Positions 1-64,000 of a DNA stretch of 64,000 nt are shown one piece after another (position 1 is the stretch's first letter; every line of letters begins with the position of its first letter). Origin of the DNA: Candidatus Saganbacteria bacterium (GTDB lineage Bacteria > Margulisbacteria > WOR-1 > JAKLHX01). The notes beneath the pieces were generated by a model. It ran no database searches and was not told the DNA's origin. It worked only from the letters and a program-made list of their open reading frames with translations. Location of the stretch: positions 9,369 through 73,368 of the forward strand of contig JAPLKZ010000013.1 of assembly GCA_026387835.1 (NCBI GenBank), written 5' to 3'. The position numbers were made by a program, and so were the translations under genes.

Positions 1-773
1 CCGTTCAATATGGCATTCTTTGTCATGATCTTTCTCGCGCTGATGTCTTTCCTGACGAGCTCGACTATCTGCTCCCCGCTTTCATAAGCTATCATCCTGC
101 TCTTGCTTGAAGCTGCAAGTGAGGAGCCGCTGCCGGTCAGAGACATGCCGATAGCTTCGGTGACGCAGGCCATGGTGTTTGCCGTATAAAGGCCGGCGCA
201 GGAACCGACGCCCGGGCAGGCGCATATCTCAAGCTCTTCAAGCTCCTTTTCGGATAATTGGCCTGCTTTGCAGGATGCAAGAGCTTCGAAAGTATCTTTA
301 ACAAGGTCCGTCCTTCTTCCCCTGTGCATGCCGCTCATCATCGGGCCGACTGTAACTACTATGCACGGTATATCAAGCCGGCCTGCTGCCATCAGCATTC
401 CCGGGGTTATCTTGTCGCATGCTGTCAATAAAACAAGTCCGTCAAGAGCGTGAGCTTTAGCGACGGATTCGACTTCATCGGCTATAAGTTCCCTTGAAGG
501 AAGACTGTAATACATTCCTTCGTGTCCCATCGCGATGCCGTCGCATATTGCCGGAACACCGAACTCAAAAGCGATACCTCCGCCTGAATGAATACCTTTT
601 GCGATGACTGACGCGTAGTCTTTCATGCTGATATGTCCGGGCACAAGGTCCGTGAAGCTGTTCGCGATCCCGATGAAAGGTTTTTCAAGGCTCTTTTTTG
701 TGACCCCGGTCGCATGCAGCAAAGAACGGTGAGGTGCGCGTTCTATGCCTTTTTTGATATTGTCGCTTTTCAT
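1..773 (-). CDS. ilvD: Dihydroxy-acid dehydratase, N-terminal part (gene runs off the window edge)
   Basis: Minus-strand translation from ATG at 771-773 gives [23 protein letters not shown]...[22 protein letters not shown]...[16 protein letters not shown], the classic IlvD/EDD N-terminal signature. No stop within the window. Confidence 0.85.
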
Positions 774-886
774 TATATATTTTCCTCCATTGGGTAAATT
801 ATAGCATTTTGGAAAGCTGCAAGCTCTAAGCGGTAAAAGGGGAAGATCGAAGGCAGGATGGCGGACAAATTGCTGATGAGTATGAT

Positions 887-1255
887 GTGGGTATAGAATC
901 CAAAATACTCGGGAACATCGGAGAAGACCTTGCGTGCGGGCTCCTGATCGAAATGGGCTGGAAGGTCATTGAGCGGAATTTCAGGTCCAATCACGGAGAG
1001 ATCGATATTATCGCAAAAGATGAAGATATCCTCGTGTTTGTCGAGGTAAAGAGCTATACATATAGAAGCTTCTACAAGCCCGTCTTTTCTATAACACAGT
1101 ATAAGAAAAAATCTTTGATCCACGCGGCGCGCACATACATCATGTTGAACGGTGTAAAGGGCATAAACTGCAGGTTCGATGTGATCGCGACCTACAAAGA
1201 CCGTAAAGGAGAACAGAAGACCGAGCATTTTAAGAATGCTTTCGAGATCAATTAA
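887..1255 (+). CDS. YraN-family (UPF0102) endonuclease-like protein
   Basis: 122 aa with LGxxGEDLA...GYxVIERNxR...GEIDIIA...LVFVEVK, typical of the YraN family. The in-frame start is GTG. Confidence 0.65.
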
Positions 1256-1267
1256 AGGAGGAATATT

Positions 1268-2800
1268 ATGTTTGTCAAGATCAAAAGCGCAGCTTTCCTG
1301 GGATTAAAAAGTTATCTGGTAGATGTCGAAGTCGATTCAAGCCACGGACTGCCCGGACAGTCGATCGTCGGGCTTCCGGATGCGGCAGTAAAAGAGAGCC
1401 GCGACAGGGTCAAAGCGGCGATCAATAATTCCGGTTTTGAATTTCCCGGCGGTTATTTTACGATCAATCTTGCTCCTGCCGATATAAGAAAAGAAGGGCC
1501 GATGTATGACCTTCCGATCGCGCTCGGTGTCCTCCTTGCTTCAGAGCAGATAGGCTCAAAGATGCTCGAAGATACCGCTGTTTTCGGAGAACTTTCTTTG
1601 GACGGAAATGTCAGGCCGGTCGAGGGGATGCTTCCGATGTGCTGCGCCTTGAAAGAGGGAAACATCAAAAGAGCGATAGTCCCGAAAGAGAATGCAGATG
1701 AAGCAGCTCTTGTAGAACAACTTGAGGTCATTCCCGTTGACTGCGTCAATTCAGCCATTGATTTTTTGTCGGGCAATAAAGAGATAAAGGCACACAAGGT
1801 AGACCTTGAGGCTTTGTTTTCAAAACAAGCAGAATACGACTGTGATTTTTCAGAGGTCAAAGGCCAGTTCCATGCGAAAAGAGCGCTTGAGGTCGCGGCA
1901 GCCGGAGGCCATAACATCCTTTTATCCGGTCCTCCGGGCTCAGGCAAGACCATGCTTGCGAGAAGGCTTCCTTCCATACTTCCCCCGCTTTCGCTGGCAG
2001 AAGCACTCGAGGTAACTAAGATCTACAGTATCAGCGGCATGCTTCCATCAAGGAACTCCCTGATAACCAGAAGACCGTTCAGAAGCCCGCACCACACTAC
2101 ATCAGATATCGGGATAACCGGAGGCGGAAGGATACCACGTCCCGGGGAGATCACTCTGTCACATCACGGAATTTTGTTCATGGATGAGTTCCCGGAGTTC
2201 GGCAGGGAAGTACTTGAGGTCTTAAGGCAGCCGCTTGAGGACGGGGATATTTCTATCTGCAGGGCGGCTACGTCAATAACATATCCGGCGCAGTTCATGC
2301 TGGTCGCTGCGATGAACCCATGTCCCTGCGGCAATTTTGGGGACCCGACAACAGAGTGTACATGTCCTCCTTTTAAGATACAAAGATACCTTCAAAAACT
2401 GTCCGGACCGCTCCTGGACAGGATAGATATCCATGTGAATGTTCCGAGGTTGAAAAAGGAAGAGCTCATCTCTTACCCTTCGGGAGAAGCGTCTTCTTCG
2501 ATCAGGGAAAGGGTGTCAATGGCCAGGAAAATCCAGCAGGAAAGATTCTCCGGCACAAAAATATCTTCGAACGCCAAGATGACGTCAAAATACGTGAAGA
2601 AATACTGCATCCTTGACGAAGAAGCTGAAGAATTGATGAAAAAGGCTATTTTGCATTTCAGATTGACAGGCAGGTCGTATGATAAGATCCTCAAGATTTC
2701 GCGGACAATAGCCGACCTCGAGACAAGCGAACAAATATCCGCCAGACATATTGCCGAAGCGGTGCAGTATAGGGATGGGAATTTCTCAGGGATATTGTAG
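1268..2800 (+). CDS. YifB/ComM-family Mg-chelatase-like AAA+ ATPase
   Basis: 510 aa with an N-terminal Lon-protease-like domain, Walker A LSGPPGSGKTMLARRL, a Cys-rich zinc motif CPCGNFGD...CTC and a C-terminal Mg-chelatase domain. An RBS AGGAGG lies upstream. Confidence 0.9.
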   Translation: MFVKIKSAAFLGLKSYLVDVEVDSSHGLPGQSIVGLPDAAVKESRDRVKAAINNSGFEFPGGYFTINLAPADIRKEGPMYDLPIALGVLLASEQIGSKMLEDTAVFGELSLDGNVRPVEGMLPMCCALKEGNIKRAIVPKENADEAALVEQLEVIPVDCVNSAIDFLSGNKEIKAHKVDLEALFSKQAEYDCDFSEVKGQFHAKRALEVAAAGGHNILLSGPPGSGKTMLARRLPSILPPLSLAEALEVTKIYSISGMLPSRNSLITRRPFRSPHHTTSDIGITGGGRIPRPGEITLSHHGILFMDEFPEFGREVLEVLRQPLEDGDISICRAATSITYPAQFMLVAAMNPCPCGNFGDPTTECTCPPFKIQRYLQKLSGPLLDRIDIHVNVPRLKKEELISYPSGEASSSIRERVSMARKIQQERFSGTKISSNAKMTSKYVKKYCILDEEAEELMKKAILHFRLTGRSYDKILKISRTIADLETSEQISARHIAEAVQYRDGNFSGIL

Positions 2801-2890
2801 AAAATATGAAAATCCCCCTAAAAAATCCCTGATCCAATATTGACAAAAATTACTTCATCATATAAACTATTTAATAGGTAAACATATTCC

Positions 2891-3346
2891 ATGAACACAG
2901 GCGAACTGAACGACTTCATAGAAAAGTTCGAAAGCTGCATGTCAGTCATAACAAAGGGCTTCCACGGCGGTGGATTCTCGGAAATAAACGATATCGATAT
3001 AACAATACCGCAGTTCGTTGCGCTGAACATTATCGCCAAAAAGGAATGTCCCAAGATGTCAGACCTCAGCGCCGAGCTCGGAGTGACGCTCGGCAACATG
3101 ACCATGATGATAGACAGGCTGATAAAGGAGGACTTTGTCGAAAGAAAAGGGGACCCTGAGGACAGGCGCATCGTAAGGGTTTGTCTTAATCAGAAAGGGA
3201 AGAACCTTATAAAAAAAGCCAAAGAACATAAAATGGACAGTATGGCCAGAATTTTCGGCAAAATGTCCGAAGGCGACAGGAAATCCCTTCTGCACATCAT
3301 AGAAAAATTGACCGGCGCGATAAGACAGGAACAAGAAAGGGGATAA
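2891..3346 (+). CDS. MarR-family transcriptional regulator
   Basis: 151 aa winged-HTH with the pattern ...MSDLSAELGVTLGNMTMMIDRLIKEDFVERKGDPEDRR... It sits directly upstream of the RND operon, with a TTGACA promoter-like hexamer at 2851-2856. Confidence 0.8.
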   Translation: MNTGELNDFIEKFESCMSVITKGFHGGGFSEINDIDITIPQFVALNIIAKKECPKMSDLSAELGVTLGNMTMMIDRLIKEDFVERKGDPEDRRIVRVCLNQKGKNLIKKAKEHKMDSMARIFGKMSEGDRKSLLHIIEKLTGAIRQEQERG

Positions 3347-3349
3347 AAG

Positions 3350-4249
3350 ATGAAAACAAAAAGAATTGTCTGGATAATACTGGTACTGCTGGTTCTTCTT
3401 CTTTTTTACAGGGCATGCACAAGGATAAGGAGCGCGAAAAAGCTCGAGACCGGGCGCATCATTCCGGTAACCGTCACAACCCCCAAGATAGGTACCATAG
3501 AGAATATATTGACCCTGACAGGCGACATAAAAGGCGAGTCCGAGGTCAGCGTAAGGCCCAGGATCGCGGGCAGAGTGGAAGAGATCTTTGTAAAAGAGGG
3601 CGACCATGTCAGCAAAGGCGATGTTTTGCTCTCATTTCTGGCGGGGATAAAAGAGGACGATCCCATATATGAGGACATGGTAGTCCGTGCCCCTATATCG
3701 GGATTTATCGGAATGCAGCTCGTAAAGATAGGCGACCAGGTGATCAGCTCGGTAGGAACCAATAACCCTGTTTTTGTCATCTACGGCATTGATAATGTAA
3801 AGATATATGCCAATGTGCCGGAAAAATTCTATACTCTTGTTTCAAAAGGGACACCTGCCATGATATACCCTGATGCGCTTCCCGGAAAAGTGTTCAGAGG
3901 TTCGGTCAGCAGGATAAGACCGGTGATCGATCCAAGCACGCGGACCATCCAGGTTGAGATAATCATTCCCAATACTTCCTATATAATAAGGCCGGGAATG
4001 TTCGCGAAAGTGGACCTTATTCTCCAGAAAAAATCTAATGTGATGATAATCCCGTCGGATGCAGTCCTTAATAACGAGGAAGATTATGTTTTTACCGCCG
4101 ATAACGGTCATGCCATGAAAAAAAATGTCGTCAAAGGGATCGAAAGCGAGAATGAATTAGAGATAAAAAGCGGTCTTTTACAGACCGACAAAGTGATCAT
4201 AAACGGCCAGAGGATCGTTACGGAAGGATCGACCATCGAGGTCAAATAA
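3350..4249 (+). CDS. RND efflux periplasmic adaptor (membrane fusion protein)
   Basis: N-terminal TM anchor, lipoyl/beta-barrel MFP motifs (VRPRIAGRVEEIFVKEGDHVSKGDVL), and a stop that overlaps the start of the pump gene. Confidence 0.85.
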   Translation: MKTKRIVWIILVLLVLLLFYRACTRIRSAKKLETGRIIPVTVTTPKIGTIENILTLTGDIKGESEVSVRPRIAGRVEEIFVKEGDHVSKGDVLLSFLAGIKEDDPIYEDMVVRAPISGFIGMQLVKIGDQVISSVGTNNPVFVIYGIDNVKIYANVPEKFYTLVSKGTPAMIYPDALPGKVFRGSVSRIRPVIDPSTRTIQVEIIIPNTSYIIRPGMFAKVDLILQKKSNVMIIPSDAVLNNEEDYVFTADNGHAMKKNVVKGIESENELEIKSGLLQTDKVIINGQRIVTEGSTIEVK

Positions 4250-7200
4250 TGATAAAGAATTTTGTCACAAGGCCGCTTTTTACCTTCTCGATATTTATAG
4301 TCCTTATAATATTCGGGGTCTTAAGTTATTCCCGTCTGCCGCTTGATTTTCTCCCTAACATATCACTCCCGACGCTGACGATCATCACACCTTATCCCGG
4401 AGCAAGCGCGGACGATATTGAAATAACGGTCTCAAAGGTAATAGAGGATTCAGTTGCCACCGTTACGAACATCGACAAGATCACTTCCAACAGCATGGAG
4501 AACATCTCTATCGTGACGATCAATTTCAAATGGGGATCTGATATCGATGCGGCTGCGGCTGATGTAAGGGACAAGATGGACCTGATAAACGCAAAGCTCC
4601 CGAAAGATGTCCAGCCGTCAACAATATATAAATTCGATACATCACAGATCCCGATCCTGATCATGGGTGTTTCAGCGGATCAGTCATATAAAGGGTTGTA
4701 CGACTTAGCGGACAAAAAAATCACAAACCTGATGAAAAGGGTGCAGGGTGTCGGCACCGTCACGATCCTCGGTGGTCTGCAGAGGCAGATCAACGTGGAT
4801 GTCGACAGGACAAGACTGGAAGCCTACCACCTTTCTATCGGGCAGGTCAACCTGGCACTCCAGGCTGCGAACCTTTCCATGCCTGCCGGCAGCATCAAAT
4901 CAACGGAACTCGAATACGGGATAAGGATCCCCGGAGAATATTCGAACATGGACGAGATATCGAAGACAGTGATCGGGAGTTACCAGGGCAAGAGTATTTT
5001 TATTTCCGACATAGCAAGAGTTACGGATTCATTCAAAGAGCCGGATAATATGACCGAGGTGGACCAAAAGCCGGGAATAATGCTGATGGTCCAGAAGCAA
5101 TCCGGTGCAAATACCGTGCAGGTCACCCAGGCGCTCCGGAAAGAAATAGTCAGGATGCAGGATGAACTCCCGCCGGACATTAAATTCAGTTATGTGCAGG
5201 ACACTTCCGAATATATTTCCAGGTCAATAAACGAATTGACCAAAACATTGTACTGGTCCTTCCTGTTTGTCGTGCTGACGGTCCTATTCTTCTTAAGGAA
5301 CGTAAGAGGTTCCCTGATCGTATCACTGGCCATCCCGATGTCCATAATTGCCGCGTTCATTTATATGTTCTATACAGGAGCTTCAATAAATATAATTTCG
5401 CTTGCGTCCATCATCATTTCCATAGGTGTGGTGGTGGATGATGCGATCGTGGTCATGGAAAATATTTACAGGCACATGGAAAAAAAACATGAAGCTCCGG
5501 TCGAGGCTGCAATTTACGGCGGGGGAGAAGTGTCAGGCGCCGTTATCGCTTCCACAACGACCAACCTTGCCATATTCATCCCGTTACTCCTTGTCCAGGG
5601 TTTCATCGGGATATTTTTCAACCAATTATCCATTATCACGATAGTAGTGATATCGATGTCGCTTTTTACGGCAATGACTTTGACCCCGATGCTTTCGTCC
5701 AAGCTTCTTGAGATAAAAAAAGAAGGAGAGAACAAGAAGAACTTCTTTTCGGACATCCATGACAGAAGCGAAGAAGCCTTTAATTTTATCGAGGAACAAT
5801 ACAAAAAGATCCTTAGTTGGTCCCTCAACAACAGAAAAAGGGTCGTCATCATCTGCTCCCTGATATTTTTTCTGAGCATGCCGCTGTTCCTGGTGGTGGG
5901 GACTGAATTCTTTCCCGACCAGGATAACGGTCTTGCGACCGCGACAGTGGAGCTTGCCGCGGGTTCTAAGTTTGAGCGTACTGCTGAAATCATGAGAAAA
6001 ATCGAGGCGGAGGTAAAACGCCAGGTGCCGGAACTCGAGTTCATTCTTATCACTGCCGGGTCAAGCCAGAGGGTCAGCCTCACGAACGATTCCGGACCCA
6101 ATAAAGGCAAGATCTATCTTAAGCTGGTCCCGATGGACAAGAGAAAAAGATCGCTTAAAGAGATACAAAGACAGGTAGCCGGTATTGCCATGTCGATCCC
6201 CGGCCTCAAGAATATTACTTTTGCCGCAGCCGGGGCAAACGCGCTTGGCGGAGCGAATAAACCGGTCACAGTTGAAATATACGGGAATAATTTTGATGTA
6301 ATGGACCAGGTTACTTCAGATCTCAAGCAAAAGTTCGATAGAATACCGGGTATTGTCGACCCGTCACTTTCAAGAGAAAAGACTAATCCGGAATACGCCC
6401 TGAAGATCGACCGGGAAAAAGCCTCGGATTTCGGGCTTACGATGTATGATGTGGCGATGGCAGCCAGGCAGTATATTTACGGGAACACCTCCACAAAATA
6501 CCGTGAGCAGGGGGATGAATACGATATCTTTGTCAGGCTTGACGAGGACAGCAGAAAGTCGATCGACGATATAAAGAATGTTTATGTGACCAACAGGATG
6601 GGGCAGAATATTTCTTTGGGTAACATTGCGACTGTGGAGCTGCGCAACGGGCCTCAGGTGATCGAGAGGAAGAACCAGCAAAGATATGAAAGATATGAAG
6701 CGGATTATTTCGGCAGGCCTCTCGGAGATATAATAAGGGACGTCAGCAGGATAATATCAAAGACGAGTATTCCGGCCGATGTCACGGTAAAGATAACCGG
6801 CAATGCCGAACAAATGGCAGAAAGCTTTAAATCTCTGTTCATAGCCCTTATTTTAGGAATATCCCTGATCTACCTTGTCATGGTCGCGCAGTTTGAATCT
6901 TTCCTCGAACCTTTCATTATCATGTTCGCAATCCCGTTCGCGCTTGTCGGGGTCGTCTGGGCCCTCTTTTTGACGGGCTTGCCGTTCGGAGTGATGCCTT
7001 TTATAGGCCTGATAATGGTGGTCGGTGTCGCCGTAAAAAATTCAATAGTCCTTGTAGATTATACGAATATACTCAGGGAAAGAGGCATAGAAATAAAGGA
7101 ATCGATCCTTGAAGCGGGAAAAACAAGGCTTCGTCCGATCCTGATGACCTCATGCACCGCAATATTAGGTCTGCTCCCAATTGTTTTCGGAACAGGAGAA

Positions 7201-7344
7201 GGTTCGGGCTTTTGGAAGAATATGTCAATCGCCGTTCTTGGAGGTCTGATTGTGTCGGCGACGATAAGTCTTGTTTTCGTTCCCACGTTCTACTTCATTG
7301 TAGAAAGCCGGTTCAAGGACAAAGGCGCTGGAGGAGGAAAATAA
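4249..7344 (+). CDS. RND efflux pump permease (AcrB/CzcA family)
   Basis: 1031 aa, 12-TM RND architecture with two large periplasmic loops; the N-terminus MIKNFVTRPLFTFSIFIVLIIFGVLSY is typical. Confidence 0.9.
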   Translation: MIKNFVTRPLFTFSIFIVLIIFGVLSYSRLPLDFLPNISLPTLTIITPYPGASADDIEITVSKVIEDSVATVTNIDKITSNSMENISIVTINFKWGSDIDAAAADVRDKMDLINAKLPKDVQPSTIYKFDTSQIPILIMGVSADQSYKGLYDLADKKITNLMKRVQGVGTVTILGGLQRQINVDVDRTRLEAYHLSIGQVNLALQAANLSMPAGSIKSTELEYGIRIPGEYSNMDEISKTVIGSYQGKSIFISDIARVTDSFKEPDNMTEVDQKPGIMLMVQKQSGANTVQVTQALRKEIVRMQDELPPDIKFSYVQDTSEYISRSINELTKTLYWSFLFVVLTVLFFLRNVRGSLIVSLAIPMSIIAAFIYMFYTGASINIISLASIIISIGVVVDDAIVVMENIYRHMEKKHEAPVEAAIYGGGEVSGAVIASTTTNLAIFIPLLLVQGFIGIFFNQLSIITIVVISMSLFTAMTLTPMLSSKLLEIKKEGENKKNFFSDIHDRSEEAFNFIEEQYKKILSWSLNNRKRVVIICSLIFFLSMPLFLVVGTEFFPDQDNGLATATVELAAGSKFERTAEIMRKIEAEVKRQVPELEFILITAGSSQRVSLTNDSGPNKGKIYLKLVPMDKRKRSLKEIQRQVAGIAMSIPGLKNITFAAAGANALGGANKPVTVEIYGNNFDVMDQVTSDLKQKFDRIPGIVDPSLSREKTNPEYALKIDREKASDFGLTMYDVAMAARQYIYGNTSTKYREQGDEYDIFVRLDEDSRKSIDDIKNVYVTNRMGQNISLGNIATVELRNGPQVIERKNQQRYERYEADYFGRPLGDIIRDVSRIISKTSIPADVTVKITGNAEQMAESFKSLFIALILGISLIYLVMVAQFESFLEPFIIMFAIPFALVGVVWALFLTGLPFGVMPFIGLIMVVGVAVKNSIVLVDYTNILRERGIEIKESILEAGKTRLRPILMTSCTAILGLLPIVFGTGEGSGFWKNMSIAVLGGLIVSATISLVFVPTFYFIVESRFKDKGAGGGK

Positions 7345-7345
7345 A

Positions 7346-7636
7346 ATGAAAGGATTATTTATTGTTTATGCGCCGGCCATAGAGAACAATGTACTGGAAA
7401 TAATGAATAAGTCAGGGATAAAGCATTACACGAAATTCCCTTACCTGCACGGCATCGGCGGTCATTCAGAGCGGCATCTTGATACGCATGTCTGGCCGGG
7501 CTCAAATTCCGCAGTGCTGGCGGTAGTTGATGAAACCGCTGCTTCAAATGTCCTGCCGGGATTAAAAAAGATAAAGGAAGAATTCCTCGACGAAGGGTTG
7601 AAAGTTTTTGTTGTCCCGATGGAGGTGGCGATATGA
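7346..7636 (+). CDS. Small PII/GlnB-like fold protein associated with the RND pump (DUF3240-like)
   Basis: 96 aa, starting 2 nt after the pump stop. A small PII-like protein in this position is a known arrangement in heavy-metal RND operons. The assignment is from context and size only. Confidence 0.4.
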   Translation: MKGLFIVYAPAIENNVLEIMNKSGIKHYTKFPYLHGIGGHSERHLDTHVWPGSNSAVLAVVDETAASNVLPGLKKIKEEFLDEGLKVFVVPMEVAI

Positions 7637-9012
7637 AGTCCGGATCAGGGAAAATCAAGGCATCAAATTTGCGGAGCGTAAAAACATTCCGGACTTCTAT
7701 TTTGACCGCCTGTTTTATGCTTGGAGCGTGCAATATATCTTTTGCCGTCGAGCTCGACTTGCAACAATCAATAGATCTTGCATACTCGAAGAACCCGGCA
7801 ATAATTAACGCCCAGGAAAAGGTCAATATCGCTTCCGCCAAAATGGGGCAGGCCGGTTCTTATCTTCTTCCGTCACTTAATCTAAGCGCGAGCAAAGGAC
7901 AGAATTATGTCCAGCCTATGGTCATCCAGCTGCCTTCGCAGTTCGGAGGCGGGTCTATCACCGCAGGTCCTGACGAAGCCGCGAAAACCAGTTCGTACAG
8001 CCTGACAGCCCAGCAGGTCCTGTTCGCAGGCGGAAGGGTCGTCACAAACATGTCGATCGCAAAATCCCAGTACGATTCTGCAGGTCAGGACCTCAGGAAG
8101 GCGCAACAAGATACTTCATACAATGTCACATCCGCATATTTTGAAGTGCTTAAGGAAAAAAAATATTTAGAGATCATGACAAATTCCGTGGAGAACCTGA
8201 AAAGGAACTCAAGGATAACGGAGGTCCTTTATAATTCAGGCATAGCGCCCGTCTCAGACCTTATCAGGATGAAATCGGCGGTGGCTAACCAGGAGGTCAT
8301 GAAGATGCAGGTCCAGATGCTCTATGACCTGTCAAAGCTTTCTTTCCAGGCCGCCATCGGCGAAAAGTTCGCGGAAGATTTCGACCTGAAGGAAGAAGCT
8401 CTTCCGGGTGTACAGGGACCTGTGCCGGCGCTGGATTCATTGCTGAACAAGGCTTATGTTAGCAGGCCGGATTTCAGGTCGTTCGAGATAGGGATCGATA
8501 TTTCACGCAATGTGGTGGCTTTTTCCTACGGCACCTATTTGCCCAGCATACTATACCAGTATTCCTTCGGCAGATCAGCAAGCGAATATCAGACCAATAA
8601 GACATGGAGCAACGATCTGGCTAACTGGAGATCGATGTTCGTCACGCAATGGGAGATCTTTAACGGCTTCAATACCCAGAACAAGATAAGGGAAGCATAT
8701 GCTACGCTCAATTCGATGAAAGCACAGGAACAATCGGTCAGGGACAGTGTGACGATAGACGTGACCGCGTCGCTCCTGACCCTGAACAGCACTATAGAGA
8801 AGGTAAAAGCAGCAAGGATCGCATCCGATTTGTCTGACAGGGCTCTGAAATCGGTCGAAGCCGCGTACAAGTCCAATATCACGACCCAGCAGGCATATCT
8901 TGACGCTCAGAACGCTTACTCGCTCTCGATGCTTAACTACTGGGCGGCGAGATATGAACTCGAGGTCTCAAAAGCCAGGCTGAACAAATCTGTCGGGGAC
9001 AAGGTCATATAA
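7633..9012 (+). CDS. TolC-family outer-membrane efflux factor
   Basis: 459 aa with the OEP/TolC repeat pattern (…LDLQQSIDLAYSKNP…, …ARYELEVSKARLNKS…). The true start is probably an internal or alternative codon after the signal region. Confidence 0.85.
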   Translation: MKSGSGKIKASNLRSVKTFRTSILTACFMLGACNISFAVELDLQQSIDLAYSKNPAIINAQEKVNIASAKMGQAGSYLLPSLNLSASKGQNYVQPMVIQLPSQFGGGSITAGPDEAAKTSSYSLTAQQVLFAGGRVVTNMSIAKSQYDSAGQDLRKAQQDTSYNVTSAYFEVLKEKKYLEIMTNSVENLKRNSRITEVLYNSGIAPVSDLIRMKSAVANQEVMKMQVQMLYDLSKLSFQAAIGEKFAEDFDLKEEALPGVQGPVPALDSLLNKAYVSRPDFRSFEIGIDISRNVVAFSYGTYLPSILYQYSFGRSASEYQTNKTWSNDLANWRSMFVTQWEIFNGFNTQNKIREAYATLNSMKAQEQSVRDSVTIDVTASLLTLNSTIEKVKAARIASDLSDRALKSVEAAYKSNITTQQAYLDAQNAYSLSMLNYWAARYELEVSKARLNKSVGDKVI

Positions 9013-9082
9013 TCTCCGCGTCCGGTTGCGAAAAGAATGTTATACCCAGAAAAACAATATATATAATGTATAATATTTATAT

Positions 9083-9934
9083 ATGAGGACCATCATTCAG
9101 CTTCTTGTCAGCATTTCCATGTACACCTTTATCCTGACCAGCCTGTTCGGTGCCGGGCTCGGTCTGACAATAAAAGAGATCATTGAACCGATAAAAAATT
9201 TAAGGATCGTTTTTCTGGCGCTTCTTTCCAATTTTGCGCTTATCCCTCTGATGGCTTTCGCATTATCAGTTTTCTTAAAGGCTGATCCAGGATTGCATGC
9301 CGGGCTGATCATCATCGCATGCTGTGCAGGCGCTCCATTCCTACCAAAGCTGATAACTCTGGCAAAAGGAGATATTGCTCATGCTGTGGGCTTTATGGTC
9401 CTGATGATGATCTCAACAGTCGCTTTCGCTCCTTTTATATTGCCTCTTGCCATTCCGGGACTTTCCGTGAGCCCTTTTGCAATAGCCGCTCCTTTGATCG
9501 TCCTGATGCTGTTTCCTCTCATTTCCGGACTCCTTGTGACTGCTGGGAGCATCCGTATTGCTAATTTCCTAAAACCTGCGATGATGAGAATTTCGTCCGT
9601 CAGCCTTTTATTAGCCGGGGTCTTTATTATTTTGGTGGATCATAAGATAATAATTTCCGCCTATGGTACGGGCGTGTATAATCTCACATTCCTATTTACG
9701 GTCTTTGCTTTGGTTATAGGATTCTTCTTTATAGGTTTTGACAGGCCTAAAAGAGTTGTGTTTTCACTGGGATCCGGCGCGCGCAATATAGCGGCAGCCC
9801 TGATAATAGCGACTGCCAATTTTAATGAGCCGAGAGTAACAACGGTGGTCCTGATAGGCAGCCTGGTCCAGTTTATAATGCTGTTCTTGTTCGCATATAT
9901 CTGCGGCAGGGTAGGAGCATCCAGAACAGTCTGA
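9083..9934 (+). CDS. Bile-acid:sodium symporter (BASS/AEC)-like integral membrane transporter
   Basis: 283 aa, roughly 8-10 TM, glycine-rich crossover-like motifs (ACCAGAPF, SLGSGARNIAAALIIA). A TATAAT-like promoter lies upstream (9056-9061). Confidence 0.5.
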   Translation: MRTIIQLLVSISMYTFILTSLFGAGLGLTIKEIIEPIKNLRIVFLALLSNFALIPLMAFALSVFLKADPGLHAGLIIIACCAGAPFLPKLITLAKGDIAHAVGFMVLMMISTVAFAPFILPLAIPGLSVSPFAIAAPLIVLMLFPLISGLLVTAGSIRIANFLKPAMMRISSVSLLLAGVFIILVDHKIIISAYGTGVYNLTFLFTVFALVIGFFFIGFDRPKRVVFSLGSGARNIAAALIIATANFNEPRVTTVVLIGSLVQFIMLFLFAYICGRVGASRTV

Positions 9935-9938
9935 AGGG

Positions 9939-11246
9939 TTATAGCATCTTTTTACCGACAGCTTTATTTATTTTAGCCTTAGCTATCTCAACATTGAACA
10001 AAGCATTAAGATGATCTGTCCAGGCCTGCGTCAAAGACACCTGGGCGTCGAGCACATCAACATTCGTTCCCAGGCCGGAATTGTATAACGAGTTTGAGAC
10101 TTGATAACTTTCTTCGGCCGAATCCACCGCCTGCTTCGTAGCAATGACTATATCCAGAGCACTTTTCAGGTTCAAATAAGAGCCGTGGACCTCCATGGCG
10201 ATATTATTCTTGAACTGATCGACATTGGCCTTCTGGGCTGCCAGGTTCTCAAATGCTTCCTTAACACGGTTCTCTCTTGCAAAGCTGTCAAAGATGTTCC
10301 ATGACCCGCTTCCCATCACTTTCCATGAATTGACGTTTGACTGGAAAGTAGGGAATTGGGTAAGCTGGTTACCTGAATTCGCCGACAGAACGATGCTCGG
10401 CAGGTAATCGGTCTGCGAAAGCCGGACCTGGTCCTCGCTGATGCCGGTAGCGAGCTGATACATTTTCCAGTCAGGGCGGTTATCATATGCGGCCTTAAGA
10501 AGCGTGTCATAATCCTGAAGACCGTCGGCTTTACCTGTAAAACCTTCGTCTTTGACATCGACCGGCTGTTTCATGTCATTTCCCAAAACATTATTAAAAG
10601 AATCTTTTGAAAGTTCAATATCATACTTGGACTGGATCAGCGACACATTGTCGTCAGCTTCCATGACCTTTGACTGCAAAAAGTCCGCTCTCCTGGCCAA
10701 ACCGGCATTCATCATTGACTGCACTTGTTTACGGTGAGCAGTGGCCATATCAAGCGAATCGCTCATCAGCTTTTCCATCTTGATCGATTTTAATACCCCA
10801 AAATATGCCTGGGTCACATTGAATGATGTATCAATGACCGTTTGTTGATATTGCTGTGTTGCCGAATCAGCGCCTTTCTTGGCGATCCCCAGTTCCGGAA
10901 AAAGAGCGGTTACAAGGACCGGCTGTGAAAGTTGCGCCTGTAGTCCTGAACCGGTTGCTGTGGCATCCGTTCCAAAGGTAACATTCTGCGTCACGCCGGC
11001 GGTAGTGATCTGTACTGTTTGCGGCGAAGAATAAGCCTGGTTCAAATTCCCGTTTACATTAACCGCAGGGAAAAACGCGCTTATAGCCTGGTTCAACTTA
11101 GCGCCTGCTGCCGCGGCTTTTTTCTGCGACGCGATCACCGTAGGGTTGGTCTTTATCGCAAAATTGATGCTTTCGTCAAGGTCCATCGCGTTCGCCTGCG
11201 CCATGAACAGGATCAAAATGAACGGGACTAAAAGATATTTTCTCAT
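9939..11246 (-). CDS. TolC-family outer-membrane efflux factor
   Basis: 435 aa with a signal peptide and OEP repeats; last gene of the minus-strand ABC exporter operon. Confidence 0.85.
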   Translation of the reverse strand: MRKYLLVPFILILFMAQANAMDLDESINFAIKTNPTVIASQKKAAAAGAKLNQAISAFFPAVNVNGNLNQAYSSPQTVQITTAGVTQNVTFGTDATATGSGLQAQLSQPVLVTALFPELGIAKKGADSATQQYQQTVIDTSFNVTQAYFGVLKSIKMEKLMSDSLDMATAHRKQVQSMMNAGLARRADFLQSKVMEADDNVSLIQSKYDIELSKDSFNNVLGNDMKQPVDVKDEGFTGKADGLQDYDTLLKAAYDNRPDWKMYQLATGISEDQVRLSQTDYLPSIVLSANSGNQLTQFPTFQSNVNSWKVMGSGSWNIFDSFARENRVKEAFENLAAQKANVDQFKNNIAMEVHGSYLNLKSALDIVIATKQAVDSAEESYQVSNSLYNSGLGTNVDVLDAQVSLTQAWTDHLNALFNVEIAKAKINKAVGKKML

Positions 11247-11262
11247 TATGCCCTCCTTTATA

Positions 11263-12396
11263 TTACACTAAACTTTTACGAAATTTTAATACGCTGACCG
11301 TCAGGATCGATATGCCGATCAGCAGCAGCGGCCAGATCTCAGGCCACAGATATGTGATCCCTGTTCCTTTAAGGAAAAGCTCCCTGACGATCGAAAGGAA
11401 ATATCGCAACGGTACGAAATATGTGACGAACTGGATGAACAGAGGCATATTTTCGATCGGGAAAACAAAGCCGGATAAAAGAAGCTGGGGCGCGGTCACC
11501 AGCAGGTTGAGCATGCCCGCCTGCCTCTCATTAACGGCGAATGTAGAGATCAAAACTCCGGTCCCGAGCCCGGCCAGAAGATAGACCGCTCCTGTTACGA
11601 ACAGAAGGAAAACGCTGCCGCGCATCGGCACTCCGAACCAGAGCGTGGAGATCAAAAAAACTATGGACATATCAAACATTGCAACACCGGCGAACGGGAT
11701 CAATTTCCCCATGATGAGTTCCATCGGTTTAAGCGGGGTGACGGAAAGCATCTCTATCGTTCCGCGGGTCTTTTCTTTGACGATCGAGGAAACGGTCAGG
11801 ATCATGCTTATCAGCATCAACAACTGCGCAAAGATCCCAGGAACATAGAAATAACGGCTTTCAATATCCCCGTTGTACCAGATCCTGGTACGCATATCGA
11901 ACAGCGGGCTGGCGTACTTTGCCAGACCGTGCCGGAACAAACGTTCTTTAAAAATATCGGCCGAGGCCATGCTCCCGACCGCGCCGACATATGACTGTGT
12001 GATCATGGCGATCGAAGCATTGCTCCCGTCCATATCCACCTGAACATCCGCGGTCTGTTCATGGGCGATCTTTTGCCCGAATTTATGGGGAATGTATATC
12101 ACCAGTTTTGCCCGGCCGTTGTCAAGGTAGCGAGAAATTTGTCCCCTGTTCTGCAGGCAGTAATTGAAATCAAAATACTCGGTCGCGTTGAACCGTCTTA
12201 AGAACTCGCGGCTTTCATATGTCTTGTCATCGTCCAGCACAGCTGTTGAAAGATGCTTGATGTCCATTGACGCCACATATCCCAAAAGAAAAAGCTGGAC
12301 TATCGGCATGACGATAGCTATGAACAGCATCCTTTTGTCCCGCATCAGCTGCAGGACCTCTTTTTTCATAAAATGGAACAAACGGCTGTCAAACAT
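11263..12396 (-). CDS. ABC-2 family transporter permease
   Basis: 377 aa with an N-terminal TM, a large periplasmic loop and then 5 TM (the YhhJ/YhiH-like ABC-2 pattern). Confidence 0.8.
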   Translation of the reverse strand: MFDSRLFHFMKKEVLQLMRDKRMLFIAIVMPIVQLFLLGYVASMDIKHLSTAVLDDDKTYESREFLRRFNATEYFDFNYCLQNRGQISRYLDNGRAKLVIYIPHKFGQKIAHEQTADVQVDMDGSNASIAMITQSYVGAVGSMASADIFKERLFRHGLAKYASPLFDMRTRIWYNGDIESRYFYVPGIFAQLLMLISMILTVSSIVKEKTRGTIEMLSVTPLKPMELIMGKLIPFAGVAMFDMSIVFLISTLWFGVPMRGSVFLLFVTGAVYLLAGLGTGVLISTFAVNERQAGMLNLLVTAPQLLLSGFVFPIENMPLFIQFVTYFVPLRYFLSIVRELFLKGTGITYLWPEIWPLLLIGISILTVSVLKFRKSLV

Positions 12397-13445
12397 CAGT
12401 CTAACCTCTTTTTAAATTTTGCAATACTGACCGCGATAAAGAACAGGCTTAAAATGGTCATCCCGACGAAATCCTGCCAGAAACAGGAAAGTCCGACGCC
12501 TTTAAGATAGATCGCCCGCAAAATATCAATAAGATACCGCGCCGGGACAAAGAGCGACAGCGCCTGCAGTGCCACAGGCATGTTCTCGATCGGGAATGTA
12601 AAACCGGACAGGAGCATCGCGGGGAGCAGTGTTGTGACCGCCGCCATCTGCATCGCCGCCTGGCTGGATGTGGCGGTGGTAGAGATAAAAAGGCCAAGGG
12701 CCATCGTTCCGACCATAAACATCACATAAGGAAGAATTTTACCCAGCATCAGTTCATACTTCCTGATGGGGCTGACGATGATGCTTTCTATGGTGCCCTG
12801 TTCTTTTTCCGAGATGATCGTCAGTGAAGTCAAAACAGCCGAGACCTGCATCAGGATGACGGCGATCAGGCCCGGTATATAAAAATCCATGGAACGCAAA
12901 TCCTCGTTATACCAGATGCGCGGTATCAATTTGATGGGTGAGGTCACCGGCCTTACAAGGCCGAGTTGATTGACTTTTATCTGGATAAGGTCCTGATTGA
13001 ACCCGGCAGATATAGTTTGCACATAACCGACAGCGGACTGGGCCCATGTCGAGTCAGAGCCGTCTATCAAAGCCTGGACAGTCGCTTTTTTGCCTCCCCT
13101 GATCGCCTGCCCGAACTTGTGCGGGATGCTGAGCACTACCTTGGCCTTGCCTTTATCAAGGATGACAGGGATCTCTTTGTCGGAATAAATGAAAGACTGG
13201 AGCTTGAAATACTTGTTCTTGACGAAGCGGTCGATAAAATTGCGGCTTTCGACCGTTTTGTCCTTGTCAAGGACCGCAGTCGGGATATGGTTGACGTCCA
13301 GCGTCGCGGCAAAACCATAAAGGACCAGCATGAAGACCGGCATGATGAGCATGACGGTGAGCGAGATCGGATCGCGGAATATGGTGATGAACTCTTTCTT
13401 GATCACCGAATACAGCCGTTTAGGATTGATAGCGCTTGATTTCAT
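12396..13445 (-). CDS. ABC-2 family transporter permease
   Basis: Paralog of the adjacent permease with the same topology; its start overlaps the downstream gene stop. Confidence 0.8.
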   Translation of the reverse strand: MKSSAINPKRLYSVIKKEFITIFRDPISLTVMLIMPVFMLVLYGFAATLDVNHIPTAVLDKDKTVESRNFIDRFVKNKYFKLQSFIYSDKEIPVILDKGKAKVVLSIPHKFGQAIRGGKKATVQALIDGSDSTWAQSAVGYVQTISAGFNQDLIQIKVNQLGLVRPVTSPIKLIPRIWYNEDLRSMDFYIPGLIAVILMQVSAVLTSLTIISEKEQGTIESIIVSPIRKYELMLGKILPYVMFMVGTMALGLFISTTATSSQAAMQMAAVTTLLPAMLLSGFTFPIENMPVALQALSLFVPARYLIDILRAIYLKGVGLSCFWQDFVGMTILSLFFIAVSIAKFKKRLD

Positions 13446-14395
13446 TTTTTTCCTTTTGCGAGTTCGGCCTGCTGTTTTTCCACAAGAAAAACGAACACAT
13501 CTTCAAGTGACGGCAGTATTTTTTCTATTCTTTTGACCTGCAGGCTCTCTTTTGCCAGTGTATCCCGGATATCTTTTTCATATTTTGCGTCCTCGACAAG
13601 CACGTGAAGAAAAACCCCGTAAAGCGACACATCTTTACTGAAAGGCTGCACTCTTAATGCTTCCAGCCCTTTCATCACATGATCAACTTCGATCTCAAAG
13701 AGCGTGTTGGTCATCAGTTTGGACTTGAGGTTGGCCGGCGAATCGCAGGCTATCATCTGTCCCGCGCTGATCAGGGAGATTCTGTTGCACATCTCTGCCT
13801 CATCCATATAATGAGTGGTGACAAGGATCGTGACCCCGCTTGAAGCCAGCTCTCCGATCACTTTCCAGAATTTCTTGCGGGATATCGGATCGACCCCGCC
13901 AGTCGGCTCGTCCAAAAATAAGATCTTCGGCTCGTGTATGATGGAGCAGCCGAGCGCCAGGTGCTGCTTGACCGATAGTGAAAGAGTCCCGGTGATGATA
14001 TCCCTGCACTCTGTGAGCTCCGCCTGCTGCAGTATTTTTTCCATCTGCTGCGCCCTGGTAGCTTTGCTGGTCTGGTACATCCCGGCGTAAAAATCAATGT
14101 TCTCTCCGATAGTAAGGTCATCATAAAGGGAGAACTTCTGGCACATGTAGCCAATATGCTGTTTTACTTTTTGAGATTCTTTTCCCAAAAGATATCCTCC
14201 GACCTTGCCGATGCCGGAAGTCGGCTCAAGCAGGCCGCACAGCATCCTGATCGTGGTGGTTTTACCGGCCCCGTTAGGTCCGAGAAAACCGAATATCTCG
14301 CCCCGCTTTACCGAAAAGTTTATATTATTCACTGCGGTAAAGCTTCCGAATTTCTTTACCAGGCCCTTGACCTCGATAGTTATATCTTCGCTCAT
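13442..14395 (-). CDS. ABC transporter ATP-binding protein
   Basis: Walker A GPNGAGKTT, signature LSLSVKQHLALG, Walker B ILFLDEPT. Confidence 0.9.
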   Translation of the reverse strand: MSEDITIEVKGLVKKFGSFTAVNNINFSVKRGEIFGFLGPNGAGKTTTIRMLCGLLEPTSGIGKVGGYLLGKESQKVKQHIGYMCQKFSLYDDLTIGENIDFYAGMYQTSKATRAQQMEKILQQAELTECRDIITGTLSLSVKQHLALGCSIIHEPKILFLDEPTGGVDPISRKKFWKVIGELASSGVTILVTTHYMDEAEMCNRISLISAGQMIACDSPANLKSKLMTNTLFEIEVDHVMKGLEALRVQPFSKDVSLYGVFLHVLVEDAKYEKDIRDTLAKESLQVKRIEKILPSLEDVFVFLVEKQQAELAKGKK

Positions 14396-15114
14396 TTTGC
14401 CGTTTCAATCGCCTTTATAAAGGCTTCCTCAAGACTTTTTGTTCCGTATAGATGTTTAATATTGTCCGGCGTATCGCAGTTGAGAAGATGTCCTTCCCGT
14501 ATCAGCGCGATGCGGGTACATCTCTCGGCTTCGTCCATATAAGGGGTGGTGACTACGATCGTCACATCTGTCAGCCCGTAAAGGATCCGCCAGAACTCTC
14601 TTCGGGATATCGGATCTACCCCGAGCGTCGGCTCGTCAAGCATGATGATCTCGGGTTTGTGTATAAGGTTGGTGGCAAGGGCGAGTTTTTTTTGCATACC
14701 TCCGGAAAGGTTCTTTCCTCTTCTGTCAGCGAATTTAGACATGCCCGTGAACTCCAGCAGTTCCTTCTTTTTCGGGCCGATCTCGCTTTTGGAAAGTCCA
14801 TAGATCTCCGCGAAAAAATTGATGTTCTCATCAACGGTCAGATCTCCATAAAGAGCAAAACGCTGGGGCATATAGCCGATCCGGTCGCGGATTTCCTCTT
14901 CCTGATTTTTGGTGTCAAACCCGAGGACAAACGCTTCTCCTGAAGTCGGGGTCATAGCTGTGGAGATAAGACGCATGGTCGTACTTTTTCCGGCACCGTC
15001 AGGGCCGACAAGGCCAAAGATCTCACCGGGACGGACCTGAAGGTCTAAGCTATTTACCGCCGTGTTATTGCCGAACTTTTTGGTGAGTTTTTTTGTCTCT
15101 ATTGCGAATTGCAT
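14392..15114 (-). CDS. ABC transporter ATP-binding protein
   Basis: Walker A GPDGAGKST, signature LSGGMQKKLALA, Walker B IIMLDEPT. Confidence 0.9.
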   Translation of the reverse strand: MQFAIETKKLTKKFGNNTAVNSLDLQVRPGEIFGLVGPDGAGKSTTMRLISTAMTPTSGEAFVLGFDTKNQEEEIRDRIGYMPQRFALYGDLTVDENINFFAEIYGLSKSEIGPKKKELLEFTGMSKFADRRGKNLSGGMQKKLALATNLIHKPEIIMLDEPTLGVDPISRREFWRILYGLTDVTIVVTTPYMDEAERCTRIALIREGHLLNCDTPDNIKHLYGTKSLEEAFIKAIETAK

Positions 15115-15890
15115 AAGAACTCGCCGTCTGCCGGCATTCCGGGTTTTAAGATATGGTCCGGATTTGGGACGATGACTTTGATCTTATAGACATATGTTGT
15201 TCTTTCTTCCTGTGTCTGGATCGGCTTTGGGGTGAACTCTTCTTTGTCGGATATATAGGAGACCCATCCCATAAAAGGTTTTTTTGGCTGTGAATCGATC
15301 GTTACCTTGACCTTATCACCCAATTTCAGCTTTCCGACAACCTTGTCCCCGACATATAAATACAGTTTGACCTGGTCAAGGTTTGCCATTGTCGCGATAG
15401 GCGACCCCGGCACAACAAGTTCTCCCATTTCAATCGCCTTTGAAAGTATTGAACCTTTGATAGGAGATGTGATCGTTGTATAGCCCAGCTGATTTTCGGC
15501 AAGAGTCAGAGCTGCTGCCATAGCTTCATAGTTATGCTGGGCCGTGTCAAGCTGGTCAGCGCTGATAGAGCGGGTCGCATACGCTTCTTTGTTGCGCTGC
15601 AGCTCTTTCTTGGCCAATTCGCATTTCGCCTTGGCGCTGTCAAGCTGGGCCTGATAATCCTGTCTTTCAACCTGACACAAAACTTCGTTTGTGACGACAT
15701 CCGATCCCTCATCGATATTCAACTGGATGATACGGCCTGTAACCTTGCTACTGACCACGATCTCGGTCACCTCTATGGTCCCGCTCCCGTAGATCCCCTT
15801 GTTTAAAGAACGGAGCGCAAAGAAAGTCCCGTATCCGGCTACCATAATAACAACGAACACGATCCCGATGATGATCAAACGCTTATTCAT
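15099..15890 (-). CDS. HlyD-family secretion adaptor protein
   Basis: 263 aa with an N-terminal TM, coiled-coil and beta-barrel MFP features; first gene of the HlyD-ATPase-ATPase-permease-permease-TolC operon. Confidence 0.85.
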   Translation of the reverse strand: MNKRLIIIGIVFVVIMVAGYGTFFALRSLNKGIYGSGTIEVTEIVVSSKVTGRIIQLNIDEGSDVVTNEVLCQVERQDYQAQLDSAKAKCELAKKELQRNKEAYATRSISADQLDTAQHNYEAMAAALTLAENQLGYTTITSPIKGSILSKAIEMGELVVPGSPIATMANLDQVKLYLYVGDKVVGKLKLGDKVKVTIDSQPKKPFMGWVSYISDKEEFTPKPIQTQEERTTYVYKIKVIVPNPDHILKPGMPADGEFLCNSQ

Positions 15891-16045
15891 TTCTTTCCCT
15901 CCTTATTGAACTTAATTGCTTAAGATTTTCATATTATAACAATATATTTTAGGTTTGCAAACAACTTACGGAAATGAAGGAATATATTATAAGCCAGTGT
16001 TTACTAGCTAGGTCAAATAATAATACAAAAATGTAGAATGCCGGG

Positions 16046-16074
16046 TTGATTATACCAAAATTGTATCGTATAAT
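16046..16074 (+). promoter_or_regulatory. Sigma70-type promoter (TTGATT-17 nt-TATAAT) for the activator gene; only 6 nt separate it from the ATG, so the mRNA is leaderless-like
   Basis: TTGATT at 16046-16051, a 17-nt spacer, TATAAT at 16069-16074, ATG at 16081. No Shine-Dalgarno sequence is present. Confidence 0.5.
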
Positions 16075-16080
16075 AATTAT

Positions 16081-17637
16081 ATGACCGAACTAAAAGGTGT
16101 GCTTTTACAAAGGAAAGTCCATGAACTTACAGCGTTGTATGAGATCAGCCAGGCGCTCGGGCTTACCCTTGACATGGAAAGATCCATGTATTCGATAATG
16201 GAGGTCCTGGATAAACATCTGGGCATGACGAGGGGAACGGTCACTCTCCTGCATTTGCATACGGGAGAGCTTTTTATCGAAGTCGCTCACGGTCTTACGG
16301 AATCGGAAAAGAAAAGAGGTATTTATAAGATCGGTGAAGGTATCACGGGAAAAGTAGTTGAGACCGGTGTGCCGGCAATCATCCCGAAAATAGGGGAAGA
16401 GCCGTTATTTTTGAATAAGACCAAAGCAAGAAAAAAAGATGTCGTTAAAAAGGACATCTCGTTCATCTGTGTCCCGATAAAGATCGGCAAGAACGTGATA
16501 GGAGCTTTTTCGGTCGACAAGATATTCAGCCCTGATATGCCGCTTGAAGAGGATGTCAGGTTTTTGACAATAGTCGCTTCGATGATCGCACAGTCGGTAA
16601 AGATACACCAGTTGATCCAGTCAGAAAAGGATAAATTGCTGGAGGAGAATATAAACCTGCGCGAGGAGTTGAAGCAGAAATACAGCTTCAAGAACATAAT
16701 CGGCAACAGCAGCAGGATGAGCGAGGTCTTCATGATGATAGGCCGTGTGGCAAAGAGCGACGCGACGGTCCTTATTAGAGGGGAATCCGGGACAGGTAAA
16801 GAGCTGGTCGCGCACGCCATACATTATAATAGTCTCCGTGCGAAAAGGCCCTTCATAAAGGTCAACTGCGCGGCGCTTCCCGAGAACCTGATAGAGGCAG
16901 AGCTTTTTGGATACGAAAGAGGAGCTTTTACAGGGGCGTTCGAAAGAAAGGCCGGAAGGTTCGAGCTGGCAGAGGGCGGGACGATCTTCCTTGATGAGAT
17001 AGGAGACCTCAGCCAGTCGACGCAGGTAAAACTTCTCCGGGTGATACAGGAAAGAGAGTTCGAACGTCTTGGCGGCACTGAAACGATAAAATGTAATGTC
17101 AGACTGATAACCGCGACCAACCAGAACCTGGAAAAACTGATAAGCGAACACAATTTCAGAGAAGACCTTTATTACAGATTGAACGTATTTCCGATATATA
17201 TCCCTCCTTTGCGTGAAAGAAAGGACGATATCCTGCTTCTTTCGGAATATTTCCTGGAAAAATATGCCAAGGAGAACAAGAAGAACATAAAAAGAATATC
17301 AACCCCGGCAATAGATGCGCTAATGAGTTATCACTGGCCCGGCAACGTTAGGGAACTTGAGAACTGTATCGAAAGAGCGGTACTTATGTGCGAGGGAGAG
17401 GTGATATATGCGCATCACCTGCCCCCGACGCTCCAGACGGCTACCGATACAAAGACAGAGATAAAGCAGTCGCTCGAAATTCTTGTTTCCGGCTTTGAAA
17501 AAGATATTATCGTGGATGCTTTAAAAACCATGCGCGGGAACATATCAAGATCAGCAAAGCTGCTTCAGACCACCGAAAGAATATTCGGCTATAAACTTAG
17601 CCAGTATGATATCGATTACAAAAAATACCGCGCCTAA
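16081..17637 (+). CDS. Sigma54-dependent transcriptional activator of NifA type (GAF-AAA+-Fis HTH) with no receiver domain
   Basis: N-terminal GAF domain, Walker [15 protein letters not shown] motif (ERGAFTGA), [10 protein letters not shown], and a C-terminal HTH. It sits at the head of the amtB-glnK-glnA-gltBD cluster. Confidence 0.85.
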
Positions 17638-17736
17638 TACCTCCAAAACTACAATAACGTAAAATATTCTGTAGGCATTCTACAAAATTGTTATCAGTTG
17701 CCGCGCTTTCCCTCTAATGTTCTCTTGATCTTCCCT

Positions 17737-17753
17737 CGGCAGGCAAATTGCTC
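17737..17753 (+). promoter_or_regulatory. Sigma54 (-24/-12) promoter candidate
   Basis: cGGCAGgcaaaTTGCT has GG-N10-GC spacing and matches the TGGCAC-N5-TTGCW consensus; it lies about 40 nt upstream of the ATG at 17791. Confidence 0.55.
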
Positions 17754-17790
17754 ATCTTTCTGTCAAACAGGCCGGAAAGGAGACGGAATC

Positions 17791-18477
17791 ATGAGAAAAG
17801 AATATCTGATAAAGACCCTGCTGCTTTTGTTGCTATTAAGTGCAGCGTCCGAGGCGACCCCATCCACACAGATATGGAATCCGTCAACGGATATCCAGGC
17901 AAAAGGGGCCTGGCATTTTGGAATAGATAATTATTTCACGGTGCAGGGCCCTGCCGACGGAGGATACGCTTTTCCGACTGATGCCGGACTGGAATACGGC
18001 CTTACACCAAATATTGAATTAGGGCTCGATATTTTTGAGCCCCAGGCTAGTCCGTTGGCTTTCAACGCGAAGTTCGGGCTTCCGGAAAACGAAAGTATTC
18101 CGGCTTTTGCTGTGGGAGGATACGGTTTCGGGACTTCGGCAGGAGTGACGGACCAAAATGTTTTATACGGAGTGGTCGCCAAGACTTTCCCCGCGATAGG
18201 GCGTCTGACAGCCGGATATTTCTCTGGAAATTACAAAGTTCTTGTCGATCCCTCGGGGAATCCAGATAACAGCGGGATCATTCTTACCTGGGACAAGTAT
18301 TTGACGGACAAGATCTGGGCATGCGTTGATTATGCGGGCACAAAATCAACCCTTGGCGCGCTGTTTTACGGATTTTCTTACGCGTTCTCACCGAATACTT
18401 CAATTATATTCGGATACGGTACATATAATAATGGGGCAAAGCCTGTCGTGACAACTCAGCTTGACATAAATATTTAG
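17791..18477 (+). CDS. Secreted/outer-membrane hypothetical protein, probably co-transcribed with amtB
   Basis: RBS GGAGA; signal peptide MRKEYLIKTLLLLLLLSAASEA; Gly/aromatic-rich and beta-strand-like. 14 nt separate it from amtB. Confidence 0.5.
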   Translation: MRKEYLIKTLLLLLLLSAASEATPSTQIWNPSTDIQAKGAWHFGIDNYFTVQGPADGGYAFPTDAGLEYGLTPNIELGLDIFEPQASPLAFNAKFGLPENESIPAFAVGGYGFGTSAGVTDQNVLYGVVAKTFPAIGRLTAGYFSGNYKVLVDPSGNPDNSGIILTWDKYLTDKIWACVDYAGTKSTLGALFYGFSYAFSPNTSIIFGYGTYNNGAKPVVTTQLDINI

Positions 18478-18491
18478 AAAGGAGAAATAAG

Positions 18492-19712
18492 ATGATAAAT
18501 TCAGGAGATACGGCCTGGGTCTTGATCTCGACGGCATTAGTCATATTGATGACCCCCGCGCTTGCATTTTTTTACGGGGGAATGGTGAGAAAAAAAAATA
18601 TCCTGTCGACGATCATGCTTTCAGTGACGATCCTCGCACTTATATCGGTCCAGTGGGTATTATACGGGTATACTTTATCATTCGGTCCCGACAAGCATGG
18701 TCTGATAGGCGGTCTTAATTGGCTCGGACTGTCAGGGGTGGGCCAGCAGCCGTTTGCGGGTTATGCTCCTACAATACCGCATCTTGCTTTTATGGCGTTC
18801 CAGATGGCGTTCGCGATAATCACGCCGGCTTTAATAACCGGTGCTTTTGTTGAAAGGGTCAATTTTACGGGATTCCTTGTCTTCATCCTTATGTGGTCCA
18901 CTTTTATATATGCGCCGGTCGCTCACTGGGTCTGGGGAATAGGGGGTTGGCTGAGAAATCTCGGCGCCCTGGATTTTGCGGGCGGAACGGTCGTTCATAT
19001 CACTGCCGGGGTCTCGGCTTTGGCCATGGCCCTGGTCATAGGGAAAAGAAAAGGGTATAAAAAATTCCCGATGGAACCATCGAACATCCCTTTTACGATT
19101 CTCGGAGCATTTCTTTTGTGGTTCGGTTGGTTTGGCTTTAACGGGGGATCGGCGCTTTCGTCAGGCGGACTGGCAACATCCGCTTTTGTAGTCACTAACA
19201 CTGCAGCAGCAGCGGCAGCCCTGACATGGATGATAGTGAGCTGGGTGCATAAAAGACCCAGTGCTCTTGGCCTTGCTACCGGAGCGGTTGTCGGGCTTGT
19301 CGCAATAACTCCGGCATCCGGGTATGTCAGTCCGTTATCATCAATAATAATCGGATCAGCAGCTGCAATTATCTCATATTATGCCATCCTGATAAGGATG
19401 AAAAGCAATCTTGACGATTCTCTTGACGTTTTTGCCTGTCACGGGATGGGAGGGATCACCGGAGCGCTTATGACGGGCTTGTTCGCGGAAAAGGTCATAA
19501 ACCCGGCAGGAGCGAACGGTCTATTCTTTGGGAACCCCCATCAGTTCTACATACAGTTATTTACTGTCGTAGTTGTTGCTGTTTTCGCCTTTACAGTAAG
19601 TTTTATCCTTGCAAAGGTGGTTGATGCGGTTTTCTCGCTTAGGGCAACTGACAGCGAGGAAGATGTCGGGCTTGATATAAGTCAACATGGGGAAAGCGCA
19701 TATTCTATCTAA
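18492..19712 (+). CDS. amtB: Ammonium transporter
   Basis: 406 aa, 11 TM, with the Amt signatures (DFAGGTVVHI..., twin-His context). Confidence 0.95.
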   Translation: MINSGDTAWVLISTALVILMTPALAFFYGGMVRKKNILSTIMLSVTILALISVQWVLYGYTLSFGPDKHGLIGGLNWLGLSGVGQQPFAGYAPTIPHLAFMAFQMAFAIITPALITGAFVERVNFTGFLVFILMWSTFIYAPVAHWVWGIGGWLRNLGALDFAGGTVVHITAGVSALAMALVIGKRKGYKKFPMEPSNIPFTILGAFLLWFGWFGFNGGSALSSGGLATSAFVVTNTAAAAAALTWMIVSWVHKRPSALGLATGAVVGLVAITPASGYVSPLSSIIIGSAAAIISYYAILIRMKSNLDDSLDVFACHGMGGITGALMTGLFAEKVINPAGANGLFFGNPHQFYIQLFTVVVVAVFAFTVSFILAKVVDAVFSLRATDSEEDVGLDISQHGESAYSI

Positions 19713-19862
19713 AAAATGAGTATTTGCTGATTAAGGTGAAGATACAAAAATGTAGTATATATATAAATAAAGATACATTTATGTATTACAAATAATAAAT
19801 AAAACCGAAGGGCATTAAAAATATTTGGCCTGAAATAGGCAAAAAGAATAAAAAGATAGATT

Positions 19863-19878
19863 TGGCGGTGAAATTGCT
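19863..19878 (+). promoter_or_regulatory. Sigma54 (-24/-12) promoter
   Basis: TGGCGGTGAAATTGCT is a near-perfect match to the TGGCAC-N5-TTGCW consensus, 43-58 nt upstream of the amtB2 ATG. A weaker tandem candidate TGGCCTGAAATAGGCA lies at 19826-19841. Confidence 0.65.
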
Positions 19879-19920
19879 CAATATTGAATAGATAGACAGG
19901 AGATTTTTAAGGATATTAAC

Positions 19921-21141
19921 ATGATAAACAACGCAGATACGGCATGGGTCTTGATCTCGACAGCGTTGGTGATACTTATGACGCCGGCATTGGCATTATT
20001 TTATGGTGGAATGGTAAGAAAGAAAAATATTCTTTCGACTTTAATGTTATCAATCGCAATACTTGCGATGATATCGGTCACATGGGTTCTGTTCGGTTAT
20101 TCTTTGGCATTCGGGCCTGATAAGCACGGAATAATCGGTGGGTTGGAGTGGGTAGGCCTAAGGGGGATCGGGGCAGCCCCCAATGCATCATATGCGGCAA
20201 CTGTCCCTCATCTGGCTTTTATGGTATTTCAGATGGCATTTGCGATAATCACGCCGGCACTGATCACGGGGGCTTTCGTCGAAAGGATAAATTTTCCCGG
20301 ATTCCTGCTGTATGCATTTTTGTGGTCAACATTTATCTATTGTCCGGTAACTCACTGGATCTGGGGGGCGGGCGGATGGCTGAAGAACATGGGAGTTCTT
20401 GATTTTGCCGGAGGTGCGGTCGTGCATATAACAGCAGGAATTTCGGCTCTGGCGGTAGCGTTAGTCGTTGGGAAAAGGATGGGATATAAAAAATATCCCA
20501 TGGAACCATCTAGCATACCATTGACGGTAATAGGTGCTTTTCTTTTATGGTTCGGCTGGTTCGGCTTCAACGCAGGTTCGGCGCTTTCATCGGGCTGGAT
20601 CGCCACATCAGCTTTTGTCGCTACAAATACATCCGGGGCTGCCGCAGCCTTTACCTGGATGATAATAAGTTGGATACATAAACGTCCAAGTGTTCTTGGA
20701 ATTTGCACAGGAGCTATAGTAGGGCTGGCTGCAATAACACCGGCAGCGGGATTTGTAAGCCCGCTTTCGGCGATCGCTATAGGCTCGGTGGCAGCGATTA
20801 TTTCGTATTATGCGATCATCATAAGGATGAAAACGAATCTGGACGATTCTCTCGATGTCTTTGCCTGCCACGGGATGGGAGGCATAACAGGGATGTTAGC
20901 TACAGGACTTTTAGCGGAAAAAGCAATAAACCCTAACGGAGCGAACGGTTTATTTTTCGGGAATCCCGGACAATTCTATATCCAGCTGCTGGCAGTCGCG
21001 GTTATCGCAGTATTCTCGTTCACAGTAAGTTTTACGCTCGCAAAGATCGTTGACGCGATGTTCTCCCTCAGGGCCACGGAGGATGAGGAAGAGATCGGCC
21101 TCGATCTTAGCCAGCACGGTGAAAGTGCTTATTCGATCTAA
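19921..21141 (+). CDS. amtB: Ammonium transporter (second tandem paralog)
   Basis: 406 aa, roughly 75% identical to the upstream copy over its full length. Confidence 0.95.
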   Translation: MINNADTAWVLISTALVILMTPALALFYGGMVRKKNILSTLMLSIAILAMISVTWVLFGYSLAFGPDKHGIIGGLEWVGLRGIGAAPNASYAATVPHLAFMVFQMAFAIITPALITGAFVERINFPGFLLYAFLWSTFIYCPVTHWIWGAGGWLKNMGVLDFAGGAVVHITAGISALAVALVVGKRMGYKKYPMEPSSIPLTVIGAFLLWFGWFGFNAGSALSSGWIATSAFVATNTSGAAAAFTWMIISWIHKRPSVLGICTGAIVGLAAITPAAGFVSPLSAIAIGSVAAIISYYAIIIRMKTNLDDSLDVFACHGMGGITGMLATGLLAEKAINPNGANGLFFGNPGQFYIQLLAVAVIAVFSFTVSFTLAKIVDAMFSLRATEDEEEIGLDLSQHGESAYSI

Positions 21142-21161
21142 AAAAATAGGAGGTGTTTAAG

Positions 21162-21506
21162 ATGGGATTTAAAAAAATTGAGGCGATAATAAGGCCTGAA
21201 AAACTCGAAGATGTCAGGGTGGCACTTGAGGCTGCGGGGTTCATTGGCATGACAGTTACCGAAGTTAAAGGAAGAGGCAGTCAAAAGGGAGTCGTCCTCG
21301 AATGGAGGGCGGGAGAGTACAGGGTCGAGTTCCTCTCAAAATTGAAGATAGAGATCGTAGTGGACGAATTTGACTCGGAAAGGGCGGTAAAAGCGATAGA
21401 AGAAGCGGCCAGGACGGGGAAAACAGGGGATGGCAAGATATTTTCATACGCGGTAGATAACATAGTCCGGGTCAGGACCGGGGAAAGGGGGAACAAAGCT
21501 CTGTAA
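21162..21506 (+). CDS. glnK: PII nitrogen regulatory protein
   Basis: Contains TVTEVKGRGSQKG...EY (T-loop) and TGKTGDGKIF. RBS AGGAGG 9 nt upstream; immediately downstream of amtB. Confidence 0.9.
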   Translation: MGFKKIEAIIRPEKLEDVRVALEAAGFIGMTVTEVKGRGSQKGVVLEWRAGEYRVEFLSKLKIEIVVDEFDSERAVKAIEEAARTGKTGDGKIFSYAVDNIVRVRTGERGNKAL

Positions 21507-21555
21507 AGATAAATATCCCGCGCCCTTACAAATAAATAATAGGAGGAGAATTGAA

Positions 21556-22890
21556 ATGACGAGCAAAGAAGAGATATTAAAACAGGTTAAAGATAACAAT
21601 ATTGAATTTATTAGATTATGGTTCACTGATATCAACGGTATCCTTAAAAGTTTCGCGATCGGACCAGATGAACTCGAGGGTGCGCTGACGCAGGGAATGG
21701 GCTTTGATGGATCGTCAATAACAGGGTTCCAGGACATCGAGGAATCAGACATGATAGCGATGCCGGACACGGAGACATTCGCTATTCTTCCATGGAGACC
21801 GCAGGAAACCCCGGTTGCAAGGATGATCTGTGATATCTTCCAGCCTGCAGCCGGCAAGCACAAACCTTACGAAGGTGATCCGCGGTTTATTTTAAAAAGG
21901 GCATTGGAGAAGATGAATAAAATGGGTTTCGATCATTTTTATGTGGGACCCGAGCTCGAATATTTTTATTTCAAAAACTCCGAAGGTACCGAGATCCTGG
22001 ACCAGGGCGGATATTTTGATCTTACTCCGCTTGATATGGCATCTGACCTGAGGCGTGATACCATCAAAGCGCTGAGAAGGCTTGGCGTGGTAATAGAATA
22101 TTCCCACCATGAGGTCGCTCCTTCACAGCATGAGATAGATATGAGATATGCCGACGCGCTGAAGATGGCGGACAATACGGTCACATACAAGCTGACCGTA
22201 AAAGAGATCGCATCAATGCATGGAGTATACGCTACTTTCATGCCGAAACCGATCTTCGGGCAGAACGGGAGCGGCATGCATGTCCACCAGTCGCTGTTCA
22301 AGGGAAAATCAAATGCCTTTTATGATGCAAATGACAAGTACAATCTGTCAGATATAGCAAAATCATATATCGCCGGCATCTTGAAACACGCGCCTGAAAT
22401 GATATCGATACTTGCTCCGGGGGTGAATTCATATAAAAGACTGGTGCCAGGGTTTGAAGCTCCTGTGTATATCGCCTGGTCAAGGCGCAACAGGTCGGCT
22501 CTTGTCAGGGTTCCCATGTACCAGCCGGGCAAAGAAGTGGCGACCAGGATGGAATTGAGATGTCCTGATCCATCGGGAAACCCATACCTTCAATTCGCGG
22601 TCATGTTACAGGCCGGCTTAAAAGGGATCCAAGAAGGTTATAAACTTCCTGAGCCGATGGAACTTAACCTGTATCATCTGAGCGATGAAGAAAGGGCGGA
22701 GCGCGGAATAAAATCTCTTCCTGCAAGCCTCGGCGAAGCCATCGCAATAACGGAAAAGAGCGAGCTTGTCAAAGAAGCTCTTGGCAAACACACATTTGAA
22801 AGATTCATAACTGTAAAAAAACAGGAATGGGATGATTTCAGGATCCAGGTCACGGAGTATGAAATAAAGAGGTATTTGCCGATATTATAA
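21556..22890 (+). CDS. glnA: Glutamine synthetase, type I (about 444 aa form)
   Basis: Gln-synt N and C domains with signatures (…FDGSSI…, …NGSGMHVHQS…). RBS AGGAGG. Confidence 0.95.
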   Translation: MTSKEEILKQVKDNNIEFIRLWFTDINGILKSFAIGPDELEGALTQGMGFDGSSITGFQDIEESDMIAMPDTETFAILPWRPQETPVARMICDIFQPAAGKHKPYEGDPRFILKRALEKMNKMGFDHFYVGPELEYFYFKNSEGTEILDQGGYFDLTPLDMASDLRRDTIKALRRLGVVIEYSHHEVAPSQHEIDMRYADALKMADNTVTYKLTVKEIASMHGVYATFMPKPIFGQNGSGMHVHQSLFKGKSNAFYDANDKYNLSDIAKSYIAGILKHAPEMISILAPGVNSYKRLVPGFEAPVYIAWSRRNRSALVRVPMYQPGKEVATRMELRCPDPSGNPYLQFAVMLQAGLKGIQEGYKLPEPMELNLYHLSDEERAERGIKSLPASLGEAIAITEKSELVKEALGKHTFERFITVKKQEWDDFRIQVTEYEIKRYLPIL

Positions 22891-22899
22891 GTTAAAATA

Positions 22900-22931
22900 A
22901 GGCGGGGCGGCTGTCGTCCCGCCTATTTATT
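22900..22931 (+). terminator. Rho-independent terminator after glnA
   Basis: A GGCGGG…CCCGCC stem followed by ATTTATT. Confidence 0.55.
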
Positions 22932-22943
22932 CAGTATCGATGC

Positions 22944-23183
22944 GTGAAAAATAGGCAAAAGAACATGAAAATCGACGAAATAAAAAAAGACCTTAATGAG
23001 ATGTTCTTTATCGAATACAGGGGAAAAATATACAAAACTCTTGTGGAAGCGCTGGAAAAACAGATGTTTGAAGCGACGCTCGATTATACGAACGGGAACA
23101 AGCTCAAATCCGCGAGAGTTTTAGGGATAAACAGAAATACGCTTTCTGCAAAGCTGAAAAAGTTAGGGCTGTGGAGGATTTGA
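22944..23183 (+). CDS. Stand-alone Fis-family HTH DNA-binding protein
   Basis: 79 aa; the C-terminus LKSARVLGINRNTLSAKLKKLGLW matches the Fis/NtrC C-terminal HTH. Its stop TGA abuts the gltB ATG. Confidence 0.6.
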   Translation: MKNRQKNMKIDEIKKDLNEMFFIEYRGKIYKTLVEALEKQMFEATLDYTNGNKLKSARVLGINRNTLSAKLKKLGLWRI

Positions 23184-26100
23184 ATGCCATACCCCATTAA
23201 ACAAGCGGGACTTTATGACAGCTCTTTTGAGCATGACAGCTGCGGTGTCGGGTTTGTCTGCAATATCAAAGGGATAAAATCACACGAGATGATCGAAAAG
23301 GGCATCGAAGTCCTTGAAAGATTGAGCCACAGGGGCGCGGTAGGCGCGGACCCAAAGACAGGGGACGGTGCCGGCATACTGATCCAGCTGCCTTACGAAT
23401 ATTTCAAGGATGAGTTTGAAAAAGAGGGCAAAAAGATCCCGTCACACGAGAAGTTCGCTGCCGGGATAATATTTTTACCGGCCGGCAGTAACGACAGGTT
23501 ATTCTGCGAAGAAAATATCGAGAGGCTTCTAAAAGAACAATCTCTGGATTTTTTGGGTTTTAAAGAAGTTCCTGTTGATGATTCAGCAATAGGCCGTACC
23601 GCAAAAAAAACACAACCGGTCATAAAATATCTGTTTACCGGTGCCGGAAGGGGCACTGCAAGCAGGCAGCATTTCGAGGTAAAACTCTATATTGCAAGAA
23701 AAAAGATAGAGAATTTCATAAGGAACAGCGGGATCACACAAAAAGATTCTTTCTACATAGTCAGCCTTTCCTCGAAGACCATCTGCTACAAAGGACTCCT
23801 GATGCCTAAGCAGATAAAGGATTTCTTTCCGGAATTAAAAGACAAGAGGATAAAATCCTGCCTGGCGCTGGTCCATTCAAGATACAGCACAAATACGTTC
23901 CCGACCTGGGACCTTGCGCAGCCGTTCAGGTTCCTTGCTCATAACGGCGAGATAAATACTCTGCGCGGGAATATAAACTGGATGAACACCAGGGAAAAGT
24001 TGTTCGAAAGCAGGGTATTCGGAGATGATATTAAAGAAATACTGCCGGCGGTCGTCCCTGGCGGCAGCGATTCGGCGTCTTTTGACAATGTGTTTGAGCT
24101 TTTGGTCGTTGCGGGGAGGTCTCTTCCTCACGTGATGATGATGCTAATCCCGGCGGTCTGGCAAAAGAACGAACTTATAAAAAAAGAACACAGGGACTTT
24201 TATAAATACCATTCCTGCATGATGGAGCCGTGGGACGGGCCGGCCGCGATCTGTTTTACGGACGGGGAAATAATCGGAGGAATACTGGACCGTAACGGTC
24301 TCAGGCCCTGCAGGTATGTGATAACAAAAGATGACTTTGTTGTGATGGCTTCGGAAGTCGGAGTGCTTGATATTCCGGCTGATAGAGTTGTGGAAAAAGG
24401 AAAGCTTTCTCCCGGGAAAATGTTCCTTGTGGACACGGTCGCGGGAAAGATAATCGATGACAAAAAAATAAAGGATGAAATATCGTCAAGAAAGCCTTAC
24501 GGTAAATGGCTTGAAGAAAACCTGGTGCATTTGGATCAAATAAAAACTCCTTCAGATAACGGCAAAGAAAAAGCAACCGACCTGTTTAAACTCCAAAAAG
24601 CGGCAGGCTATACAAGGGAAGATCTTAAGTTCATTCTTAAGCCGATGATAGAAAAAGGTCAGGAGCCCATCGGCTCCATGGGGAATGACATCCCGTATGC
24701 GGTGCTTTCGGAAAGACCGCAGATGCTGTTCTCTTATTTCAAGCAGTTGTTCGCCCAGGTGACGAACCCCGCGATAGATCCGATCCGGGAAGAACTGGTC
24801 ATGTCCCTTGAAAGTGCAATCGGACCGCAGCAGAACCTCCTTTCAGAGGGGCATCTTCATTGCAGAAAGTTGAACGTGATAAACCCGATCCTGACCGATG
24901 AAGAGCTTAGAAAGATAAAAAGTATCGATGTGAACGGCCTGAAGTCAAAGACAATATCTTTGCTCTTTGATCCGGAAATAGCCGGCTCGTTCAAATCGGC
25001 GATAGACCGCGTCTGCAACGAAGCGTTGCAGGTAATAGACGAAGGCTATTCTTTGCTGATATTGAGCGATAAAGGGGTCAATAAAAAGAAAGCGGCAATA
25101 CCTTCTCTTCTTGCGATGGGTGCGGTGCAACACCATCTTATAAGGCAGGGAGCAAGATCAAAAGCTGCCATCATTATCGAAAGCATGGAGCCGAGGGAAG
25201 TGATGCATTTTGCTCTTCTGTTCGGCTTTGGCGCTGACTGTGTTAACCCATATCTGGCGTATGAGGTCGTCGATCAGATCGTAAACGAGGAAAAACTCGA
25301 TGTCACGCTTGAGAACGCAAAAAAGAACTTCATAAAAGCGATCGAAAAAGGAATATTGAAAGTCCTTTCAAAGATGGGGATATCTTTGCTTGACAGTTAC
25401 CGCGGGGCCCAGATATTTGAAGCGGTCGGTCTGGGCAGCGAGGTGATCTACAGATATTTTTTCGGTACCGTATCAAGGATAGGCGGCATAAACACGGATA
25501 TTATCGAAAAAGAAACAGTCATGCGGCACAATTCTGCTTTTGGACAGGAAACGGAGATGCAGATCCTTCCCTCGGGCGGCATCTACCAGTGGCGGCAGGA
25601 CGGGGAATTCCATTTGTTGAGTCCCGCGGCAATATGCAGCTTCCAGCAGGCTGTAAGGAATAATGATCCTGTAAAATACCGGGAGTTTGCCGATCTGGTA
25701 AACGACCAGAAAGGTCATCTTTGCACTTTAAGAAGCGCCCTGAAATTCAAAGAACAGGCTGCTGTAGCGATCAACGAAGTAGAGAGTGCGAGCGAGATCG
25801 TAAAAAGGTTTGTGACAGGCGCGATGAGCTATGGTTCCGTCAGCAAGGAAGTTCACGAAACGATAGCCATCGTGATGAACCGTCTCGGAGCAAGATCCAA
25901 CAGCGGTGAGGGTGGAGAGGACCCCGCAAGATTCAAACCGCTTGCCAACGGTGACAGCAAAAGGAGCGCGATAAAACAGGTCGCTTCGGGCAGGTTCGGG
26001 GTTACGAGCAATTATCTTGTGAACGCGGATGAACTTCAGATCAAAATAGCACAGGGAGCAAAACCCGGGGAGGGAGGCCAGCTTCCCGGACATAAAGTCA

Positions 26101-27695
26101 ATGCCGTTATCGCCAGGATACGGTATTCGGTCCCGGGGGTCACACTGATATCACCGCCTCCGCACCACGACATCTATTCAATAGAAGATCTGGCGCAGTT
26201 GATATTTGATCTTAAGAACGCAAATCCGGAGGCGAGGGTGAGCGTAAAACTTGTTTCAGAGACAGGAGTAGGGACGATCGCTGCCGGTGTCGCAAAAGGA
26301 CATGCCGATATGATACTCATCTCCGGCGGTGACGGCGGCACGGGTGCGTCACCTCTAAGTTCCATAAAGCATGCCGGGCTGCCGTGGGAACTCGGGCTGG
26401 CAGAAACGCATCAGACGCTGGTGCTTAACAATCTCAGGAGCAGAGTAAAGCTGCAGACTGACGGCCAACTGCGCACGGGGCGCGATATTGTAATGGCTGC
26501 GATACTCGGAGCTGACGAGTTTGGTTTTGCTACACCTGCCCTTATGACGATGGGATGCGTGATGCTTAGGCATTGTCATCTTAACAATTGTTCGGTAGGT
26601 ATAGCGACCCAGGATGAGGCCCTCAGAAAAAGGTTTGCGGGCAAACCGGAATATCTGGAGAACTATCTTAAGTTCGTTGCGGAAGAAGCAAGGGCGATAA
26701 TGGCGCAGCTTGGGGTCAGAAAGATCGACGAGCTTGTCGGAAGGACGGACCTCCTGGAGATCGACGAAAATCTGCTTAACTGGAAAAGCAAAAATATCGA
26801 CTATTCAAAGATCCTGTTCAAGCCGGACATGCAGATAAACGGGCCAAGGTTGCAGGACCACGGACTAAAAAATGTCATTGATAAAATACTCATAGAAAAA
26901 TGCGATACGGCGATAGAAAAAAGGCAAAATATTACTTTAGAAATGACGCTAAAAAATCACAACAGGACGGTGGGTACGATGCTCAGCTCCAGGATCTCAA
27001 AAAAATGGGGGGAAGAAGGTCTCCCCGATGACACTATAAGACTTAAATTCAAGGGGAGTTCAGGACAGAGCTTTGGGGCTTTTCTCGCAAAGGGGGTCAC
27101 GTTGGAGCTTGAGGGTGAATGCAATGATTATGTCGGCAAAGGACTTTCGGGCGGGAAGATCATCGTTTATCCTGACAGATCATCCAGGTTCGATGCCAAA
27201 GAAAATATCGTGATCGGCAACACGGCTTTTTACGGAGCCACGGGAGGAGATGCTTACATAAGAGGCATTGCTGGAGAAAGATTCTGTGTAAGGAATTCCG
27301 GTATTTATGCGGTAGTCGAAGGGATCGGGGACCACGGCTGTGAGTACATGACGGGCGGCCGCGTGGCGATACTCGGAAAGACGGGAAGGAATTTTGCCGC
27401 CGGGATGTCCGGCGGAATAGCTTATGTATATGATATCGACGGAAAATTCGCTCAAAGGTGCAATACAGCGATGGTAGAGCTCAGTATGCCGTCCGTCAGA
27501 GATGAATCGATCTTAATGTATCTTCTGGAAAACCATTACAAATATACCAGAAGTGATGTCGCGAAAAAGATCCTCGATAATTTTTCCGAGGAAATAAAAA
27601 GGATCATACGCGTCATACCGAAAGAATACAAATCCATACTTATAGCTGACGGCACTTATAAATATGAAGAAACACCGCCGGATCCGGAAGGGTAG
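23184..27695 (+). CDS. gltB: Glutamate synthase large subunit
   Basis: 1503 aa: N-terminal Ntn amidotransferase with Cys1 (MPYPIKQAGLYDSSFEHDSCGVGF), central, FMN/Fe-S and C-terminal GXGXG domains. Confidence 0.95.
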   Translation: MPYPIKQAGLYDSSFEHDSCGVGFVCNIKGIKSHEMIEKGIEVLERLSHRGAVGADPKTGDGAGILIQLPYEYFKDEFEKEGKKIPSHEKFAAGIIFLPAGSNDRLFCEENIERLLKEQSLDFLGFKEVPVDDSAIGRTAKKTQPVIKYLFTGAGRGTASRQHFEVKLYIARKKIENFIRNSGITQKDSFYIVSLSSKTICYKGLLMPKQIKDFFPELKDKRIKSCLALVHSRYSTNTFPTWDLAQPFRFLAHNGEINTLRGNINWMNTREKLFESRVFGDDIKEILPAVVPGGSDSASFDNVFELLVVAGRSLPHVMMMLIPAVWQKNELIKKEHRDFYKYHSCMMEPWDGPAAICFTDGEIIGGILDRNGLRPCRYVITKDDFVVMASEVGVLDIPADRVVEKGKLSPGKMFLVDTVAGKIIDDKKIKDEISSRKPYGKWLEENLVHLDQIKTPSDNGKEKATDLFKLQKAAGYTREDLKFILKPMIEKGQEPIGSMGNDIPYAVLSERPQMLFSYFKQLFAQVTNPAIDPIREELVMSLESAIGPQQNLLSEGHLHCRKLNVINPILTDEELRKIKSIDVNGLKSKTISLLFDPEIAGSFKSAIDRVCNEALQVIDEGYSLLILSDKGVNKKKAAIPSLLAMGAVQHHLIRQGARSKAAIIIESMEPREVMHFALLFGFGADCVNPYLAYEVVDQIVNEEKLDVTLENAKKNFIKAIEKGILKVLSKMGISLLDSYRGAQIFEAVGLGSEVIYRYFFGTVSRIGGINTDIIEKETVMRHNSAFGQETEMQILPSGGIYQWRQDGEFHLLSPAAICSFQQAVRNNDPVKYREFADLVNDQKGHLCTLRSALKFKEQAAVAINEVESASEIVKRFVTGAMSYGSVSKEVHETIAIVMNRLGARSNSGEGGEDPARFKPLANGDSKRSAIKQVASGRFGVTSNYLVNADELQIKIAQGAKPGEGGQLPGHKVNAVIARIRYSVPGVTLISPPPHHDIYSIEDLAQLIFDLKNANPEARVSVKLVSETGVGTIAAGVAKGHADMILISGGDGGTGASPLSSIKHAGLPWELGLAETHQTLVLNNLRSRVKLQTDGQLRTGRDIVMAAILGADEFGFATPALMTMGCVMLRHCHLNNCSVGIATQDEALRKRFAGKPEYLENYLKFVAEEARAIMAQLGVRKIDELVGRTDLLEIDENLLNWKSKNIDYSKILFKPDMQINGPRLQDHGLKNVIDKILIEKCDTAIEKRQNITLEMTLKNHNRTVGTMLSSRISKKWGEEGLPDDTIRLKFKGSSGQSFGAFLAKGVTLELEGECNDYVGKGLSGGKIIVYPDRSSRFDAKENIVIGNTAFYGATGGDAYIRGIAGERFCVRNSGIYAVVEGIGDHGCEYMTGGRVAILGKTGRNFAAGMSGGIAYVYDIDGKFAQRCNTAMVELSMPSVRDESILMYLLENHYKYTRSDVAKKILDNFSEEIKRIIRVIPKEYKSILIADGTYKYEETPPDPEG

Positions 27696-27707
27696 GAGAA
27701 GATAAAA

Positions 27708-29138
27708 ATGGGAGACCCCAAAGGTTTTTTAACGACAAAAAGGGAGAGCTGTTCTTTGCGGAGCGTGAAAGAGCGGGTTTCCGACTATAAAGAGGTCTTT
27801 CAGATGCGTGAAAGCGATTGCTCAAGATCTCAGGCTTCACGCTGCATGGACTGCGGGACGCCTTTTTGCCACGTATCCTGCCCGATATCAAACATAATTC
27901 CCGAGTGGAACGATCTTTTGTTCCGCGGGATGTCGGAAGAAGCATTCAAAATGCTTTCGGCTACTAACTGTCTGCCGGAAGTCACGGGCAGGGTATGCCC
28001 TGCGCCTTGTGAATACGGATGCGTACTCGGGATAAACGACGACCCCGTCACTATACGCGAGAACGAGCTGGCGATAATAGAAGAAGCTTTTTCAAACGGG
28101 ATAATAAAGGCAGATCCTCCAAAGAAAAGAACAGGGAAGAAAGTTGCTGTCATAGGTTCCGGCCCGTCCGGACTTTCAGCCGCTTATCATCTGAACAAGT
28201 CCGGCCACACAGTTGTCGTCTTTGAGAGAGATGATAAGGCCGGAGGTATCATGAGATACGGAATTCCCGACTTCAAGCTATCAAAAGATATCCTGGACAG
28301 GAGGATCGGACTTTTTAAACAGGAAGGCATAGAGTTCAGGACAAATATAAATATAGGCGAGGACATCCCGGCGGCAAAACTGCTGAAAGAGTTTGATGCG
28401 GTATGCCTTGCCTGCGGGTCAAGGACTCCGCGGGACCTTAATGTCGAAGGAAGAGACCTCAAAAGCATATGTTTTGCGATGGATTATCTTATACAATCCA
28501 ATAAAAAAGTCGAAGGTCATAGTATCGATGAAAAAGGAATTATCGATGCAAAAGGTAAGAATGTTATCGTTATCGGCGGCGGAGATACCGGTTCAGACTG
28601 TGTGGGAACAGCCAACAGGCAGGGCGCAAAAAGCGTGGTACAGATAGAACTTCTCCAAAAGCCGCTTCAGTGCAGGCTTGACAGCCAGCCGTGGCCGCAG
28701 TACCCGACATTATTAAAAACCACCTCGAGCCATGAAGAGGGATGCGAAAGGCAGTGGAGCGTCATGACAAAAAAATTATCAGGCAGCAACGGCATTGTCA
28801 AAAAGCTCCATGCCATGCTTGTTGATTTTTCGAATACCGATCAAAAGGGATGCAGAATAATGCAGGAAGTCCCAGGTTCGGATTTTGAAATAGATGCGGA
28901 TATGGTCATTTTGGCCCTCGGGTTTCTCCATACTGAAAAGGGGAAACTGCTGGACGAGCTCGGTATCGAATTTGATCCTAGAGGTAACGTGAAGACAGAC
29001 GCGGATAATATGACCTCCGTTAAAGGAATCTTTTCTGCGGGAGATATGAGGAGGGGGCAGTCGCTCGTTGTCTGGGCGATCGATGAAGGGAGAAGGGCCG
29101 CTGAAAGCATCAATTCTTTTCTAAAGGATAGAAAATGA
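27708..29138 (+). CDS. gltD: Glutamate synthase small subunit (NADPH)
   Basis: 476 aa with Fe-S Cys clusters and two Rossmann GxGxxG motifs (VAVIGSGPSG, VIVIGGGDTG). Confidence 0.9.
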   Translation: MGDPKGFLTTKRESCSLRSVKERVSDYKEVFQMRESDCSRSQASRCMDCGTPFCHVSCPISNIIPEWNDLLFRGMSEEAFKMLSATNCLPEVTGRVCPAPCEYGCVLGINDDPVTIRENELAIIEEAFSNGIIKADPPKKRTGKKVAVIGSGPSGLSAAYHLNKSGHTVVVFERDDKAGGIMRYGIPDFKLSKDILDRRIGLFKQEGIEFRTNINIGEDIPAAKLLKEFDAVCLACGSRTPRDLNVEGRDLKSICFAMDYLIQSNKKVEGHSIDEKGIIDAKGKNVIVIGGGDTGSDCVGTANRQGAKSVVQIELLQKPLQCRLDSQPWPQYPTLLKTTSSHEEGCERQWSVMTKKLSGSNGIVKKLHAMLVDFSNTDQKGCRIMQEVPGSDFEIDADMVILALGFLHTEKGKLLDELGIEFDPRGNVKTDADNMTSVKGIFSAGDMRRGQSLVVWAIDEGRRAAESINSFLKDRK

Positions 29139-31687
29139 AGACACTGACGGCGCATACAGGTCTTGACGGTTTGGATGCGGTCCTTAACGGACTGCTGATA
29201 GGGGACAATGTGGTCTGGCAGGTCGACGATGTTTCGGACTATAAAAAATTCGTTCTTCCTTTCGTAAAAAGAGCCCTCACCGATAAAAAGAAAGTCGTCT
29301 ATATAAGGTTTGCCGATCATCCGCCGCTGCTCGAAAATACCGAAAAGATAACCGTCTACAAGATAGATCCTGAAAGCGGTTTTGAATCCTTCTCAACCCA
29401 GATACACAACATTGCCACAAAAGAAGGCGAAGGGACGTATTATGTCTTCGACTGCCTGTCCGATCTCCTTTCTTCATGGGCAACGGACCTCATGATCGGA
29501 AATTTCTTTCTTGTGACCTGCCCCTACCTTTACGAACTTGATACGATAGCGTACTTCAGCGTCCTGAGGAACAGCCTTTCTTTCGAGACGATAGCGCGCA
29601 TAAGGGAGACCACCCAGCTTTTGCTGGACCTTTTCAATATCAGGAACACGTATTATGTCCACCCGTTAAAAGTGTTCAACCGTTATTCCCCGACAATGTA
29701 TCTTCCGCACATCCAAAAAGGAGAAAAATTCATCCCCATCGTAAGCAGTGCAGATGCGGCGAACATATTTTCAGGAATATATAAAAAGGGCCCGGAAAGT
29801 GAAAAGAGAAAACTTGATTTCTGGGACAGGCTTTTTATCAGGGCGCAGGAATTATTCGAGAAAAAAGGCCCGAAAGAAGAACAGGAAAAGATGATCGACC
29901 AGCTTTGCAGGGTGATGATAGGCAAAGAAGAAAAGATGCTTGCTCTTGCAAAAAAGCATCTGGCGATCGACGACATTTTAAGTATCAAATCAAGGATGAT
30001 AGGAACAGGATTTATCGGAGGCAAATCGGTCGGGATGCTGCTATCCAGAAGGATCCTTTTAAGCGATCCCTCGTGCGACTGGAGGTCCCAGCTTGAGCCG
30101 CACGATTCATTTTATGTGGGTTCCGATGTCTTTTATACATATATTGTCCAGAACGGCTGGTGGCGGCTTCTCATGGAACAGAAGACACAGGGGAAATATT
30201 TTGAGGCCGCGCAGGAACTTTCGGAAAAACTGCTCAAGGGGAGGTTCCCCCAGGAGATCAAGGAACAGTTCCAGGAGATGCTGGAATATTTTGGCCAGGC
30301 CCCGATAATCGTCAGGTCGTCGAGCCTGCTGGAAGACGGGTTCGGCAATGTTTTTGCCGGAAAATACGAAAGTATCTTTTGTGCCAACCAGGGGAGTCCC
30401 GAAGAACGTTATAAGAACTTTGAAAGCTCGGTAAAAAGGATATTTTCAAGCACGATGAACAAGGACGCGCTTTTCTACAGGATGCAGAAAGGTTTGACAG
30501 AACAGGAAGAACAGATGGCGCTCCTTGTGCAAAGGGTGTCAGGCTCGACAAAGAAACATTATTTCTTCCCGGACACCGCAGGGGTGGGCATCTCTCACAA
30601 TATATTCATCTGGAACAAGGATATGGACCCGAAAGCGGGAATGCTGAGACTGGTTTTCGGCCTGGGGACCAGGGCGGTCAACAGGGTTGAAGATGATTAT
30701 CCGAGGATAGTAGCGCTCGACGACCCCTTGTCGAGGCCGATAGCCGGCATAGAGGAGGCAAGAAAATACTCGCAGCACAAGATAGACCTTCTTGATATCT
30801 CAAAGAATTCACTTGAAACCCTTGAAATATCCGATGTGCTTTCGGAAGGGATAGATTTTGACATGGGGCTAATCGCGGAGCATGACGGTACTACGAACGG
30901 ATCGTGGATATTGTCTTTTGATCCTTTTCTCAGGACAACGGAGTTTGCCGGTACAATGCAAAAGATGATGAAATTCCTTGAAGCCCAGTATAAGCATCCG
31001 GTAGATATAGAATTCACGGCAAATTTCACGAAAGACCGCGGTCTACAGATAAACCTTCTTCAATGCAGGCCTTTGCAGGCAAAAAGCGGGGAGGTGAAGA
31101 TAGATATTCCGGAAGATATTGATAAATCCATGAAAGTCTTTTCTTCGGAGGGCGGTTTCATGGGCGGCAGCATATCAAGGTCTTTGAGAAGGCTTATATA
31201 TGTAGATGCAAAGCTGTACAGCGAGCTTACACAGTCTGCAAGATACGATATTGCCCGCGCGATCGGGAAACTGAACCACCTGATAAACGCAAAGGAAGAA
31301 CTTCCGACGATCATAATAGGGCCGGGACGATGGGGGACGACGACCCCTTCGATGGGAATACCCGTCAGTTTTTCAGAGATCAACAACGCAAGCTGCCTGG
31401 TCGAGGTGTCTTTCAGGACAGCGAACCTTATCCCGGAGGTGTCTTTCGGGACCCATTTTTTCCAGGACCTGGTAGAGGGCGATATCTTTTACTCCGCCCT
31501 GTTCACTGAAAATAAAGATGTTTTGTTGAATTCGGACCTGGTCATGTCTTTTTCAAACAAGCTTTCCGGATTGCTGCCTGAATACGGGAAATATCAGGAC
31601 GTCATCAGGGTCTGTGATTTTGAGGATAATAAACTGATGCTGGCAGCGGATGTCATTTCACAGAAGGTCGTCTGTTTTATAAAATAA
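29135..31687 (+). CDS. Pseudo-KaiC/RecA-like N-domain fused to a PEP-utilising-enzyme nucleotide-binding (PPDK_N, ATP-grasp) domain
   Basis: 850 aa. The N-terminus HTGLDGLDAVLNGLLIGDNVVW resembles the KaiC/RadA lead-in but has no Walker A. Residues about 300-650 carry PPDK_N hallmarks (IGTGFIGGKSVGM; IIVRSSSLLEDGFGNVFAGKYES). No phospho-His swivel or PEP/pyruvate TIM domain is present. ATGA overlap with the gltD stop. Confidence 0.6.
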   Translation: MKTLTAHTGLDGLDAVLNGLLIGDNVVWQVDDVSDYKKFVLPFVKRALTDKKKVVYIRFADHPPLLENTEKITVYKIDPESGFESFSTQIHNIATKEGEGTYYVFDCLSDLLSSWATDLMIGNFFLVTCPYLYELDTIAYFSVLRNSLSFETIARIRETTQLLLDLFNIRNTYYVHPLKVFNRYSPTMYLPHIQKGEKFIPIVSSADAANIFSGIYKKGPESEKRKLDFWDRLFIRAQELFEKKGPKEEQEKMIDQLCRVMIGKEEKMLALAKKHLAIDDILSIKSRMIGTGFIGGKSVGMLLSRRILLSDPSCDWRSQLEPHDSFYVGSDVFYTYIVQNGWWRLLMEQKTQGKYFEAAQELSEKLLKGRFPQEIKEQFQEMLEYFGQAPIIVRSSSLLEDGFGNVFAGKYESIFCANQGSPEERYKNFESSVKRIFSSTMNKDALFYRMQKGLTEQEEQMALLVQRVSGSTKKHYFFPDTAGVGISHNIFIWNKDMDPKAGMLRLVFGLGTRAVNRVEDDYPRIVALDDPLSRPIAGIEEARKYSQHKIDLLDISKNSLETLEISDVLSEGIDFDMGLIAEHDGTTNGSWILSFDPFLRTTEFAGTMQKMMKFLEAQYKHPVDIEFTANFTKDRGLQINLLQCRPLQAKSGEVKIDIPEDIDKSMKVFSSEGGFMGGSISRSLRRLIYVDAKLYSELTQSARYDIARAIGKLNHLINAKEELPTIIIGPGRWGTTTPSMGIPVSFSEINNASCLVEVSFRTANLIPEVSFGTHFFQDLVEGDIFYSALFTENKDVLLNSDLVMSFSNKLSGLLPEYGKYQDVIRVCDFEDNKLMLAADVISQKVVCFIK

Positions 31688-31724
31688 ACGCAGCTCATCT
31701 TTTAAACTTAAATCATCAATTCTT

Positions 31725-31741
31725 GAAAGCGGTGCGCTTTC
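31725..31741 (+). terminator. Short hairpin (GAAAGCG-GTG-CGCTTTC) downstream of the gltBD-linked operon
   Basis: A 7-bp perfect stem, but no clear U-tract. Confidence 0.3.
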
Positions 31742-31762
31742 ACGATATACTTAAAAATATCC

Positions 31763-31834
31763 GGGCCCATAGCTCAATGGTGGAGCAATCGGCTCATAAC
31801 CGACAGGTTCTAGGTTCGAATCCTAGTGGGCCCA
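31763..31834 (+). tRNA. tRNA with CAU anticodon (tRNA-Met elongator; tRNA-Ile2/lysidine cannot be excluded)
   Basis: A cloverleaf folds by hand: acceptor GGGCCCA/TGGGCCC, D-stem GCTC/GAGC, anticodon loop CTCATAA, T-arm CTAGG-TTCGAAT-CCTAG. 72 nt, no encoded CCA. Confidence 0.85.
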
Positions 31835-31843
31835 TCTATTATT

Positions 31844-32509
31844 ATGAATATCCCCATCTTATATGAAGACGAGCAGATCATTGCTGTCGATAAACCTCCG
31901 CGCGTTTCGACGATCCCTAATACTTCCACACCCAGGGAAGAATCACTTGTAGGCATGCTTGAGGAACGGTTTGAAAGGAAGTTTTTTGTAGTCCACCGGC
32001 TGGATAAGGATACTTCCGGTGTAATTGTCTTTGCTTTGGATCCAGCTACGCATAGGGACTTGAATATCCAGTTTGAACAGCAGAAAGTAGAAAAAAAATA
32101 TATCGGTATTGTGGAAGGCAAAACGGATTTTGTTGAAAAGAAAATTTCGATCCCAATCTCAAAAAGCAAGATCGGATCAAAAAAGGTCGCTCTTTCAAGC
32201 AAGGGGTTCGAGGCGATAACTATCGTAAAGACATTAAAAAATCTAAAAGGTTATTCAATAGTTGAAATACGGCCTGTGACAGGCAAAAGGCACCAGATAA
32301 GGCTTCATCTGAAAGCTATCGGTCACCCGCTCGCGATAGACGAGCTTTACGGCAGGAAAGAACCCATCATTATAAACGGGAAGATCGTTTTAGACAGAAT
32401 GCCTTTGCACGCGTCTGAAATATCGTTCGTCCATCCGGGCAGACAGGAAAAGATCACCATCAGCTCGGAAATTCCTCAGGATATGAACGGTTTTATAAGT
32501 TCGCTTTAA
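31844..32509 (+). CDS. RluA-family pseudouridine synthase
   Basis: Contains HRLDKDTSGVIVFA (catalytic Asp motif) and GKRHQIRLHL. The start is taken at the internal ATG 9 nt after the tRNA, because the longer ORF would overlap the tRNA. Confidence 0.8.
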   Translation: MNIPILYEDEQIIAVDKPPRVSTIPNTSTPREESLVGMLEERFERKFFVVHRLDKDTSGVIVFALDPATHRDLNIQFEQQKVEKKYIGIVEGKTDFVEKKISIPISKSKIGSKKVALSSKGFEAITIVKTLKNLKGYSIVEIRPVTGKRHQIRLHLKAIGHPLAIDELYGRKEPIIINGKIVLDRMPLHASEISFVHPGRQEKITISSEIPQDMNGFISSL

Positions 32510-32529
32510 AAATGTTATTATAGAATATT

Positions 32530-33126
32530 ATGACAAAAGATATCTGGAAACCAGGAACGATGGTCTATCCGCTGCCCGCGGTCATGGTAACCTGCGGCGA
32601 GTACAGGAAGGGCGGGACCACGGAGAACTCCAACATAATTACGCTTTCCTGGGTCGGGACCGTGTGTACTGATCCCGCAATGGTATCTATCTCAATAAGG
32701 CCCGAAAGATATTCGCATGCGATCATCGAAAAATCAGGCGAGTTCGTGATCAACCTGACAACAAGGGGGCTTGCTTTTGCGACTGACTATTGCGGGATGA
32801 GGTCCGGAAGGAACGAGGACAAGTTCCAGAAAATGAAACTGACGCCTCTCGAAGCAAGGACCGTGAGCGCGCCGCTGATAAAGGAAAGCCCGGTGAATAT
32901 CGAGTGCAAGGTCACAGAGATCAAAAAACTCGGTAGCCACGATATGTTCCTTGCCGAAGTGATCTGCATACATGCCGACAGAAACTTCATCGACAAAAAA
33001 GGTGTCTTTGACATGGAAGAAGCGGACCTCATCTGCTACAGCCACGGAAAATATTTCGCAATGGGTAAATATCTCGGCCATTTCGGGTTCTCGGTGGGGA
33101 AGAAAAAAAGACTTAAAGACAAATAA
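32530..33126 (+). CDS. Flavin reductase-like (FMN-binding split-barrel) protein
   Basis: 198 aa with the pattern ...PLPAVMVTCGE...NIITLSWVG...SISIRPERYSH..., typical of this fold. Confidence 0.75.
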   Translation: MTKDIWKPGTMVYPLPAVMVTCGEYRKGGTTENSNIITLSWVGTVCTDPAMVSISIRPERYSHAIIEKSGEFVINLTTRGLAFATDYCGMRSGRNEDKFQKMKLTPLEARTVSAPLIKESPVNIECKVTEIKKLGSHDMFLAEVICIHADRNFIDKKGVFDMEEADLICYSHGKYFAMGKYLGHFGFSVGKKKRLKDK

Positions 33127-33179
33127 GACATCAAGCGTGCAGGCGTTCTTCAGCATTCATAATGTTATAATCTATCCAA

Positions 33180-35891
33180 ATGTCCCGGAAAATACTGATA
33201 CCGGTCTTTATCTTCATTCTGTTAGTATCTTTCATCTCCGTATCCCACGCATGGTCTGACTGGAGAACATACAAAACAAAACATTTTACCGTGTTCTACA
33301 AGCCGGGGCTCGAAGACAAAGCGTGGAAAATACTTCAATCCCTTGAATATTACAGGACTAAAGTGGAAAGCCTGGCGGGGAACACCTGCCTGAACACAAA
33401 TATTATAGTCCAGGACGTCGGGAACCTCGTCAACGGATATACCGAACCGGCATTGAACAGGATCGAACTCAATATCAAGTCACCGTCCGAAGGGCAGCTG
33501 CAGCTGAACCAGGACTGGTTCTCAACACTTACAGTGCATGAGTACACGCACATGGCTGAGATATCCAACGTCAGCGGATTATTCAAGATATTAACGGACG
33601 TATTCGGCCCGGCTTTATACCCTAACGCGATATTTCCCCTGTGGGGGCTTGAAGGCATAGCCGTGTACAGCGAATCAAATTACAGCCCGTATTCAGGGAG
33701 GCTGAACGACGGTTTTTTTGACGCCTATGTGATGTCGAGGGCAAAGGAAGGTGATTTTCCTTCGATCGAAGAAGCGACGTTCATGCCTGTCGATTATCCC
33801 TGGCACGGCGGTGCATATATGTACGGCAGCGAGTTCTACAGGTTTCTCTCACAAAAATACGGGCAGGACAGCCTGACAAAATTCTTTAAATATTACGGCG
33901 GCAGCATACCGGTCCTGCAGATCGGGACTACCGCAAGGGCGGCTTTCGGAAAGAACTTTCCGCACCTGTGGGAAGACTGGAAAGAATATGAAAAAGAAAA
34001 AGCAAAAAATTTCAAAGTCGACGGGGACCGGTTCACACAGCACGGCTGGATAATAAAAAACCCGGTCATCGAGAGCGGCAAACTTTATTTTTCACGCGGA
34101 TACCCGGTAAAGACGGCTGCTTTTACAAGCTATTGGTTTTCCCAGATAATCGAAAAAGATCTGGACACGGGACAGGAAAAGGTGATTGCGAGCTCAGCAC
34201 CATACAGAGGTATTCTTTCAAAAGTGATGATAGGAGACCTGCTCAAGATAAAAAACGGTATGCTCTATTATTCCGAGGAAGACAAGATGCCGGGGTTCAG
34301 CAACGAATCTCTCGGAGGAAAAGGGTTCGTCAACAAGATCCATGCCAAAGACCTGAAGACCGGCAAGACAAGCGTACTGTTCGAAGATGATATCAGGGAC
34401 CTTGAAGTGCTTGAGGACGGCAATATTATATATTCTAAGGACAGGGAAGATCCTTTTGGTTCGCAATTGATCGTCTTTGACAGGAAAACCTTAAAAAATT
34501 CGGTCCTGATGCAGACAGATCTTTTGATTGACAGGATGATCGCTAAAAGCGGCGACCTATATGTCTGCGCGAGGAAGGACCTTGAGAACTTCGGCATCTA
34601 CAAGATCGGTCTTGATTCAAAAAAGATATCAGAAATAGTGCAGACCCCTTATTTCGAGGGCGGGCATTCACTTAACGGTAATAATCTATTTTTCAGTTCA
34701 AATTATGGAGGGAAATATAACCTGTACAGCTACAATATAGGATCACAAATAATTTCTAAGGTCTCAAGCGGCGGATATGAAGAACATCCGGTCTATGATG
34801 AGAAGAACAACAAGTTATATTTTATCGGTGTTACCGGTGACGGCTACGACATTTTTAAAAAGAACATGGAAAGCTTCAAATTCGTTCCTCCCATGGCCGT
34901 CAGAGAAGACAAGGCCGATCTCACACTTAAGAAAGAAGATGTCAAACAGGGGGATTATTCAGACAATATCAATTCGCTGTTCCCGCCTTACACAAGAATT
35001 CCTATGCTCTTGTTTGACGGCTCTTCAGCGCAAAGCGGGCTTTTCTTCACCGGGCAGGACGCGATAGGCAATTTTCCATATAAAGCCCTGGCTCTTTATG
35101 ACAGCGGAAAGAAAAAAATGGTATTAAGCACCAGTGTCCAGACCAACTTTTTCTCGCCTGCGATCGCTTCGATAGGATACGCTGACGACACGACCTCCCA
35201 GATCAGCGGCCAGGTCGTTTATCCTTTGATAGATAAAATAGCAATGGGTCTGTCTTCGTTTGATCTCGGCCTTTACGGCAGCTCTTTCGATAACTATTCA
35301 AGAAAGATGGTCGAGCCTTTTTTATCAGCCGGATTTAACCTTCCGAACACGATATTTAATGTTTCATCCGGTATCATGTTTGAACGCCTCAGGTTAGGGT
35401 CCTCTATTTCCAGGACAGGCTATATCGGAAGGCTTGATATCTCGGCATTTTTCCTGCACAACGGCCTGGACGCGTCCGCGGTCGCCATTTATGATCCCGA
35501 TAACCCGTCCGACGTGTTCCCGCAGATAAGGGGTTATCAGGCGGCGCTTACGGACAAGAGCGGCATGATCTTGTCGGCAGAGATAAACAGGCGGCTGTTG
35601 AAAATAAGGCAGGGCTGGTGGTCGAAAGGCCTGTATTTTGAGGACCTGTGCGGGCTTGTTTTCATTGACGGAGCTTCATCCACAGCCGGCAATTCCCAGC
35701 TTTCGGCAGGGGCGGAACTGCATCTTGAAATGAAGTCTATCGTGAACGTGGATCTCGGGCTCAGGTATTCCTATAACAAAGAGAACCAGTCGGGGTGGGC
35801 GGCGCTGATAAAAGTATACCTGCCGTTCAATATTGATATGGACGGCAAGAGGCCTGTTTCTGACAGATTGATCAGCCGGAACCGTTTTTAA
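33180..35891 (+). CDS. Large secreted protein with an HExxH metallopeptidase-like N-domain, a beta-propeller (TolB-like) middle and a probable C-terminal outer-membrane beta-barrel
   Basis: Signal peptide; HEYTHM zincin motif; repeated hydrophobic/Gly blade-like segments; the C-terminus has an alternating amphipathic pattern and ends in Phe (…SRNRF). Confidence 0.5.
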   Translation: MSRKILIPVFIFILLVSFISVSHAWSDWRTYKTKHFTVFYKPGLEDKAWKILQSLEYYRTKVESLAGNTCLNTNIIVQDVGNLVNGYTEPALNRIELNIKSPSEGQLQLNQDWFSTLTVHEYTHMAEISNVSGLFKILTDVFGPALYPNAIFPLWGLEGIAVYSESNYSPYSGRLNDGFFDAYVMSRAKEGDFPSIEEATFMPVDYPWHGGAYMYGSEFYRFLSQKYGQDSLTKFFKYYGGSIPVLQIGTTARAAFGKNFPHLWEDWKEYEKEKAKNFKVDGDRFTQHGWIIKNPVIESGKLYFSRGYPVKTAAFTSYWFSQIIEKDLDTGQEKVIASSAPYRGILSKVMIGDLLKIKNGMLYYSEEDKMPGFSNESLGGKGFVNKIHAKDLKTGKTSVLFEDDIRDLEVLEDGNIIYSKDREDPFGSQLIVFDRKTLKNSVLMQTDLLIDRMIAKSGDLYVCARKDLENFGIYKIGLDSKKISEIVQTPYFEGGHSLNGNNLFFSSNYGGKYNLYSYNIGSQIISKVSSGGYEEHPVYDEKNNKLYFIGVTGDGYDIFKKNMESFKFVPPMAVREDKADLTLKKEDVKQGDYSDNINSLFPPYTRIPMLLFDGSSAQSGLFFTGQDAIGNFPYKALALYDSGKKKMVLSTSVQTNFFSPAIASIGYADDTTSQISGQVVYPLIDKIAMGLSSFDLGLYGSSFDNYSRKMVEPFLSAGFNLPNTIFNVSSGIMFERLRLGSSISRTGYIGRLDISAFFLHNGLDASAVAIYDPDNPSDVFPQIRGYQAALTDKSGMILSAEINRRLLKIRQGWWSKGLYFEDLCGLVFIDGASSTAGNSQLSAGAELHLEMKSIVNVDLGLRYSYNKENQSGWAALIKVYLPFNIDMDGKRPVSDRLISRNRF

Positions 35892-35920
35892 TCGCGAATA
35901 TTTATGATAACATAATCGGT

Positions 35921-37432
35921 ATGGAACTTGATGTAGAGAGACCGGAGACCTGGCCTAACCTGAAAAAGTTCTCGCGGTTCGAGAGAAAGACCTGGATCAT
36001 TTCAAAGATGCCGCTGATACTTCGCACGATCGAAAGATACATTTCCGCTTCCGTCGATTACAGGGACAACTCCCCGTGGGATACTATCGGCTTCATCTGC
36101 CTTGACGACGGGCTTTACAAAGAAGCCGAGCATATCTATGACGATATGATAAAAAGGTCCCATCACAGGGAGACTGTCCTGAACCATCTTCTTTATTGCC
36201 GCGGGATATCCAAATTCCTGCAGGGAAAGTTCAAGAACGCGCTAGAGGATTTCAAGCAGTCAAATCACATGGCGCACATTTACAAGCAGAAAGACCTTGG
36301 CGCTGCAAGGGCTTTGATGTATATGGAAGATACTATTTTCCCGATGATAGACATGGTCTCAAGATCAAAGGAAAAACTGCGCAATGACCTCAACGTGGTG
36401 CCTTTTCTGGATAAAGCAGTCGGCGCAAATATCCTGAAGACCCTCCATAAATGGAATTCCTGCTCGCCGTTGTTTTCAACGGGAGTGAGCCAGGGCGGCG
36501 GTTACCTTCTGACGCTCAAGAACCATCTCGGAGCCGTAAAGTCGATAGCCATAGACCCGGGATACGAGTTTTTGGAGATATTTAAAGACCTTGACCTGTC
36601 TATCGTGGACCTTGACGCGATAATCGCGACGCATGACCACGACGACCATACCGAGTCGATAGAAGCGATCCTTTCCCTTCTGGCAAAGCACAATGACCAT
36701 GTTCCGCAGAGCAGGGCGAAGACCCTTGATGTATTCGGCTCTCCCGGGGTGATGCTCAAATATCAGGGACTTTTCAATGCGCTTGACCCCTGGGGTAACA
36801 GGGAGATAAATTTCAAACTGTTAGTTCCCGGGGCGACGATCGACCATGTCGGGACCGTATCGCTCAAGGAAAAATACGGGTGCACGGTCCATGTCAAGCA
36901 GGCTTTCCACGAGGAGCTCTGGACTCACGAGGAATCAGCGGTAGGCCTCGTGATCGAAACGAATATCGAGGATAAAGCAGGTCATCCGGTATGCGTGGGC
37001 GTGACGGGCGATTCGCGATATGAAAAAGGACTCGGAGAACAGTATAAAGGCTGCCAGGTGCTTTTGTTCAACATCGGCTCGCTTGAAAAAGAGGAAGGAA
37101 AACTTCTGGACCAGCATCTGGGCCTCATAGGTTCAATTAACGTTATTAAAGAAGCAAAACCAAAGGTCGCCGTCCTGACCGAGTTCGGTGAGGAGTTCAG
37201 CGGGAAACGCGCCACGGTCGCTTCGGTCATAGAGGAATGGGCAGCTCCGATGGAGGGAGTGATCGCAGAAGACGAATTTAAAGTGATCCCCGCAGACATG
37301 CATTTTGAGATAAGATTGACGGACCTGTACGTGAAAGAGACCTCGTCCCATGTATTCCTGCCGTACAAGATGATAGAAGTGGAAGAGTCAGGATCTGACA
37401 GTATCATGTACAATATGAAAGAAAAAAGATAG
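35921..37432 (+). CDS. Metallo-beta-lactamase-fold hydrolase with an N-terminal helical extension (about 190 aa)
   Basis: MBL motif IIATHDHDDHTES (HxHxDH) with downstream His/Asp ligands. Paralogous to the 40560..42044 ORF. Confidence 0.6.
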   Translation: MELDVERPETWPNLKKFSRFERKTWIISKMPLILRTIERYISASVDYRDNSPWDTIGFICLDDGLYKEAEHIYDDMIKRSHHRETVLNHLLYCRGISKFLQGKFKNALEDFKQSNHMAHIYKQKDLGAARALMYMEDTIFPMIDMVSRSKEKLRNDLNVVPFLDKAVGANILKTLHKWNSCSPLFSTGVSQGGGYLLTLKNHLGAVKSIAIDPGYEFLEIFKDLDLSIVDLDAIIATHDHDDHTESIEAILSLLAKHNDHVPQSRAKTLDVFGSPGVMLKYQGLFNALDPWGNREINFKLLVPGATIDHVGTVSLKEKYGCTVHVKQAFHEELWTHEESAVGLVIETNIEDKAGHPVCVGVTGDSRYEKGLGEQYKGCQVLLFNIGSLEKEEGKLLDQHLGLIGSINVIKEAKPKVAVLTEFGEEFSGKRATVASVIEEWAAPMEGVIAEDEFKVIPADMHFEIRLTDLYVKETSSHVFLPYKMIEVEESGSDSIMYNMKEKR

Positions 37433-37442
37433 CCGATACCGG

Positions 37443-38987
37443 TCAGTATTTGAACTTGAATTCGATCGCCTTTGTCCTATCTGTTACGTTATAGATATCG
37501 GTAACGCTGTCCTGCGTCAGTTTTTTAAGCTTGGACCTTTCTACCAACAGCTTTATCCCAAAGTTAGTAATGAAAATCTTTTCCGGAGAGCCGGTATTGA
37601 CACAGTCATCTGCAATGTTCCTACGGATATTTATAAGGTCCCCCCAATTATCTTTCACCGTCCGGTAGAAATTTGCGAACTTGTCTACCCCAACCGCGCA
37701 CTGATGTGTATATTGCTGCATGCCAAGGATCTTTTTTGTGTCGGGGAAGAACTTGCCGCCGGTCCTTTTTGCCATCCTGCTGCTTATCAGGATGTCTTCT
37801 TCGCTTGGCGAAAGAGGCGCTATTGCCTTGACGAATTTATTGGCGACGATCGCGTCTTTAGGCATCAAAGAAAGCTCTTTATCGTCAAGGGGTATGTCGA
37901 AATATAATTTATAATAAGCGCTTTCAATATCTTGTAACAGATCGTCTCTTGAGGGGTCTTTTGTAAAATCATAGTAAGCCTTATATTTCCAGAAGCCTTC
38001 GCTTGACGCTACGCACGAGTCGAAATCTTCGCCGGGCTGCACGAGAAGACCGACCGTCTCTTTTATGAACTTCAGCTCTTCCATCATAAGGTCGCCGCTG
38101 GTGTGGATCAGTTCGGGGAACATGGTCTTTTTATCTTTAGAGATCATTAGCGCGTATTTTCCGAAAGTGTTGCTTCCCCATCCTGCTTCAATGATCTTTC
38201 CTGAATCATCCTTTTTGACCTTAAAATACTCGAAATTCCTGTCGTCGCTTTTTTTACTTAAGTCCTGCTCAACCGCTTCCGGTACCGGGATAAAAACACC
38301 TTTTGGATTTCTATACACATATTCACCGTCTTTAAAGATTATCAAAGAGCCCATGGGGATTTCCGTGGTGTCACGGTAAGTAGGGGAGTGGTAATCAATG
38401 ACTTTCTTGAAGACATAGAAAGTTCCTGTTGTTGTAGGATATGCCTGATTATCGTCAAAATATGGCAGACCTTTTTCGTCCCTTCCCTGCATCGGATACA
38501 TCTTATTTTCCGGGCCGGGCACAAAATACATTTTACCAAAAGGGGAACCTTTATATCTTATTAACAAAATTTCGGAACCCGGATATAACTCTACGGTGCA
38601 AGCATTCTTCTCGGACAGTTTCTTTGCTATATCTTCAACGTCCGACTCGTATTGTATAAGTTCCACAAGATAGGGAGTCGAAGAAAAAATGCCGTTGTCG
38701 ATCTTTTGCGGGTAAGGCTTTATCGTTATTCTGCTTCCGACTGGCAGCAATTTATAAAGCATCCAGCTGTTATACGGCGACAAATGCATGCAGCCATGGC
38801 TCTTGTAAAGATACCCGAGCATATTATTGAAAAGGATATGAAAATTATAATTATTCAGAGAGGCAGTGCAAGTAAAAATGTATTCATCGTCATCAGCGGT
38901 TACGACACGGCACAATATAAAGGAACTTACGATCAGCAACAGGGATATTGTTGCGATCATTTTTTTCATCATTATCGGTCTCCTCAT
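37443..38987 (-). CDS. Secreted YkuD-like (L,D-transpeptidase catalytic motif) protein with a roughly 400-aa C-terminal extension; paralog A
   Basis: Signal peptide; FHILFNNMLGYLYKSHGCMHLSPYNSWMLYKLLPVGSRITI matches the YkuD pattern H-x15-SHGC(I/V)R…L(Y)…VxxGTxVxI. The start is taken at the ATG that gives an ATGA overlap with the upstream paralog. Confidence 0.5.
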   Translation of the reverse strand: MRRPIMMKKMIATISLLLIVSSFILCRVVTADDDEYIFTCTASLNNYNFHILFNNMLGYLYKSHGCMHLSPYNSWMLYKLLPVGSRITIKPYPQKIDNGIFSSTPYLVELIQYESDVEDIAKKLSEKNACTVELYPGSEILLIRYKGSPFGKMYFVPGPENKMYPMQGRDEKGLPYFDDNQAYPTTTGTFYVFKKVIDYHSPTYRDTTEIPMGSLIIFKDGEYVYRNPKGVFIPVPEAVEQDLSKKSDDRNFEYFKVKKDDSGKIIEAGWGSNTFGKYALMISKDKKTMFPELIHTSGDLMMEELKFIKETVGLLVQPGEDFDSCVASSEGFWKYKAYYDFTKDPSRDDLLQDIESAYYKLYFDIPLDDKELSLMPKDAIVANKFVKAIAPLSPSEEDILISSRMAKRTGGKFFPDTKKILGMQQYTHQCAVGVDKFANFYRTVKDNWGDLINIRRNIADDCVNTGSPEKIFITNFGIKLLVERSKLKKLTQDSVTDIYNVTDRTKAIEFKFKY

Positions 38988-40351
38988 TTTATTGTCTTGA
39001 ACTCCAGTCTTGAGTTTATCCATTTCTCTACGATCTTTTTCCTTGACTTTTGAGGGACACCGTTCTTTTCAAAGTCGTTTATCAGCTTTTCCCTGAGACC
39101 GACCCAGAACCCCCAGTCAGCTTTCATCTTACCGTACCACCCGGCGTTCTTTTCAATCACTTTGTTATAGATCCTGAGATAATTATACAGGCTCAGAGTA
39201 TCGCGCCTCACTTTTTTGTCTTGCGGCAGATCTCGCGATTTGAAAGCAAGGTATGCTTTTTCAAGCCGCGGATCAAGGACCGCCCTGTCCTTGTTGGTCA
39301 GGGGCATATCGTGGAACAATCTGTAAAAAGCCGCTTCTTCGGGGATCATTTTATTTTCCCTGCCTGATGTTGAAATGAAGTCGTATGCATTCTTGTAAGA
39401 ACTAAAGTCAAGATTATTTACAGCCAGCCCTTCGATATCTAAAGGCCCGTCCATCGTAAGTATATTTGCTATGCTGCCTACCAGCTTGTATTGTTCGAAA
39501 AGGAGCTCGCCCGAGCAATAGCCGATCTCGGGATACCTTGCCCTGCCGTCCCTGGTCCAGTAGATCACATATTTCCCGAAATCATGCCCGGCCCATCTTA
39601 ATGAGAGGATATTGCCGTAATTATCGCGGGAAATGTCGTAATAATTATATCTCCAGCCGCTTTCCTGCTGTAAAAGGTCTTCCTGTATGAAACGCGGGGC
39701 CGGGATATAGCCCGGGAATCTTTTAACGGTCCAGATGCCGGAATTATATTTTATTTCCGTGCCGAACGCAAGTTTTGTGATCTCAGGATAGGTCGGACTG
39801 ATATAATGGTCTGTTTTGCCGAGTATCTTGTATCTGCCGGTGTCCGTCGGCGTCGCCGTCATGAAATCCCTGTCCAAAGGTTTGTTCTTTACGACGTCCT
39901 CAAGCATGGTGAAATCATACGGAGGCCCGGCTTGGACCGGGACTTTGACATACGGCCTGTTATCAAGGAAAATATATAATCTTGAAAATGAAGGAAATAC
40001 CACTAAAGATGTCCTGCTGCTGCTGAACAGCGAAGCATAATAATCTATATCTTTTTCATCCATCACAACGTCGTCGAAAAATGCGATGCTTTTATCCTGG
40101 AACGGCAGGGCTTTATCGGAATAAGACCTTATTATAAGAGGCGTCCCCTTTTTTACTGTCCTGTAAAGGAGATAGATATCTGACGGAGTGAAATGCAGGC
40201 ATCCGTGGCTGTCGTAAAGAAAACCGAGGTAATCGCGGAAATATGATGCGAAATTAGTCTTGTTCAGAAGGTCTTTGCTTCCATAGTCCGCGGCGGAACA
40301 AAATGTTATCAATATAGCGGTCATGATAGCCGCGCATATTAAACGTTTCAT
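38984..40351 (-). CDS. Secreted YkuD-like protein, paralog B (the upstream His is not conserved)
   Basis: FASYFRDYLGFLYDSHGCLHFTPSDIYLLYRTVKKGTPLII; colinear similarity to paralog A over the whole length. Confidence 0.5.
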   Translation of the reverse strand: MKRLICAAIMTAILITFCSAADYGSKDLLNKTNFASYFRDYLGFLYDSHGCLHFTPSDIYLLYRTVKKGTPLIIRSYSDKALPFQDKSIAFFDDVVMDEKDIDYYASLFSSSRTSLVVFPSFSRLYIFLDNRPYVKVPVQAGPPYDFTMLEDVVKNKPLDRDFMTATPTDTGRYKILGKTDHYISPTYPEITKLAFGTEIKYNSGIWTVKRFPGYIPAPRFIQEDLLQQESGWRYNYYDISRDNYGNILSLRWAGHDFGKYVIYWTRDGRARYPEIGYCSGELLFEQYKLVGSIANILTMDGPLDIEGLAVNNLDFSSYKNAYDFISTSGRENKMIPEEAAFYRLFHDMPLTNKDRAVLDPRLEKAYLAFKSRDLPQDKKVRRDTLSLYNYLRIYNKVIEKNAGWYGKMKADWGFWVGLREKLINDFEKNGVPQKSRKKIVEKWINSRLEFKTIK

Positions 40352-40396
40352 TAATGGATATTATAACGCAATAAGGCAAGGGGTGCGAATAATCAA

Positions 40397-40468
40397 CTAG
40401 CCCCACGGGGAATCGAACCCCGACCGTCAGCTTGAAAAGCTGATGTCCTAACCGTTAGACGATGGGGC
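40397..40468 (-). tRNA. tRNA-Glu (UUC)
   Basis: A cloverleaf folds by hand: anticodon stem TCAGC/GCTGA, loop TTTTCAA, T-arm CGGGG-TTCGATT-CCCCG. 72 nt, no encoded CCA. Confidence 0.85.
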
Positions 40469-40559
40469 CACATTTGTAATTTTATCAAAAAACCGTAAAA
40501 CTTACCATACGATCAGAAATACTGAAACTTTACGATTTTTTTATCGATTAATATTCAAG

Positions 40560-42044
40560 ATGGGACACGCATCTGTAAACTTCACAAACAGGGGATGTTC
40601 AAGGCAATGGACTGTTCAGGATGTCGGATTCCGACTCCCTGTACAGAACAGGCTGGTTTTACAGCGGCCGAATGATCGTATCGTGATCGCGGGGCTTGCT
40701 CCGAACGCGGGAAAAGCCCTGGCAGCGGAGGGACTGAGGCCGGATGTTGCGATTGTGCCGTCAAGACAACATTTAAATGAAATGTTTTTCCCGTTATCGA
40801 TTTCAAGCGCTCAGACCGGCGATCGGGTGAAAATTATAGTCCCTGACAGCGATACAGCGGAAGCGGTCAGACAATATCTTGCGCAGGCATACAGGCCCTA
40901 TGCCAAGGACGAGAACCCTTTTTCAGCTTTTATTTTTGACAGGGCAAAACTTGATCACTGGGGTGTTGCGACATTATCCTCAGACGAACTTGCGCAGGAA
41001 ATCCAATATTATAGCGGAAGATGCGAAAGAGATGCCGGTAGGATGGCGGACATAATCATATTAAGACGGGGAGAAGCTTTTGATATGAGGGTCAGAGAGA
41101 ATCCAGTCAGGGTTATGACTCCGGACGGAAAGACATATATCTTCGACGAAGAACGGATATGTTCCGATGATTTTTCGCCGGTAGTCTTTGAAAGGGAAAA
41201 TATCCCCACATTAGAAGAATGGGATCCGCGATTTGGCGTGTTCATGCTGGGTGTAAATTCCGGAGGCTATCCAAAAGGTTTTTCAGTTTCAATGCTTGTG
41301 AGGTCCCGCGGCAGAAATGTCGTCATCGATTGCGGGCCTCAGGTTCCGGCCGTGCTGAAAGAAACGGGAATAAATCTGAACACAATATCCTGGGTGCTAA
41401 CCCATGTCCATCCGGACCATGACAGCGGATTATTTGACCTTCTCGCGGATCCAAATGTCAGAAGAATAGACCTATACACACATATATTCGCGGCAATATC
41501 ACTGCTCAAAAAATGCAGGGCCATGGGTTTGTATGAAAAAGCGGTCCAAAAGATCTCATTTATGGGAGGTGCAAACTTTAACGACGTCAACTTCATCGCT
41601 TCATCCCGGAATCTAACCCCGTGGCCGGGGGCTCTGAGCACTTTCCGTGAAAATATGATGTTCATGGGTTCAAACCATCTTAATATCAGAACAGAATGGA
41701 CCCTGCACGGGATACCCACGATCATGCTGAAAATTGATGACGGAAGGAACGCACTTCTTTATACAGGAGACGGCGCTTTTTCACAGGACAGGATAATCGA
41801 GATCACGGAGGCAGGAGCTCTGTCAGGACAAAGATTATCAAGGATGGCGACTTTTCTGCGTGATTTTAAGCATCAAAATACATTATTGGTCGAAGAGATC
41901 GGAAGAGGAATCAATCACAGCACGAAACCCATGGATATGCTTGATGCGGTTCCATGGATGAGACGGTTCGTTCACTGGGCAAAGGCAGATGATCTTCCGC
42001 AGGAGCAAGTCGCGCAAACATTTGAAGTGGTTAATCTGGAATAG
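40560..42044 (+). CDS. Metallo-beta-lactamase-fold hydrolase, paralog of the 35921..37432 ORF; the N-terminal boundary is uncertain
   Basis: Motif LTHVHPDHDSG with the same domain order as MBL-1 (…VVIDCG… / …SIAIDPG…; …LLYTGDGAF… / …VGVTGDSRY…). GC is locally higher than the neighbours. Confidence 0.5.
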   Translation: MGHASVNFTNRGCSRQWTVQDVGFRLPVQNRLVLQRPNDRIVIAGLAPNAGKALAAEGLRPDVAIVPSRQHLNEMFFPLSISSAQTGDRVKIIVPDSDTAEAVRQYLAQAYRPYAKDENPFSAFIFDRAKLDHWGVATLSSDELAQEIQYYSGRCERDAGRMADIIILRRGEAFDMRVRENPVRVMTPDGKTYIFDEERICSDDFSPVVFERENIPTLEEWDPRFGVFMLGVNSGGYPKGFSVSMLVRSRGRNVVIDCGPQVPAVLKETGINLNTISWVLTHVHPDHDSGLFDLLADPNVRRIDLYTHIFAAISLLKKCRAMGLYEKAVQKISFMGGANFNDVNFIASSRNLTPWPGALSTFRENMMFMGSNHLNIRTEWTLHGIPTIMLKIDDGRNALLYTGDGAFSQDRIIEITEAGALSGQRLSRMATFLRDFKHQNTLLVEEIGRGINHSTKPMDMLDAVPWMRRFVHWAKADDLPQEQVAQTFEVVNLE

Positions 42045-42060
42045 AGCAATATCTATAATA

Positions 42061-42088
42061 AAAGGGCCGCAGGATGCGGCCCTTTATA
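42061..42088. terminator. Bidirectional rho-independent terminator between convergent genes
   Basis: AAA-GGGCCGC-AGGAT-GCGGCCC-TTTATAAT: a 7-bp GC stem flanked by A and T runs. Confidence 0.7.
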
Positions 42089-42101
42089 ATGAACAGGGAT
42101 A

Positions 42102-43211
42102 TCAGAAGCCGATGTGCACGTCGACCATTGTCTTATTGTTCGTCGAATTATTATTATCGCTGACGAACGCGAGGTTGACAGTATCGGCAAGCACTCCGAT
42201 ACCATATGTCATCATGTTCACAGGGGCCGCGCTGTTACCTCCCGATATCGAACCGATCCTGAGCGCGACCAATTTCATCAGGATAGGATATTCAAGACCA
42301 ATGTGCGTGACCGAATAACCGGACGAAACGCTGTCAAGGTCGACAGCAAGCTTCGCTCCGATGAGAGGTATCTCGGTGGCGGCGCCGATGACCAGGGTCG
42401 TCGGCACGGAAACATCAGCGAGAGGAGATGGCGTAAGATTCTGCATCGGACCGCTCTGACTTCCATCCGAGTTATTAAACGTTCCTTTTGTCTTTGCCTG
42501 AGTGCCTTTCAAATTGGCGAAAAGGTCCTTATAAACGAGCGCGAAAGATATCGGCATAGTAGGGACGACATTTGTCTTTCCCTGCATTCCTATATCAAGG
42601 CCGAATCCCGAATAACTGTTGACGGTATTCGTTATGTCGGTCGTGGATACTCCCGCGGCAACACTGGCGTCGGCCGTAGCGTTATAAATATACTTCGCGT
42701 TGAAACCGATATTTATGTCACCAAGATATGGAACGCCGACCCCATATCCCATCGTGAGCGCGCTGTCCGAATTAAGATTCGCGATTGCTCCGGCGCCGAA
42801 CTCGTTCTTGTTCTTGTTAAGTTCGAGATAGGTCACAGGGATCACGCTGATGCCGGTCTTTGCAACATCAAAACCGACGATCGCGTTTACGCTGCCTTTC
42901 ACGTTTATCTGCTGTGAAAAATTATCCGCTAAAAACTTAGCGGGGTTTGATATATTGCCCAATACATTCATGAGCTTATCGGATCCCTGCGAAGTGTATG
43001 CCGCGCCGAGCTTGAGTGCGACTGCCTGAGCTCTCGCCATGCCTGCAGGGTTGTAATAAGCGGCTGCGATGTCATCGACAATAGCGGACCCGGCTCCGCC
43101 CATCCCTGCGATCTTGGCGCTTGCCCCGTAAGGCAGTACACCCGACGGCATAGCAATTGCAGCCGAAGCTATCAGACAGACCGACAGACAAGCTAAAACG
43201 ATTTTCTTCAT
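42102..43211 (-). CDS. FadL/TodX/OmpP1-family outer-membrane transport channel
   Basis: Signal peptide; N-terminal motif GASAKIAGMGGAGSAIVDDIAAAYYNPAGMA resembles the FadL hatch/NPA region; C-terminal Phe. Confidence 0.6.
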   Translation of the reverse strand: MKKIVLACLSVCLIASAAIAMPSGVLPYGASAKIAGMGGAGSAIVDDIAAAYYNPAGMARAQAVALKLGAAYTSQGSDKLMNVLGNISNPAKFLADNFSQQINVKGSVNAIVGFDVAKTGISVIPVTYLELNKNKNEFGAGAIANLNSDSALTMGYGVGVPYLGDINIGFNAKYIYNATADASVAAGVSTTDITNTVNSYSGFGLDIGMQGKTNVVPTMPISFALVYKDLFANLKGTQAKTKGTFNNSDGSQSGPMQNLTPSPLADVSVPTTLVIGAATEIPLIGAKLAVDLDSVSSGYSVTHIGLEYPILMKLVALRIGSISGGNSAAPVNMMTYGIGVLADTVNLAFVSDNNNSTNNKTMVDVHIGF

Positions 43212-43281
43212 ACCAGTCCTCCTTATAAAAAAATATTAGATAAATTGTACATATACGAGGGGGTGAATGTCAAGGACGAAA

Positions 43282-43330
43282 AACTCACCCCCGTCCCCTC
43301 TCTTATCAAGAGAGGGGACGGGGGTGAGTT
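43282..43330 (-). terminator. Very long perfect hairpin (21-bp stem, 7-nt loop) immediately downstream of rpoD
   Basis: AACTCACCCCCGTCCCCTCTC-TTATCAA-GAGAGGGGACGGGGGTGAGTT, followed on the minus strand by TTTTTCG. Confidence 0.6.
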
Positions 43331-43332
43331 GA

Positions 43333-44406
43333 TTATTTCAGATATTCTCTTAACTTTCTGCTTCGCGTCGGATGCTTGAACTTGCGCAGCGCCTTTGCTT
43401 CGATCTGGCGGATGCGTTCTCTTGTGACCTTGTAGATCTGGCCCACTTCTTCAAGTGTCCGCGGCCTGCCGTCCTCAAGCCCGAAACGGAGCTTTATAAC
43501 GGTCCTCTCTCTTTCAGATAGAGAGCTCATCACTTCTTCCAGGTCATCGCGCAGCATGCCGTGAAGGACCGTCTCGTCGGGATGCGCTATTGTCGAGTCT
43601 TCCACAAAATCACCGAGATGCGAGCTTTCCTCGTCCCCGATGGGTATCTCCAGAGACAGCGGGAGCTGCGAGACTTTTATGATCTCTCTGACCTTGTCGA
43701 CGGACACTCTTGCTCTTCTGGCTATTTCTGTCTCGGTCGGTTTCCTTCCCAGCTTTTGAAGAAGGCCTCTTGTGACCTTCCTCATCTTGTTTATGGTCTC
43801 GACCATATGCACGGGGATCCTGATAGTGCGGGCCTGATCGGCTATGGACCTCGTGATCGCCTGCCTGATCCACCAGGTAGCGTATGTGGAAAATTTATAC
43901 CCTTTGCGGTGATCGAATTTCTCGACCGCGCGGATAAGGCCAAGATTTCCTTCCTGTATCAGGTCGAGGAAAAGCATCCCGCGGCCGGTGTATTTCTTTG
44001 CTATGCTCACCACGAGGCGCAGGTTGGAATTTACCAGTTTATGCTTTGCTTTCATATCGCCCCGCTTCATTCTTTTAGCGATCGAGACCTCCTCCGCGAA
44101 AGTTAGGAGAGGGAATTTTCCGATCTCCCTGAGGTACATCTTGACCGTGTCGTCGACGCCGGGCCCCTTGAAGTCGGAAGCGTCGTGAGGGTTTACCTCA
44201 TCTTCCACGACGGGGATCTTTTTCATTTTGTCCTCGGCAACATCAGCGTTCTTAAGAAGATATTCTATATCCTCTGAGCTTTTTGAATGGTCGGGAAAAA
44301 CCGAGACATAGTCCTCGTGGCTGTGGAACGGCTTTTTCCCCCTTGTCCGGGGCTGTTCTTCACTTGTTTGAGTCATCACAGGCCTCCTTTTTGCCTGAGC
44401 AGTCAC
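43333..44406 (-). CDS. rpoD: RNA polymerase primary sigma factor (short, 357-aa form)
   Basis: Region 2 [18 protein letters not shown] and [25 protein letters not shown]; region 4 HTH; dgt-dnaG-rpoD synteny. Confidence 0.9.
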
Positions 44407-44456
44407 AGGCCAAGACTACTCATAAATATATCGCCATTAATGCGCATGAATTTCAC

Positions 44457-46223
44457 TTAAAATGACCTTATCTCGTTATGGCACTTCTTGAACTCTTCCT
44501 GAAGCGCCGCCAAGCCGGCAAGGTCGTTCGCTTTTTCAGCCTCAGACATCCTGCGTTTAAGGCCGTCTATCCTTATCTTAAGCGCGTTGGATTTCAGCGT
44601 GTTTATGCAATCCTGAAGCGTCTTCTCCCTGTCCATGATCTCATGATCGTCAAATATAATAGCTGAAAAGGCCTTTTTAGCCTCTTCAGTTGCGAGCGCG
44701 TCAACAATGACCGGCAATCTATCTTCTCCCATGTCTGCTCCGGCAGGAGGCAGTTTTTCAAATATCTCCCTGTTCACGGAACAGGAAAAATCATCCGCGG
44801 TCAGATCTTTCATGGCATTATCACGGCCGGCGGTGTCTTCCAGGCACAGCTTTATTATCGTCTTTTCAGCCTCATCTATCTTTGAAAGCGGTTTTTTTAT
44901 CGGGCCCCGCCTGCCCCTGAAGTCACCAGTGCTGTAATACCCCGAGTCTTTTATTGCGGAAAGCACGTGGTCTTCGTCAACATTCAATCTTCTGCTCAGG
45001 TTTTTGGAGTATTCACTCCGTATCACATTGTCCTTTTCTTTTGAAAGGATCGCGGCGGCTTCTTTCAGGGCTTTTGATTTTCCTTCCGGAGAAGATATAT
45101 CATTTTTTTTCAGAACAGCCCCGAGCTTATAAGCTAACCACGGCACAGCTTTATTTAACAGTTCAGAAAACTTTTCCTTGCCCTCTTTTGTTATTATCTC
45201 ATCCGGATCTTTTCCGCCGGACAGCACGGCGACTTTCGGGTATATCCCGATCTCTTTAAGAATGTCTATGCTTCTTTCCGTCGCCTGGGAGCCGGCTGCA
45301 TCGCTGTCAAAGACGAGCGTTATATTATCGGTAAGCCTCTGCAGTGATTTCACCTGATTTATCGTGACAGAAGTGCCCGAACTTGCGACGACATTGTCAA
45401 AACCGGCGGAAAAAGCGGATATCACGTCCATATAGCCTTCCATTATAAGAGCGCAGCGCTTTTCCCTGATGTGTTCTTTGGAAAAATTGAGACCGAAAAG
45501 AACGTTCCCCTTGTTATAAACAGGGGAGTCCGGCGAATTGAGATATTTAGGATCGCCCCCGTCCATGGACCTTGCACCGAAACCGAGCGCCCTGCCTTTC
45601 GCGTCAAAGATAGGGAACATCAGCCGGTTCCTGAAACGGTCGTAATAGGAATTAGAACCTTCTTTCTTGAGGATAAGGCCGGCAAGTTCGATGTCTTTTG
45701 GAAGATAGCCTTTTGATGTCAGGAACCTGTAAGTCTTATCCCACGAGTCGGGTGAGTAACCGATCCTGAAAGTCGAAAGCGCCTGCTTGTCCAGCCCCCT
45801 TTTTTGAACATAAGCAAGAGCGGTCTCCGATATTTTAAGCTCCAGCTCATAGAATTCCAGGGCCGAAGATATTATCTCAAATATCTTTTGGTCTTTGGTA
45901 CCCTGTGGATCCTGAGGCCGCGCGTCGATCTCGAGCGGTATCCCGAGCTTATCGGCGAGCAGTTTTGCCGCTTCCTTGAAAGAGATGTTCTCTATCTTCA
46001 TGATGAAAGAAAAAACATTCCCGCCCTCGCTGCAGCCGAAGCAGTGAAAGAGCTGTTTTTCCTGGCTGACGGTAAATGAGGCCGTTTTTTCGCTGTGGAA
46101 AGGGCAGAGCGCGAGATAATTCTTACCCCTCTTCTTCAAGGCGACATAATCTGATACGATACTTACGATATCAGCCTTGCTCCGGATGTCTTCGATAATA
46201 TTTTTATCTATCATTTGTTCCAC
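44457..46223 (-). CDS. dnaG: DNA primase
   Basis: Zinc ribbon CPFHSEKTASF…CFGC, TOPRIM domain (EGYMDVIS…DSDAAG), and a C-terminal helicase-binding domain. Confidence 0.9.
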   Translation of the reverse strand: MEQMIDKNIIEDIRSKADIVSIVSDYVALKKRGKNYLALCPFHSEKTASFTVSQEKQLFHCFGCSEGGNVFSFIMKIENISFKEAAKLLADKLGIPLEIDARPQDPQGTKDQKIFEIISSALEFYELELKISETALAYVQKRGLDKQALSTFRIGYSPDSWDKTYRFLTSKGYLPKDIELAGLILKKEGSNSYYDRFRNRLMFPIFDAKGRALGFGARSMDGGDPKYLNSPDSPVYNKGNVLFGLNFSKEHIREKRCALIMEGYMDVISAFSAGFDNVVASSGTSVTINQVKSLQRLTDNITLVFDSDAAGSQATERSIDILKEIGIYPKVAVLSGGKDPDEIITKEGKEKFSELLNKAVPWLAYKLGAVLKKNDISSPEGKSKALKEAAAILSKEKDNVIRSEYSKNLSRRLNVDEDHVLSAIKDSGYYSTGDFRGRRGPIKKPLSKIDEAEKTIIKLCLEDTAGRDNAMKDLTADDFSCSVNREIFEKLPPAGADMGEDRLPVIVDALATEEAKKAFSAIIFDDHEIMDREKTLQDCINTLKSNALKIRIDGLKRRMSEAEKANDLAGLAALQEEFKKCHNEIRSF

Positions 46224-47203
46224 TGCGACGGGACAAATATCGTCTCAAAAGCGGACAGGGCATACCTGTCGGTCATGCCGGCGATAAAATCCCTGACAGC
46301 TCCGGCAAGAGTTTTTTTGTTTCCGGCGCGCTTAAAGTCCGGTATGCCTGAAGGTTCAGACATGTAATGGCCAAAAAGAGCGGAGAGCACGTGATAGATC
46401 TTTTTTTCTTCATTTTTTGAGCGCGGTCCGGTATAGACGGTCCTGTACATGAAGCCGTAAAGGCCATTAAGAACGGAAAGGCCTTTTCTGCCCATGCATA
46501 TTTTATCTCTTCCGCTACTGTTATTTACCACGTCTTTCACGAATACGTCTACCGGGCTTCTGCCGATGAAATCCTGGAATTTTTCCGGTATCTGCTCTCT
46601 TTTTAAAACTCCTGAACGTATCGAATCATCGATATCATGATTGATATACGCGATCCTGTCCGCGAACCTGACGATCTGGCCTTCGAGGGTCTTTGCCAAA
46701 GGAAAAGTCCACGGGTGGTTAAGTATTCCGTCCCTGACTTCCCGCGTCAGGTTCAATCTTTCTATATCGTCTATCACGTGCAGGCTCTGCTCGTTATGGA
46801 AAAATCTCAAGCCGTATTTTTTCAGGAGGCTGTCAAGGACAGCTTCTCCGGCGTGGCCGAATGGAGTATGTCCGAGATCATGTCCGAGCGCGATCGCTTC
46901 GGTCAGGTCCTCGTTAAGTCCGAGCGCTCTGGCAATGGTCCGTCCTATCTGCGAGACTTCCAGAGTGTGGGTCAGTCTAGTCCTGTAATGGTCCCCGGAG
47001 GGCGCGATGAAGACCTGCGTCTTGTGCTTGAGCCTTCTGAAAGCTTTTGAATGGATGATGCGGTCCCTGTCATGCTGGAAAGCAGTGCGGATATCGCATT
47101 CTTTTTCACCGCGCAGCCTGCCCCTGCTTTTGCAAGACAAAGCGGCTCTTTTAGAAAGAGCCTGGCTTTCTTTTTTTTCAACCGCTTCGCGGATCGTTTG
47201 CAT
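46211..47203 (-). CDS. dgt: dGTPase-family HD-domain triphosphohydrolase
   Basis: HD motif TRLTHTLEVSQIGR…HDLGHTPFGH. Confidence 0.85.
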   Translation of the reverse strand: MQTIREAVEKKESQALSKRAALSCKSRGRLRGEKECDIRTAFQHDRDRIIHSKAFRRLKHKTQVFIAPSGDHYRTRLTHTLEVSQIGRTIARALGLNEDLTEAIALGHDLGHTPFGHAGEAVLDSLLKKYGLRFFHNEQSLHVIDDIERLNLTREVRDGILNHPWTFPLAKTLEGQIVRFADRIAYINHDIDDSIRSGVLKREQIPEKFQDFIGRSPVDVFVKDVVNNSSGRDKICMGRKGLSVLNGLYGFMYRTVYTGPRSKNEEKKIYHVLSALFGHYMSEPSGIPDFKRAGNKKTLAGAVRDFIAGMTDRYALSAFETIFVPSQWNK

Positions 47204-47205
47204 AT

Positions 47206-49977
47206 CTATTTTGATTTATATGCTCTGCTGGACTTTTCTTTCAACACCGCCTGTGCAGCCGCGAGTCTCGCGATAGGCACCCTGAAAGGAGAACAACTTA
47301 CATAGTTAAGCCCGATATTATGGCAGAATTCAACAGATGCGGGATCTCCGCCGTGCTCTCCGCAGATGCCGATCTTCAGGTCCGCCCTTGCGGACCTGCC
47401 TTTTAAAACGCCCATCTTGACGAGCTCTCCTACGCCGCTCTGATCGAGAGTTACGAACGGGTCAACATTTATGATCTTCTTCTCGATATACTCCGGAAGG
47501 AACGAGCCGATGTCGTCCCTGCTGAAACCGAAGCTCATCTGCGTAAGGTCATTGGTCCCGAAAGAGAAGAAATGGGCCGATTTTGCGATCTTATCCGCCA
47601 CAAGAGCGGCTCTCGGGATCTCTATCATCGTTCCGACAGTATAAGGGATATTCACTTTGTATTTAGCTTTTACCTCTTCATAGATCCTCTTTATCACAAC
47701 GATCTGGTCATCGATCTCTCTTACCATGGCTACGACCGGCACCATAATTTCCGGATGCGCCTTTTTCCCCGTCTTAATAAGTTCCGCCGCGGATTCGAAT
47801 ATCGCCCTGGCTTCGATCTCCGTTATTTCCGGGTAGGTGATGCCGAGCCTGACCCCGCGGTGGCCCATCATCGGATTGCTTTCTCTGAGCACGCTTGCCC
47901 GTTTTTCAAGCTCTTCCATGCTGATGTTCAGTGCTTTTGCAAGTTCTTCGAGCTTTGCTGCTTCATGCGGGACGAATTCGTGGAGCGGCGGGTCGATCAG
48001 CCTGATCGTCACGGGCAGGCCGTTCATCGCCTCAAGAGTCGCCTTGATATCCGACTTCATGTAAGGATAAAGCTCTTTCAGGGCTTCCTTTCTTTCGCTC
48101 TCCGTCTTTGAAAGGATCATCTTTCTCAGGATGAAAAGCGGCTTTTCGGTCCCTTCACCGTAGAACATATGTTCTATCCTGAAAAGCCCGATGCCCTCGG
48201 CCCCGAACTGTCTTGCTTTTTTTGCGTCAGCAGGAGTATCGGCGTTGGTCCTTACTTTCAATCTTCTGATCCCGTCGCACAAGACAAGGAATGAATCCAA
48301 AAGACTGGATTCTTCGGTCGCATCTATCATCGGCAGTTTGCCGGCATATACATTTCCCTTGGTGCCGTTAAGAGTGATCCAGTCGCCTTCTTTCAGGGTC
48401 ATTCCGCTGACCGAGATCGTTTTTTTCTGATGATCGATATCCAAAGCGCTGCAGCCGACGATACAGCATTTTCCCCAGCCTCTTGCTACCAATGCGGCGT
48501 GAGAGGTCATCCCGCCTCTTGCAGTCAGGATCGCTTCTGCCGCTCTCATTCCTTCGACGTCCTCGGGATTGGTCTCTTCTCTGACCAGGATCACCTTGCT
48601 GCCTTTCTTCGCCCATTCGACGGCATCGTTCGCGCTGAAGACGATCACTCCTGCCGCGCCGCCGGGGCCCGCGGGCAGTCCTTTTGCGACAGGTTTGTTC
48701 GTCTTTTCGGCGGCAGGATCCACTATAGGATGCAGAAGCTCGTCAAGCTGGGCCGGGGTCACCCTTAAAACAGCCTCTTCCTTTGTTATAAGTTTTTCTT
48801 TTACCATATCGACGGCCATCTTCACTGCCGCGGGGCCGTTCCTTTTTCCGATTCGGCATTGCAGCATGAAAAGGGTCCCTTTTTCTATGGTGAACTCAAT
48901 ATCCTGCATATCCCTATAATGTTTTTCAAGCCTTTTCTGGATATCAAACAGTTCTTTGTAGATCCCGGGCATCGCTTTTTCGAGCGTTAAAAGATCTTTG
49001 TTATGTTCGCTCTGGCTCACTGTGTTGATAGGGGCGGGGGTCCTGGTCCCCGCGACTACATCCTCTCCCTGCGCGTTGATAAGATATTCTCCGTAGAAGT
49101 GCGCGTCTCCGTTGCCGGGGTTCCTTGTAAATGCGACGCCTGTCGCGCAGTCGCTGCCCATGTTGCCGAAAACCATTGTCTGGACACTGACGGCCGTTCC
49201 CCATTCATCGGGGATATTCTCGATCTTCCTGTAGGAGATCGCTCTTTTACCGTTCCATGAAGAAAATACCGCTCCTACGCCTCCCCAGAGCTGTTCCATG
49301 TGGTCGTCAGGAAATTCTTTTCCGAGAACCTCCTTGACTTTTTTCTTGAAAGATTCGCAGAGCTTTTTCAGGTCTTCCGCGGTCAAATCGGTATCGCTCT
49401 TGTAGCCGTTCTGGTTTTTGACCTTCCCCATCATGTGGTCCAGCTGTTTCCTGATACCCATATCGTCTTTAGGCTCGATGCCCGCCGCCTTTTCCATCAC
49501 TACATCGCTATACATCATTATCAGCCTTCTGTAAGCGTCGTAAACGAACCTTTCGTTCCCGCCGGTCTGTTTGATAAGTCCCGGTATCGTCTTTGAAGTA
49601 AGCCCGACGTTAAGGACCGTCTCCATCATCCCCGGCATCGAACTCCTCGCGCCGGAGCGGACGGATACGAGCAGCGGATTTTGCGGATCACCGAATTTCT
49701 TTCCCATTATCTTTTCGATCTTTTCGACCGCGGTCTTTACCTGCGCTTCCAGTTTTTTAGGATATTTTTTGCGGTTCTCGTAATAATACGTGCAGACATC
49801 GGTCGTTATCGTGAAACCGGGAGGGACAGGAAGTTTAAGTTTAGGATGCCCCGCCATTTCGGCGAGGTTCGCTCCTTTTCCTCCCAGGAGGTTCTTCATC
49901 TTTTCATGGCCGTCAGCACGCCCTCCTCCGAAGAAGTAAACGAACTTTTTGGACCCGGACTTTTTTTTAGCAGCCAT
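47206..49977 (-). CDS. ppdK: Pyruvate, phosphate dikinase
   Basis: 923 aa with all three domains: N-terminal ATP-grasp, central swivel with the phospho-His (TARGGMTSHAALVARG), and a C-terminal PEP/pyruvate TIM barrel. Confidence 0.9.
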   Translation of the reverse strand: MAAKKKSGSKKFVYFFGGGRADGHEKMKNLLGGKGANLAEMAGHPKLKLPVPPGFTITTDVCTYYYENRKKYPKKLEAQVKTAVEKIEKIMGKKFGDPQNPLLVSVRSGARSSMPGMMETVLNVGLTSKTIPGLIKQTGGNERFVYDAYRRLIMMYSDVVMEKAAGIEPKDDMGIRKQLDHMMGKVKNQNGYKSDTDLTAEDLKKLCESFKKKVKEVLGKEFPDDHMEQLWGGVGAVFSSWNGKRAISYRKIENIPDEWGTAVSVQTMVFGNMGSDCATGVAFTRNPGNGDAHFYGEYLINAQGEDVVAGTRTPAPINTVSQSEHNKDLLTLEKAMPGIYKELFDIQKRLEKHYRDMQDIEFTIEKGTLFMLQCRIGKRNGPAAVKMAVDMVKEKLITKEEAVLRVTPAQLDELLHPIVDPAAEKTNKPVAKGLPAGPGGAAGVIVFSANDAVEWAKKGSKVILVREETNPEDVEGMRAAEAILTARGGMTSHAALVARGWGKCCIVGCSALDIDHQKKTISVSGMTLKEGDWITLNGTKGNVYAGKLPMIDATEESSLLDSFLVLCDGIRRLKVRTNADTPADAKKARQFGAEGIGLFRIEHMFYGEGTEKPLFILRKMILSKTESERKEALKELYPYMKSDIKATLEAMNGLPVTIRLIDPPLHEFVPHEAAKLEELAKALNISMEELEKRASVLRESNPMMGHRGVRLGITYPEITEIEARAIFESAAELIKTGKKAHPEIMVPVVAMVREIDDQIVVIKRIYEEVKAKYKVNIPYTVGTMIEIPRAALVADKIAKSAHFFSFGTNDLTQMSFGFSRDDIGSFLPEYIEKKIINVDPFVTLDQSGVGELVKMGVLKGRSARADLKIGICGEHGGDPASVEFCHNIGLNYVSCSPFRVPIARLAAAQAVLKEKSSRAYKSK

Positions 49978-50114
49978 TGTTTTTCCTTTCCTGTTTTTCC
50001 CGCAAAAAAACGCGCAAAGTATCCTTGACCGTTTAAATAGGGGTTTGTTTATGTGCAGTTATTGACTGCGCTTACATTATTATAGCACAAAATTTTCACG
50101 GGGCTTGACAGAAC

Positions 50115-50187
50115 TGGACCTGAGGGGGATCGAACCCCTTACCTCTTGCATGCCATACAAGCGCTCTACCAATTGAGCTACAGGCCC
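50115..50187 (-). tRNA. tRNA-Ala (GGC)
   Basis: A cloverleaf folds by hand with the G3:U70 identity pair, anticodon loop ATGGCAT and T-loop TTCGATC. 73 nt, no encoded CCA. Confidence 0.85.
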
Positions 50188-50276
50188 ATGTAACTGATAA
50201 CTTATTATTTAACCGGAGATAAGTATTATTAGGAACAAGAATATTTTAACATATTATAGAAAAGTTAGAAGTTTTA

Positions 50277-50534
50277 CTAAATGGAGGCGGATAAAAAAGC
50301 GGCTTGTTTTTCCAGGCCAGACACTAGAGTGAAACTAACGATGTCTCCTTCTTTGGTTGTGACCTTAATTTTCAGCTGCTTATTTTCCGGGTCATTTAAT
50401 TCATCCTCCAACCTTTGTAAACTGACCGCCTCGCCGTTCATTTCAAGCCGTTTGATATTGGATATAGAAGCTTTCTGTGAGGCCGCGAAGATGGCTGTCG
50501 GATCGATATTATTTAGGCCTGTAATAGGTATCAT
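50277..50534 (-). CDS. Hypothetical 85-aa protein
   Basis: Good SD (AAGGTGA) 8 nt upstream; ATGA overlap with an upstream 50-aa ORF; no family recognised. Confidence 0.35.
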   Translation of the reverse strand: MIPITGLNNIDPTAIFAASQKASISNIKRLEMNGEAVSLQRLEDELNDPENKQLKIKVTTKEGDIVSFTLVSGLEKQAAFLSASI

Positions 50535-50683
50535 TTTATCAGGTTCACCTTTTTTAAATTAACCCTGTATTTCTCATCGACTTTTCCCTGAGAAATATCC
50601 TGTATCAGGAAAAACACTTTCCTGATGTCTTCTTTTTTTTGGTCTTCCCTGATCTCGAAAGTACCGAGATTTCTTCTGAACAT
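50531..50683 (-). CDS. Hypothetical 50-aa ORF (MFRRNLGTFEIREDQKKEDIRKVFFLIQDISQGKVDEKYRVNLKKVNLIK)
   Basis: Found by manual translation; GGAG RBS 8 nt upstream; below the size cut-off of the ORF track. Confidence 0.2.
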   Translation of the reverse strand: MFRRNLGTFEIREDQKKEDIRKVFFLIQDISQGKVDEKYRVNLKKVNLIK

Positions 50684-50771
50684 ATTTCACTCCTTTGCCG
50701 CTATTTACTTGCAGCAAAGGTCTCTATACCATTTATCGTTTATTAGGAGCACAGACTTGCATGTGATACGA

Positions 50772-51167
50772 TCACACGTGGTAGATTATCCCGCTTTTGC
50801 CCCAGAGGTCTTCGAGTTTGTATCTTGAGCGCTCTTCCGTCCCCATGACATGCGCGATGACGCTGATCATGTCGAGTATCATCCAGTTCGAATCCGGCCG
50901 GCCCTGCCAGCGCGGAACCCTGACAGAGTTCTTTTCCAGGACTTCATCTATGCCGCCGGCGATTGCGCCTGTCTGGGCTTTTGAAGAAGAGGAGCAGATG
51001 ACAAAATAATTGCAGACGGATGAACTTTTCCTTACATCTATTATCTCGATATCCTCAGCTTTTTTGTCAACAGCGCCTTTTGCGATGAGTTGCGCGAGCT
51101 TTTGAGAGGTGATCTCTTTGGGCCTGTCCGTTCTTTTAGTTGGCTGCCGTCTCTTTCGGGATCTCAT
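50772..51167 (-). CDS. rsfS: Ribosome silencing factor RsfS (Iojap family)
   Basis: …AEDIEIIDVRKSSSVCNYFVICSSSS…IAHVM… matches RsfS. The N-terminal basic extension and real start are uncertain because the ORF overlaps the LCP gene. Confidence 0.8.
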   Translation of the reverse strand: MRSRKRRQPTKRTDRPKEITSQKLAQLIAKGAVDKKAEDIEIIDVRKSSSVCNYFVICSSSSKAQTGAIAGGIDEVLEKNSVRVPRWQGRPDSNWMILDMISVIAHVMGTEERSRYKLEDLWGKSGIIYHV

Positions 51168-52113
51168 TTACCCTCCTTCCTCTAAGGTATTGGTCGACTA
51201 TAGGGATCACCTTGTCCATTTCAGGCTGCAGGTAATAGATCCCATCGATCCTTGTGGATGTGCCGGGAATAGAGACCACCGCGATATTTCCTATCTCGTA
51301 GGACTGCCTTACCATGGACGCAAGTCCCAGGATCTGCGATGTGGATAAATTGGTCTCGACGCACCCCAGCATATCCATCAGCAGCTGGTAGACCTGCACG
51401 ATATTCTTTGTGCCGGCCATTTCGGTTACAACTTCCTGAAGGAATTTTTGCTGGCGCTTTATGCGCCCAAAATCACCTTTTGCGTCATGCCGGAAGCGCA
51501 GGTAGCCTATCGCCTGTTTCCCGTTCAATCTCTGTACTCCGGGCTTGAGGTCTATAAAAAGTCCTCCGGCGTAATCGACATAGTACATCCTCTGGTCCAC
51601 ATCGACCATCACTCCGCCGAGCCTGTCGATTATATTTGCAAGGCCGTCTACTTTTATCTTGATATAGTAGTTGATGGGTACGTTCAGAAAACTTGATGTT
51701 GTCGCGCAGGCCAGTTCGGGGCCTCCGAAGGCGTACGCGTGATTTATTTTATCTATCCTGATCCCCGGGATGACGACGAGAGTATCTCTGGGGATCGATA
51801 CGATGCTTACTGTCTTGCTTTCGGGATCGATATGCATGACCATGATCGTGTCGGACCTGTTGACGCCTTCGGTGGCATCAATGCCAAGAAGCAGGATGTT
51901 CATCTCGGGGAACTGTACATTTGAAGGGGACAAAGTAAAAAGCATCTCGAATACCGATATCCGGCTGAGGATAAATGAGGCTGTAAACCCCAGAAAAGCG
52001 GAAAGAACTACAAGGATGACAGTGAAGAATATCAGAAGTTTTGTCCAAGCTTTTCCCGAAGAATTTAAGCCGGAACGGGCCGCAATCTCCGGAAAAAGTT
52101 GTTTATCTGACAT
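51136..52113 (-). CDS. LytR-CpsA-Psr (LCP) family protein
   Basis: N-terminal TM plus an LCP domain (LLLGIDATEGVNRSDTIMVMHID…RDTLV…GYLRFRHD). Confidence 0.8.
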   Translation of the reverse strand: MSDKQLFPEIAARSGLNSSGKAWTKLLIFFTVILVVLSAFLGFTASFILSRISVFEMLFTLSPSNVQFPEMNILLLGIDATEGVNRSDTIMVMHIDPESKTVSIVSIPRDTLVVIPGIRIDKINHAYAFGGPELACATTSSFLNVPINYYIKIKVDGLANIIDRLGGVMVDVDQRMYYVDYAGGLFIDLKPGVQRLNGKQAIGYLRFRHDAKGDFGRIKRQQKFLQEVVTEMAGTKNIVQVYQLLMDMLGCVETNLSTSQILGLASMVRQSYEIGNIAVVSIPGTSTRIDGIYYLQPEMDKVIPIVDQYLRGRRVNEIPKETAAN

Positions 52114-52683
52114 TTATTTTAAGTAATAATTCCTTGTAATGACTGTCCGGCAATAGACGGGCAAATTGTTTTTCAAAAGATATTGTATCATCTCTCCTGC
52201 CACAAGCGCAATCGCTTTTTCCATGTTCTTTTTCGCGGCCCCCCTTATTTTTTTTACATGGTGTTGTTTTCTGCCGGGTTCGATATGGTCCGCCAGATAA
52301 ATGATCTTTTCAAGCTTTGTCATGTTTTCTTTTCCGGCGGTGTGATGGCCGATCGCGGAAAGGACCTCCCTGTCTTTTATCCCAAAATGCTTTCTGGCGA
52401 TGACCGCGCTCACTTTGTCATGTAAAAGCTTCGGGTTCTGCAGGACGAAGCTGTCCAGTCTCAGTTTTTCTTTTTTTGCGGTTTTCAGCAGTTCACCGGG
52501 AGAAAGGGATTTTGCGCAATCATGGAGCAGTCCCGCTATCGTGGCTTTTTTTATGTCCGCGCCGTGGATCCTGGCCAGGCGGACAGCCGTTTTTGAAACT
52601 GACAAGCTGTGATCGAAGCGCTCGGCATCCAGAAGACAGCGCAGTTTTTCTTTTAATGATTTTTCTTCAGCCATGCTTTTCAA
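52114..52683 (-). CDS. yqeK: Bis(5'-nucleosyl)-tetraphosphatase, HD-domain YqeK family
   Basis: HD motif IAGLLHDCAK…ADHIE. Confidence 0.8.
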   Translation of the reverse strand: MKSMAEEKSLKEKLRCLLDAERFDHSLSVSKTAVRLARIHGADIKKATIAGLLHDCAKSLSPGELLKTAKKEKLRLDSFVLQNPKLLHDKVSAVIARKHFGIKDREVLSAIGHHTAGKENMTKLEKIIYLADHIEPGRKQHHVKKIRGAAKKNMEKAIALVAGEMIQYLLKNNLPVYCRTVITRNYYLK

Positions 52684-52703
52684 TATAAATATTATACCTC
52701 AAG

Positions 52704-52732
52704 TTGACGTGGATTTACCGAGATCCTATAAT
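52704..52732 (+). promoter_or_regulatory. Sigma70 promoter TTGACG-17 nt-TATAAT, 6 nt from the ATG (leaderless-type)
   Basis: Near-consensus hexamers with an exact 17-nt spacer; no SD before the ATG at 52739. Confidence 0.6.
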
Positions 52733-52738
52733 TGAAAC

Positions 52739-53482
52739 ATGAAAAATATAACGGCGGTGATCCTTGCCGCCGGCAAAGGCACAAGGATGAAGTCCGACAT
52801 GCCCAAAGTGCTGCACAAGCTTTGCGGAAAACCCCTGTTGAGCTATGTGCTTGGATCAGTCAAAAAACTCGGGATAGCAGCGCCTTACGTAATAGTGGGC
52901 TACCAGGCCGGCAAAGTTAAAGCGTTGTACAAAGGCCGCAGCCTCCGTTTTGTCCTGCAGAAAAAGCAGCTGGGCACGGGGCACGCGCTGATGCAGACAA
53001 AGCCTTTTTTTGCCGGAAAAAATGTGACGATACTTGTGCTGAACGGGGATATGCCCCTTATCAATGCCGATGTGCTCACAAAGCTGATCAGGCATCACCG
53101 TAAAAAAAACGCTTCCGCGACGGTTTTAACCGCCCTGATCGACGATCCATCGGGATACGGGCGAGTGATCAGGGACAAGCGCCTTGACATCGAGAAGATC
53201 GTGGAGCAGAAAGACGCGGTCCCCGGGGAGCTTGAGGTGAAAGAAATAAACACCGGGACATACTGTTTTGAAAGCGGGGAAATATTCTCTTCTCTGGACG
53301 AGATCAGGCCCGAGAACAGCCAGCACGAATACTACCTCACGGACATAATACAGATACTGAAAAAACACCGTAAAAAAATCTCGGCCTGCTGCATGGATGA
53401 CCCGTCACTTGCGATAGGCGTGAACACAAAAGAGCACCTTGAAGCCGCGGAAAAGATCATAAAAAGAAAAAGGACCGTTTGA
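52739..53482 (+). CDS. GlmU-like sugar-nucleotide pyrophosphorylase (N-terminal uridyltransferase domain only)
   Basis: AVILAAGKGTRMKSDMPKVLHKLCGKPLL…QLGTGHAL; 247 aa, with no left-handed beta-helix acetyltransferase domain. Confidence 0.7.
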   Translation: MKNITAVILAAGKGTRMKSDMPKVLHKLCGKPLLSYVLGSVKKLGIAAPYVIVGYQAGKVKALYKGRSLRFVLQKKQLGTGHALMQTKPFFAGKNVTILVLNGDMPLINADVLTKLIRHHRKKNASATVLTALIDDPSGYGRVIRDKRLDIEKIVEQKDAVPGELEVKEINTGTYCFESGEIFSSLDEIRPENSQHEYYLTDIIQILKKHRKKISACCMDDPSLAIGVNTKEHLEAAEKIIKRKRTV

Positions 53483-53559
53483 TATAAAAGGGCATTATGC
53501 GGTCCGCGTGGTATAATTGATGGATAAAAATCGGGTGTCCGCTAAGATCACGGAGATCA

Positions 53560-54867
53560 TTGATGAATAAAATTCTTATCTTTTCAAAAGACCCGTCAGT
53601 CTGCCCCGGCATCGAAAATATGCTTAGCGGCAGTTACAACGTGCACAGCGTTTCAGACCTGAACGAAGCTCTCGAGCACATGAGGAACAAGCATTCCGAC
53701 ATCATAGTGATCGACGGCGACTGCGAGGGGATAAACGGCCTTGAAGCCTTTAAGACCATAAAAAGCGTGGTGCCGCACCTGAAGGCAGTGATGATCTCAA
53801 AGAAAGGCAATATCAACGAAGCTGTGGCAGCCGCAAAAAAGGGAGTACTCGAACTCATACCCAAACCGCTAAGCAAGGAATCGCTGGAGGGATCGATCGA
53901 AAAGATAATTTCAAGGTCGCAGTATCCCGGAAGGATGGTCATTCCTGATGACACGGTCCCATGGCTTGAAGGGACAAGCGCTGTTGTACAGGAGATGTTC
54001 GTTAAGATCGAGGAGGCGGCTTTAAGCGAGCAGGATGTGATGCTTATCGGCACTATAGGCGCTTCAAAAAAAATGGTCGGCCGCCTGATCCATGACAATT
54101 CCCCTAACAGGAAAAAGAAATTTATTGAACTGAACCTGACGGCTTTTGAAAAGGAGTCTTCAGAATCCATGTTCTGGACGGCCGTGAACGAGCTTCTTGC
54201 CGATCATTCATCTGATACAAGGTCCGAGAAAGAGGCCAGCGGCACTATATTCCTGGACGGGTTCGACCTCCTGCCGGTGCATTTTGAGCAGAGCATCCTG
54301 GAATTCCTGAAGAACAGGAGCGCTGCCAAGATCGACAAGTCTATCAAGATAATTCTTGGTACGGCCGGCGACATTGCCGTCAGTATGGAAGGCAAGGGAA
54401 AGTTGATCGAAGATTTTATAAAGATCCGCATCCCTGAAATAGAGGAAAGAAAAGAAGATATCCCTGCGATGCTCAAAGCATATACCGATAAATTTTGCGC
54501 AAGACATGACAAGAACATCAAGGGTTTTTCATCCGACGCGCTTCAACTCATGATGGACTACAGCTGGCCGGGGAACTGCGACGAGCTGAGTTCCGTGGCC
54601 GAAGCGGCCGTGCTGAGAGCCAAGGGCGATTACATAGATATTTCCGACCTGCCGGTGGACTCTTCAATGATACTGGGCGCGTCGCTTAAAAAGGCCATGG
54701 TCAAAGGGGATTGGGACCTTTCATCCTCAAAAGATATATTCCATAAAAGATTGATAAATACAGTGCTAAAGAGCAGCGGGAACGACACTGATGCCGCCTC
54801 AAGGATCCTGGACGTTCCGAAAACTACCATCCTGGACAGCGTCAAAAAGCTCGGGATACGTATCTAG
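53560..54867 (+). CDS. Degenerate NtrC-like enhancer-binding-protein homolog (REC-like, pseudo-AAA+, HTH), predicted ATPase-dead
   Basis: Walker A is degraded to GTIGASKK; Walker B FLDGF has the catalytic Glu replaced by Gly; no GAFTGA. The WPGNCDEL box and C-terminal HTH are retained. Confidence 0.6.
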   Translation: MMNKILIFSKDPSVCPGIENMLSGSYNVHSVSDLNEALEHMRNKHSDIIVIDGDCEGINGLEAFKTIKSVVPHLKAVMISKKGNINEAVAAAKKGVLELIPKPLSKESLEGSIEKIISRSQYPGRMVIPDDTVPWLEGTSAVVQEMFVKIEEAALSEQDVMLIGTIGASKKMVGRLIHDNSPNRKKKFIELNLTAFEKESSESMFWTAVNELLADHSSDTRSEKEASGTIFLDGFDLLPVHFEQSILEFLKNRSAAKIDKSIKIILGTAGDIAVSMEGKGKLIEDFIKIRIPEIEERKEDIPAMLKAYTDKFCARHDKNIKGFSSDALQLMMDYSWPGNCDELSSVAEAAVLRAKGDYIDISDLPVDSSMILGASLKKAMVKGDWDLSSSKDIFHKRLINTVLKSSGNDTDAASRILDVPKTTILDSVKKLGIRI

Positions 54868-56219
54868 ACCAGATCTTTCACCTCATCGACAAGGCGTCTT
54901 GTGCTTTCAATATCTTTTCCTTCGGCGATCACGCGCACGACCGGCTCGGTATTCGAGGCCCTGACGTGTATCCAGCCGTCCGGCAGGTCTATCCTTATTC
55001 CGTCTGACATATCCATCTTGCATCCTTTGAATTTTTCCCTGACCTTTTCAAGCAATGCTTTTGTGAGGCCGCTGTCGTCAAGAGCGATCTTTTCCTTGAT
55101 CATATAATACGCCGGTATCTCTTTGATAATAGAAGACAGTTTTTTGCCTCTGGCGGCAAGGCAGTTCAGTATCAGGCCCATCCCCGTGATGCTGTCGCGG
55201 CCGTAACCGACCTTGGGATATATTATCCCGCCGTTGCCTTCACCACCGGCAGATGCGTTCGTCTGCTTCATCTTTTCGGAGACATTGACTTCGCCGACCT
55301 TTGTCCTTTCGAGCGTTGCCCCGTATCTTTTTGCGGCATCTTCCGTCATCCTGCTTGTCGAAAGATTCGTCACGACGGTCTTTTTCTTGCCGTTCTTTTC
55401 CCTTGAAAGGATGAAATCGACAGCAAGCACGAGGGAATACTCTTCTCCAATGGCTTTTCCTTCGTCAGAAACGATCGAGAGCCGGTCCGCGTCGGGATCC
55501 TGCGCGAAACCGATATCAGCACCGAATTTTTTTACCATGTCGCACAGCGCTTTGAGATTACCCGGAACGGGCTCGAGGCCTCTTAAAGGATCTTTACCCG
55601 GCTGCGTGTTTATCGCGATGATCTCGCAGCCGAGTTTATTTAGAAGCTTTTTTGTAATGACCGATCCGGCGCCGTTGCAGCAGTCGATCGCGACCTTGAA
55701 GTTTTTATTCTTGATCAGCTCGACATCGATGCATTTGAGCACAAGCCCGACGTGGCGGTCAAGAGCGCCGACATCTTTATGAAAACAACTGGCCGCGAGA
55801 TCTCCGGAGCTTACACGCGGGCCTTTTTTCAGGCCTTCATAGATGCCGATAAGTCTTTTTGCCTGCTCTTCGTTCAAAAAGATCCCGTCATCCCTTACGA
55901 ATTTGAGGCCGTTCCATTCAAGCGGATTGTGGCTCGCGGTTATTATCATCGCGCCACCGGCTTTCTTGTCCCTGACAGTCACCTGCACGGTGGGTGTCGG
56001 CGCGATGCCGATATCGATGACCTCTATCCCGTTCCTGCAGAGCTCATTTATCACGATGTCCCTGATAAAACCCTCGGAACTTCTTCCGTCGCTCCCAAGT
56101 ATCACCGTGCCGCCGCCGATATATGAAGAAAAAGCTTTCGTAAAACCAAGGATCACGTCTTCGGTCAATGATCCTCCTATGGTCCCGCGGACTCCGGATA
56201 TGCTTACTTTCAGTGTCAT
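54864..56219 (-). CDS. Phosphohexomutase (phosphoglucosamine/phosphomannomutase family)
   Basis: Contains SGVRG, the active-site TASHNP, and AQDPDADR. The start is taken at MTLKV (internal Met of the longer ORF). Confidence 0.75.
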   Translation of the reverse strand: MTLKVSISGVRGTIGGSLTEDVILGFTKAFSSYIGGGTVILGSDGRSSEGFIRDIVINELCRNGIEVIDIGIAPTPTVQVTVRDKKAGGAMIITASHNPLEWNGLKFVRDDGIFLNEEQAKRLIGIYEGLKKGPRVSSGDLAASCFHKDVGALDRHVGLVLKCIDVELIKNKNFKVAIDCCNGAGSVITKKLLNKLGCEIIAINTQPGKDPLRGLEPVPGNLKALCDMVKKFGADIGFAQDPDADRLSIVSDEGKAIGEEYSLVLAVDFILSREKNGKKKTVVTNLSTSRMTEDAAKRYGATLERTKVGEVNVSEKMKQTNASAGGEGNGGIIYPKVGYGRDSITGMGLILNCLAARGKKLSSIIKEIPAYYMIKEKIALDDSGLTKALLEKVREKFKGCKMDMSDGIRIDLPDGWIHVRASNTEPVVRVIAEGKDIESTRRLVDEVKDLV

Positions 56220-56302
56220 GAAGGAATTATAGCAAAAAACCGAGTCCGACTCCAAAAATATCCTTGCAGTTTCCGGAATAGTTTGTATAATATTAAACAT
56301 AA

Positions 56303-57103
56303 ATGGGAAAAATAGTTTACGGGATGATATCCCCGCATCCCCCGATACTCGTCCCCCAGATAGGAGGACAAAGGATAAAGGATGCGGAAAAGACGAAAAA
56401 GGCGCTGGAAGCCGCTTCGAAAAAGCTGAAGACGTTAAATCCTGACACCGTGATCATCATCACTCCTCACGGGGAAATATCACAGACCACGGTGCACGTC
56501 TATTCAAGCCATATATTTGAAGGCGACTTCGGCCAGTTCGGGGCATCGCAGGTCAAGGTTTCATGCAAGGGCGACACGGAGCTTGGCCGCCGTATCGTTA
56601 AAGAAGCGTCCGCGACAAAGATCTTTTGCGCGGAGATAGCAGAATCATATCTTGACCACGGGATAATGGTCCCGCTCCATTATATTCAATCGGCGGGATT
56701 CAAGGGGCGCCTGCTGCCCGTGGCGATATCGTTTTCCTCTCTCAAAGAGCTTTTTGAGTTCGGCAGGATAATGCAGTCGGCGGTAAAAGCTTCCGGAGAA
56801 AACGTCGCGATCGTCGCTTCCGCCGACATGTCGCACAGACTTAAGAAAGACTCTCCGAACGGTTACAGCGAAAAAGGTGCGGTGTTCGATAATAAACTTG
56901 TCGAGCTCGTAAAAAACAACGATGTAAACGGCATACTTAATTTTGACCCTGTCCTTGCGGAACAGGCCGGCCAGGACGCTCTCTGGTCGATCGCCATTTT
57001 GCTCGGTGCTCTTGACGGATTGAGGTGCAGGCATGAACTGCTTTCATACGAAGGGCCGTACGGCGTAGGTTATATGGTCGCGAAATATGAGGTAGATCAG
57101 TAA
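56303..57103 (+). CDS. Memo-like protein (AmmeMemoRadiSam system protein B family)
   Basis: MISPHPPILVP…ASADMSHRL; LigB/Memo fold signature. Confidence 0.75.
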   Translation: MGKIVYGMISPHPPILVPQIGGQRIKDAEKTKKALEAASKKLKTLNPDTVIIITPHGEISQTTVHVYSSHIFEGDFGQFGASQVKVSCKGDTELGRRIVKEASATKIFCAEIAESYLDHGIMVPLHYIQSAGFKGRLLPVAISFSSLKELFEFGRIMQSAVKASGENVAIVASADMSHRLKKDSPNGYSEKGAVFDNKLVELVKNNDVNGILNFDPVLAEQAGQDALWSIAILLGALDGLRCRHELLSYEGPYGVGYMVAKYEVDQ

Positions 57104-57615
57104 TGTTGCATCCTCTGGTTGTCCTTGCAAAAAATGCGATCGCTTCCTATGTCAAAGAAAAGAAGATCATCGATGTTCCCGACACTTTGATCCCCGAGAT
57201 GAAAGGCCGTGCGGGGACATTCGTATCGGTGCACACTTTAAACGGAGCTCTGCGCGGCTGCATCGGCACGTTCGCTCCCACACGGGAAAATATTGCAAGG
57301 GAGATCATCTACAATGCGATATCGGCGGCGACGCAGGACCCGAGATTCCCTCCGATAGAGGCCGATGAACTTGACGGCCTTGATATCTCGGTCGATGTGC
57401 TGAGCGAGGCTGTGCCGGTCGGCAGCATTAAAGAGCTTGATGCAAAAAAATACGGCGTGATCGTGAAAGCGGGCAACAGGAAAGGCCTTTTGCTTCCCGA
57501 TCTCGACGGCGTGGACACTCCCGAGCATCAGATCTCAATATGCAGGAGAAAAGGCGGTATCGGAGAGAGAGAACCGGCCGAGCTGTTCAAATTTACCGTA
57601 AAAAGATATCATTGA
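57103..57615 (+). CDS. AMMECR1-domain protein (AmmeMemoRadiSam system protein A family)
   Basis: …GTFVSVHTLNGALRGCIGT… conserved AMMECR1 core. Confidence 0.8.
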   Translation: MLHPLVVLAKNAIASYVKEKKIIDVPDTLIPEMKGRAGTFVSVHTLNGALRGCIGTFAPTRENIAREIIYNAISAATQDPRFPPIEADELDGLDISVDVLSEAVPVGSIKELDAKKYGVIVKAGNRKGLLLPDLDGVDTPEHQISICRRKGGIGEREPAELFKFTVKRYH

Positions 57616-57666
57616 CATAAGAACAGCATCGCGATACTCTCATATATATAAACAGAAAGGACATAT

Positions 57667-58719
57667 ATGAACAAAAAGATCAAAGCGGGTCTTATGGGGG
57701 CGGCAGGGTATGCCGGCATCGGGATAATCCAGATACTTAATGATCATCCGGAAGCGGAGATATCATGGTTGTCCAGCGAGGAAGCGCACTCGGGCAGGAA
57801 AATATCGGATATCCGGCCTTCGCTTGACGGGCTTTGCGACATGACCTGCAATCCTCCGGATATTTCAGGACTAATAGATAAAGCGGATGTCATTTTTTTG
57901 GCCGTGCCGAACGGGCTTGCGATGAAATGGGCGCCGAAGATCCTTGAAAAAGGCAGGAAAGTTATCGACATAAGCGCGGATTTCAGGATAAAGGACCTGA
58001 AGGAATATTCGAAATGGTACAAGATCGACCATGCAAGCCCCGGCCTTGTCGCTGAAGCGGTCTACGGCCTTCCGGAACTGTTCAAGGACAAGATAAAGAC
58101 TGCCCGCCTTATCGCGAACCCGGGCTGCTACCCGACAGCTTCAATACTCGGCATAGCGCCGCTTGTGAAGAACAGGCTGGTAAAAACAGAGTCGATAATA
58201 ATCGATGCGAAAAGCGGGATCTCGGGAGCAGGAGCGGCATTGACGGATATTACGCATTTTCCGGAGTGCAACGAAAATATCAGGGCATACGCGGTCGCTT
58301 CGCACCGCCACAATCCCGAGATAGACCGGATCGTCAGCGAAATAGCCGGCAAGAATATCATTACGACATTCACTCCGCACCTGGTGCCGATGAACAGGGG
58401 CATCCTTGCGACGATCTACGCGGACCTTGTATCTCCGATGTCCGTCGACGAGGTCATGGCGGCTTTCAGGGACCTGTACAAAGGCGCGGCATTCGTCAGG
58501 ATACTTGAAAAAGGAAAGCTCCCGGCGACAAAGTATGTGAGCTGTTCAAATTACTGCGATATCAATGCGGTCGTCGACGAAAGGACGAACAGGGTCATTG
58601 TGATGAGCGCGATCGATAATCTTGTAAAAGGCGCCGCGGGACAGGCGGTGCAGAACATGAACATAATGTTCGGCTTGGATGAAAGATCCGGGTTAAGGAG
58701 GATGCCGGTATACCCGTAA
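57667..58719 (+). CDS. argC: N-acetyl-gamma-glutamyl-phosphate reductase
   Basis: …LIANPGCYPTA… active-site Cys motif; N-terminal Rossmann GAAGYAG. Confidence 0.9.
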   Translation: MNKKIKAGLMGAAGYAGIGIIQILNDHPEAEISWLSSEEAHSGRKISDIRPSLDGLCDMTCNPPDISGLIDKADVIFLAVPNGLAMKWAPKILEKGRKVIDISADFRIKDLKEYSKWYKIDHASPGLVAEAVYGLPELFKDKIKTARLIANPGCYPTASILGIAPLVKNRLVKTESIIIDAKSGISGAGAALTDITHFPECNENIRAYAVASHRHNPEIDRIVSEIAGKNIITTFTPHLVPMNRGILATIYADLVSPMSVDEVMAAFRDLYKGAAFVRILEKGKLPATKYVSCSNYCDINAVVDERTNRVIVMSAIDNLVKGAAGQAVQNMNIMFGLDERSGLRRMPVYP

Positions 58720-59957
58720 TGAAAAAAGGCAAAAGCACTAAAGTCAGGATCAACGAAAAATTTAAGTTGATTGAGGGAGGCATTTGCGCTCCGAAGATGT
58801 TCCTTTCCGCAGGAACGGCTTGCGGTATAAAAAAGTCAAATAAAAAAGACATTGCGCTTATCTATACCCCGCACATTGCTTCGGCCGCGGCGGTGTTCAC
58901 GACAAATAAAGTCAAAGCAGCTCCGATACTTGTTTCTCAAAAAAATATCAAAGGGGGAAAAGCACATGCGGTAATAGTGAACTCCGGCAACGCGAACGCG
59001 TGCACGGGCAGGCAGGGAATGAAAGATGCCTGGGAGATGATAAATCAGACCGCCGCGGCGATGAAGATACTACCTTCCCATGTCCTGGTAGCGTCTACCG
59101 GAATAATAGGCGTTCCTCTTCCGACGAAGAACATCTCATCCGGTATCTGGACTGTATCAAGGATGATAAAAAGGCATGATCCTGGTGACGCGGCCGAGGC
59201 GATCATGACGACAGATACCAGGAAAAAAAGCGTGGCCGTAGAGCTCGTATTCGGAAAGAACAGGAGAGTAAGGATAGGAGGGATCGCGAAAGGCTCCGGA
59301 ATGATATGCCCTGACATGGCGACGATGATAGCGGTACTGACAACGGACGCGCTCATCGGTCCAAAACCGCTTCAAAAAGCGCTGAAAGAAGCGGTCAGCG
59401 ATTCTTTCAACATGCTGACCGTTGACAATGATATGAGCACCAACGACTGCGTATTCATTTTAGCCAACGGGCAGAGCGAGAAAGTGACCACGGGTAAAAA
59501 GTTCGAGCAATTTGTCAGCGCGTTGAAATATGTCTGCTGCTGCCTTGCAAAAGAGATCGCGCGGGACGGGGAAGGCGCGACAAAACTCATCACGATCAAT
59601 GTCACGGGAGCACGATCAAAGGAGGACGCGAGAAAGACGGCAAAATCCATTGCGGGTTCCAGCCTTTTTAAATGTGCTGTGTTCGGCACGGACCCGAATT
59701 TCGGCAGGATCCTTGCGGCTGCAGGATACTCGGGTGCCGGAATTGATCCCGACAGGATAGAAGTGGACATTGAAGGCGTAAAACTTGTGAAAAATGGCGT
59801 GCCGCTCAGGTTTGACGCGCAAAAAGCTGTCGGATGCCTGAAAAAAGATAAAGTCATAATAAATGTGGACCTTAATCAGGGAAAATACAGCGCGACGGCA
59901 TGGGGCTGCGACATGACGGAAGGTTATATAAAAATAAACGCGCACTATCATACATAG
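58719..59957 (+). CDS. argJ: Bifunctional ornithine acetyltransferase/N-acetylglutamate synthase
   Basis: ATML self-cleavage site context (…DMATMIAVLTTD…); 412 aa. Confidence 0.9.
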   Translation: MKKGKSTKVRINEKFKLIEGGICAPKMFLSAGTACGIKKSNKKDIALIYTPHIASAAAVFTTNKVKAAPILVSQKNIKGGKAHAVIVNSGNANACTGRQGMKDAWEMINQTAAAMKILPSHVLVASTGIIGVPLPTKNISSGIWTVSRMIKRHDPGDAAEAIMTTDTRKKSVAVELVFGKNRRVRIGGIAKGSGMICPDMATMIAVLTTDALIGPKPLQKALKEAVSDSFNMLTVDNDMSTNDCVFILANGQSEKVTTGKKFEQFVSALKYVCCCLAKEIARDGEGATKLITINVTGARSKEDARKTAKSIAGSSLFKCAVFGTDPNFGRILAAAGYSGAGIDPDRIEVDIEGVKLVKNGVPLRFDAQKAVGCLKKDKVIINVDLNQGKYSATAWGCDMTEGYIKINAHYHT

Positions 59958-59967
59958 GGAGAGGATC

Positions 59968-60831
59968 ATGTTTGAAAAGCTGATCAAAAGGGCCGAGGTC
60001 GTAATAGAAGCGCTTCCGTACCTTCGAAAGTTCTACGGGAAGACGATCGTGATAAAATACGGCGGCAACGCGATGCTTGAAAAGGAACTGAAGGCAAAAG
60101 TGGTGCAGGACGTCATCCTGCTCAGGTATGTCGGGATGAACCCTGTCCTGATACATGGCGGCGGTCCGGAAATAAGCAAAGAACTGAAGAAAAAAAAGAT
60201 CGAGACAAAATTCCTCGAAGGGCTGCGCATCACTGACGAAAAGACCATGGAAGTGGTCGAAAAAGTACTCACGAGGGTGAATTCAAAGATCGTCGCTTTA
60301 CTAAACAAGGGCGGCCGTATAGCAAGAGGCATCTCCGGGAAAAAAGGGAAAATAATCAGGGCAAGAAAGCATGTCTTTTTCAGGAACAAGCAGAAGATAG
60401 ACATCGGGTTCGTGGGCGACGTCACGAAAATTGACGCAAAGGCCCTGCGGCAGATGATCACAAAAGGGGCGATCCCCGTCATCTCATCGATCGGATTTGA
60501 CGGAAAAGGCAGGGTCTACAACATAAACGCGGATTCAGTCGCGGCGGAGATAGCCGCGGCTCTCGGAGCCTCAAAGCTTATACTTCTTACGAATGTTATG
60601 GGGGTACTTGATAAGAACGGCAGGCTGATATCACAGATAAACGCTTCAAGGACGAGAAGGCTGATAAAAAAGGGTGTCATCTCCGGCGGCATGATACCAA
60701 AGGTCAAGTGCGGGCTGTTCGCGCTTAAAAAAGGCGTCGAAAAAGTCCATATCCTTGACGGGCGCGTCCCGCATGCCATTCTTCTGGAACTCTTTACCGA
60801 TTTCGGTATCGGGACCATGGTGGAAAGATAA
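59968..60831 (+). CDS. argB: Acetylglutamate kinase
   Basis: …IVIKYGGNAM…LIHGGGP… AAK-family signature. Confidence 0.9.
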   Translation: MFEKLIKRAEVVIEALPYLRKFYGKTIVIKYGGNAMLEKELKAKVVQDVILLRYVGMNPVLIHGGGPEISKELKKKKIETKFLEGLRITDEKTMEVVEKVLTRVNSKIVALLNKGGRIARGISGKKGKIIRARKHVFFRNKQKIDIGFVGDVTKIDAKALRQMITKGAIPVISSIGFDGKGRVYNINADSVAAEIAAALGASKLILLTNVMGVLDKNGRLISQINASRTRRLIKKGVISGGMIPKVKCGLFALKKGVEKVHILDGRVPHAILLELFTDFGIGTMVER

Positions 60832-60906
60832 ATACGGCCACTGCCTACATTAATATACAAGTTATGTCGGCAATACCTCGATATATATAAATGAGTATAT
60901 AAAATT

Positions 60907-61743
60907 ATGGAAATATCACGCATAGGAGCAGTGGGCGCGAGCCCTGTATCGTCTGCCCTTCCGTTCAAGGTGGGAATGCCGGGAGAACATATACCCGTCC
61001 ATACACCCGCGGGGATGGAGATCAGGCAGAGGATATTTCGTGGTTTCGGTATAGAGGTCCTTGACAGCGATGTCAGGTTCTCAAAAGCAGAACTCATTAT
61101 GATCGAAAAGATCCTTTTGGACCTCAGAAAAAAGAAAAAAAACCATCTTCTTGGCGTCAAAGAGATCGTGAAGAACAAAGAAATGAGAGTAAGGCTTTTG
61201 AATAACGCTCTGATACATGCCGGCGGGGCTTATGTGGCCGAACAAAAGCGCATATATCTTTTTGACGAGCTTCCTCAGGAAGAGATCCAGGAAGTCCTTG
61301 TCCACGAGATCGGGCACGCGGTAAACCATTTCAATCTTTCTTTCGAAAGGTTCATGGACTTTGTAAGGCAGAGCGGCTGGAACATGACCGAGATGAGAAG
61401 GGTGTTCTTCAACAGCAACCGGATGTACCAGTTCGGCGTGAAACCCCTGGAGATACCGAAGGACAAATGGGGGAACGTCTGGAACCGCTTCAGCCTGAAC
61501 TCTCTCTCGAAGGACCAGGATACTTTCGGAGAGATATTTTTGCAGCTGCCGAGGAACACCGGCGCTCCGTGGGACAAGAACCCCCTTGAAAAGTTCGCGT
61601 GGGCTTACGAGTGGTTCTACGATAAAAAGGACAGGTTCAAGCTGATCGCCGAAAAAGCAAAAGAAGAAGGAGACCCCACTTTGAGCGAAGCTTTCAAATT
61701 CATGGAAAAAGAAGTCTTTTCGGACGAAGAACAAAAAAATTAA
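60907..61743 (+). CDS. Hypothetical protein with a HEIGH (HExxH) zinc-metallopeptidase-like motif
   Basis: 278 aa; VHEIGHAVNH; no signal peptide; no SD. Confidence 0.4.
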   Translation: MEISRIGAVGASPVSSALPFKVGMPGEHIPVHTPAGMEIRQRIFRGFGIEVLDSDVRFSKAELIMIEKILLDLRKKKKNHLLGVKEIVKNKEMRVRLLNNALIHAGGAYVAEQKRIYLFDELPQEEIQEVLVHEIGHAVNHFNLSFERFMDFVRQSGWNMTEMRRVFFNSNRMYQFGVKPLEIPKDKWGNVWNRFSLNSLSKDQDTFGEIFLQLPRNTGAPWDKNPLEKFAWAYEWFYDKKDRFKLIAEKAKEEGDPTLSEAFKFMEKEVFSDEEQKN

Positions 61744-61794
61744 GATCCATGCCGAATATCCTATCTCCAAAATCGGAAATGCTACAATATCCTC

Positions 61795-63234
61795 ATGATA
61801 ATCAAGACCGATCAGGACACGATAAGACCATTCCTCGAGGATGCTTCAGGCCTGACCGGAGCGCACACGGATAAAGTATTCCTTGCAGAAAATACCGGAG
61901 AAGTTTCCGAATTGTTAAAAGAATGCTCTTCAAAAAATATTACCGTTACTGTCTCCGGCGGGGGCACGGGCGTGACAGGAGGCAGGCTTCCGTTTGAAGG
62001 AGTCGTTCTCGCGACGGACAGATTGAACAGAATACTTGACCTTAAGCCTGGCTCGATAGTTGTCCAGTCCGGCGTGCCGATAACGGAAATTCATAAAGCA
62101 GCCGGTTCTATCGGATATTTTTACCCTCCGGACGCTACGGAATGGACGGCTTTTATCGGGGGGAATATTGCCACAAACGCTTCGGGAGCGAGGACGTTTA
62201 AATACGGGGCGACGAGAAAATATATAAAGAGGATAAAAGTTGTCCTGAGTAATGGAGATATTATCGATGTCGAAAGAGGCAGACTATTAGCAAAGAGTAA
62301 TATTCTCGAAATCCGAAATACGAAATCCGAAATTCGAAACAAATTCGAAATCCCAAATTATAAAATCCCAAATATAAAAAATGCGGCGGGGTATTATTCC
62401 AGGAAGAACATGGACCTGATCGATCTGTTCATCGGAAGCGAAGGCACTCTCGGAGTGATCGCTGAAGCGGAATTAAGTTTGCTGAAAAAAGAGGGGTTTG
62501 TTTTCGCCTGTTTTTCATTCTTCAACAGATTGAACGACGCGCTCAACTTTGTGGCCGAAGCGAAAAAATGCGATGCGCTCGCGATAGAATTCTTTGATGC
62601 CAGGGCTCTGGACCTCTTGCGGACAAAATATCTTAACATGCCGAAAGCCGCTGCCTGCGTGTTCTTTGAGGAAGAGATCACTACGGAAAAAGAAAAAGAT
62701 TATCTTGAAAGATGGGGAAACCTGCTGGAAAAACACAATGTATCTTTGGACGACGTCTGGACATCGGAGACTCCCGAAAAAGCGCAGGAGTTCAAGGATA
62801 TGAGACATTCTGTCCCCGAGCTTGTGAACGAGATCGTAAAGAAAAGAGGCTTTCCGAAACTGGGGACGGATATTGCCGTGCCGGACAGGGCTTTTGCCGA
62901 AATGTTCGGTCTTTACGAAAAGACTTTGTTGTCCTCGAATATCGACAGCCTGATATTCGGGCATATCGGGGATAACCACCTTCACGTGAATATGCTTCCT
63001 AAAGACAGCGATGAGGCCGAAAAGGTCAAGGACATCTATATTTCTTTTGTGAGGAGAGCAATAAGCCTGGGAGGGACCGTTTCGGCCGAGCACGGGATAG
63101 GGAAGATCAAGCACAGGTTCCTGAAAGAGATGTATGGCGACAGAGGGATACTGGAAATGACAAGGGTCAAGAAAAGTCTGGACCCGGATCTTATCTTAGG
63201 TTTGGGGAATATCTTTCCGAAGGAACTGCTTTAA
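61795..63234 (+). CDS. FAD-linked oxidase (GlcD/D-lactate dehydrogenase family) carrying an in-frame low-complexity insertion
   Basis: FAD-binding PCMH domain (…VTVSGGGTGVTGG…), then …NAAGYY…SEGTLGVI… and a C-terminal cap domain. Confidence 0.85.
   Translation: MIIKTDQDTIRPFLEDASGLTGAHTDKVFLAENTGEVSELLKECSSKNITVTVSGGGTGVTGGRLPFEGVVLATDRLNRILDLKPGSIVVQSGVPITEIHKAAGSIGYFYPPDATEWTAFIGGNIATNASGARTFKYGATRKYIKRIKVVLSNGDIIDVERGRLLAKSNILEIRNTKSEIRNKFEIPNYKIPNIKNAAGYYSRKNMDLIDLFIGSEGTLGVIAEAELSLLKKEGFVFACFSFFNRLNDALNFVAEAKKCDALAIEFFDARALDLLRTKYLNMPKAAACVFFEEEITTEKEKDYLERWGNLLEKHNVSLDDVWTSETPEKAQEFKDMRHSVPELVNEIVKKRGFPKLGTDIAVPDRAFAEMFGLYEKTLLSSNIDSLIFGHIGDNHLHVNMLPKDSDEAEKVKDIYISFVRRAISLGGTVSAEHGIGKIKHRFLKEMYGDRGILEMTRVKKSLDPDLILGLGNIFPKELL
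62307..62380 (+). repeat. Tandem heptamer-like microsatellite (CGAAATN)x5 and degenerate copies inside the oxidase coding sequence
   Basis: cgaaatc cgaaata cgaaatc cgaaatt cgaaaca aattcgaaatc ccaaatt ataaaatc ccaaata…; it encodes LEIRNTKSEIRNKFEIPNYKIPNIKN. Confidence 0.7.
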
Positions 63235-63317
63235 GCCTTGCCGAGCCTCTTGCGTTTCTTGAGGTTTTCTTTCCTGCGTTTTCTTCTGCGCTTGAGCTCT
63301 TTTTGTCTTTCTCTCAT
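63231..63317 (-). CDS. Tiny, highly basic 28-aa ORF (MRERQKELKRRRKRRKENLKKRKRLGKA)
   Basis: Found by manual translation; TATAAT 8 nt upstream of the ATG; convergent with the oxidase stop codon and overlapping it. May be spurious. Confidence 0.2.
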   Translation of the reverse strand: MRERQKELKRRRKRRKENLKKRKRLGKA

Positions 63318-63364
63318 ATATTACCATTATACATAATGCTTAGGTTATTGTAAAATATGCTTGT

Positions 63365-63397
63365 CGGGGCGCCCCGATCCGATCGGGGTGCCCGCCA
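63365..63397. repeat. GC-rich compound palindrome (CGGGGCGCCCCG overlapping CCCCGATCCGATCGGGG)
   Basis: Two overlapping perfect dyads in an otherwise AT-moderate intergenic region, just upstream of rluD. Confidence 0.6.
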
Positions 63398-63405
63398 TAA
63401 AACTT

Positions 63406-64000
63406 ATGCGTGAATATATCGTCCCGAAAGAATACGAACATTTAAGGCTTGATCTTTTTCTCGCGAAAAAGCTCCCGTCGATGAGCAGGTCGTTCGTTCA
63501 GAAACTTATAAAAAGCGGTCAGGTGAAGGTCAGGGGGAAGATCGACAGGAAGGCCTCCCGCGAACTTATCCATAACGACACAGTTGAAGTAGATATCCCT
63601 CCCATGAAAAGGAATGAATCTGTTCCGGAAGACATCCCTCTGGATATAGTCTATGAGGACGACCAGCTAATCGTGATAAACAAACCTTCCGGGATGGTGG
63701 TCCATCCCGCGCACGGCAATAGGACGGGGACCCTTGTTAACGCTTTGCTCCACCACTGCAAAGATCTATCGGGTATAGGTGGCGTAGAACGGCCGGGGAT
63801 CGTTCACCGACTGGATAAAGACACATCAGGGGTCATGGTCATCGCAAAAACGGATCAAACTCACAGGTATCTTGCGAACCTTTTCAAAAACCGGCAGATC
63901 ACAAAAAAATATCTCGCGCTGGTACACGGAAATGTTAAAGATGATTCGGGGACTATCATCGCTTCGATAGGCAGAAGCCCGTCCGACAGGAAAAAGATGG
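63406..64000 (+). CDS. rluD: RluD-family 23S rRNA pseudouridine synthase (C-terminus beyond the window)
   Basis: N-terminal S4 domain (…RLDLFLAKKL…SRSFVQKLIKSGQVKV…); catalytic HRLDKDTSGVMVIAKT. Confidence 0.85.
   Translation, partial: MREYIVPKEYEHLRLDLFLAKKLPSMSRSFVQKLIKSGQVKVRGKIDRKASRELIHNDTVEVDIPPMKRNESVPEDIPLDIVYEDDQLIVINKPSGMVVHPAHGNRTGTLVNALLHHCKDLSGIGGVERPGIVHRLDKDTSGVMVIAKTDQTHRYLANLFKNRQITKKYLALVHGNVKDDSGTIIASIGRSPSDRKKM

Follow-up and report, generated by a model that had tools for sequence, protein, structure and literature searches.

Paired TACA-N4-TGTA boxes as predicted sites of a NifA-like sigma-54 activator at ammonium-assimilation genes of a Candidatus Saganbacteria bacterium

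Related activator sites and the Saganbacteria locus

EMSA and mutations have established that R. capsulatus AnfA has two TAC-N6-GTA binding sites ahead of anfH, and both sites are required for full activity (PMC7294313). The VnfA site of A. vinelandii reads GTAC-N6-GTAC, and ChIP-seq of VnfA1 yields GT(T/A)C-N6-GTAC; most VnfA promoters hold two motifs at similar spacing, an arrangement taken to reflect cooperative binding (PMC9542535). A cysteine motif is conserved in both AnfA and VnfA, within the N-terminal/GAF region (PMC7294313).

We analyzed a 64-kb stretch of DNA from a Candidatus Saganbacteria bacterium (hereafter the window), in which TACA-N4-TGTA boxes lie close to the gene for a GAF/AAA+/HTH sigma-54 activator. 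Judged from sequence, these boxes are predicted to be the DNA sites of the adjacent activator, a reading to which we assign a probability of about 80%. The likeness to AnfA extends to the TAC-N6-GTA core, to a sigma-54 promoter preceded by two sites and to the domain architecture of the activator, binding being a prediction in the present case. The VnfA site contains the same core, and its motifs are likewise paired. The systems differ in their targets, which in the window are amtB, glnK, glnA and the activator gene as opposed to an alternative nitrogenase, and in the cysteine motif, which the window activator lacks (its first cysteine is residue 130). Moreover, the protein comes from a relative of the Margulisiibacteriota and its predicted site has a longer consensus, cTACA-(A/T-rich N4)-TGTAg, than that of AnfA. 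The flanks are c...g in the window and G...C in VnfA, from which the regulon and the metal/cysteine sensing differ as well. A preliminary description of the locus had proposed a lineage-specific recognition sequence. This proposal had to be abandoned, since the motif is common to many phyla and its TAC-N6-GTA core is the published AnfA consensus. The motif at amtB, glnK and glnA is a further case, solid and precedented, of a site type already known for AnfA and VnfA; literature searches found no earlier description of it at nitrogen-assimilation genes.

Two strong sites for enteric NtrC lie three helical turns apart at glnAp2, near -140/-108, and NtrC represses glnAp1 and glnLp through sites overlapping the sigma-70 promoter. 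The window resembles this system in the predicted sigma-54 control of glnA, amtB and glnK, in a site pair at about -140/-109 (pair C below) and in putative autoregulatory sites overlapping a sigma-70 promoter (pair A). It differs in that the activator is a one-component GAF sensor, whereas NtrC has a phosphorylated receiver domain. With the classical NifA upstream activator sequence (UAS), the locus shares an enhancer about 100 bp upstream of -24/-12 promoters for a GAF/AAA+/HTH activator, here one that passes the nifA cutoff by 5 bits; in contrast, the half-site order is inverted relative to TGT-N10-ACA and the spacer is another. The preliminary description had rightly set the boxes apart from both site types: the regulatory regions of the window hold neither TGT-N10-ACA (0 in all three) nor any TGCACC-N5-GGTGCA-like NtrC site. 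Across the window TGT-N10-ACA occurs at chance level (10 against 7.1 expected), and a dyad search revealed no enrichment of it in regulatory regions of the family. A NifA-like protein of the non-diazotroph Aquifex aeolicus, AQ_218, reportedly binds about 100 bp upstream of glnBA; if so, it provides a precedent for a NifA-like bEBP controlling nitrogen assimilation outside Proteobacteria. No mention of AQ_218 was found in the searchable literature.

The activator, its promoter and the target operons

The activator gene (16081..17637, plus strand) encodes a 518-residue NifA-like protein with GAF, sigma-54 AAA+ and Fis-type HTH (HTH_8) domains, as seen from Pfam matches and the translation. Walker A (GESGTGK), the GAFTGA motif and HTH_8 are intact; the sensor domain is a GAF domain, and Pfam detected no receiver domain. 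The protein passes the NCBIfam nifA model TIGR01817 marginally (534.4 bits, cutoff 528.85), the best-matching stretch spanning profile positions 3-439 of 534. The same partial coverage was obtained with two homologs and with D. vulgaris DVUA0143. In fact, the model ends near position 440, before the HTH, in all proteins tested, and the stop was discarded as a mark of this activator family alone. A role as nif regulator is likewise not borne out: there are no nif or nitrogenase genes among the annotated window ORFs (a subset of all ORFs), the neighbors of the activator being amtB, glnK, glnA and gltBD, and the homologs are syntenic with these genes across phyla. Searches with the DNA-binding region were little productive. 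The C-terminal 78 residues gave just three weak tblastn matches against plasmids, a word-index search with the HTH peptide gave no match, and a profile of 30 family HTHs matched only short fragments, either unnamed or bearing the JGI label "Nif-specific regulatory protein".

A promoter scan located a sigma-70-type promoter, TTGATT-17-TATAAT, ahead of the gene (16046..16074, plus strand, 10/12 matches). As the ATG at 16081 begins at the seventh base after the -10 hexamer, the activator mRNA is probably leaderless. Site A1 (16024..16035, TACAAAAATGTA; exact match, PWM 16.6, rank 2 in the window), a strong candidate operator, ends 10 nt before the -35 hexamer, just upstream of the promoter as first described. 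The weak site A2 (16054..16065, ACCAAAATTGTA; PWM 6.1) lies 30 bp from A1, within the -35/-10 spacer. Orthologs likewise carry upstream sites equivalent to A1, and three loci (L001, L002 and L005) also have a degenerate second site at the position of A2. A pattern search of the interval 15891-16080 found no -24/-12 element facing either direction. A divergent HlyD/ABC operon adjoins the region; among relatives the upstream neighbor varies while the site remains with the activator gene.

The first target operon (17791..19712, plus strand) encodes a secreted 228-residue protein, for which no Pfam family was found, followed by AmtB1 (Pfam Ammonium_transp, 6e-122). Its synteny is kept in L003, L004 and L043. 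It is preceded by the sigma-54 promoter of omp-amtB1 (17737..17752, plus strand, cGGCAGgcaaaTTGCT), identified as a pattern match of the form cGGCAG-N5-TTGCT, whose GGC...ATTGCT does not vary among the aligned relatives. Measured from site centre to the GG of the -24 element, the distal site B1 (17650..17661, TACAATAACGTA; PWM 13.3, rank 4 in the window) lies 83 bp away and the proximal site B2 (17681..17692, TACAAAATTGTT; PWM 15.2, rank 3), an inverted copy 31 bp from B1, lies 52 bp away. The reversed third copy reported earlier as GGCATTCTACAAAATTGT is present at 17674-17691, ending 46 nt before 17737. The flank it was said to share with the first copy is there too: its reverse complement agrees with 16025-16042 at 15 of 18 bases, including GTAGAATGCC.

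The second operon, amtB2-glnK (PII)-glnA (19921..22890, plus strand; Pfam and NCBIfam), has short intergenic gaps and is closed by an intrinsic terminator read from the sequence as a GC-rich hairpin followed by a T-run (22901..22931, plus strand). The sigma-54 promoter of amtB2 (19863..19878, plus strand, TGGCGGtgaaaTTGCT) matches TGGCGG-N5-TTGCT with zero mismatches and is conserved in relatives. The distal site C1 (19743..19754; PWM 16.9, rank 1 in the window) repeats the 12-mer of A1 exactly and, in line with the roughly 110 nt first given, ends 109 nt before the -24 element at 19863; centre to GG, the distance is 116 bp. The proximal site C2 (19774..19785, TACATTTATGTA; exact match, PWM 13.2) lies 85 bp from the GG and 31 bp from C1. 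This variant had been announced some 30 nt beyond the second copy at 19784-19795; its existence and spacing (31 nt) stood, while the coordinate had slipped by 10 nt. The region ahead of gltB in the window revealed neither a box nor a sigma-54 promoter, and the same is true of the interval between the activator gene and gltB in Acidobacteriota. The rpoN gene is not in the 64-kb window.

Every site thus has a partner 30-31 bp away, an arrangement absent from the preliminary description. The resulting pairs B and C precede good -24/-12 promoters, and pair A overlaps the activator's own promoter. TAC-N6-GTA is exact in four of the six sites (A1, B1, C1 and C2), while A2 and B2 keep one half. TACA-N4-TGTA occurs four times in the window against 0.36 expected, a count of at least 4 being reached in none of 100 shuffles; the less stringent TAC-N6-GTA is present 13 times, where 4.3 would be expected. 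Since the GC content of the window is about 47%, this is not simply a matter of AT-rich DNA. With a PWM built from distant loci only, five of the window sites are the top five matches in the 64 kb. Two further candidates were set aside as chance occurrences, the first one probably so: a fourth exact TACA-N4-TGTA (16128-16139), which falls in the activator coding sequence and is not conserved among relatives, and a PWM match at 50071, which falls on the PPDK promoter region (TGcTATAAT), where no -24/-12 element lies.

The motif at homologous loci

The comparison covered 80 homologous loci, 72 of which were counted as distant; the closest relatives of the window are Margulisiibacteriota. Among the distant loci, the 200 bp ahead of the activator gene contain 1.17 exact motifs per kb, as opposed to 0.026 per kb elsewhere, a difference of about 45-fold. 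A site with at most one mismatch precedes the activator gene in 38 of these 72 loci, some of which have a GC content of 66-68%. Such a site is missing from about half of the distant loci, so autoregulation is not universal. In Acidobacteriota, Planctomycetota, Myxococcota and Thermodesulfobacteriota the motif recurs as 30-31 bp pairs, some 50-140 bp ahead of the -24 element at sigma-54 promoters of amtB, glnK and glnA. Taking all loci together, 29-32 bp separate the members of 35 of the 42 close site pairs, with a peak at 30-31 bp, and the sites are located 42-151 bp ahead of the GG in sigma-54 promoters of amtB, glnK, glnA and nifH. Site-to-GG distances are helically phased (R=0.46 at 10.5 bp, p about 2e-4), a figure to which related loci contribute as non-independent data points. 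An unbiased search for palindromic dyads, from which the window and its close relatives were left out, returned ACA-N4-TGT (z=19), TAC-N6-GTA (z=18) and CTA-N8-TAG (z=14), with the sigma-54 promoter dyad next. The wider consensus of the boxes is cTAC-N6-GTAg.

The type of recognition helix was considered as a possible divider between motif-positive and motif-negative loci. The NifA-type helix T(P/S)RQxGY(K/R) is found in Nitrospirota homologs and in D. vulgaris DVUA0143, and CTACA-N4-TGTAG boxes spaced by 18 bp lie near their nitrogen genes. With L071, L075 and pDV1 carrying such boxes and this pairing in spite of their NifA-type helix, the distinction from the TER type does not separate the loci cleanly.

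Proposed mechanism and alternative readings

The enhancer reading proposed at the outset is supported by the position of the sites, their dyad symmetry and pairing, their placement relative to -24/-12 elements and their conservation beside orthologous activators in many phyla. We postulate that dimers of the activator occupy each palindrome through the C-terminal HTH. With two palindromes three helical turns apart, the bound activator would sit on the same side of the double helix and seed assembly of the active oligomer, which would reach sigma-54 RNA polymerase via DNA looping from its place about 50-120 bp ahead of the -24 element. Powered by ATP hydrolysis, it would then open the omp-amtB1 and amtB2-glnK-glnA promoters under nitrogen scarcity. 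Presumably the GAF domain reads the signal, directly (2-oxoglutarate) or through PII/GlnK. Autoregulation, also suggested at the outset, gains support from the conserved site ahead of the activator's own gene. Pair A would most likely mediate negative autoregulation by promoter occlusion, repression being favored over activation from the position of the sites.

It is unlikely that the boxes, though real, are bound by some other protein while the NifA-like activator uses other DNA or none. Besides an unlinked global nitrogen regulator, candidates would be the two further HTH_8 proteins of the window, a 72-residue stand-alone Fis-type protein (22965-23183) and a degenerate NtrC-like response regulator (53560-54867), and the imperfect correspondence between HTH subtype and motif fits this possibility. 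However, the Fis-like protein has a stand-alone homolog in 0 of the 80 loci, and the response regulator, the sole further bEBP-like gene in the window, has neither Walker A nor GAFTGA and so cannot drive sigma-54. Furthermore, the motif accompanies the activator gene across phyla, directly in front of it; phased pairs some 50-140 bp upstream of the -24 element are a bEBP signature, and AnfA and VnfA, of the same architecture, bind the same consensus. These observations favor the adjacent activator as the binding protein. The sites would be functionless AT-rich palindromes of intergenic DNA only by a very improbable coincidence. The motif is short, its centre is A/T-rich and one exact copy falls in coding DNA, yet the shuffles, the ranking by an independent PWM, the retention of the motif in GC-rich genomes, the 45-fold enrichment, the sharp spacing peak and the de novo dyads effectively refute chance.

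A further possibility concerns pair A alone: with B and C acting as enhancers, it could serve positive autoregulation, the divergent HlyD/ABC operon or promoter architecture instead of an autorepression operator. The box closest to the ATG starts, in several Acidobacteriota, with TACAAT, which resembles a -10 hexamer and could double as one, and in these loci the upstream boxes are used by a divergent amtB sigma-54 promoter as well; the weakness of A2 points the same way. We consider this quite unlikely, given that no -24/-12 element lies in either direction around pair A, that the site stays with the activator gene when the upstream neighbor changes, and that a strong site at the -35 hexamer plus a weak one in the spacer is a classic occlusion layout, of the kind by which NtrC represses glnAp1 and glnLp.

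The predicted sites supply a regulator annotated in pipelines as "nif-specific NifA" beside ammonium-assimilation genes with a specific cis-element and regulon that can be tested, and the PWM combined with the 30-31 bp pair rule could predict nitrogen regulons across many uncultured phyla. The data suggest that the TAC-N6-GTA code of AnfA and VnfA extends far beyond the alternative-nitrogenase systems that defined it, which bears on the evolution of nitrogen-fixation regulators from, or into, nitrogen-assimilation regulators. We tentatively envisage, at somewhat under even odds, a pan-phylum and largely undescribed circuit in which amtB, glnK and glnA, and in places gltBD or nifH, would be switched mainly by a one-component NifA-like GAF activator and not by NtrBC. 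The circuit would span Margulisiibacteriota, Acidobacteriota, Planctomycetota, Myxococcota, Thermodesulfobacteriota, Lentisphaerota and others, with an ancient cTACA-N4-TGTAg grammar of 30-31 bp pairs, helical phasing to the -24 element and an operator on the regulator's promoter. AnfA and VnfA might then be specialized offshoots that kept the DNA code, and the proteobacterial NifA site TGT-N10-ACA would be derived. Finally, paired PII genes adjoin some of the Bacteroidota and Spirochaete homologs and resemble the PII pair of the nifH-nifDK cluster on pDV1.

The activator locus and its paired boxes

The activator gene (16081-17637, plus strand) encodes a 518-aa protein with GAF, sigma-54 AAA+ and HTH_8 domains, in which both the GESGTGK and GAFTGA motifs are present and which scores 534 bits against the nifA model TIGR01817 (cutoff 529). 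Before it come, on the minus strand, hlyD and an ABC efflux operon. It is followed, in order, by a gene for a 228-aa secreted protein that belongs to no known family (17791-18477, plus strand), amtB, a second amtB, glnK, glnA, a hairpin terminator (22901-31), a gene for a 72-aa Fis-type HTH_8 protein (22965-23183, plus strand), gltB, gltD and a PPDK_N-domain gene. Good -24/-12 matches identify sigma-54 promoters at 17737 (cGGCAGgcaaaTTGCT) and 19863 (TGGCGGtgaaaTTGCT), and a promoter scan placed TTGATT-17-TATAAT at 16046-74 for the activator gene. Since the activator's ATG lies 7 nt past the TATAAT hexamer (16069-16083), leaving no space for a ribosome-binding site, the arrangement suggests a leaderless mRNA. 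Identical geometry is seen at the activator gene in two of the related loci (L002 and L005).

The preliminary description had read a recurrent TACA-N4-TGTA palindrome as an upstream activator site for this protein. The 12-mer TACAAAAATGTA is indeed exact at both 16024-35 (box A1) and 19743-54 (C1), and the inverted copy was confirmed: GGCATTCTACAAAATTGT occupies 17674-91, its reverse complement agreeing with 16025-42 at 15 of 18 bases. The variant TACATTTATGTA is also present, at 19774-85 (C2) as opposed to the reported 19784-95, a 10-nt slip. The box of the inverted copy is B2 (17681-92), and two further boxes are B1 (17650-61) and the weak A2 (16054-65), which falls in the -35/-10 spacer of the activator promoter. 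All boxes are paired at 30-31 bp: A1 with A2, B1 with B2 and C1 with C2. The centres of B1 and B2 precede the -24 GG of the omp-amtB promoter by 83 and 52 bp, and those of C1 and C2 precede that of the second amtB by 116 and 85 bp; these distances are near whole multiples of a helical turn. The boxes are not among the predictions of an intrinsic-terminator scan.

Four exact TACA-N4-TGTA copies occur in the window (GC about 47%), where 0.36 would be expected, a count that no shuffle out of 100 reached. The fourth (16128-39) falls within the activator reading frame and was not found in relatives; it is therefore probably due to chance. The 10-mer GTAGAATGCC borders A1 (16032-16041) and, as its reverse complement, B2 (17674-17683); both carry an extra AATGCC beyond the consensus TGTAG. 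GAATGC appears again beside the A site of a related locus (L004), but at the B site relatives have not kept this flank.

The 228-aa protein, which has a signal peptide and leads the sigma-54 omp-amtB operon, matched no family in Pfam or NCBIfam. It is 71-72% conserved in Margulisiibacteriota/WOR-1 (L003, 2207-2887; L004, 7700-8389; L043, 7667-8323) and may form a channel in the outer membrane under joint control with AmtB. A secreted-protein gene stands between a sigma-54 promoter and amtB in other phyla too. Elsewhere in the window, TGGCGGACAAATTGCT (859-874, plus strand) is a perfect -24/-12 match in the style of the second amtB promoter; it precedes a small YraN-like ORF (887-1255) and yifB (1268-2800), with no TAC-N6-GTA box found upstream.

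Conservation of the motif

A scan taking one genome per species yielded 80 loci with activator homologs (49-78% identity). The closest come from Candidatus Margulisiibacteriota MAGs, and others from Acidobacteriota, Thermodesulfobacteriota/Desulfarculus, Myxococcota, Planctomycetota, Hydrogenedentota, Lentisphaerae, Verrucomicrobiota, Nitrospirota and Bacteroidota. As neighbours of the homologs, amtB-glnK, glnA or gltBD recur. In many loci the exact motif lies 20-100 bp 5' of the activator gene, and it is kept at 66-68% GC, as in an acidobacterial locus (L016) and an Archangium locus (L018). The family shares the consensus cTACA-(A/T-rich N4)-TGTAg, of which Desulfarculus-type loci retain TAC-N6-GTA with varying inner bases (CTACAAATTGGTAG). 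A degenerate second site occupies the place equivalent to A2 in L001, L002 and L005. Sites also cluster in front of predicted sigma-54 promoters of amtB, glnK and glnA, at 42-151 bp upstream of the GG; in Bacteroidota the gene cluster that they precede carries paired PII genes and resembles the nif type. Helical phasing relative to -24 gave R=0.46 at 10.5 bp, in a set whose related loci are not independent.

Could the boxes be chance palindromes? The motif search in related genomes that had been proposed, run on 72 loci with five close relatives left out, gave a density of 1.17 exact motifs per kb within 200 bp ahead of the activator gene and of 0.026 per kb elsewhere, an enrichment of about 45-fold. 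A box with at most one mismatch was found in that interval in 38 of the 72, about half of the distant loci having no site ahead of the activator gene. The five strong window boxes are the top five matches in 64 kb to a position matrix built from distant loci only, and 35 of 42 neighbouring site pairs (all loci) are 29-32 bp apart. Moreover, an unbiased count of every palindromic trimer dyad with a spacer of 0-14 bp, made on the regulatory regions of non-redundant distant loci, ranked ACA-N4-TGT (z=19), TAC-N6-GTA (z=18) and CTA-N8-TAG (z=14) at the top, all nested pieces of CTACA-N4-TGTAG; the next dyad, GCA-N7-TGC, is the sigma-54 promoter itself. Together, enrichment, matrix ranking, pair spacing and dyad count exclude a chance origin and support the upstream-activator-site reading, the boxes very probably being the enhancer and operator sites of the activator family.

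Candidate binding proteins and related systems

Binding of the boxes by a protein other than the activator is unlikely. The 72-aa protein is nearest to Fis and the NtrC C-terminus, every score falling under the curated cutoff, and it has no stand-alone homolog among the 80 loci; candidate roles are an architectural protein for sigma-54 promoters or a gltBD regulator. The NtrC-like regulator (53560-54867, plus strand) combines a receiver domain and a C-terminal HTH with a sigma-54 AAA+ domain that is degenerate: a Walker A motif is lacking, with GTIGASKK where GESGTGK is expected, and GAFTGA is missing. The protein is thus probably unable to activate sigma-54 and may be a plain DNA-binding response regulator. 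In five Acidobacteriota loci (L013, L015, L016, L019, L077) gltBD directly follows the activator gene; the intervening DNA showed neither a -24/-12 promoter nor a strong box, and a conserved aaagcaaATACCGTTTT-type stretch recurs in it.

The HTH of the activator family reads RGNxxKAAxxLxxTERIxG(Y/L)(K/R). In D. vulgaris DVUA0143, the GAF activator of plasmid pDV1, and in Nitrospirota homologs the helix is of the NifA type, T(P/S)RQxGY(K/R), and their loci also have CTACA-N4-TGTAG near glnB-glnA, downstream targets or nifH, in pairs at 18 bp. Helix type alone therefore appears insufficient to account for specificity. On pDV1 (L082, about 15114-15147) a perfect CTACAAAAATGTAG box and a weaker one 18 bp off precede TGGCACatcccTTGCC of the nifH operon by about 100 bp; two Nitrospirota loci (L071 and L075) share this pairing, the main family having 30-31 bp.

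As the preliminary description had held, the boxes differ from both TGT-N10-ACA and NtrC sites; neither of these was found in the three regulatory regions. Its suggestion of a lineage-specific sequence did not stand: the motif spans many phyla, and TAC-N6-GTA is the AnfA consensus and is contained in the VnfA site. R. capsulatus AnfA binds two palindromes upstream of the anfH sigma-54 promoter; EMSA and mutagenesis defined their consensus as TAC-N6-GTA, and full activity requires the two together (PMC7294313). The A. vinelandii VnfA target is GTAC-N6-GTAC; its ChIP-seq motif, GT(T/A)C-N6-GTAC, mostly occurs twice at constant spacing, taken as cooperative binding (PMC9542535). The recognition sequence of the boxes would be an ancient, widespread AnfA/VnfA-type code. 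Unlike AnfA and VnfA, the window activator has no N-terminal cysteine motif and, among the annotated window ORFs, no nitrogenase neighbours, and orthology was rejected on these grounds. Non-orthology combined with a shared DNA code points to a protein that would be AnfA/VnfA-like at the DNA level and NtrC-like physiologically. Aquifex aeolicus, a non-diazotroph, has a NifA-like protein that Studholme reportedly found in 2000 to bind upstream of glnBA, a precedent for NifA-like control of nitrogen assimilation. No description of this motif for amtB/glnA genes or in these phyla was found in the literature.

We propose that an HTH dimer would bind every palindrome, two palindromes three turns apart allowing an oligomer to assemble on one DNA face and to reach, by DNA looping, the sigma-54 holoenzyme at both promoters. 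Nitrogen status would presumably be sensed by the GAF domain or via GlnK. Pair A, with its strong site beside the -35 and its weak site in the spacer, would most likely mediate negative autoregulation at the activator's own sigma-70 promoter.

Homologs from two Bacteroidota loci (L052, L053) and one of Verrucomicrobiae (L065) carry N-terminal cysteine pairs (C5/C12; C10/C15) that recall the AnfA/VnfA motifs. The contig of L052 ends too soon to reveal neighbours; beside the L053 homolog stand two PII genes paired as in the nif cluster of pDV1.

Follow-up and report, generated by a model that had tools for sequence, protein, structure and literature searches.

A putative regulatory ATP-grasp enzyme encoded beside glutamate-forming enzymes in many anaerobic phyla

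In the textbook cases of post-translational control of nitrogen assimilation, GlnE acts on glutamine synthetase and GlnD acts on PII, both as nucleotidyltransferases that alter their targets covalently. To our knowledge, most bacteria have no known regulator dedicated to GDH or GOGAT, and the choice that anaerobes make between the ATP-free GDH and the ATP-costly GS-GOGAT is, so far as we are aware, poorly understood. The PknG-GarA/OdhI switch of the Actinobacteria is a kinase-driven regulator of GDH, GOGAT, and 2-oxoglutarate dehydrogenase. NifL, a nucleotide-binding and kinase-derived protein, is an anti-activator encoded beside the GAF-sigma54 activator NifA.

The protein family described here contains a PPDK_N-type ATP-grasp domain. 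The nearest His-dependent dikinases built on this domain are PEP synthase, PPDK, rifampin phosphotransferase (RPH), and the two-component phenol/hydroxyphenylethanone kinases PpsAB/HpeHI, and the characterised PPDK_N enzymes that lack a TIM barrel are all small-molecule dikinases (RPH, 5hv1/5hv6; HpeI, 9goj; PMC12167813). Clustered at 90% identity, the family forms more than 8,000 groups. Its constant core is the ATP-grasp domain together with a dedicated 196-aa C-domain, for which there were 1,914 representatives at 50% identity. The family is misnamed in databases as 'PEP synthase' or 'PEP/pyruvate-binding protein'. Full-text literature searching on its domains and nitrogen partners found no account of it, and neither the genome paper on G. 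bemidjiensis nor that on the sigma54 regulome of D. vulgaris mentioned PEP synthase, dikinase, GDH, or GOGAT.

Operon and nitrogen cluster

The member studied here, a protein of 850 aa, is encoded in a 64,000-nucleotide stretch of Candidatus Saganbacteria DNA (the window), which has the following features around the gene.

16081..17637, + strand: GAF-sigma54 activator-HTH_8 enhancer-binding protein (EBP), heading the nitrogen cluster
18492-19712, + strand: amt, nitrogen cluster
19921-21141, + strand: second amt, nitrogen cluster
21153-21506, + strand: PII, nitrogen cluster
21556-22890, + strand: glnA, nitrogen cluster
22900..22924, + strand: terminator-like hairpin 3' of glnA (11 pairs, 8 GC)
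22965..23183, + strand: stand-alone Fis-family HTH protein, 72 aa (HTH_8, E 2.7e-12)
23184..27695, + strand: gltB, GOGAT large subunit
27708..29138, + strand: gltD, GOGAT small subunit
29135..31687, + strand: gene for the 850-aa protein (KaiC-like / ATP-grasp / C-domain), final CDS of the gltB-gltD unit
31763..31834, + strand: tRNA-Met, directly 3' of the 850-aa protein gene, bounding the protein-coding unit at its 3' end

The stop codon of gltD overlaps the start codon of the 850-aa protein gene, as the preliminary description of this DNA had claimed, and the same junction was short (-6 to +14 bp) at 9 of the 11 other loci with GltD. As read from the sequence, the gene is co-translated with gltD and closes a fis-like/gltB/gltD unit. 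The fis-like gene is probably the first of this unit, because its stop abuts the gltB ATG, and the hairpin stands between the unit and glnA. That description had also placed the gene in a nitrogen cluster controlled by sigma54 and PII. The EBP, two amt genes, PII, and glnA are all present, but matches to a sigma54 promoter (-24/-12; TGGCAC-N5-TTGCW) did not exceed the chance level, and there were none in 22925-23183, upstream of the gltB unit. Apart from the tRNA-Met, no riboswitch or other structured RNA was found around the operon.

Domains of the 850-aa protein

The protein was divided into three domains and a linker, and Pfam models are absent for two of the three domains.

29135..29779, + strand: N-domain, aa 1-215, RecA/KaiC fold without Walker A
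29780..30013, + strand: helical linker, aa 216-293, kept in variants without the N-domain
30014..31096, + strand: PPDK_N-type ATP-grasp, aa 294-654
31097..31687, + strand: C-domain, aa 655-850, and stop codon; a new domain with the motifs GPGRWGT (729-735) and S-F-G-T-H-F-F-Q-D-L-V-E (770-781)
31454..31456, + strand: codon of His774, candidate phospho-acceptor

The ATP-grasp assignment made earlier by eye was borne out by the Pfam scan (PF01326, E 2.9e-49, residues 294-661), and the domain is homologous to the ATP domain of RPH. Every nucleotide- and Mg-binding residue and every catalytic residue was invariant across about nine phyla (K297, R394, E400, D401, K410, R467, R505, E626, Q643, and R645). 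The same scan gave no match in the 850-aa protein to the mobile phospho-His domain PF00391, with its GGxT(S/C)HAA motif, or to the PEP-utilizers_C TIM barrel PF02896, and the chain ends 196 aa past the ATP-grasp. As the preliminary description had held, the protein is therefore not a complete dikinase, and the complete ppdK expected elsewhere in the window was confirmed at 47206..49977, where it includes PF02896. Neither an NTase (Pol-beta-type) catalytic domain nor a helical substrate-binding domain homologous to the RIF-binding domain was found in the 850-aa protein.

The C-domain was always paired with the ATP-grasp. Its core, G-R...E...S-x-G-(T/S)-H, was strictly conserved, and the residues R732, E757, S770, and H774 were invariant even among the representatives at 50% identity. 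His774, at the N-terminus of a helix (C-domain residues 119-127), was conserved in 78 of 78 family members and in 148 of 149 divergent representatives. The canonical phospho-His motif was not present in the family. No match of the C-domain to the phospho-His swivel domain was found when 39 members were scanned with Pfam at E ≤ 10 or when PDB sequences were searched with a profile, an hhalign comparison with a swivel profile drawn from PPDK only, the one source of swivel domains in the loci, was negative, and Foldseek found no significant match in the PDB. The swivel domain of RPH-type dikinases carries T/S-x-x-G-G-x-x-x-H and a catalytic His, a part for which His774 is a candidate.

The N-domain had been described as KaiC/RecA-like and lacking a Walker A motif. 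A RecA-like alpha/beta core fold is present, and none of 78 N-domains had the P-loop G-x4-G-K-[ST]; its position is occupied by Q-V-D31-x-I-x-D35-Y36, while a Walker-B-like Y-V-F-D106 was invariant. The Pfam KaiC model (PF06745) had no match in the N-domain even at E ≤ 10. The sole sequence tie to the KaiC family was transitive: the N-domain HMM matched a protein from another locus (L064; E 4.6e-24), relatives of which match PF06745/PF05625. The domain was found alone in an HTH-cupin regulator, adjoining a Glu_synthase gene. Nearest to the N-domain among known proteins are KaiC, SSO2452, PH0284, and FlaH/ArlH, which are KaiC-like members of the RecA superfamily, and Elp4/5/6 and the BcsE N-domain, which are degenerate RecA-fold pseudo-ATPases. 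Unlike the KaiC-like proteins, the family has acidic D31 and D35 at the P-loop position, lacks Walker A in all 78 members, and has the N-domain fused to an ATP-grasp enzyme or a DNA-binding domain. These features indicate that the N-domain probably serves in ligand binding, docking, or oligomerisation and not as an NTPase.

Genomic linkage and variants of the family

The family showed pervasive genomic linkage to the enzymes that form glutamate from 2-oxoglutarate (GOGAT, GDH) and to their regulators (GAF-sigma54 EBP, NrpR, PII/Amt). Core nitrogen-assimilation genes were found at 51 of 71 loci in about nine phyla, well over chance and independent of gene order, which strongly supports a nitrogen link that had been offered as speculation. 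Carrier lineages include Omnitrophota, Planctomycetota, Desulfobacterota, Spirochaetota, Bacillota, and Margulisiibacteriota/Saganbacteria, and Anaerobacillus sp. MEB173, Desulfuromonas, and Syntrophus are cultured carriers. The immediate neighbour was GDH (20 loci), GltD (10), a GAF-sigma54 activator (9), or NrpR (6). The nine activators, all at loci other than the window, are EBPs of the same type as the window's, and the gap to the family gene was -4 to +5 bp in 7 of 7 cases. The glutamine-amidotransferase genes pyrG, carB, and guaA were recurrent near family loci. Being encoded beside glutamate-forming enzymes and nitrogen regulators in many anaerobic phyla, the family probably takes an unrecognised part in nitrogen assimilation.

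Six distant architectural variants were sampled, and in every one the gene directly follows GDH. Three of the six, and two more proteins from a domain scan, had an NTase domain (P0226, P0230, P0233, P0248, and P0145); in several variants it is an intact Pol-beta-type PF01909 at the C-terminus. In two sampled loci a metallophosphoesterase adjoined the variant gene. The alternative N-terminal modules X190 and X345 had no Pfam match. Single-linkage clustering had pointed to a further 43 copies of the family in the loci, but on inspection these were proteins that had been chained in, such as sigma54 activators and histidine kinases. A true divergent paralogue was found only in L046; the receiver-like N-terminus read by eye in this paralogue was given no support by Pfam.

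Proposed function and likeness to known systems

Our best reading is that the 850-aa protein is an enzyme, driven by ATP and probably phosphorylated on His, that acts on the step from 2-oxoglutarate to glutamate as a regulator or modifier. The ATP-grasp would use ATP to phosphorylate His774 by dikinase chemistry (ATP -> AMP + Pi + His~P), the C-domain would be a divergent swivel-type carrier, and either the phosphoryl group or the conformation it brings about would be handed on to a recipient at the node where glutamate is formed. The recipient would most plausibly be a protein, whether GDH, one of the GOGAT subunits, or the transcription regulator encoded alongside, and the outcome may be an adjusted division of flux between GDH, which spends no ATP, and the ATP-costly GS-GOGAT. 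The N-domain, swappable or missing in variants, would be an accessory module for input, docking, or oligomerisation. We put the probability of this whole explanation at about 0.5. An energy sensor or (phospho)transfer regulator of GOGAT or its regulators had been suggested before, and this interpretation is supported in part.

The reading of the protein as a divergent or degenerate PEP synthase/PPDK, a central-carbon enzyme or decayed paralogue placed after gltD by accident, follows the NCBI label of the window gene ('phosphoenolpyruvate synthase'). It is effectively refuted: matches to the NCBIfam PEP synthase models exist but are weak (15-50 bits against cut-offs of 456-1350, more than 400 bits short), the TIM barrel and PF00391 are missing, a complete ppdK is already in the window, and both the nitrogen linkage and the strong purifying selection over the whole length of the family (mean column identity 71%) argue against it. 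A small-molecule dikinase, converting ATP to AMP and Pi while phosphorylating a compound that belongs, or is related, to the glutamate/2-oxoglutarate node and is bound in the C-domain and/or N-domain, has the precedent of RPH and HpeHI, and would account for the invariant catalytic residues, the co-transcription with enzyme genes (gltD, GDH), and the recurrence of pyrG, carB, and guaA; R732, E757, S770, and H774 could form its substrate site. We nevertheless consider such a metabolic partner of GDH/GOGAT unlikely. The family has no domain like the RIF- or phenol-binding domains, and because variants swap or lose the N-terminal module and still keep their linkage to GDH, the acceptor site would have to be in the small C-domain. 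The frequent tight coupling to EBP and NrpR and the fusion to an NTase of protein-modifying type suit regulation better, and we know of no pathway that needs a phosphorylated glutamate or 2-oxoglutarate derivative made by AMP-forming chemistry.

Regulation could also be exerted by contact, with no phosphotransfer, if the protein were a non-catalytic or slow-cycling sensor like NifL that bound adenine nucleotide in the ATP-grasp and a nitrogen/carbon signal in the KaiC-like pocket, and so controlled the GAF-sigma54 activator, NrpR, or GDH/GOGAT. The directly abutting EBPs, the six adjoining NrpR genes, and the absence of the canonical phospho-His motif are consistent with this. So is the N-domain, a pseudo-ATPase like the scaffolds Elp4/5/6 and BcsE that is found again in a transcription factor. 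However, invariance of the ATP-grasp and C-domain core is typical of catalysis rather than binding alone, and variants accompany GDH without a nearby regulator, which makes such an anti-activator quite doubtful.

Returning to the phospho-His enzyme, its persistent attachment to GDH, GOGAT, NrpR, and the GAF-sigma54 activator makes the family a concrete candidate for the missing control layer. It would give the dikinase superfamily a new type of output and put a degenerate KaiC-like domain to a new use; should the function turn out to be metabolic, thousands of gene annotations would still need correction. More tentatively, the family may be the catalytic part of a covalent-modification system that acts reversibly on GDH and/or GOGAT, or on their dedicated regulators, in many anaerobic phyla, with the KaiC-like domain as sensor of nitrogen/carbon status, an NTase added in some lineages, and the adjacent metallophosphoesterase in two sampled loci.

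Among known systems, the tight placement of the family gene beside a GAF-sigma54 EBP recalls that of nifL beside nifA, but there is no homology to NifL, the catalytic residues are intact, and the linkage reaches contexts with NrpR or GDH only. The PknG-GarA/OdhI switch may be a conceptual precedent, as a phosphorylation system that splits 2-oxoglutarate among glutamate-forming enzymes, although its proteins (a Hanks kinase and an FHA protein) are wholly unrelated and any control of GDH or GOGAT activity by the present family is putative. The likeness to GlnE and GlnD would be one of functional analogy, as large multidomain enzymes of the nitrogen regulon that reversibly modify assimilation proteins, and several superfamily variants carry the C-terminal PF01909 NTase. 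The window protein differs from them in having no NTase, in its unrelated sequence, in its proposed His-mediated phosphotransfer, and in its partners, which are GDH and GOGAT rather than glutamine synthetase or PII. If the proposed covalent-modification system is real, it would be the counterpart for GDH/GOGAT of GlnE for glutamine synthetase.

The target gene and its nitrogen cluster

The target gene (29135-31687, + strand) is a genuine ORF encoding a product of 850 aa, 100% identical to an NCBI 'phosphoenolpyruvate synthase' entry from a Candidatus Saganbacteria MAG. The preliminary description had placed it behind gltBD in a nitrogen cluster, and this setting was recovered: a GAF-sigma54 activator (EBP), two amt genes, PII, glnA and gltBD all lie upstream on the + strand, and the target ATG overlaps the TGA of gltD, directly 5' (aaaATGAag). 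An AAGGA motif lies 9 nt 5' of this ATG.

Features of the nitrogen cluster in the window
16081-17637, +, GAF-sigma54 activator with HTH
17698-18477, +, 259-aa ORF between the activator and amt, no Pfam match
18492-19712, +, amt
19921-21141, +, amt
21153-21506, +, PII
21556-22890, +, glnA
22900-22924, +, terminator-like hairpin
22965-23183, +, 72-aa stand-alone HTH protein of the Fis family (HTH_8, E 2.7e-12)
23184-27695, +, gltB, glutamate synthase (GOGAT) large subunit
27708-29138, +, gltD, glutamate synthase small subunit
29135-31687, +, target
31763-31834, +, tRNA-Met (anticodon CAT)

The 72-aa protein is encoded in the apparent glnA-gltB intergenic region, and its TGA directly adjoins the ATG of gltB. 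The protein resembles an NtrC-type activator reduced to its detached DNA-binding domain, and its gene probably opens the gltBD-target unit. The target is the final coding sequence of this unit, because the tRNA-Met starts 76 nt past its stop. That tRNA also overlaps the GTG listed for the RluA-type pseudouridine synthase ORF at 31826-32509, so the true start of that ORF is probably further 3'. No sigma54 -24/-12 consensus stood out 5' of gltB, no riboswitch was found around the operon, and no glutamate dehydrogenase (GDH) gene was found within the window. Homologs of the 259-aa ORF are placed identically in the nitrogen clusters of a Margulisiibacteriota locus (L040) and an Omnitrophota locus (L047), and it may therefore be a further uncharacterized component of such clusters.

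Elsewhere in the window, the ppdK previously noted at 47206-49977 has PPDK_N, PEP-utilizers and PEP-utilizers_C domains and is genuine, but it lies on the minus strand, not on the plus strand that its coordinates had implied. A 903-aa ORF (33180-35891, +) had zero Pfam matches and no match to the N-domain, ATP-grasp or C-domain HMMs of the target, and is thus unrelated to its family. A second sigma54-activator-like region (53971-54813, +) shares 27% identity with the AAA+ portion of the cluster EBP.

Domain anatomy and conservation

PPDK_N (PF01326; residues 294-661, E 2.9e-49) was the sole Pfam domain of the target, with neither the PEP-utilizers mobile domain nor the PEP-utilizers_C TIM barrel found by Pfam. 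NCBIfam gave only partial matches (PEP synthase, rifampin phosphotransferase (RPH) and PigC models), hundreds of bits under the cut-offs. The motifs originally cited were located at residues 7-28, 289-301 and 391-413. An alignment of 78 family members showed that Walker A is absent from every N-domain; Q-V-D31-x-I-x-D35-Y36 occupies the P-loop position, and the Walker-B-like Y-V-F-D106 does not vary. Ten ATP-grasp residues (K297, R394, E400, D401, K410, R467, R505, E626, Q643 and R645), which are the nucleotide- and Mg-binding positions of dikinases, were invariant in 78/78. Together the Pfam result, the missing P-loop and these residues uphold the initial reading of a pseudo-KaiC domain joined to PPDK_N with no TIM barrel. 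An AlphaFold2 model built with 26 homologs had pLDDT 77.6 and pTM 0.73, with 85-94 over the first 200 residues.

Residues 655-850, the C-domain, are conserved to the same degree as the remainder of the protein and carry the motifs GPGRWGT (729-735) and S-F-G-(T/S)-H-F-F-Q-D-L-V-E (770-781). Modeled in isolation, the C-domain had pLDDT 89.7 and pTM 0.89, and the model placed His774 at a helix N-terminus. When 1.84 billion representatives were searched exhaustively with a profile, 1,914 proteins were found to bear this domain. Among the best 150, which are far more divergent than the 80 homologous loci considered below, a strict core was retained: G731 (148/148), R732 (147/148), E757 (150/150), S770 (146/150), G772 (145/149), T/S773 (142/149) and H774 (148/149). 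A PPDK_N ATP-grasp immediately precedes the C-domain in every representative of at least 550 aa and in all 10 Pfam-scanned proteins.

Three results count against membership of the C-domain in the swivel (mobile phospho-His) domains: hhalign against the PPDK swivel profile gave <1% probability, Foldseek gave no significant match (best E 0.026, TM 0.22), and the canonical swivel motif T/S-x-x-G-G-x-x-x-H (GGxT[S/C]HAA), as given in a study of the two-component dikinase HpeHI (PMC12167813), is absent. Given these comparisons, its conservation and its obligate position after PPDK_N, the C-domain is regarded as a new domain obligately paired with the ATP-grasp. The preliminary description had excluded a phospho-His domain; the Pfam mobile domain and canonical motif are indeed absent, but a highly divergent phospho-His carrier in the C-domain is plausible though unproven, which leaves that claim established neither way.

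Linkage to glutamate synthesis across genomes

A scan of GTDB species genomes yielded 80 loci (49-63% identity) from Omnitrophota, Planctomycetota, Spirochaetota, Bacillota, Margulisiibacteriota, Aegiribacteria, Elusimicrobia, Binatia and Desulfobacterota-type lineages (Syntrophales, Syntrophorhabdus, Desulfuromonas, Desulfobulbus and Geobacteraceae). Neighboring ORFs were clustered without bias and cluster representatives were searched with Pfam. The recurrent neighbors were nitrogen-assimilation genes: GOGAT at 36 loci, GDH at 30, Amt at 16, PII at 15, GS at 14, GMP synthase at 10, NrpR and CTP synthase at 9 each, and carbamoyl-phosphate synthase at 7. The proposed co-occurrence with gltBD was therefore seen, within a broader pattern. 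After relabeling, a core nitrogen gene was present at 51 of the 71 loci whose flanks reached at least 3 kb. The figure is conservative: L064 had been scored negative, yet genes for a Glu_synthase-domain protein and a GAF-ANTAR regulator lie within it at a distance of 2 kb.

The immediate neighbor at these 71 loci was GDH in 20, GltD in 10, the GAF-sigma54 activator in 9 and NrpR in 6; GDH, GltB or GltD accounted for 31/71 against ~0.2 expected under a crude null, which is only indicative as the loci are non-independent. Gaps were -6 to +14 bp from GltD in 9/11 loci, -4 to +5 bp from EBP in 7/7, and 95-289 bp from GDH. Gene order varied. Omnitrophota and Planctomycetia have gltB-gltD-target(-pyrG); Phycisphaerae and Pirellulales combine EBP-target with an amt-PII-GS-gltB arm that runs divergently; in Syntrophales the target is accompanied by NrpR and GDH; and Desulfuromonadales, Spirochaetota and Bacillota show the order GDH-target or target-GDH. 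In Margulisiibacteriota, the lineage closest to the window's organism, the target heads the same nitrogen cluster (GDH<, NrpR>, target, EBP, amt, PII, GS, gltB, gltD at two loci). Persistence of the linkage through such rearrangement argues that selection maintains it. pyrG, carB and guaA also recur next to the target or the gltBD-target unit (L020, L026, L028, L035, L036, L038, L039, L042, L047, L049 and L069), which suggests a wider glutamine/glutamate-utilization neighborhood and not a GOGAT-only link.

Architectures around the constant core, [helical linker]-ATP-grasp-C-domain
845-900 aa, KaiC-like N-domain + core (the target's own class), 31 representatives
608-666 aa, core by itself, 6 representatives
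767-778 aa, ~190-aa module + core, 3 representatives
919-920 aa, ~345-aa module + core, 2 representatives
1052-1077 aa, ~345-aa module + core + C-terminal Pol-beta nucleotidyltransferase (NTase, PF01909), 4 representatives
1484-1654 aa, tandem duplications, 4 representatives (two run ~170 aa beyond the last C-domain)

With modules varied or absent on a constant core, the N-terminal module looks like an exchangeable accessory; neither the ~190-aa nor the ~345-aa module matched Pfam. Tandem duplications and two-gene forms point to the core working as a dimer. A Geobacter sp. OR-1 protein is [core]+[KaiC-like+core], with the His motif retained in both copies. The C-terminal NTase occurs in core variants P0226, P0230 (with a canonical G-S-x10-D-I-D-L motif), P0233, P0248 and P0145, a scanned tandem form in which it lies in the extension after the last C-domain. 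A divergent Leptospiraceae paralog (L046:1-2253, +, frame 0), with ATP-grasp, C-domain and an uncharacterized N-terminus, sits just 5' of GDH and a canonical member of the family. GPGRWG and S-x-G-S-H-F-F are retained in this paralog, with D778 replaced by N and E781 by L.

The N-domain and the core each carry the glutamate-synthesis linkage (INDEPENDENTLY). All six non-KaiC representatives examined lie directly 3' of GDH on the same strand: P0234 and P0145 immediately after it, P0269 with a start overlapping the GDH stop, P0127 in the order NrpR-GDH-GDH-P0127, P0230 after GDH and a 583-aa core protein, and P0226 after GDH and a 973-aa PPDK_N protein, with Metallophos and GltD-like genes next in line.

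The isolated N-domain had zero Pfam matches even at E≤10, and its HMM matched (E 4.6e-24) a protein of 441 aa at L064 in which this P-loop-less KaiC-like domain is followed by an XRE-type HTH and a cupin. About 1,455 relatives share the architecture, chiefly in Desulfobulbales; some of them, named 'KaiC/GvpD/RAD55 family RecA-like ATPase' by JGI, have precomputed Pfam KaiC (PF06745) and PAXNEB/Elp4 (PF05625) matches. These matches and names give a transitive bridge, at the sequence level, that supports the putative fold of the N-domain. At L064, and likewise in Desulfopila inferna and Desulfobulbus propionicus DSM 2032, its gene converges on genes for a GAF-ANTAR regulator and for a 545-aa protein with a Glu_synthase domain only. 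This makes the protein a candidate regulator of that glutamate-synthase-like gene; the other surrounding genes differ. Members lie at L064:17383-18708 (-), L090:9001-10311 and L092:9001-10332.

Proposed function and alternatives

A functional reading can start from what was observed: how the target is built and conserved, the obligate pairing of ATP-grasp with C-domain, and the genomic linkage to the conversion of 2-oxoglutarate to glutamate and to the regulators of this step. In RPH and HpeHI, the ATP-grasp charges a His of a mobile domain, and this domain then delivers the phosphate elsewhere (PMC12167813). By analogy, the ATP-grasp of the target would phosphorylate His774, and either the phosphoryl group or the state so produced would act at the glutamate-forming node, with the N-domain as a possible sensor, docking or ring-forming module. 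Rather than an N-domain ligand, the acceptor would more likely be a neighboring gene product (GDH, GltD/GltB, EBP or NrpR), as the linkage outlives loss or exchange of the N-module and neighbor clustering of the 80 loci found no further conserved partner gene. We put the probability at 0.5 that the target is an enzyme, driven by ATP and likely His-phosphorylated, with a regulatory or modifying role in glutamate formation.

A small-molecule dikinase is an appreciably weaker candidate, with the intact nucleotide site in its favor and the exchange of N-modules against it. Slightly further down the scale is a non-catalytic NifL-like sensor, favored by the P-loop-less N-domain and disfavored by the invariant ATP-grasp residues. 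Databases name the family 'PEP synthase' or 'PEP/pyruvate-binding domain-containing protein', but an ordinary or decayed PEP synthase is highly improbable, as the TIM barrel is missing and the NCBIfam scores fall far short of the cut-offs.

No Pfam or NCBIfam model exists for the family or for either its N-domain or C-domain, and a full-text search of open-access papers found no description of the family or of a GDH/GOGAT-linked PPDK_N protein, though subscription journals may hold one. The dedicated control of GDH and GOGAT that the family implies would, if true, be new. Two NTase loci (L081:8001-12031 and L084:6001-10055) have a second core protein 5' and a convergent metallophosphoesterase gene 3', a possible writer/eraser pair downstream of GDH. 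The family itself is built from known folds and is therefore placed in the dikinase superfamily, and its NTase fusions and the convergent Metallophos genes of L081 and L084, though few cases, are consistent with a writer and eraser acting in the manner of GlnE and GlnD.

What the first reader, a model, noticed from the sequence alone, without database searches (positions are those of the whole stretch)
33180..43211. Accessory-looking envelope block with two paralog pairs (MBL-fold x2, YkuD-like x2) arranged around tRNA-Glu, plus a giant HExxH-propeller-barrel protein and a FadL-type channel
The gene order is: HExxH/beta-propeller/beta-barrel secreted protein, MBL-1 (+), YkuD-like A (-), YkuD-like B (-), tRNA-Glu (-), MBL-2 (+), terminator, FadL-family outer-membrane protein (-). 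The two MBL proteins share the same extended architecture. The two secreted proteins share the L,D-transpeptidase catalytic segment (SHGC…VxxGTxxxI) plus about 400 aa of colinear unknown sequence. Duplicated modules flanking a tRNA gene, none with assigned function, with signal peptides or outer-membrane localisation on four of the six, suggest a cell-wall or outer-membrane remodelling or uptake system, possibly horizontally acquired. No integrase or transposase is present, so mobility is unsupported.
Basis: partly seen in the sequence, partly recalled or inferred. Interest (0 to 1): 0.7.

Follow-up and report, generated by a model that had tools for sequence, protein, structure and literature searches.

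The report
Permuted L,D-transpeptidase pair in mosaic locus
The ten-kilobase "envelope block" is not one system but a patchwork on a housekeeping backbone of an uncultured Saganbacteria genome, and its only real unit is a pair of secreted cell-wall-enzyme-like proteins whose catalytic domain is a previously undescribed circular permutation of the L,D-transpeptidase (YkuD) fold.

Summary
The six genes are not a unit.

Related contigs show a backbone of RluA, flavin reductase and MBL-1, convergent on a FadL/PorV-like OMP, rpoD, dnaG and dGTPase. Two pieces vary between relatives: the HExxH gene, and a 4.6-kb segment (YkuD-A, YkuD-B, tRNA-Glu, MBL-2). I found no integrase, flanking repeats or codon-usage anomaly.

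The two MBL proteins share only the MBL core (E=3e-4). They are not a meaningful paralog pair.

The YkuD-like pair is real (E=2e-50). It recurs as B followed by A, or as a B-A fusion, in nearly every Margulisiibacteriota locus examined, always with different neighbours.

Its YkuD domain is circularly permuted: the SHGC catalytic segment comes first and the beta-sandwich about 60 residues later. Canonical YkuD proteins match the family profile as two pieces in swapped order, and as one collinear piece once the family is un-permuted. A-type keeps Cys and His. B-type has Tyr in place of His.

The HExxH protein has a clan-MA peptidase domain, a TolB-like propeller and a 16-strand Omp85-type barrel. 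This fits the catalogued but uncharacterised "WD40-Omp85" class.

Function is inferred: periplasmic peptidoglycan peptide chemistry.

The parts
33180..35891 (+). HExxH protein (903 aa). Signal peptide, then a clan-MA gluzincin-like domain (aa ~28-277; HEYTH 120-124, E158), a six-bladed TolB-like propeller (aa ~290-562) and a 16-strand Omp85-type barrel (aa ~605-880; IRGY 783-786 in the loop between strands 11 and 12; F828-x-D830-G in strand 13). It is a lineage-variable insertion between the flavin reductase gene and MBL-1.
35921..37432 (+). MBL-1: cytoplasmic MBL-fold metallo-hydrolase (503 aa) with a ~200-aa N-terminal region that gives weak TPR hits. It is a backbone gene, conserved across the phylum.
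   Evidence: Pfam Lactamase_B_2 1.3e-11, 44.9 bits. 67 metagenome loci at 50-86% identity. Conserved H238DHDDH243, H330, D364, H399. Adjacent to OMP-rpoD in L032, L033, L080 and L083.
37443..38969 (-). YkuD-like A (508 aa from Met19 of the 526-aa ORF, which runs up to 39023). Signal peptide, then the SHGC-M-H catalytic segment (Cys60, nt 38792-38790), a helical linker, the beta-sandwich part of a permuted YkuD fold ending in E-L-I-H289-T-S-G (nt 38105-38103), and a ~200-aa all-helical C-terminal domain.
38984..40351 (-). YkuD-like B (455 aa), the upstream gene of the B-then-A operon. Same permuted architecture: SHGC-L-H (Cys51, nt 40201-40199), but Tyr278 (E-I-G-Y, nt 39520-39518) where A-type has the catalytic His.
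   Evidence: BLASTP A vs B E=2e-50. Pfam YkuD 27.3 bits on profile positions 118-146; after un-permuting, 29.9 bits on positions 11-146. Tyr in all B-type modules. B followed by A, or fused, in nearly all loci.
40360..40389 (-). Sigma-70-like promoter candidate (TTCGCA-18-TATAAT) between tRNA-Glu and the start of B.
   Evidence: This is a consensus match only (10 of 12).
40397..40470 (-). tRNA-Glu (anticodon UUC), same strand as B and A and upstream of them.
   Evidence: ARAGORN. Rfam tRNA 66.8 bits.
40560..42044 (+). MBL-2: cytoplasmic MBL-fold hydrolase (494 aa; THVHPDH motif) with an unrelated ~220-aa N-terminal region. Nearest named relatives by the first ~70 residues of the MBL core are RNase Z and Apyc1.
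42061..42085 (.). Hairpin terminator (AAA-GGGCCGC-AGGAT-GCGGCCC-TTT) between the convergent MBL-2 and OMP genes. Its counterpart in relatives lies between MBL-1 and OMP.
   Evidence: Sequence read. Junction alignment with L032, L080 and L083.
42102..43211 (-). Outer-membrane beta-barrel protein (369 aa) of the FadL/PorV/BamG type. It is a backbone gene downstream of rpoD but transcribed separately.
   Evidence: NCBIfam PorV_fam 6.7e-9 over the whole length and BamG 1.3e-8, both below cut-off. Synteny OMP-rpoD-dnaG-dGTPase in L032, L033 and L083 (OMP next to MBL-1 in L080 too) at 53-54% identity.
43244..43329 (-). 20-bp-stem intrinsic terminator after rpoD (43329-43283), followed by a near-consensus promoter (TTGACA-18-TACAAT, 43273-43244) for the OMP gene.

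Best explanation
OVERALL: The region is a mosaic, not a system.

(1) Backbone. In this Saganbacteria lineage the conserved order is RluA, flavin reductase and MBL-1, convergent on a FadL/PorV-like OMP, rpoD, dnaG and dGTPase.

(2) Two variable pieces sit in this backbone.
- The HExxH gene encodes an outer-membrane Omp85-type barrel. In place of POTRA domains it carries a TolB-like propeller and a clan-MA zinc-peptidase domain.
- A 4.6-kb segment holds a two-gene operon (B then A), tRNA-Glu and an unrelated cytoplasmic MBL hydrolase.

(3) The only functional unit is the B/A pair.
- Both are exported ~450-500-aa proteins.
- Their catalytic domain is a circular permutation of the YkuD (L,D-transpeptidase) fold. 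The chain starts with the segment that normally ends the domain (SHGC loop, helix, last strand). A ~35-residue helical linker leads into the beta-sandwich that normally comes first. That sandwich ends at the catalytic-His strand, and a ~200-aa helical domain follows.
- A-type keeps the Cys/His pair. B-type keeps Cys but has Tyr for His.
- The two are always adjacent in the order B then A, or fused.

INFERRED (not shown): A and B work together in the periplasm. The Cys forms a thioacyl intermediate with a peptidoglycan stem peptide, giving L,D-transpeptidase or L,D-carboxypeptidase-type chemistry. A is the catalytic partner, and B is a modified or regulatory partner.

SHOWN: gene order, variability between relatives, paralogy, permutation, residue conservation, restriction of named members to one phylum.

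INFERRED: substrate, activity, A-B interaction, direction of the indels.
For: SOURCE AND DISTRIBUTION
- P0038 and P0047 are 100% identical proteins from a Ca. Saganbacteria MAG.
- Only 37 and 10 clusters among 5.8e9 proteins are homologous to B and A.
- Only 73 representatives among 1.84e9 match the family profile.
- 16 loci were found in 185,579 species genomes, and all named ones are Margulisiibacteriota, Saganbacteria or WOR-1.

MOSAIC STRUCTURE
- tblastn of 12 window proteins against 26 + 67 loci.
- MBL-1 lies ~48 nt from the OMP in L032, L033, L080 and L083.
- FlavRed abuts MBL-1 in L029 and L030.
- RluA-FlavRed-HExxH-MBL-1 is kept in L009/L027, but different genes follow.
- The junction alignment places the indel between the MBL-1 stop codon and the conserved hairpin.
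- Codon usage is native and there are no flanking repeats.

PAIR AS THE UNIT
- B followed by A, or fused, in L001-L005, L008, L011-L023, L025, L026 and L094.
- 12 of the top representatives are two-module proteins of ~900-980 aa.

PERMUTATION
- The Pfam YkuD match grows from profile positions 117-146 to 11-146 (B) and 37-146 (A) when residues 119-293 are placed before residues 29-88. Middle-only controls give no hit.
- The native profile hits PDB 5bmq in two stretches in inverted order. The un-permuted profile hits it collinearly with 5-10-fold better E-values.
- hhalign against B. subtilis YkuD extends from 28 to 64 columns across the junction.
- Ten Pfam-validated canonical-order YkuD proteins, including Niabella WP_067758440.1, match the native profile as two domains in swapped order. 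They match the un-permuted profile as one collinear domain. For P0147, HMM 7-233 aligns to residues 14-219.
- These proteins share the unusual SHGC-x-H, (F/I)HTTP and NDFG motifs.

CATALYTIC RESIDUES.

HExxH PROTEIN: and the WD40-Omp85 class in PMC4104836.
Against: - No model coordinates were available. I could not verify that the N-terminal SHGC segment packs on its own beta-sandwich rather than on a partner's, or that Cys and His are within catalytic distance.
- Sequence matches of the beta-sandwich to distant canonical YkuD proteins are weak. Matches are significant only to the closest canonical-order subgroup (whole-library E 1e-7 to 8e-4).
- B-type lacks the canonical His, and both types have His instead of the usual Arg at Cys+2. 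The chemistry may therefore differ from known Ldts.
- One close relative (L006/L007) has an A-type gene with no adjacent B.
- Whether the 4.6-kb segment was inserted here or lost in relatives is undetermined.
- The Omp85 assignment of the barrel rests on strand count, two motifs and borderline Pfam hits in distant homologs. The fold searches were swamped by propellers.
Confidence: 0.72

Rival explanations
1. One reading: the six genes plus tRNA-Glu form one horizontally acquired envelope-remodelling or uptake system.
For: - Four exported or outer-membrane products.
- HExxH and the A/B/tRNA/MBL-2 segment are absent at the equivalent junctions of related contigs.
- The HExxH family is patchily distributed over several candidate phyla.
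Against: - The components do not co-occur in 27 pair-containing loci or in 67 MBL-1 loci.
- MBL-1 and the OMP are backbone genes.
- The genes are in convergent or divergent orientation with separate promoter-like and terminator elements.
- Codon usage is native.
- There is no integrase, no flanking repeats and no tRNA-fragment duplication.
- The MBL pair is not paralogous beyond superfamily level.
Confidence: 0.07
2. A and B form a segment-swapped heterodimer. The N-terminal SHGC segment of one subunit docks on the beta-sandwich of the other. The productive site would then be B's Cys with A's His in trans, and the 'permutation' would really be a split domain reassembled between two chains or two modules of a fusion.
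For: - Near-obligatory B-then-A adjacency and frequent B-A fusions.
- B keeps a near-invariant SHGC although it lacks His.
- A ~35-residue helical linker separates the SHGC segment from the sandwich.
Against: - The AF2 monomer model is compact and confident (pTM 0.84, pLDDT above 90 across the SHGC segment).
- A stand-alone A-type gene exists (L006/L007).
- In three-module systems it is the B' module that loses SHGC while also lacking His. This fits a dead module better than a trans-acting one.
Confidence: 0.13
3. The YkuD-like proteins are not peptidoglycan enzymes. They would be pseudo-enzymes, binding proteins, or Cys-hydrolases acting on another envelope substrate (for example protein or lipoprotein anchors), with the large helical domain providing the real function.
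For: - Arg to His change at Cys+2 and His to Tyr in B.
- About half of each protein is a helical domain with no informative fold match.
- No Pfam or NCBIfam family covers the proteins.
- YkuD domains are known to do non-transpeptidase chemistry: L,D-carboxypeptidase in ElsL (doi 10.1101/2021.09.22.461454), and in Csd6 and Pgp2 (PDB descriptions).
Against: - SHGC is near-invariant in the whole family, and His is invariant in all 19 A-type modules. That indicates selection on a catalytic site.
- The closest canonical-order relatives are annotated and Pfam-validated YkuD proteins.
- The proteins are exported to the compartment where peptidoglycan lies.
Confidence: 0.2

Closest known systems
Canonical YkuD-family L,D-transpeptidases and carboxypeptidases (B. 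subtilis YkuD 1y7m, M. tuberculosis LdtMt2, E. faecium Ldtfm, E. coli YcbB/LdtD, H. pylori Csd6, C. jejuni Pgp2, A. baumannii ElsL)
   Same: - (S/T)xGC catalytic loop followed by a helix and a final strand ('SHGCLHFTPSDIYLLYKT.P.G..L.I').
- Beta-sandwich with a 'TPxGxY.I' strand and an 'FGxY.L' strand.
- A catalytic His strand in A-type.
- Export to the periplasm.
   Different: - The order of the two halves of the domain is swapped (circular permutation), so the Cys precedes the His by ~230 residues instead of following it by ~16-25.
- His replaces the conserved Arg at Cys+2.
- There is a ~70-90-aa insertion inside the sandwich.
- A ~200-aa helical C-terminal domain is present.
- The proteins occur as a fixed B-then-A gene pair or fusion.
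- B-type has Tyr for the catalytic His.
Canonical-order 'SHGC-x-H' YkuD proteins of ~220-290 aa (e.g. Niabella ginsenosidivorans WP_067758440.1, P0147-P0159)
   Same: - They share the family-specific motifs: GPTDPGDY, WVFNDFG, (F/I)HTTP, SHGC(I/V)H.
- They share the internal insertion.
- They give the best non-family hits in 1.84e9 representatives.
   Different: - The domain is in the normal linear order.
- There is no helical C-terminal domain.
- Those read have no obvious signal peptide.
- They are single genes and occur outside Margulisiibacteriota (Bacteroidota in the one named case).
WD40-Omp85 subfamily of the Omp85/TpsB superfamily (Heinz & Lithgow 2014, PMC4104836)
   Same: - A 16-strand Omp85-type barrel preceded by a TolB-like beta-propeller instead of POTRA domains.
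- Function uncharacterised.
   Different: - The window protein and its family carry an additional N-terminal clan-MA (HExxH...E) peptidase-like domain.
- The window protein itself does not reach any Pfam threshold.
- Whether the 2014 cluster included such members was not checked, because the supplementary tables were not read.
FadL-family 14-strand barrels PorV/PorQ (T9SS) and BamG (Bacteroidota BAM; PMC12611786)
   Same: The OMP aligns over its whole length to the PorV/PorQ profile (residues 26-366 against profile positions 7-323 of 326), and to BamG.
   Different: - Scores are far below the curated cut-offs (35.8 vs 90; 34.4 vs 250).
- No T9SS or Bacteroidota-type BAM context is present.
- Here the gene sits downstream of rpoD as a conserved, separately transcribed gene.
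RNase Z / Apyc1-type MBL phosphodiesterases (for MBL-2)
   Different: - Only ~70 residues match.
- All scores are far below family cut-offs.
- A 220-aa unknown N-terminal region is present.
- No phage homolog was found.

Membership tests
YkuD / L,D-transpeptidase catalytic domain (PF03734) | Match to the family HMM above the gathering score | tested here: inconclusive
   B scores 27.3 bits (cut-off 23.4), but only on profile positions 118-146. A scores 19.9 bits, below the cut-off. After un-permuting, B scores 29.9 bits on positions 11-146 and A 22.8 bits on positions 37-146.
YkuD / L,D-transpeptidase catalytic domain (PF03734) | Catalytic (S/T)xGC motif with invariant Cys | tested here: met
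   SHGC is near-invariant in 37 aligned sequences and 36 of 38 modules. The exceptions are the B' modules of two fusions.
YkuD / L,D-transpeptidase catalytic domain (PF03734) | Catalytic His on the strand preceding the Cys loop | tested here: inconclusive
   A-type has invariant His in E-L-I-H-(T/S)-S-G, matching (F/I)HTTP of canonical-order relatives. B-type has Tyr at that position. Spatial proximity to the Cys could not be measured.
YkuD / L,D-transpeptidase catalytic domain (PF03734) | Canonical linear order: beta-sandwich first, catalytic loop, helix and last strand at the C-terminal end | tested here: not met
   The order is inverted. The native profile hits ten canonical YkuD proteins as two domains in swapped order, and the un-permuted profile hits them as one collinear domain. 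PDB 5bmq shows the same pattern.
YkuD / L,D-transpeptidase catalytic domain (PF03734) | YkuD-like three-dimensional fold | tested here: met
YkuD / L,D-transpeptidase catalytic domain (PF03734) | L,D-transpeptidase or carboxypeptidase activity on peptidoglycan stem peptides | not testable with these tools
   Needs a biochemical assay.
Omp85 superfamily (WD40-Omp85 type) | 16-stranded C-terminal beta-barrel | tested here: met
   There are 16 strands between residues 605 and 880 in the AF2 model (pLDDT 91, pTM 0.90).
Omp85 superfamily (WD40-Omp85 type) | Loop-6 (V/I)RG(Y/F) motif and strand-13 (F/G)xDxG motif (positions known from BamA, FhaC and TamA structures; my own knowledge) | tested here: met
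   IRGY 783-786 (R784 and G785 near-invariant) lies in the 22-residue loop between strands 11 and 12. F828 (invariant), D830 and the following G lie in strand 13.
Omp85 superfamily (WD40-Omp85 type) | Match to Pfam Omp85 (PF01103) | tested here: inconclusive
   The window protein has no Pfam hit. Only 2 of 36 family members hit, namely the distant homologs P0093 (24.6 bits, cut-off 24) and P0092 (23.0 bits). The fold searches listed no BamA among the top hits because propellers dominate.
Omp85 superfamily (WD40-Omp85 type) | N-terminal TolB-like beta-propeller in place of POTRA domains | tested here: met
Clan MA (gluzincin) metallopeptidases, Peptidase_MA_2-like | HExxH zinc motif plus a downstream Glu ligand | tested here: met
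   H120, E121, H124 and E158 (within W-x-x-E-G) are invariant in 36 sequences.
Clan MA (gluzincin) metallopeptidases, Peptidase_MA_2-like | Match to a clan-MA family HMM | tested here: inconclusive
   18 of 36 members hit PF13485 at E<=1 (best 7.8e-5) and 6 hit M61. The window protein itself has no hit.
Metallo-beta-lactamase fold superfamily | HMM match above threshold and HxHxDH motif | tested here: met
   MBL-1: Lactamase_B_2 44.9 bits (cut-off 27), with H238DHDDH243. MBL-2: Lactamase_B 37 bits (cut-off 22.7), with HVHPDH.
FadL / PorV / BamG 14-strand outer-membrane barrels | Match to a family HMM above the curated cut-off | tested here: not met
   PorV_fam 35.8 bits (cut-off 90) and BamG 34.4 bits (cut-off 250). 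Pfam gave no hit even at E<=10. The E-values (about 1e-8) and whole-length coverage still indicate superfamily-level relatedness.
FadL / PorV / BamG 14-strand outer-membrane barrels | 14-strand barrel with an N-terminal plug or tail and a lateral opening | not tested
Genomic island / integrative element at a tRNA gene | Integrase, transposase or other recombinase | tested here: not met
   None among the six genes or the seven flanking genes.
Genomic island / integrative element at a tRNA gene | Flanking direct repeats or a duplicated tRNA 3' end | tested here: not met
   Only short chance-level repeats were found in 37300-42300.
Genomic island / integrative element at a tRNA gene | Composition or codon usage deviating from the host | tested here: not met
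   Codon-usage distance z from -1.2 to -0.2 for five genes, and +2.0 for the OMP, which is a backbone gene. Only A has a low GC (0.421, z -2.6), and its GC3 is normal.
Genomic island / integrative element at a tRNA gene | Variable presence among related genomes | tested here: met
   The 4.6-kb segment and the HExxH gene are absent from the equivalent junctions in L032, L033, L080 and L083, and in L029 and L030, respectively.

The most novel reading that the evidence does not exclude
The B/A pair may be a heteromeric cell-wall enzyme restricted, as far as sampled, to Margulisiibacteriota and built from a circularly permuted YkuD fold. The break between the catalytic His strand and the Cys loop would let the active site be assembled, or gated, between two chains or modules. 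A would be the catalytic subunit. B, with His replaced by Tyr, would donate its Cys segment in trans or regulate A. The helical domains would select the substrate. This could be, for example, attachment of outer-membrane proteins to peptidoglycan, in a Terrabacteria clade reported to lack Pal and, like most phyla, Lpp (bioRxiv 10.1101/2021.05.31.446380).
Probability: 0.15. Interest if true: 0.65.

Novelty: new variant of a known kind. Interest (0 to 1): 0.45.

Why it matters
L,D-transpeptidases are carbapenem targets. They make 3-3 cross-links and tether outer-membrane components to the wall. As far as the Pfam and NCBIfam scans and the literature I searched show, all described members share one linear domain order.

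A phylum-restricted family that cuts the domain between its two catalytic residues, and then fixes two diverged copies as an obligate pair or fusion, matters for three reasons:
- It is a clean natural case of circular permutation.
- It is a blind spot for HMM annotation, because only 30 residues are detected.
- It is a lead into envelope biology of an uncultured sister lineage of Cyanobacteria.

The analysis also gives a negative result. Clustering of exported proteins next to a tRNA gene does not make an island or a system here. The comparative data separate the conserved backbone from the variable pieces. Finally, the HExxH protein extends the uncharacterised WD40-Omp85 class with a putative zinc-peptidase domain.

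Tried and rejected
- Exact-sequence look-up of B found nothing, because the gene call in the collection starts at a different Met.
- Single-sequence PDB searches for MBL-1, MBL-2 and the OMP were uninformative beyond the MBL core and a weak PorV hit.
- Pfam at E<=10 gave no family for the OMP.
- tblastn of MBL-2 against 50,697 phage records found no match, so the Apyc1 resemblance does not point to a phage origin.
- The search for flanking repeats around the 4.6-kb segment found only chance-level matches.
- Rfam found only the three tRNAs.
- A full-text search for a permuted YkuD found nothing relevant; the only 'permut' hits were statistical tests. One query was malformed.
- I considered and rejected the idea that longer homologs (640-700 aa, annotated 'L,D-transpeptidase, partial') carry a complete canonical YkuD domain. 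They are B-A fusions truncated by contig ends.
- I considered that the tRNA-Glu marks an integration site. No tRNA lies next to the pair in 17 other loci.
- The association of the pair with ECF-sigma/LTXXQ/MacB or M48 genes in other lineages is too patchy to use as functional evidence.

Full report
**1. What is there**

The window carries the six ORFs at the stated coordinates. tRNA-Glu(UUC) lies at 40397-40470 on the minus strand.

Proteins 100% identical to A (from Met19) and to the HExxH protein are deposited from a "Candidatus Saganbacteria bacterium" MAG, on a 165,873-bp contig. All named homologs of A and B are from Margulisiibacteriota, Saganbacteria or WOR-1.

The flanks are housekeeping genes:
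- Upstream: a PPDK-like enzyme, tRNA-Met, an RluA-type pseudouridine synthase and a flavin reductase.
- Downstream: rpoD, dnaG and a dGTPase-like HD protein.

GC content is flat across the block.

**2. Domain checks**

- **MBL-1:** Lactamase_B_2, 44.9 bits.
- **MBL-2:** Lactamase_B, 37 bits.
- **A and B:** they hit Pfam YkuD only on the last 30 profile positions. B scores 27.3 bits, above the cut-off; A scores 19.9 bits, below it.
- **HExxH and the OMP:** no Pfam hit.
- **NCBIfam:** TolB-propeller for HExxH, and PorV/PorQ (6.7e-9, whole length) and BamG (1.3e-8) for the OMP, all below cut-offs. BamG is described as a FadL-family 14-strand barrel (PMC12611786). "FadL-type" is therefore reasonable at superfamily level but not a validated membership.

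**3. Paralog pairs**

A and B are real paralogs: E=2e-50, 25% identity over 469 aa.

MBL-1 and MBL-2 are not a meaningful pair:
- BLASTP aligns 90 aa around HxHxDH (E=3e-4).
- A 55-sequence MBL-1 profile aligns to MBL-2 over only 96 core columns at 59% probability.
- The N-terminal ~150-200 aa do not align.

**4. Is the block a unit? No**

I fetched 27 loci carrying A/B homologs and 67 loci carrying MBL-1 homologs. I then searched them with 12 window proteins.

(a) The YkuD-like genes recur as B directly followed by A, or fused B-A, in essentially every locus. The exception is L006/L007, which has A alone. None of these loci has HExxH, MBL-1, MBL-2, rpoD or dnaG nearby. No tRNA is adjacent in 17 loci.

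(b) MBL-1 is conserved across the phylum (50-86% identity, 67 loci). In L032, L033, L080 and L083 its stop codon lies ~48 nt from the 3' end of the OMP gene. In L032, L033 and L083, rpoD-dnaG-dGTPase follow the OMP, exactly as in the window (L080 is a 1.6-kb contig that ends within the OMP gene).

(c) In L029 and L030, flavin reductase abuts MBL-1 with no HExxH gene. In L009/L027, the closest relative, RluA-FlavRed-HExxH-MBL-1 is kept but different genes follow.

The backbone is therefore RluA, FlavRed and MBL-1, convergent on OMP, rpoD, dnaG and dGTPase. HExxH and the 4.6-kb segment 37443-42044 (A, B, tRNA-Glu, MBL-2) are indels.

The junction alignment puts the second indel between the MBL-1 stop codon and the conserved terminator hairpin. 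I found:
- no flanking repeats;
- no recombinase;
- ordinary codon usage (z from -1.2 to -0.2). Only A has a low GC (0.421), and its GC3 is normal.

Promoter-like and terminator-like elements separate rpoD from the OMP gene, and tRNA-Glu from B. The direction of each indel (gain here or loss elsewhere) is not determined.

**5. The YkuD-like family is circularly permuted**

The family alignment shows a near-invariant N-terminal "LGYLYDSHGCLHFTPSDIYLL..P.G..L.I". Downstream there are segments resembling the beginning of YkuD domains: "VVYP..RLFI..N..PY..V...GP", "TPTDxGxYxI" and "NDFGKY.LL".

The AF2 model of A (pLDDT 91.2, pTM 0.84) has these parts:

| Residues | Element |
|---|---|
| 57-83 | SHGC segment |
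| 92-118 | helical linker |
| 124-289 | beta-rich region |
| 292-495 | helical domain |

Direct tests of the permutation:

- **(i) Pfam.** Placing residues 119-293 in front of 29-88 extends the YkuD match from profile positions 117-146 to 37-146 (A) and 11-146 (B), with higher scores. Middle-only controls give no hit.
- **(ii) PDB profile search.** The native family profile hits PDB 5bmq in two stretches in inverted order. The un-permuted profile hits it collinearly, with 5-10-fold better E-values.
- **(iii) hhalign against B. subtilis YkuD.** I wrote the sequence from memory and verified it against 1y7m at E≈1e-106. The alignment extends from 28 to 64 columns across the artificial junction. 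Probability rises from 44% to 67%.
- **(iv) The decisive test.** An exhaustive search of 1.84e9 representatives returns only 73 hits. Its weak tail consists of proteins of ~220-385 aa that Pfam recognises as YkuD in canonical order. One is annotated "L,D-transpeptidase" in Niabella.
  - They share the family's peculiar motifs: GPTDPGDY, WVFNDFG, (F/I)HTTP, SHGC(I/V)H.
  - Each matches the native profile as two domains in swapped order. For P0147, HMM 119-274 aligns to residues 14-150 and HMM 49-83 to residues 184-220.
  - Most match the un-permuted profile as one collinear domain. For P0147, HMM 7-233 aligns to residues 14-219, scoring 44.8 bits against 28.2 + 15.5.

The cut lies between the catalytic-His strand and the Cys loop.

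**6. A versus B**

I extracted 38 modules from the loci:
- All 19 complete A-type modules have His in E-L-I-H-(T/S)-S-G.
- All B-type modules have Tyr at that position.
- SHGC-x-H is kept in both types, except in the middle B' module of two three-module systems (L003, L020), where it reads DDGN.

Twelve of the best representatives are two-module proteins of ~900-980 aa. Fixed order plus fusion is classic evidence for a functional, probably physical, partnership.

**7. Mechanism (inferred)**

Both proteins are exported. By homology with YkuD enzymes, the Cys should attack the L-centre-D-Ala bond of a stem tetrapeptide, forming a thioacyl enzyme. That intermediate would be resolved by an amine (transpeptidation) or by water (L,D-carboxypeptidation, as in Csd6, Pgp2 and ElsL).

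**8. The HExxH protein**

- The 36-sequence alignment has invariant H120, E121, H124, E158, F828 and G844.
- The AF2 model (pLDDT 91, pTM 0.90) shows an alpha/beta-plus-helical N-domain, a six-bladed propeller and 16 C-terminal strands.
- Half of the family hits Peptidase_MA_2.
- Two distant members hit Pfam Omp85 at about the cut-off.
- IRGY lies in the loop between strands 11 and 12, and F-x-D-G lies in strand 13. From my own knowledge of BamA, FhaC and TamA structures, these match the Omp85 L6 and β13 signatures.
- Heinz & Lithgow (PMC4104836) catalogued a "WD40-Omp85" subfamily with a TolB-like propeller. This protein fits that class, with an added putative zinc-peptidase domain.
- Its homologs occur in several uncultured lineages without conserved neighbours.

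**9. Verdict**

- The "one accessory envelope system" interpretation is not supported, although part of the region is variable between relatives.
- The most notable result is the permuted YkuD pair, found so far only in Margulisiibacteriota among named sources. It is a new variant of a known enzyme fold, undetected by current domain models beyond a 30-residue fragment, and absent from the literature I could search.
- Interest is moderate. It is notable for protein-evolution and cell-wall specialists, but functionally unproven.

Noticed in passing
window 35921-37432; loci L027-L093: MBL-1 is a strongly conserved protein across the phylum: 67 metagenome loci at 50-86% identity. It has a full metal-binding set and an invariant HKWNS...SQGGGY motif (aa 176-195) ahead of the MBL core. 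It has no assigned function and no solved relative.
   Followed up: partly
window 43244-43329 (minus strand): A perfect 20-bp-stem intrinsic terminator right after rpoD is followed by an 11-of-12 sigma-70 consensus promoter in front of the OMP gene. The OMP is thus a separately and probably strongly expressed gene in a conserved position.
   Followed up: partly
L001 13802-21368 (also L002): In another Margulisiibacteriota genome the B-A pair borders a tyrosine-recombinase gene followed by a defence-type cluster: EcoRI-like methylase, GmrSD/HNH, Hypoth_Ymh and an OLD-family ATPase.
   Followed up: no
L003 14325-20563, L004, L020, L005 13215-18777, L008 3-1511: In three other sub-lineages the pair lies within a few kb of an ECF-sigma, LTXXQ (Spy/CpxP-like), OEP, MFP and MacB-type efflux cluster. 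In L001, L002 and L094 it lies next to Peptidase_M48 and DUF5670. These are envelope-related but inconsistent neighbourhoods.
   Followed up: partly
proteins P0148, P0149, P0150, P0154, P0159 (canonical-order YkuD relatives): These proteins lack the first hairpin at the N-terminus. They end in 'F.FHF(Y/F)PG..K..(V/I)', which resembles the family's first hairpin 'VVYP..RLFI'. This may be a second, different permutation within this YkuD subgroup.
   Followed up: no
protein P0155 (1766 aa): It carries eight to nine tandem repeats (~87-aa period) that each match only the 'TPTDxGxY' strand region of the family profile. This looks like a repeat protein built from a YkuD sub-fragment.
   Followed up: no
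L024 (JAQVRT010000065.1, 3.9 kb): A B-type gene sits on a short contig binned into a 'Candidatus ainarchaeum' (archaeal) MAG. This is most likely a binning error rather than an archaeal homolog.
   Followed up: no
L003 11377-14325 and L020 (fused B'-A proteins): Three-module systems (B, then a fused B'-A protein) exist in which the middle B' module has lost the catalytic motif (DDGN instead of SHGC) and also has Tyr instead of His. It looks like a dead module kept as part of the fusion.
   Followed up: partly
L028 11509-14043; L009 14329-20348: The MBL-1/OMP junction holds different cargo in different relatives: ~2.5 kb of small ORFs in L028, and genes of 331 aa, 429 aa (faint SPOR hit) and 1240 aa in L009. 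This suggests a local hotspot of gene-content change without any recognisable mobility genes.
   Followed up: partly
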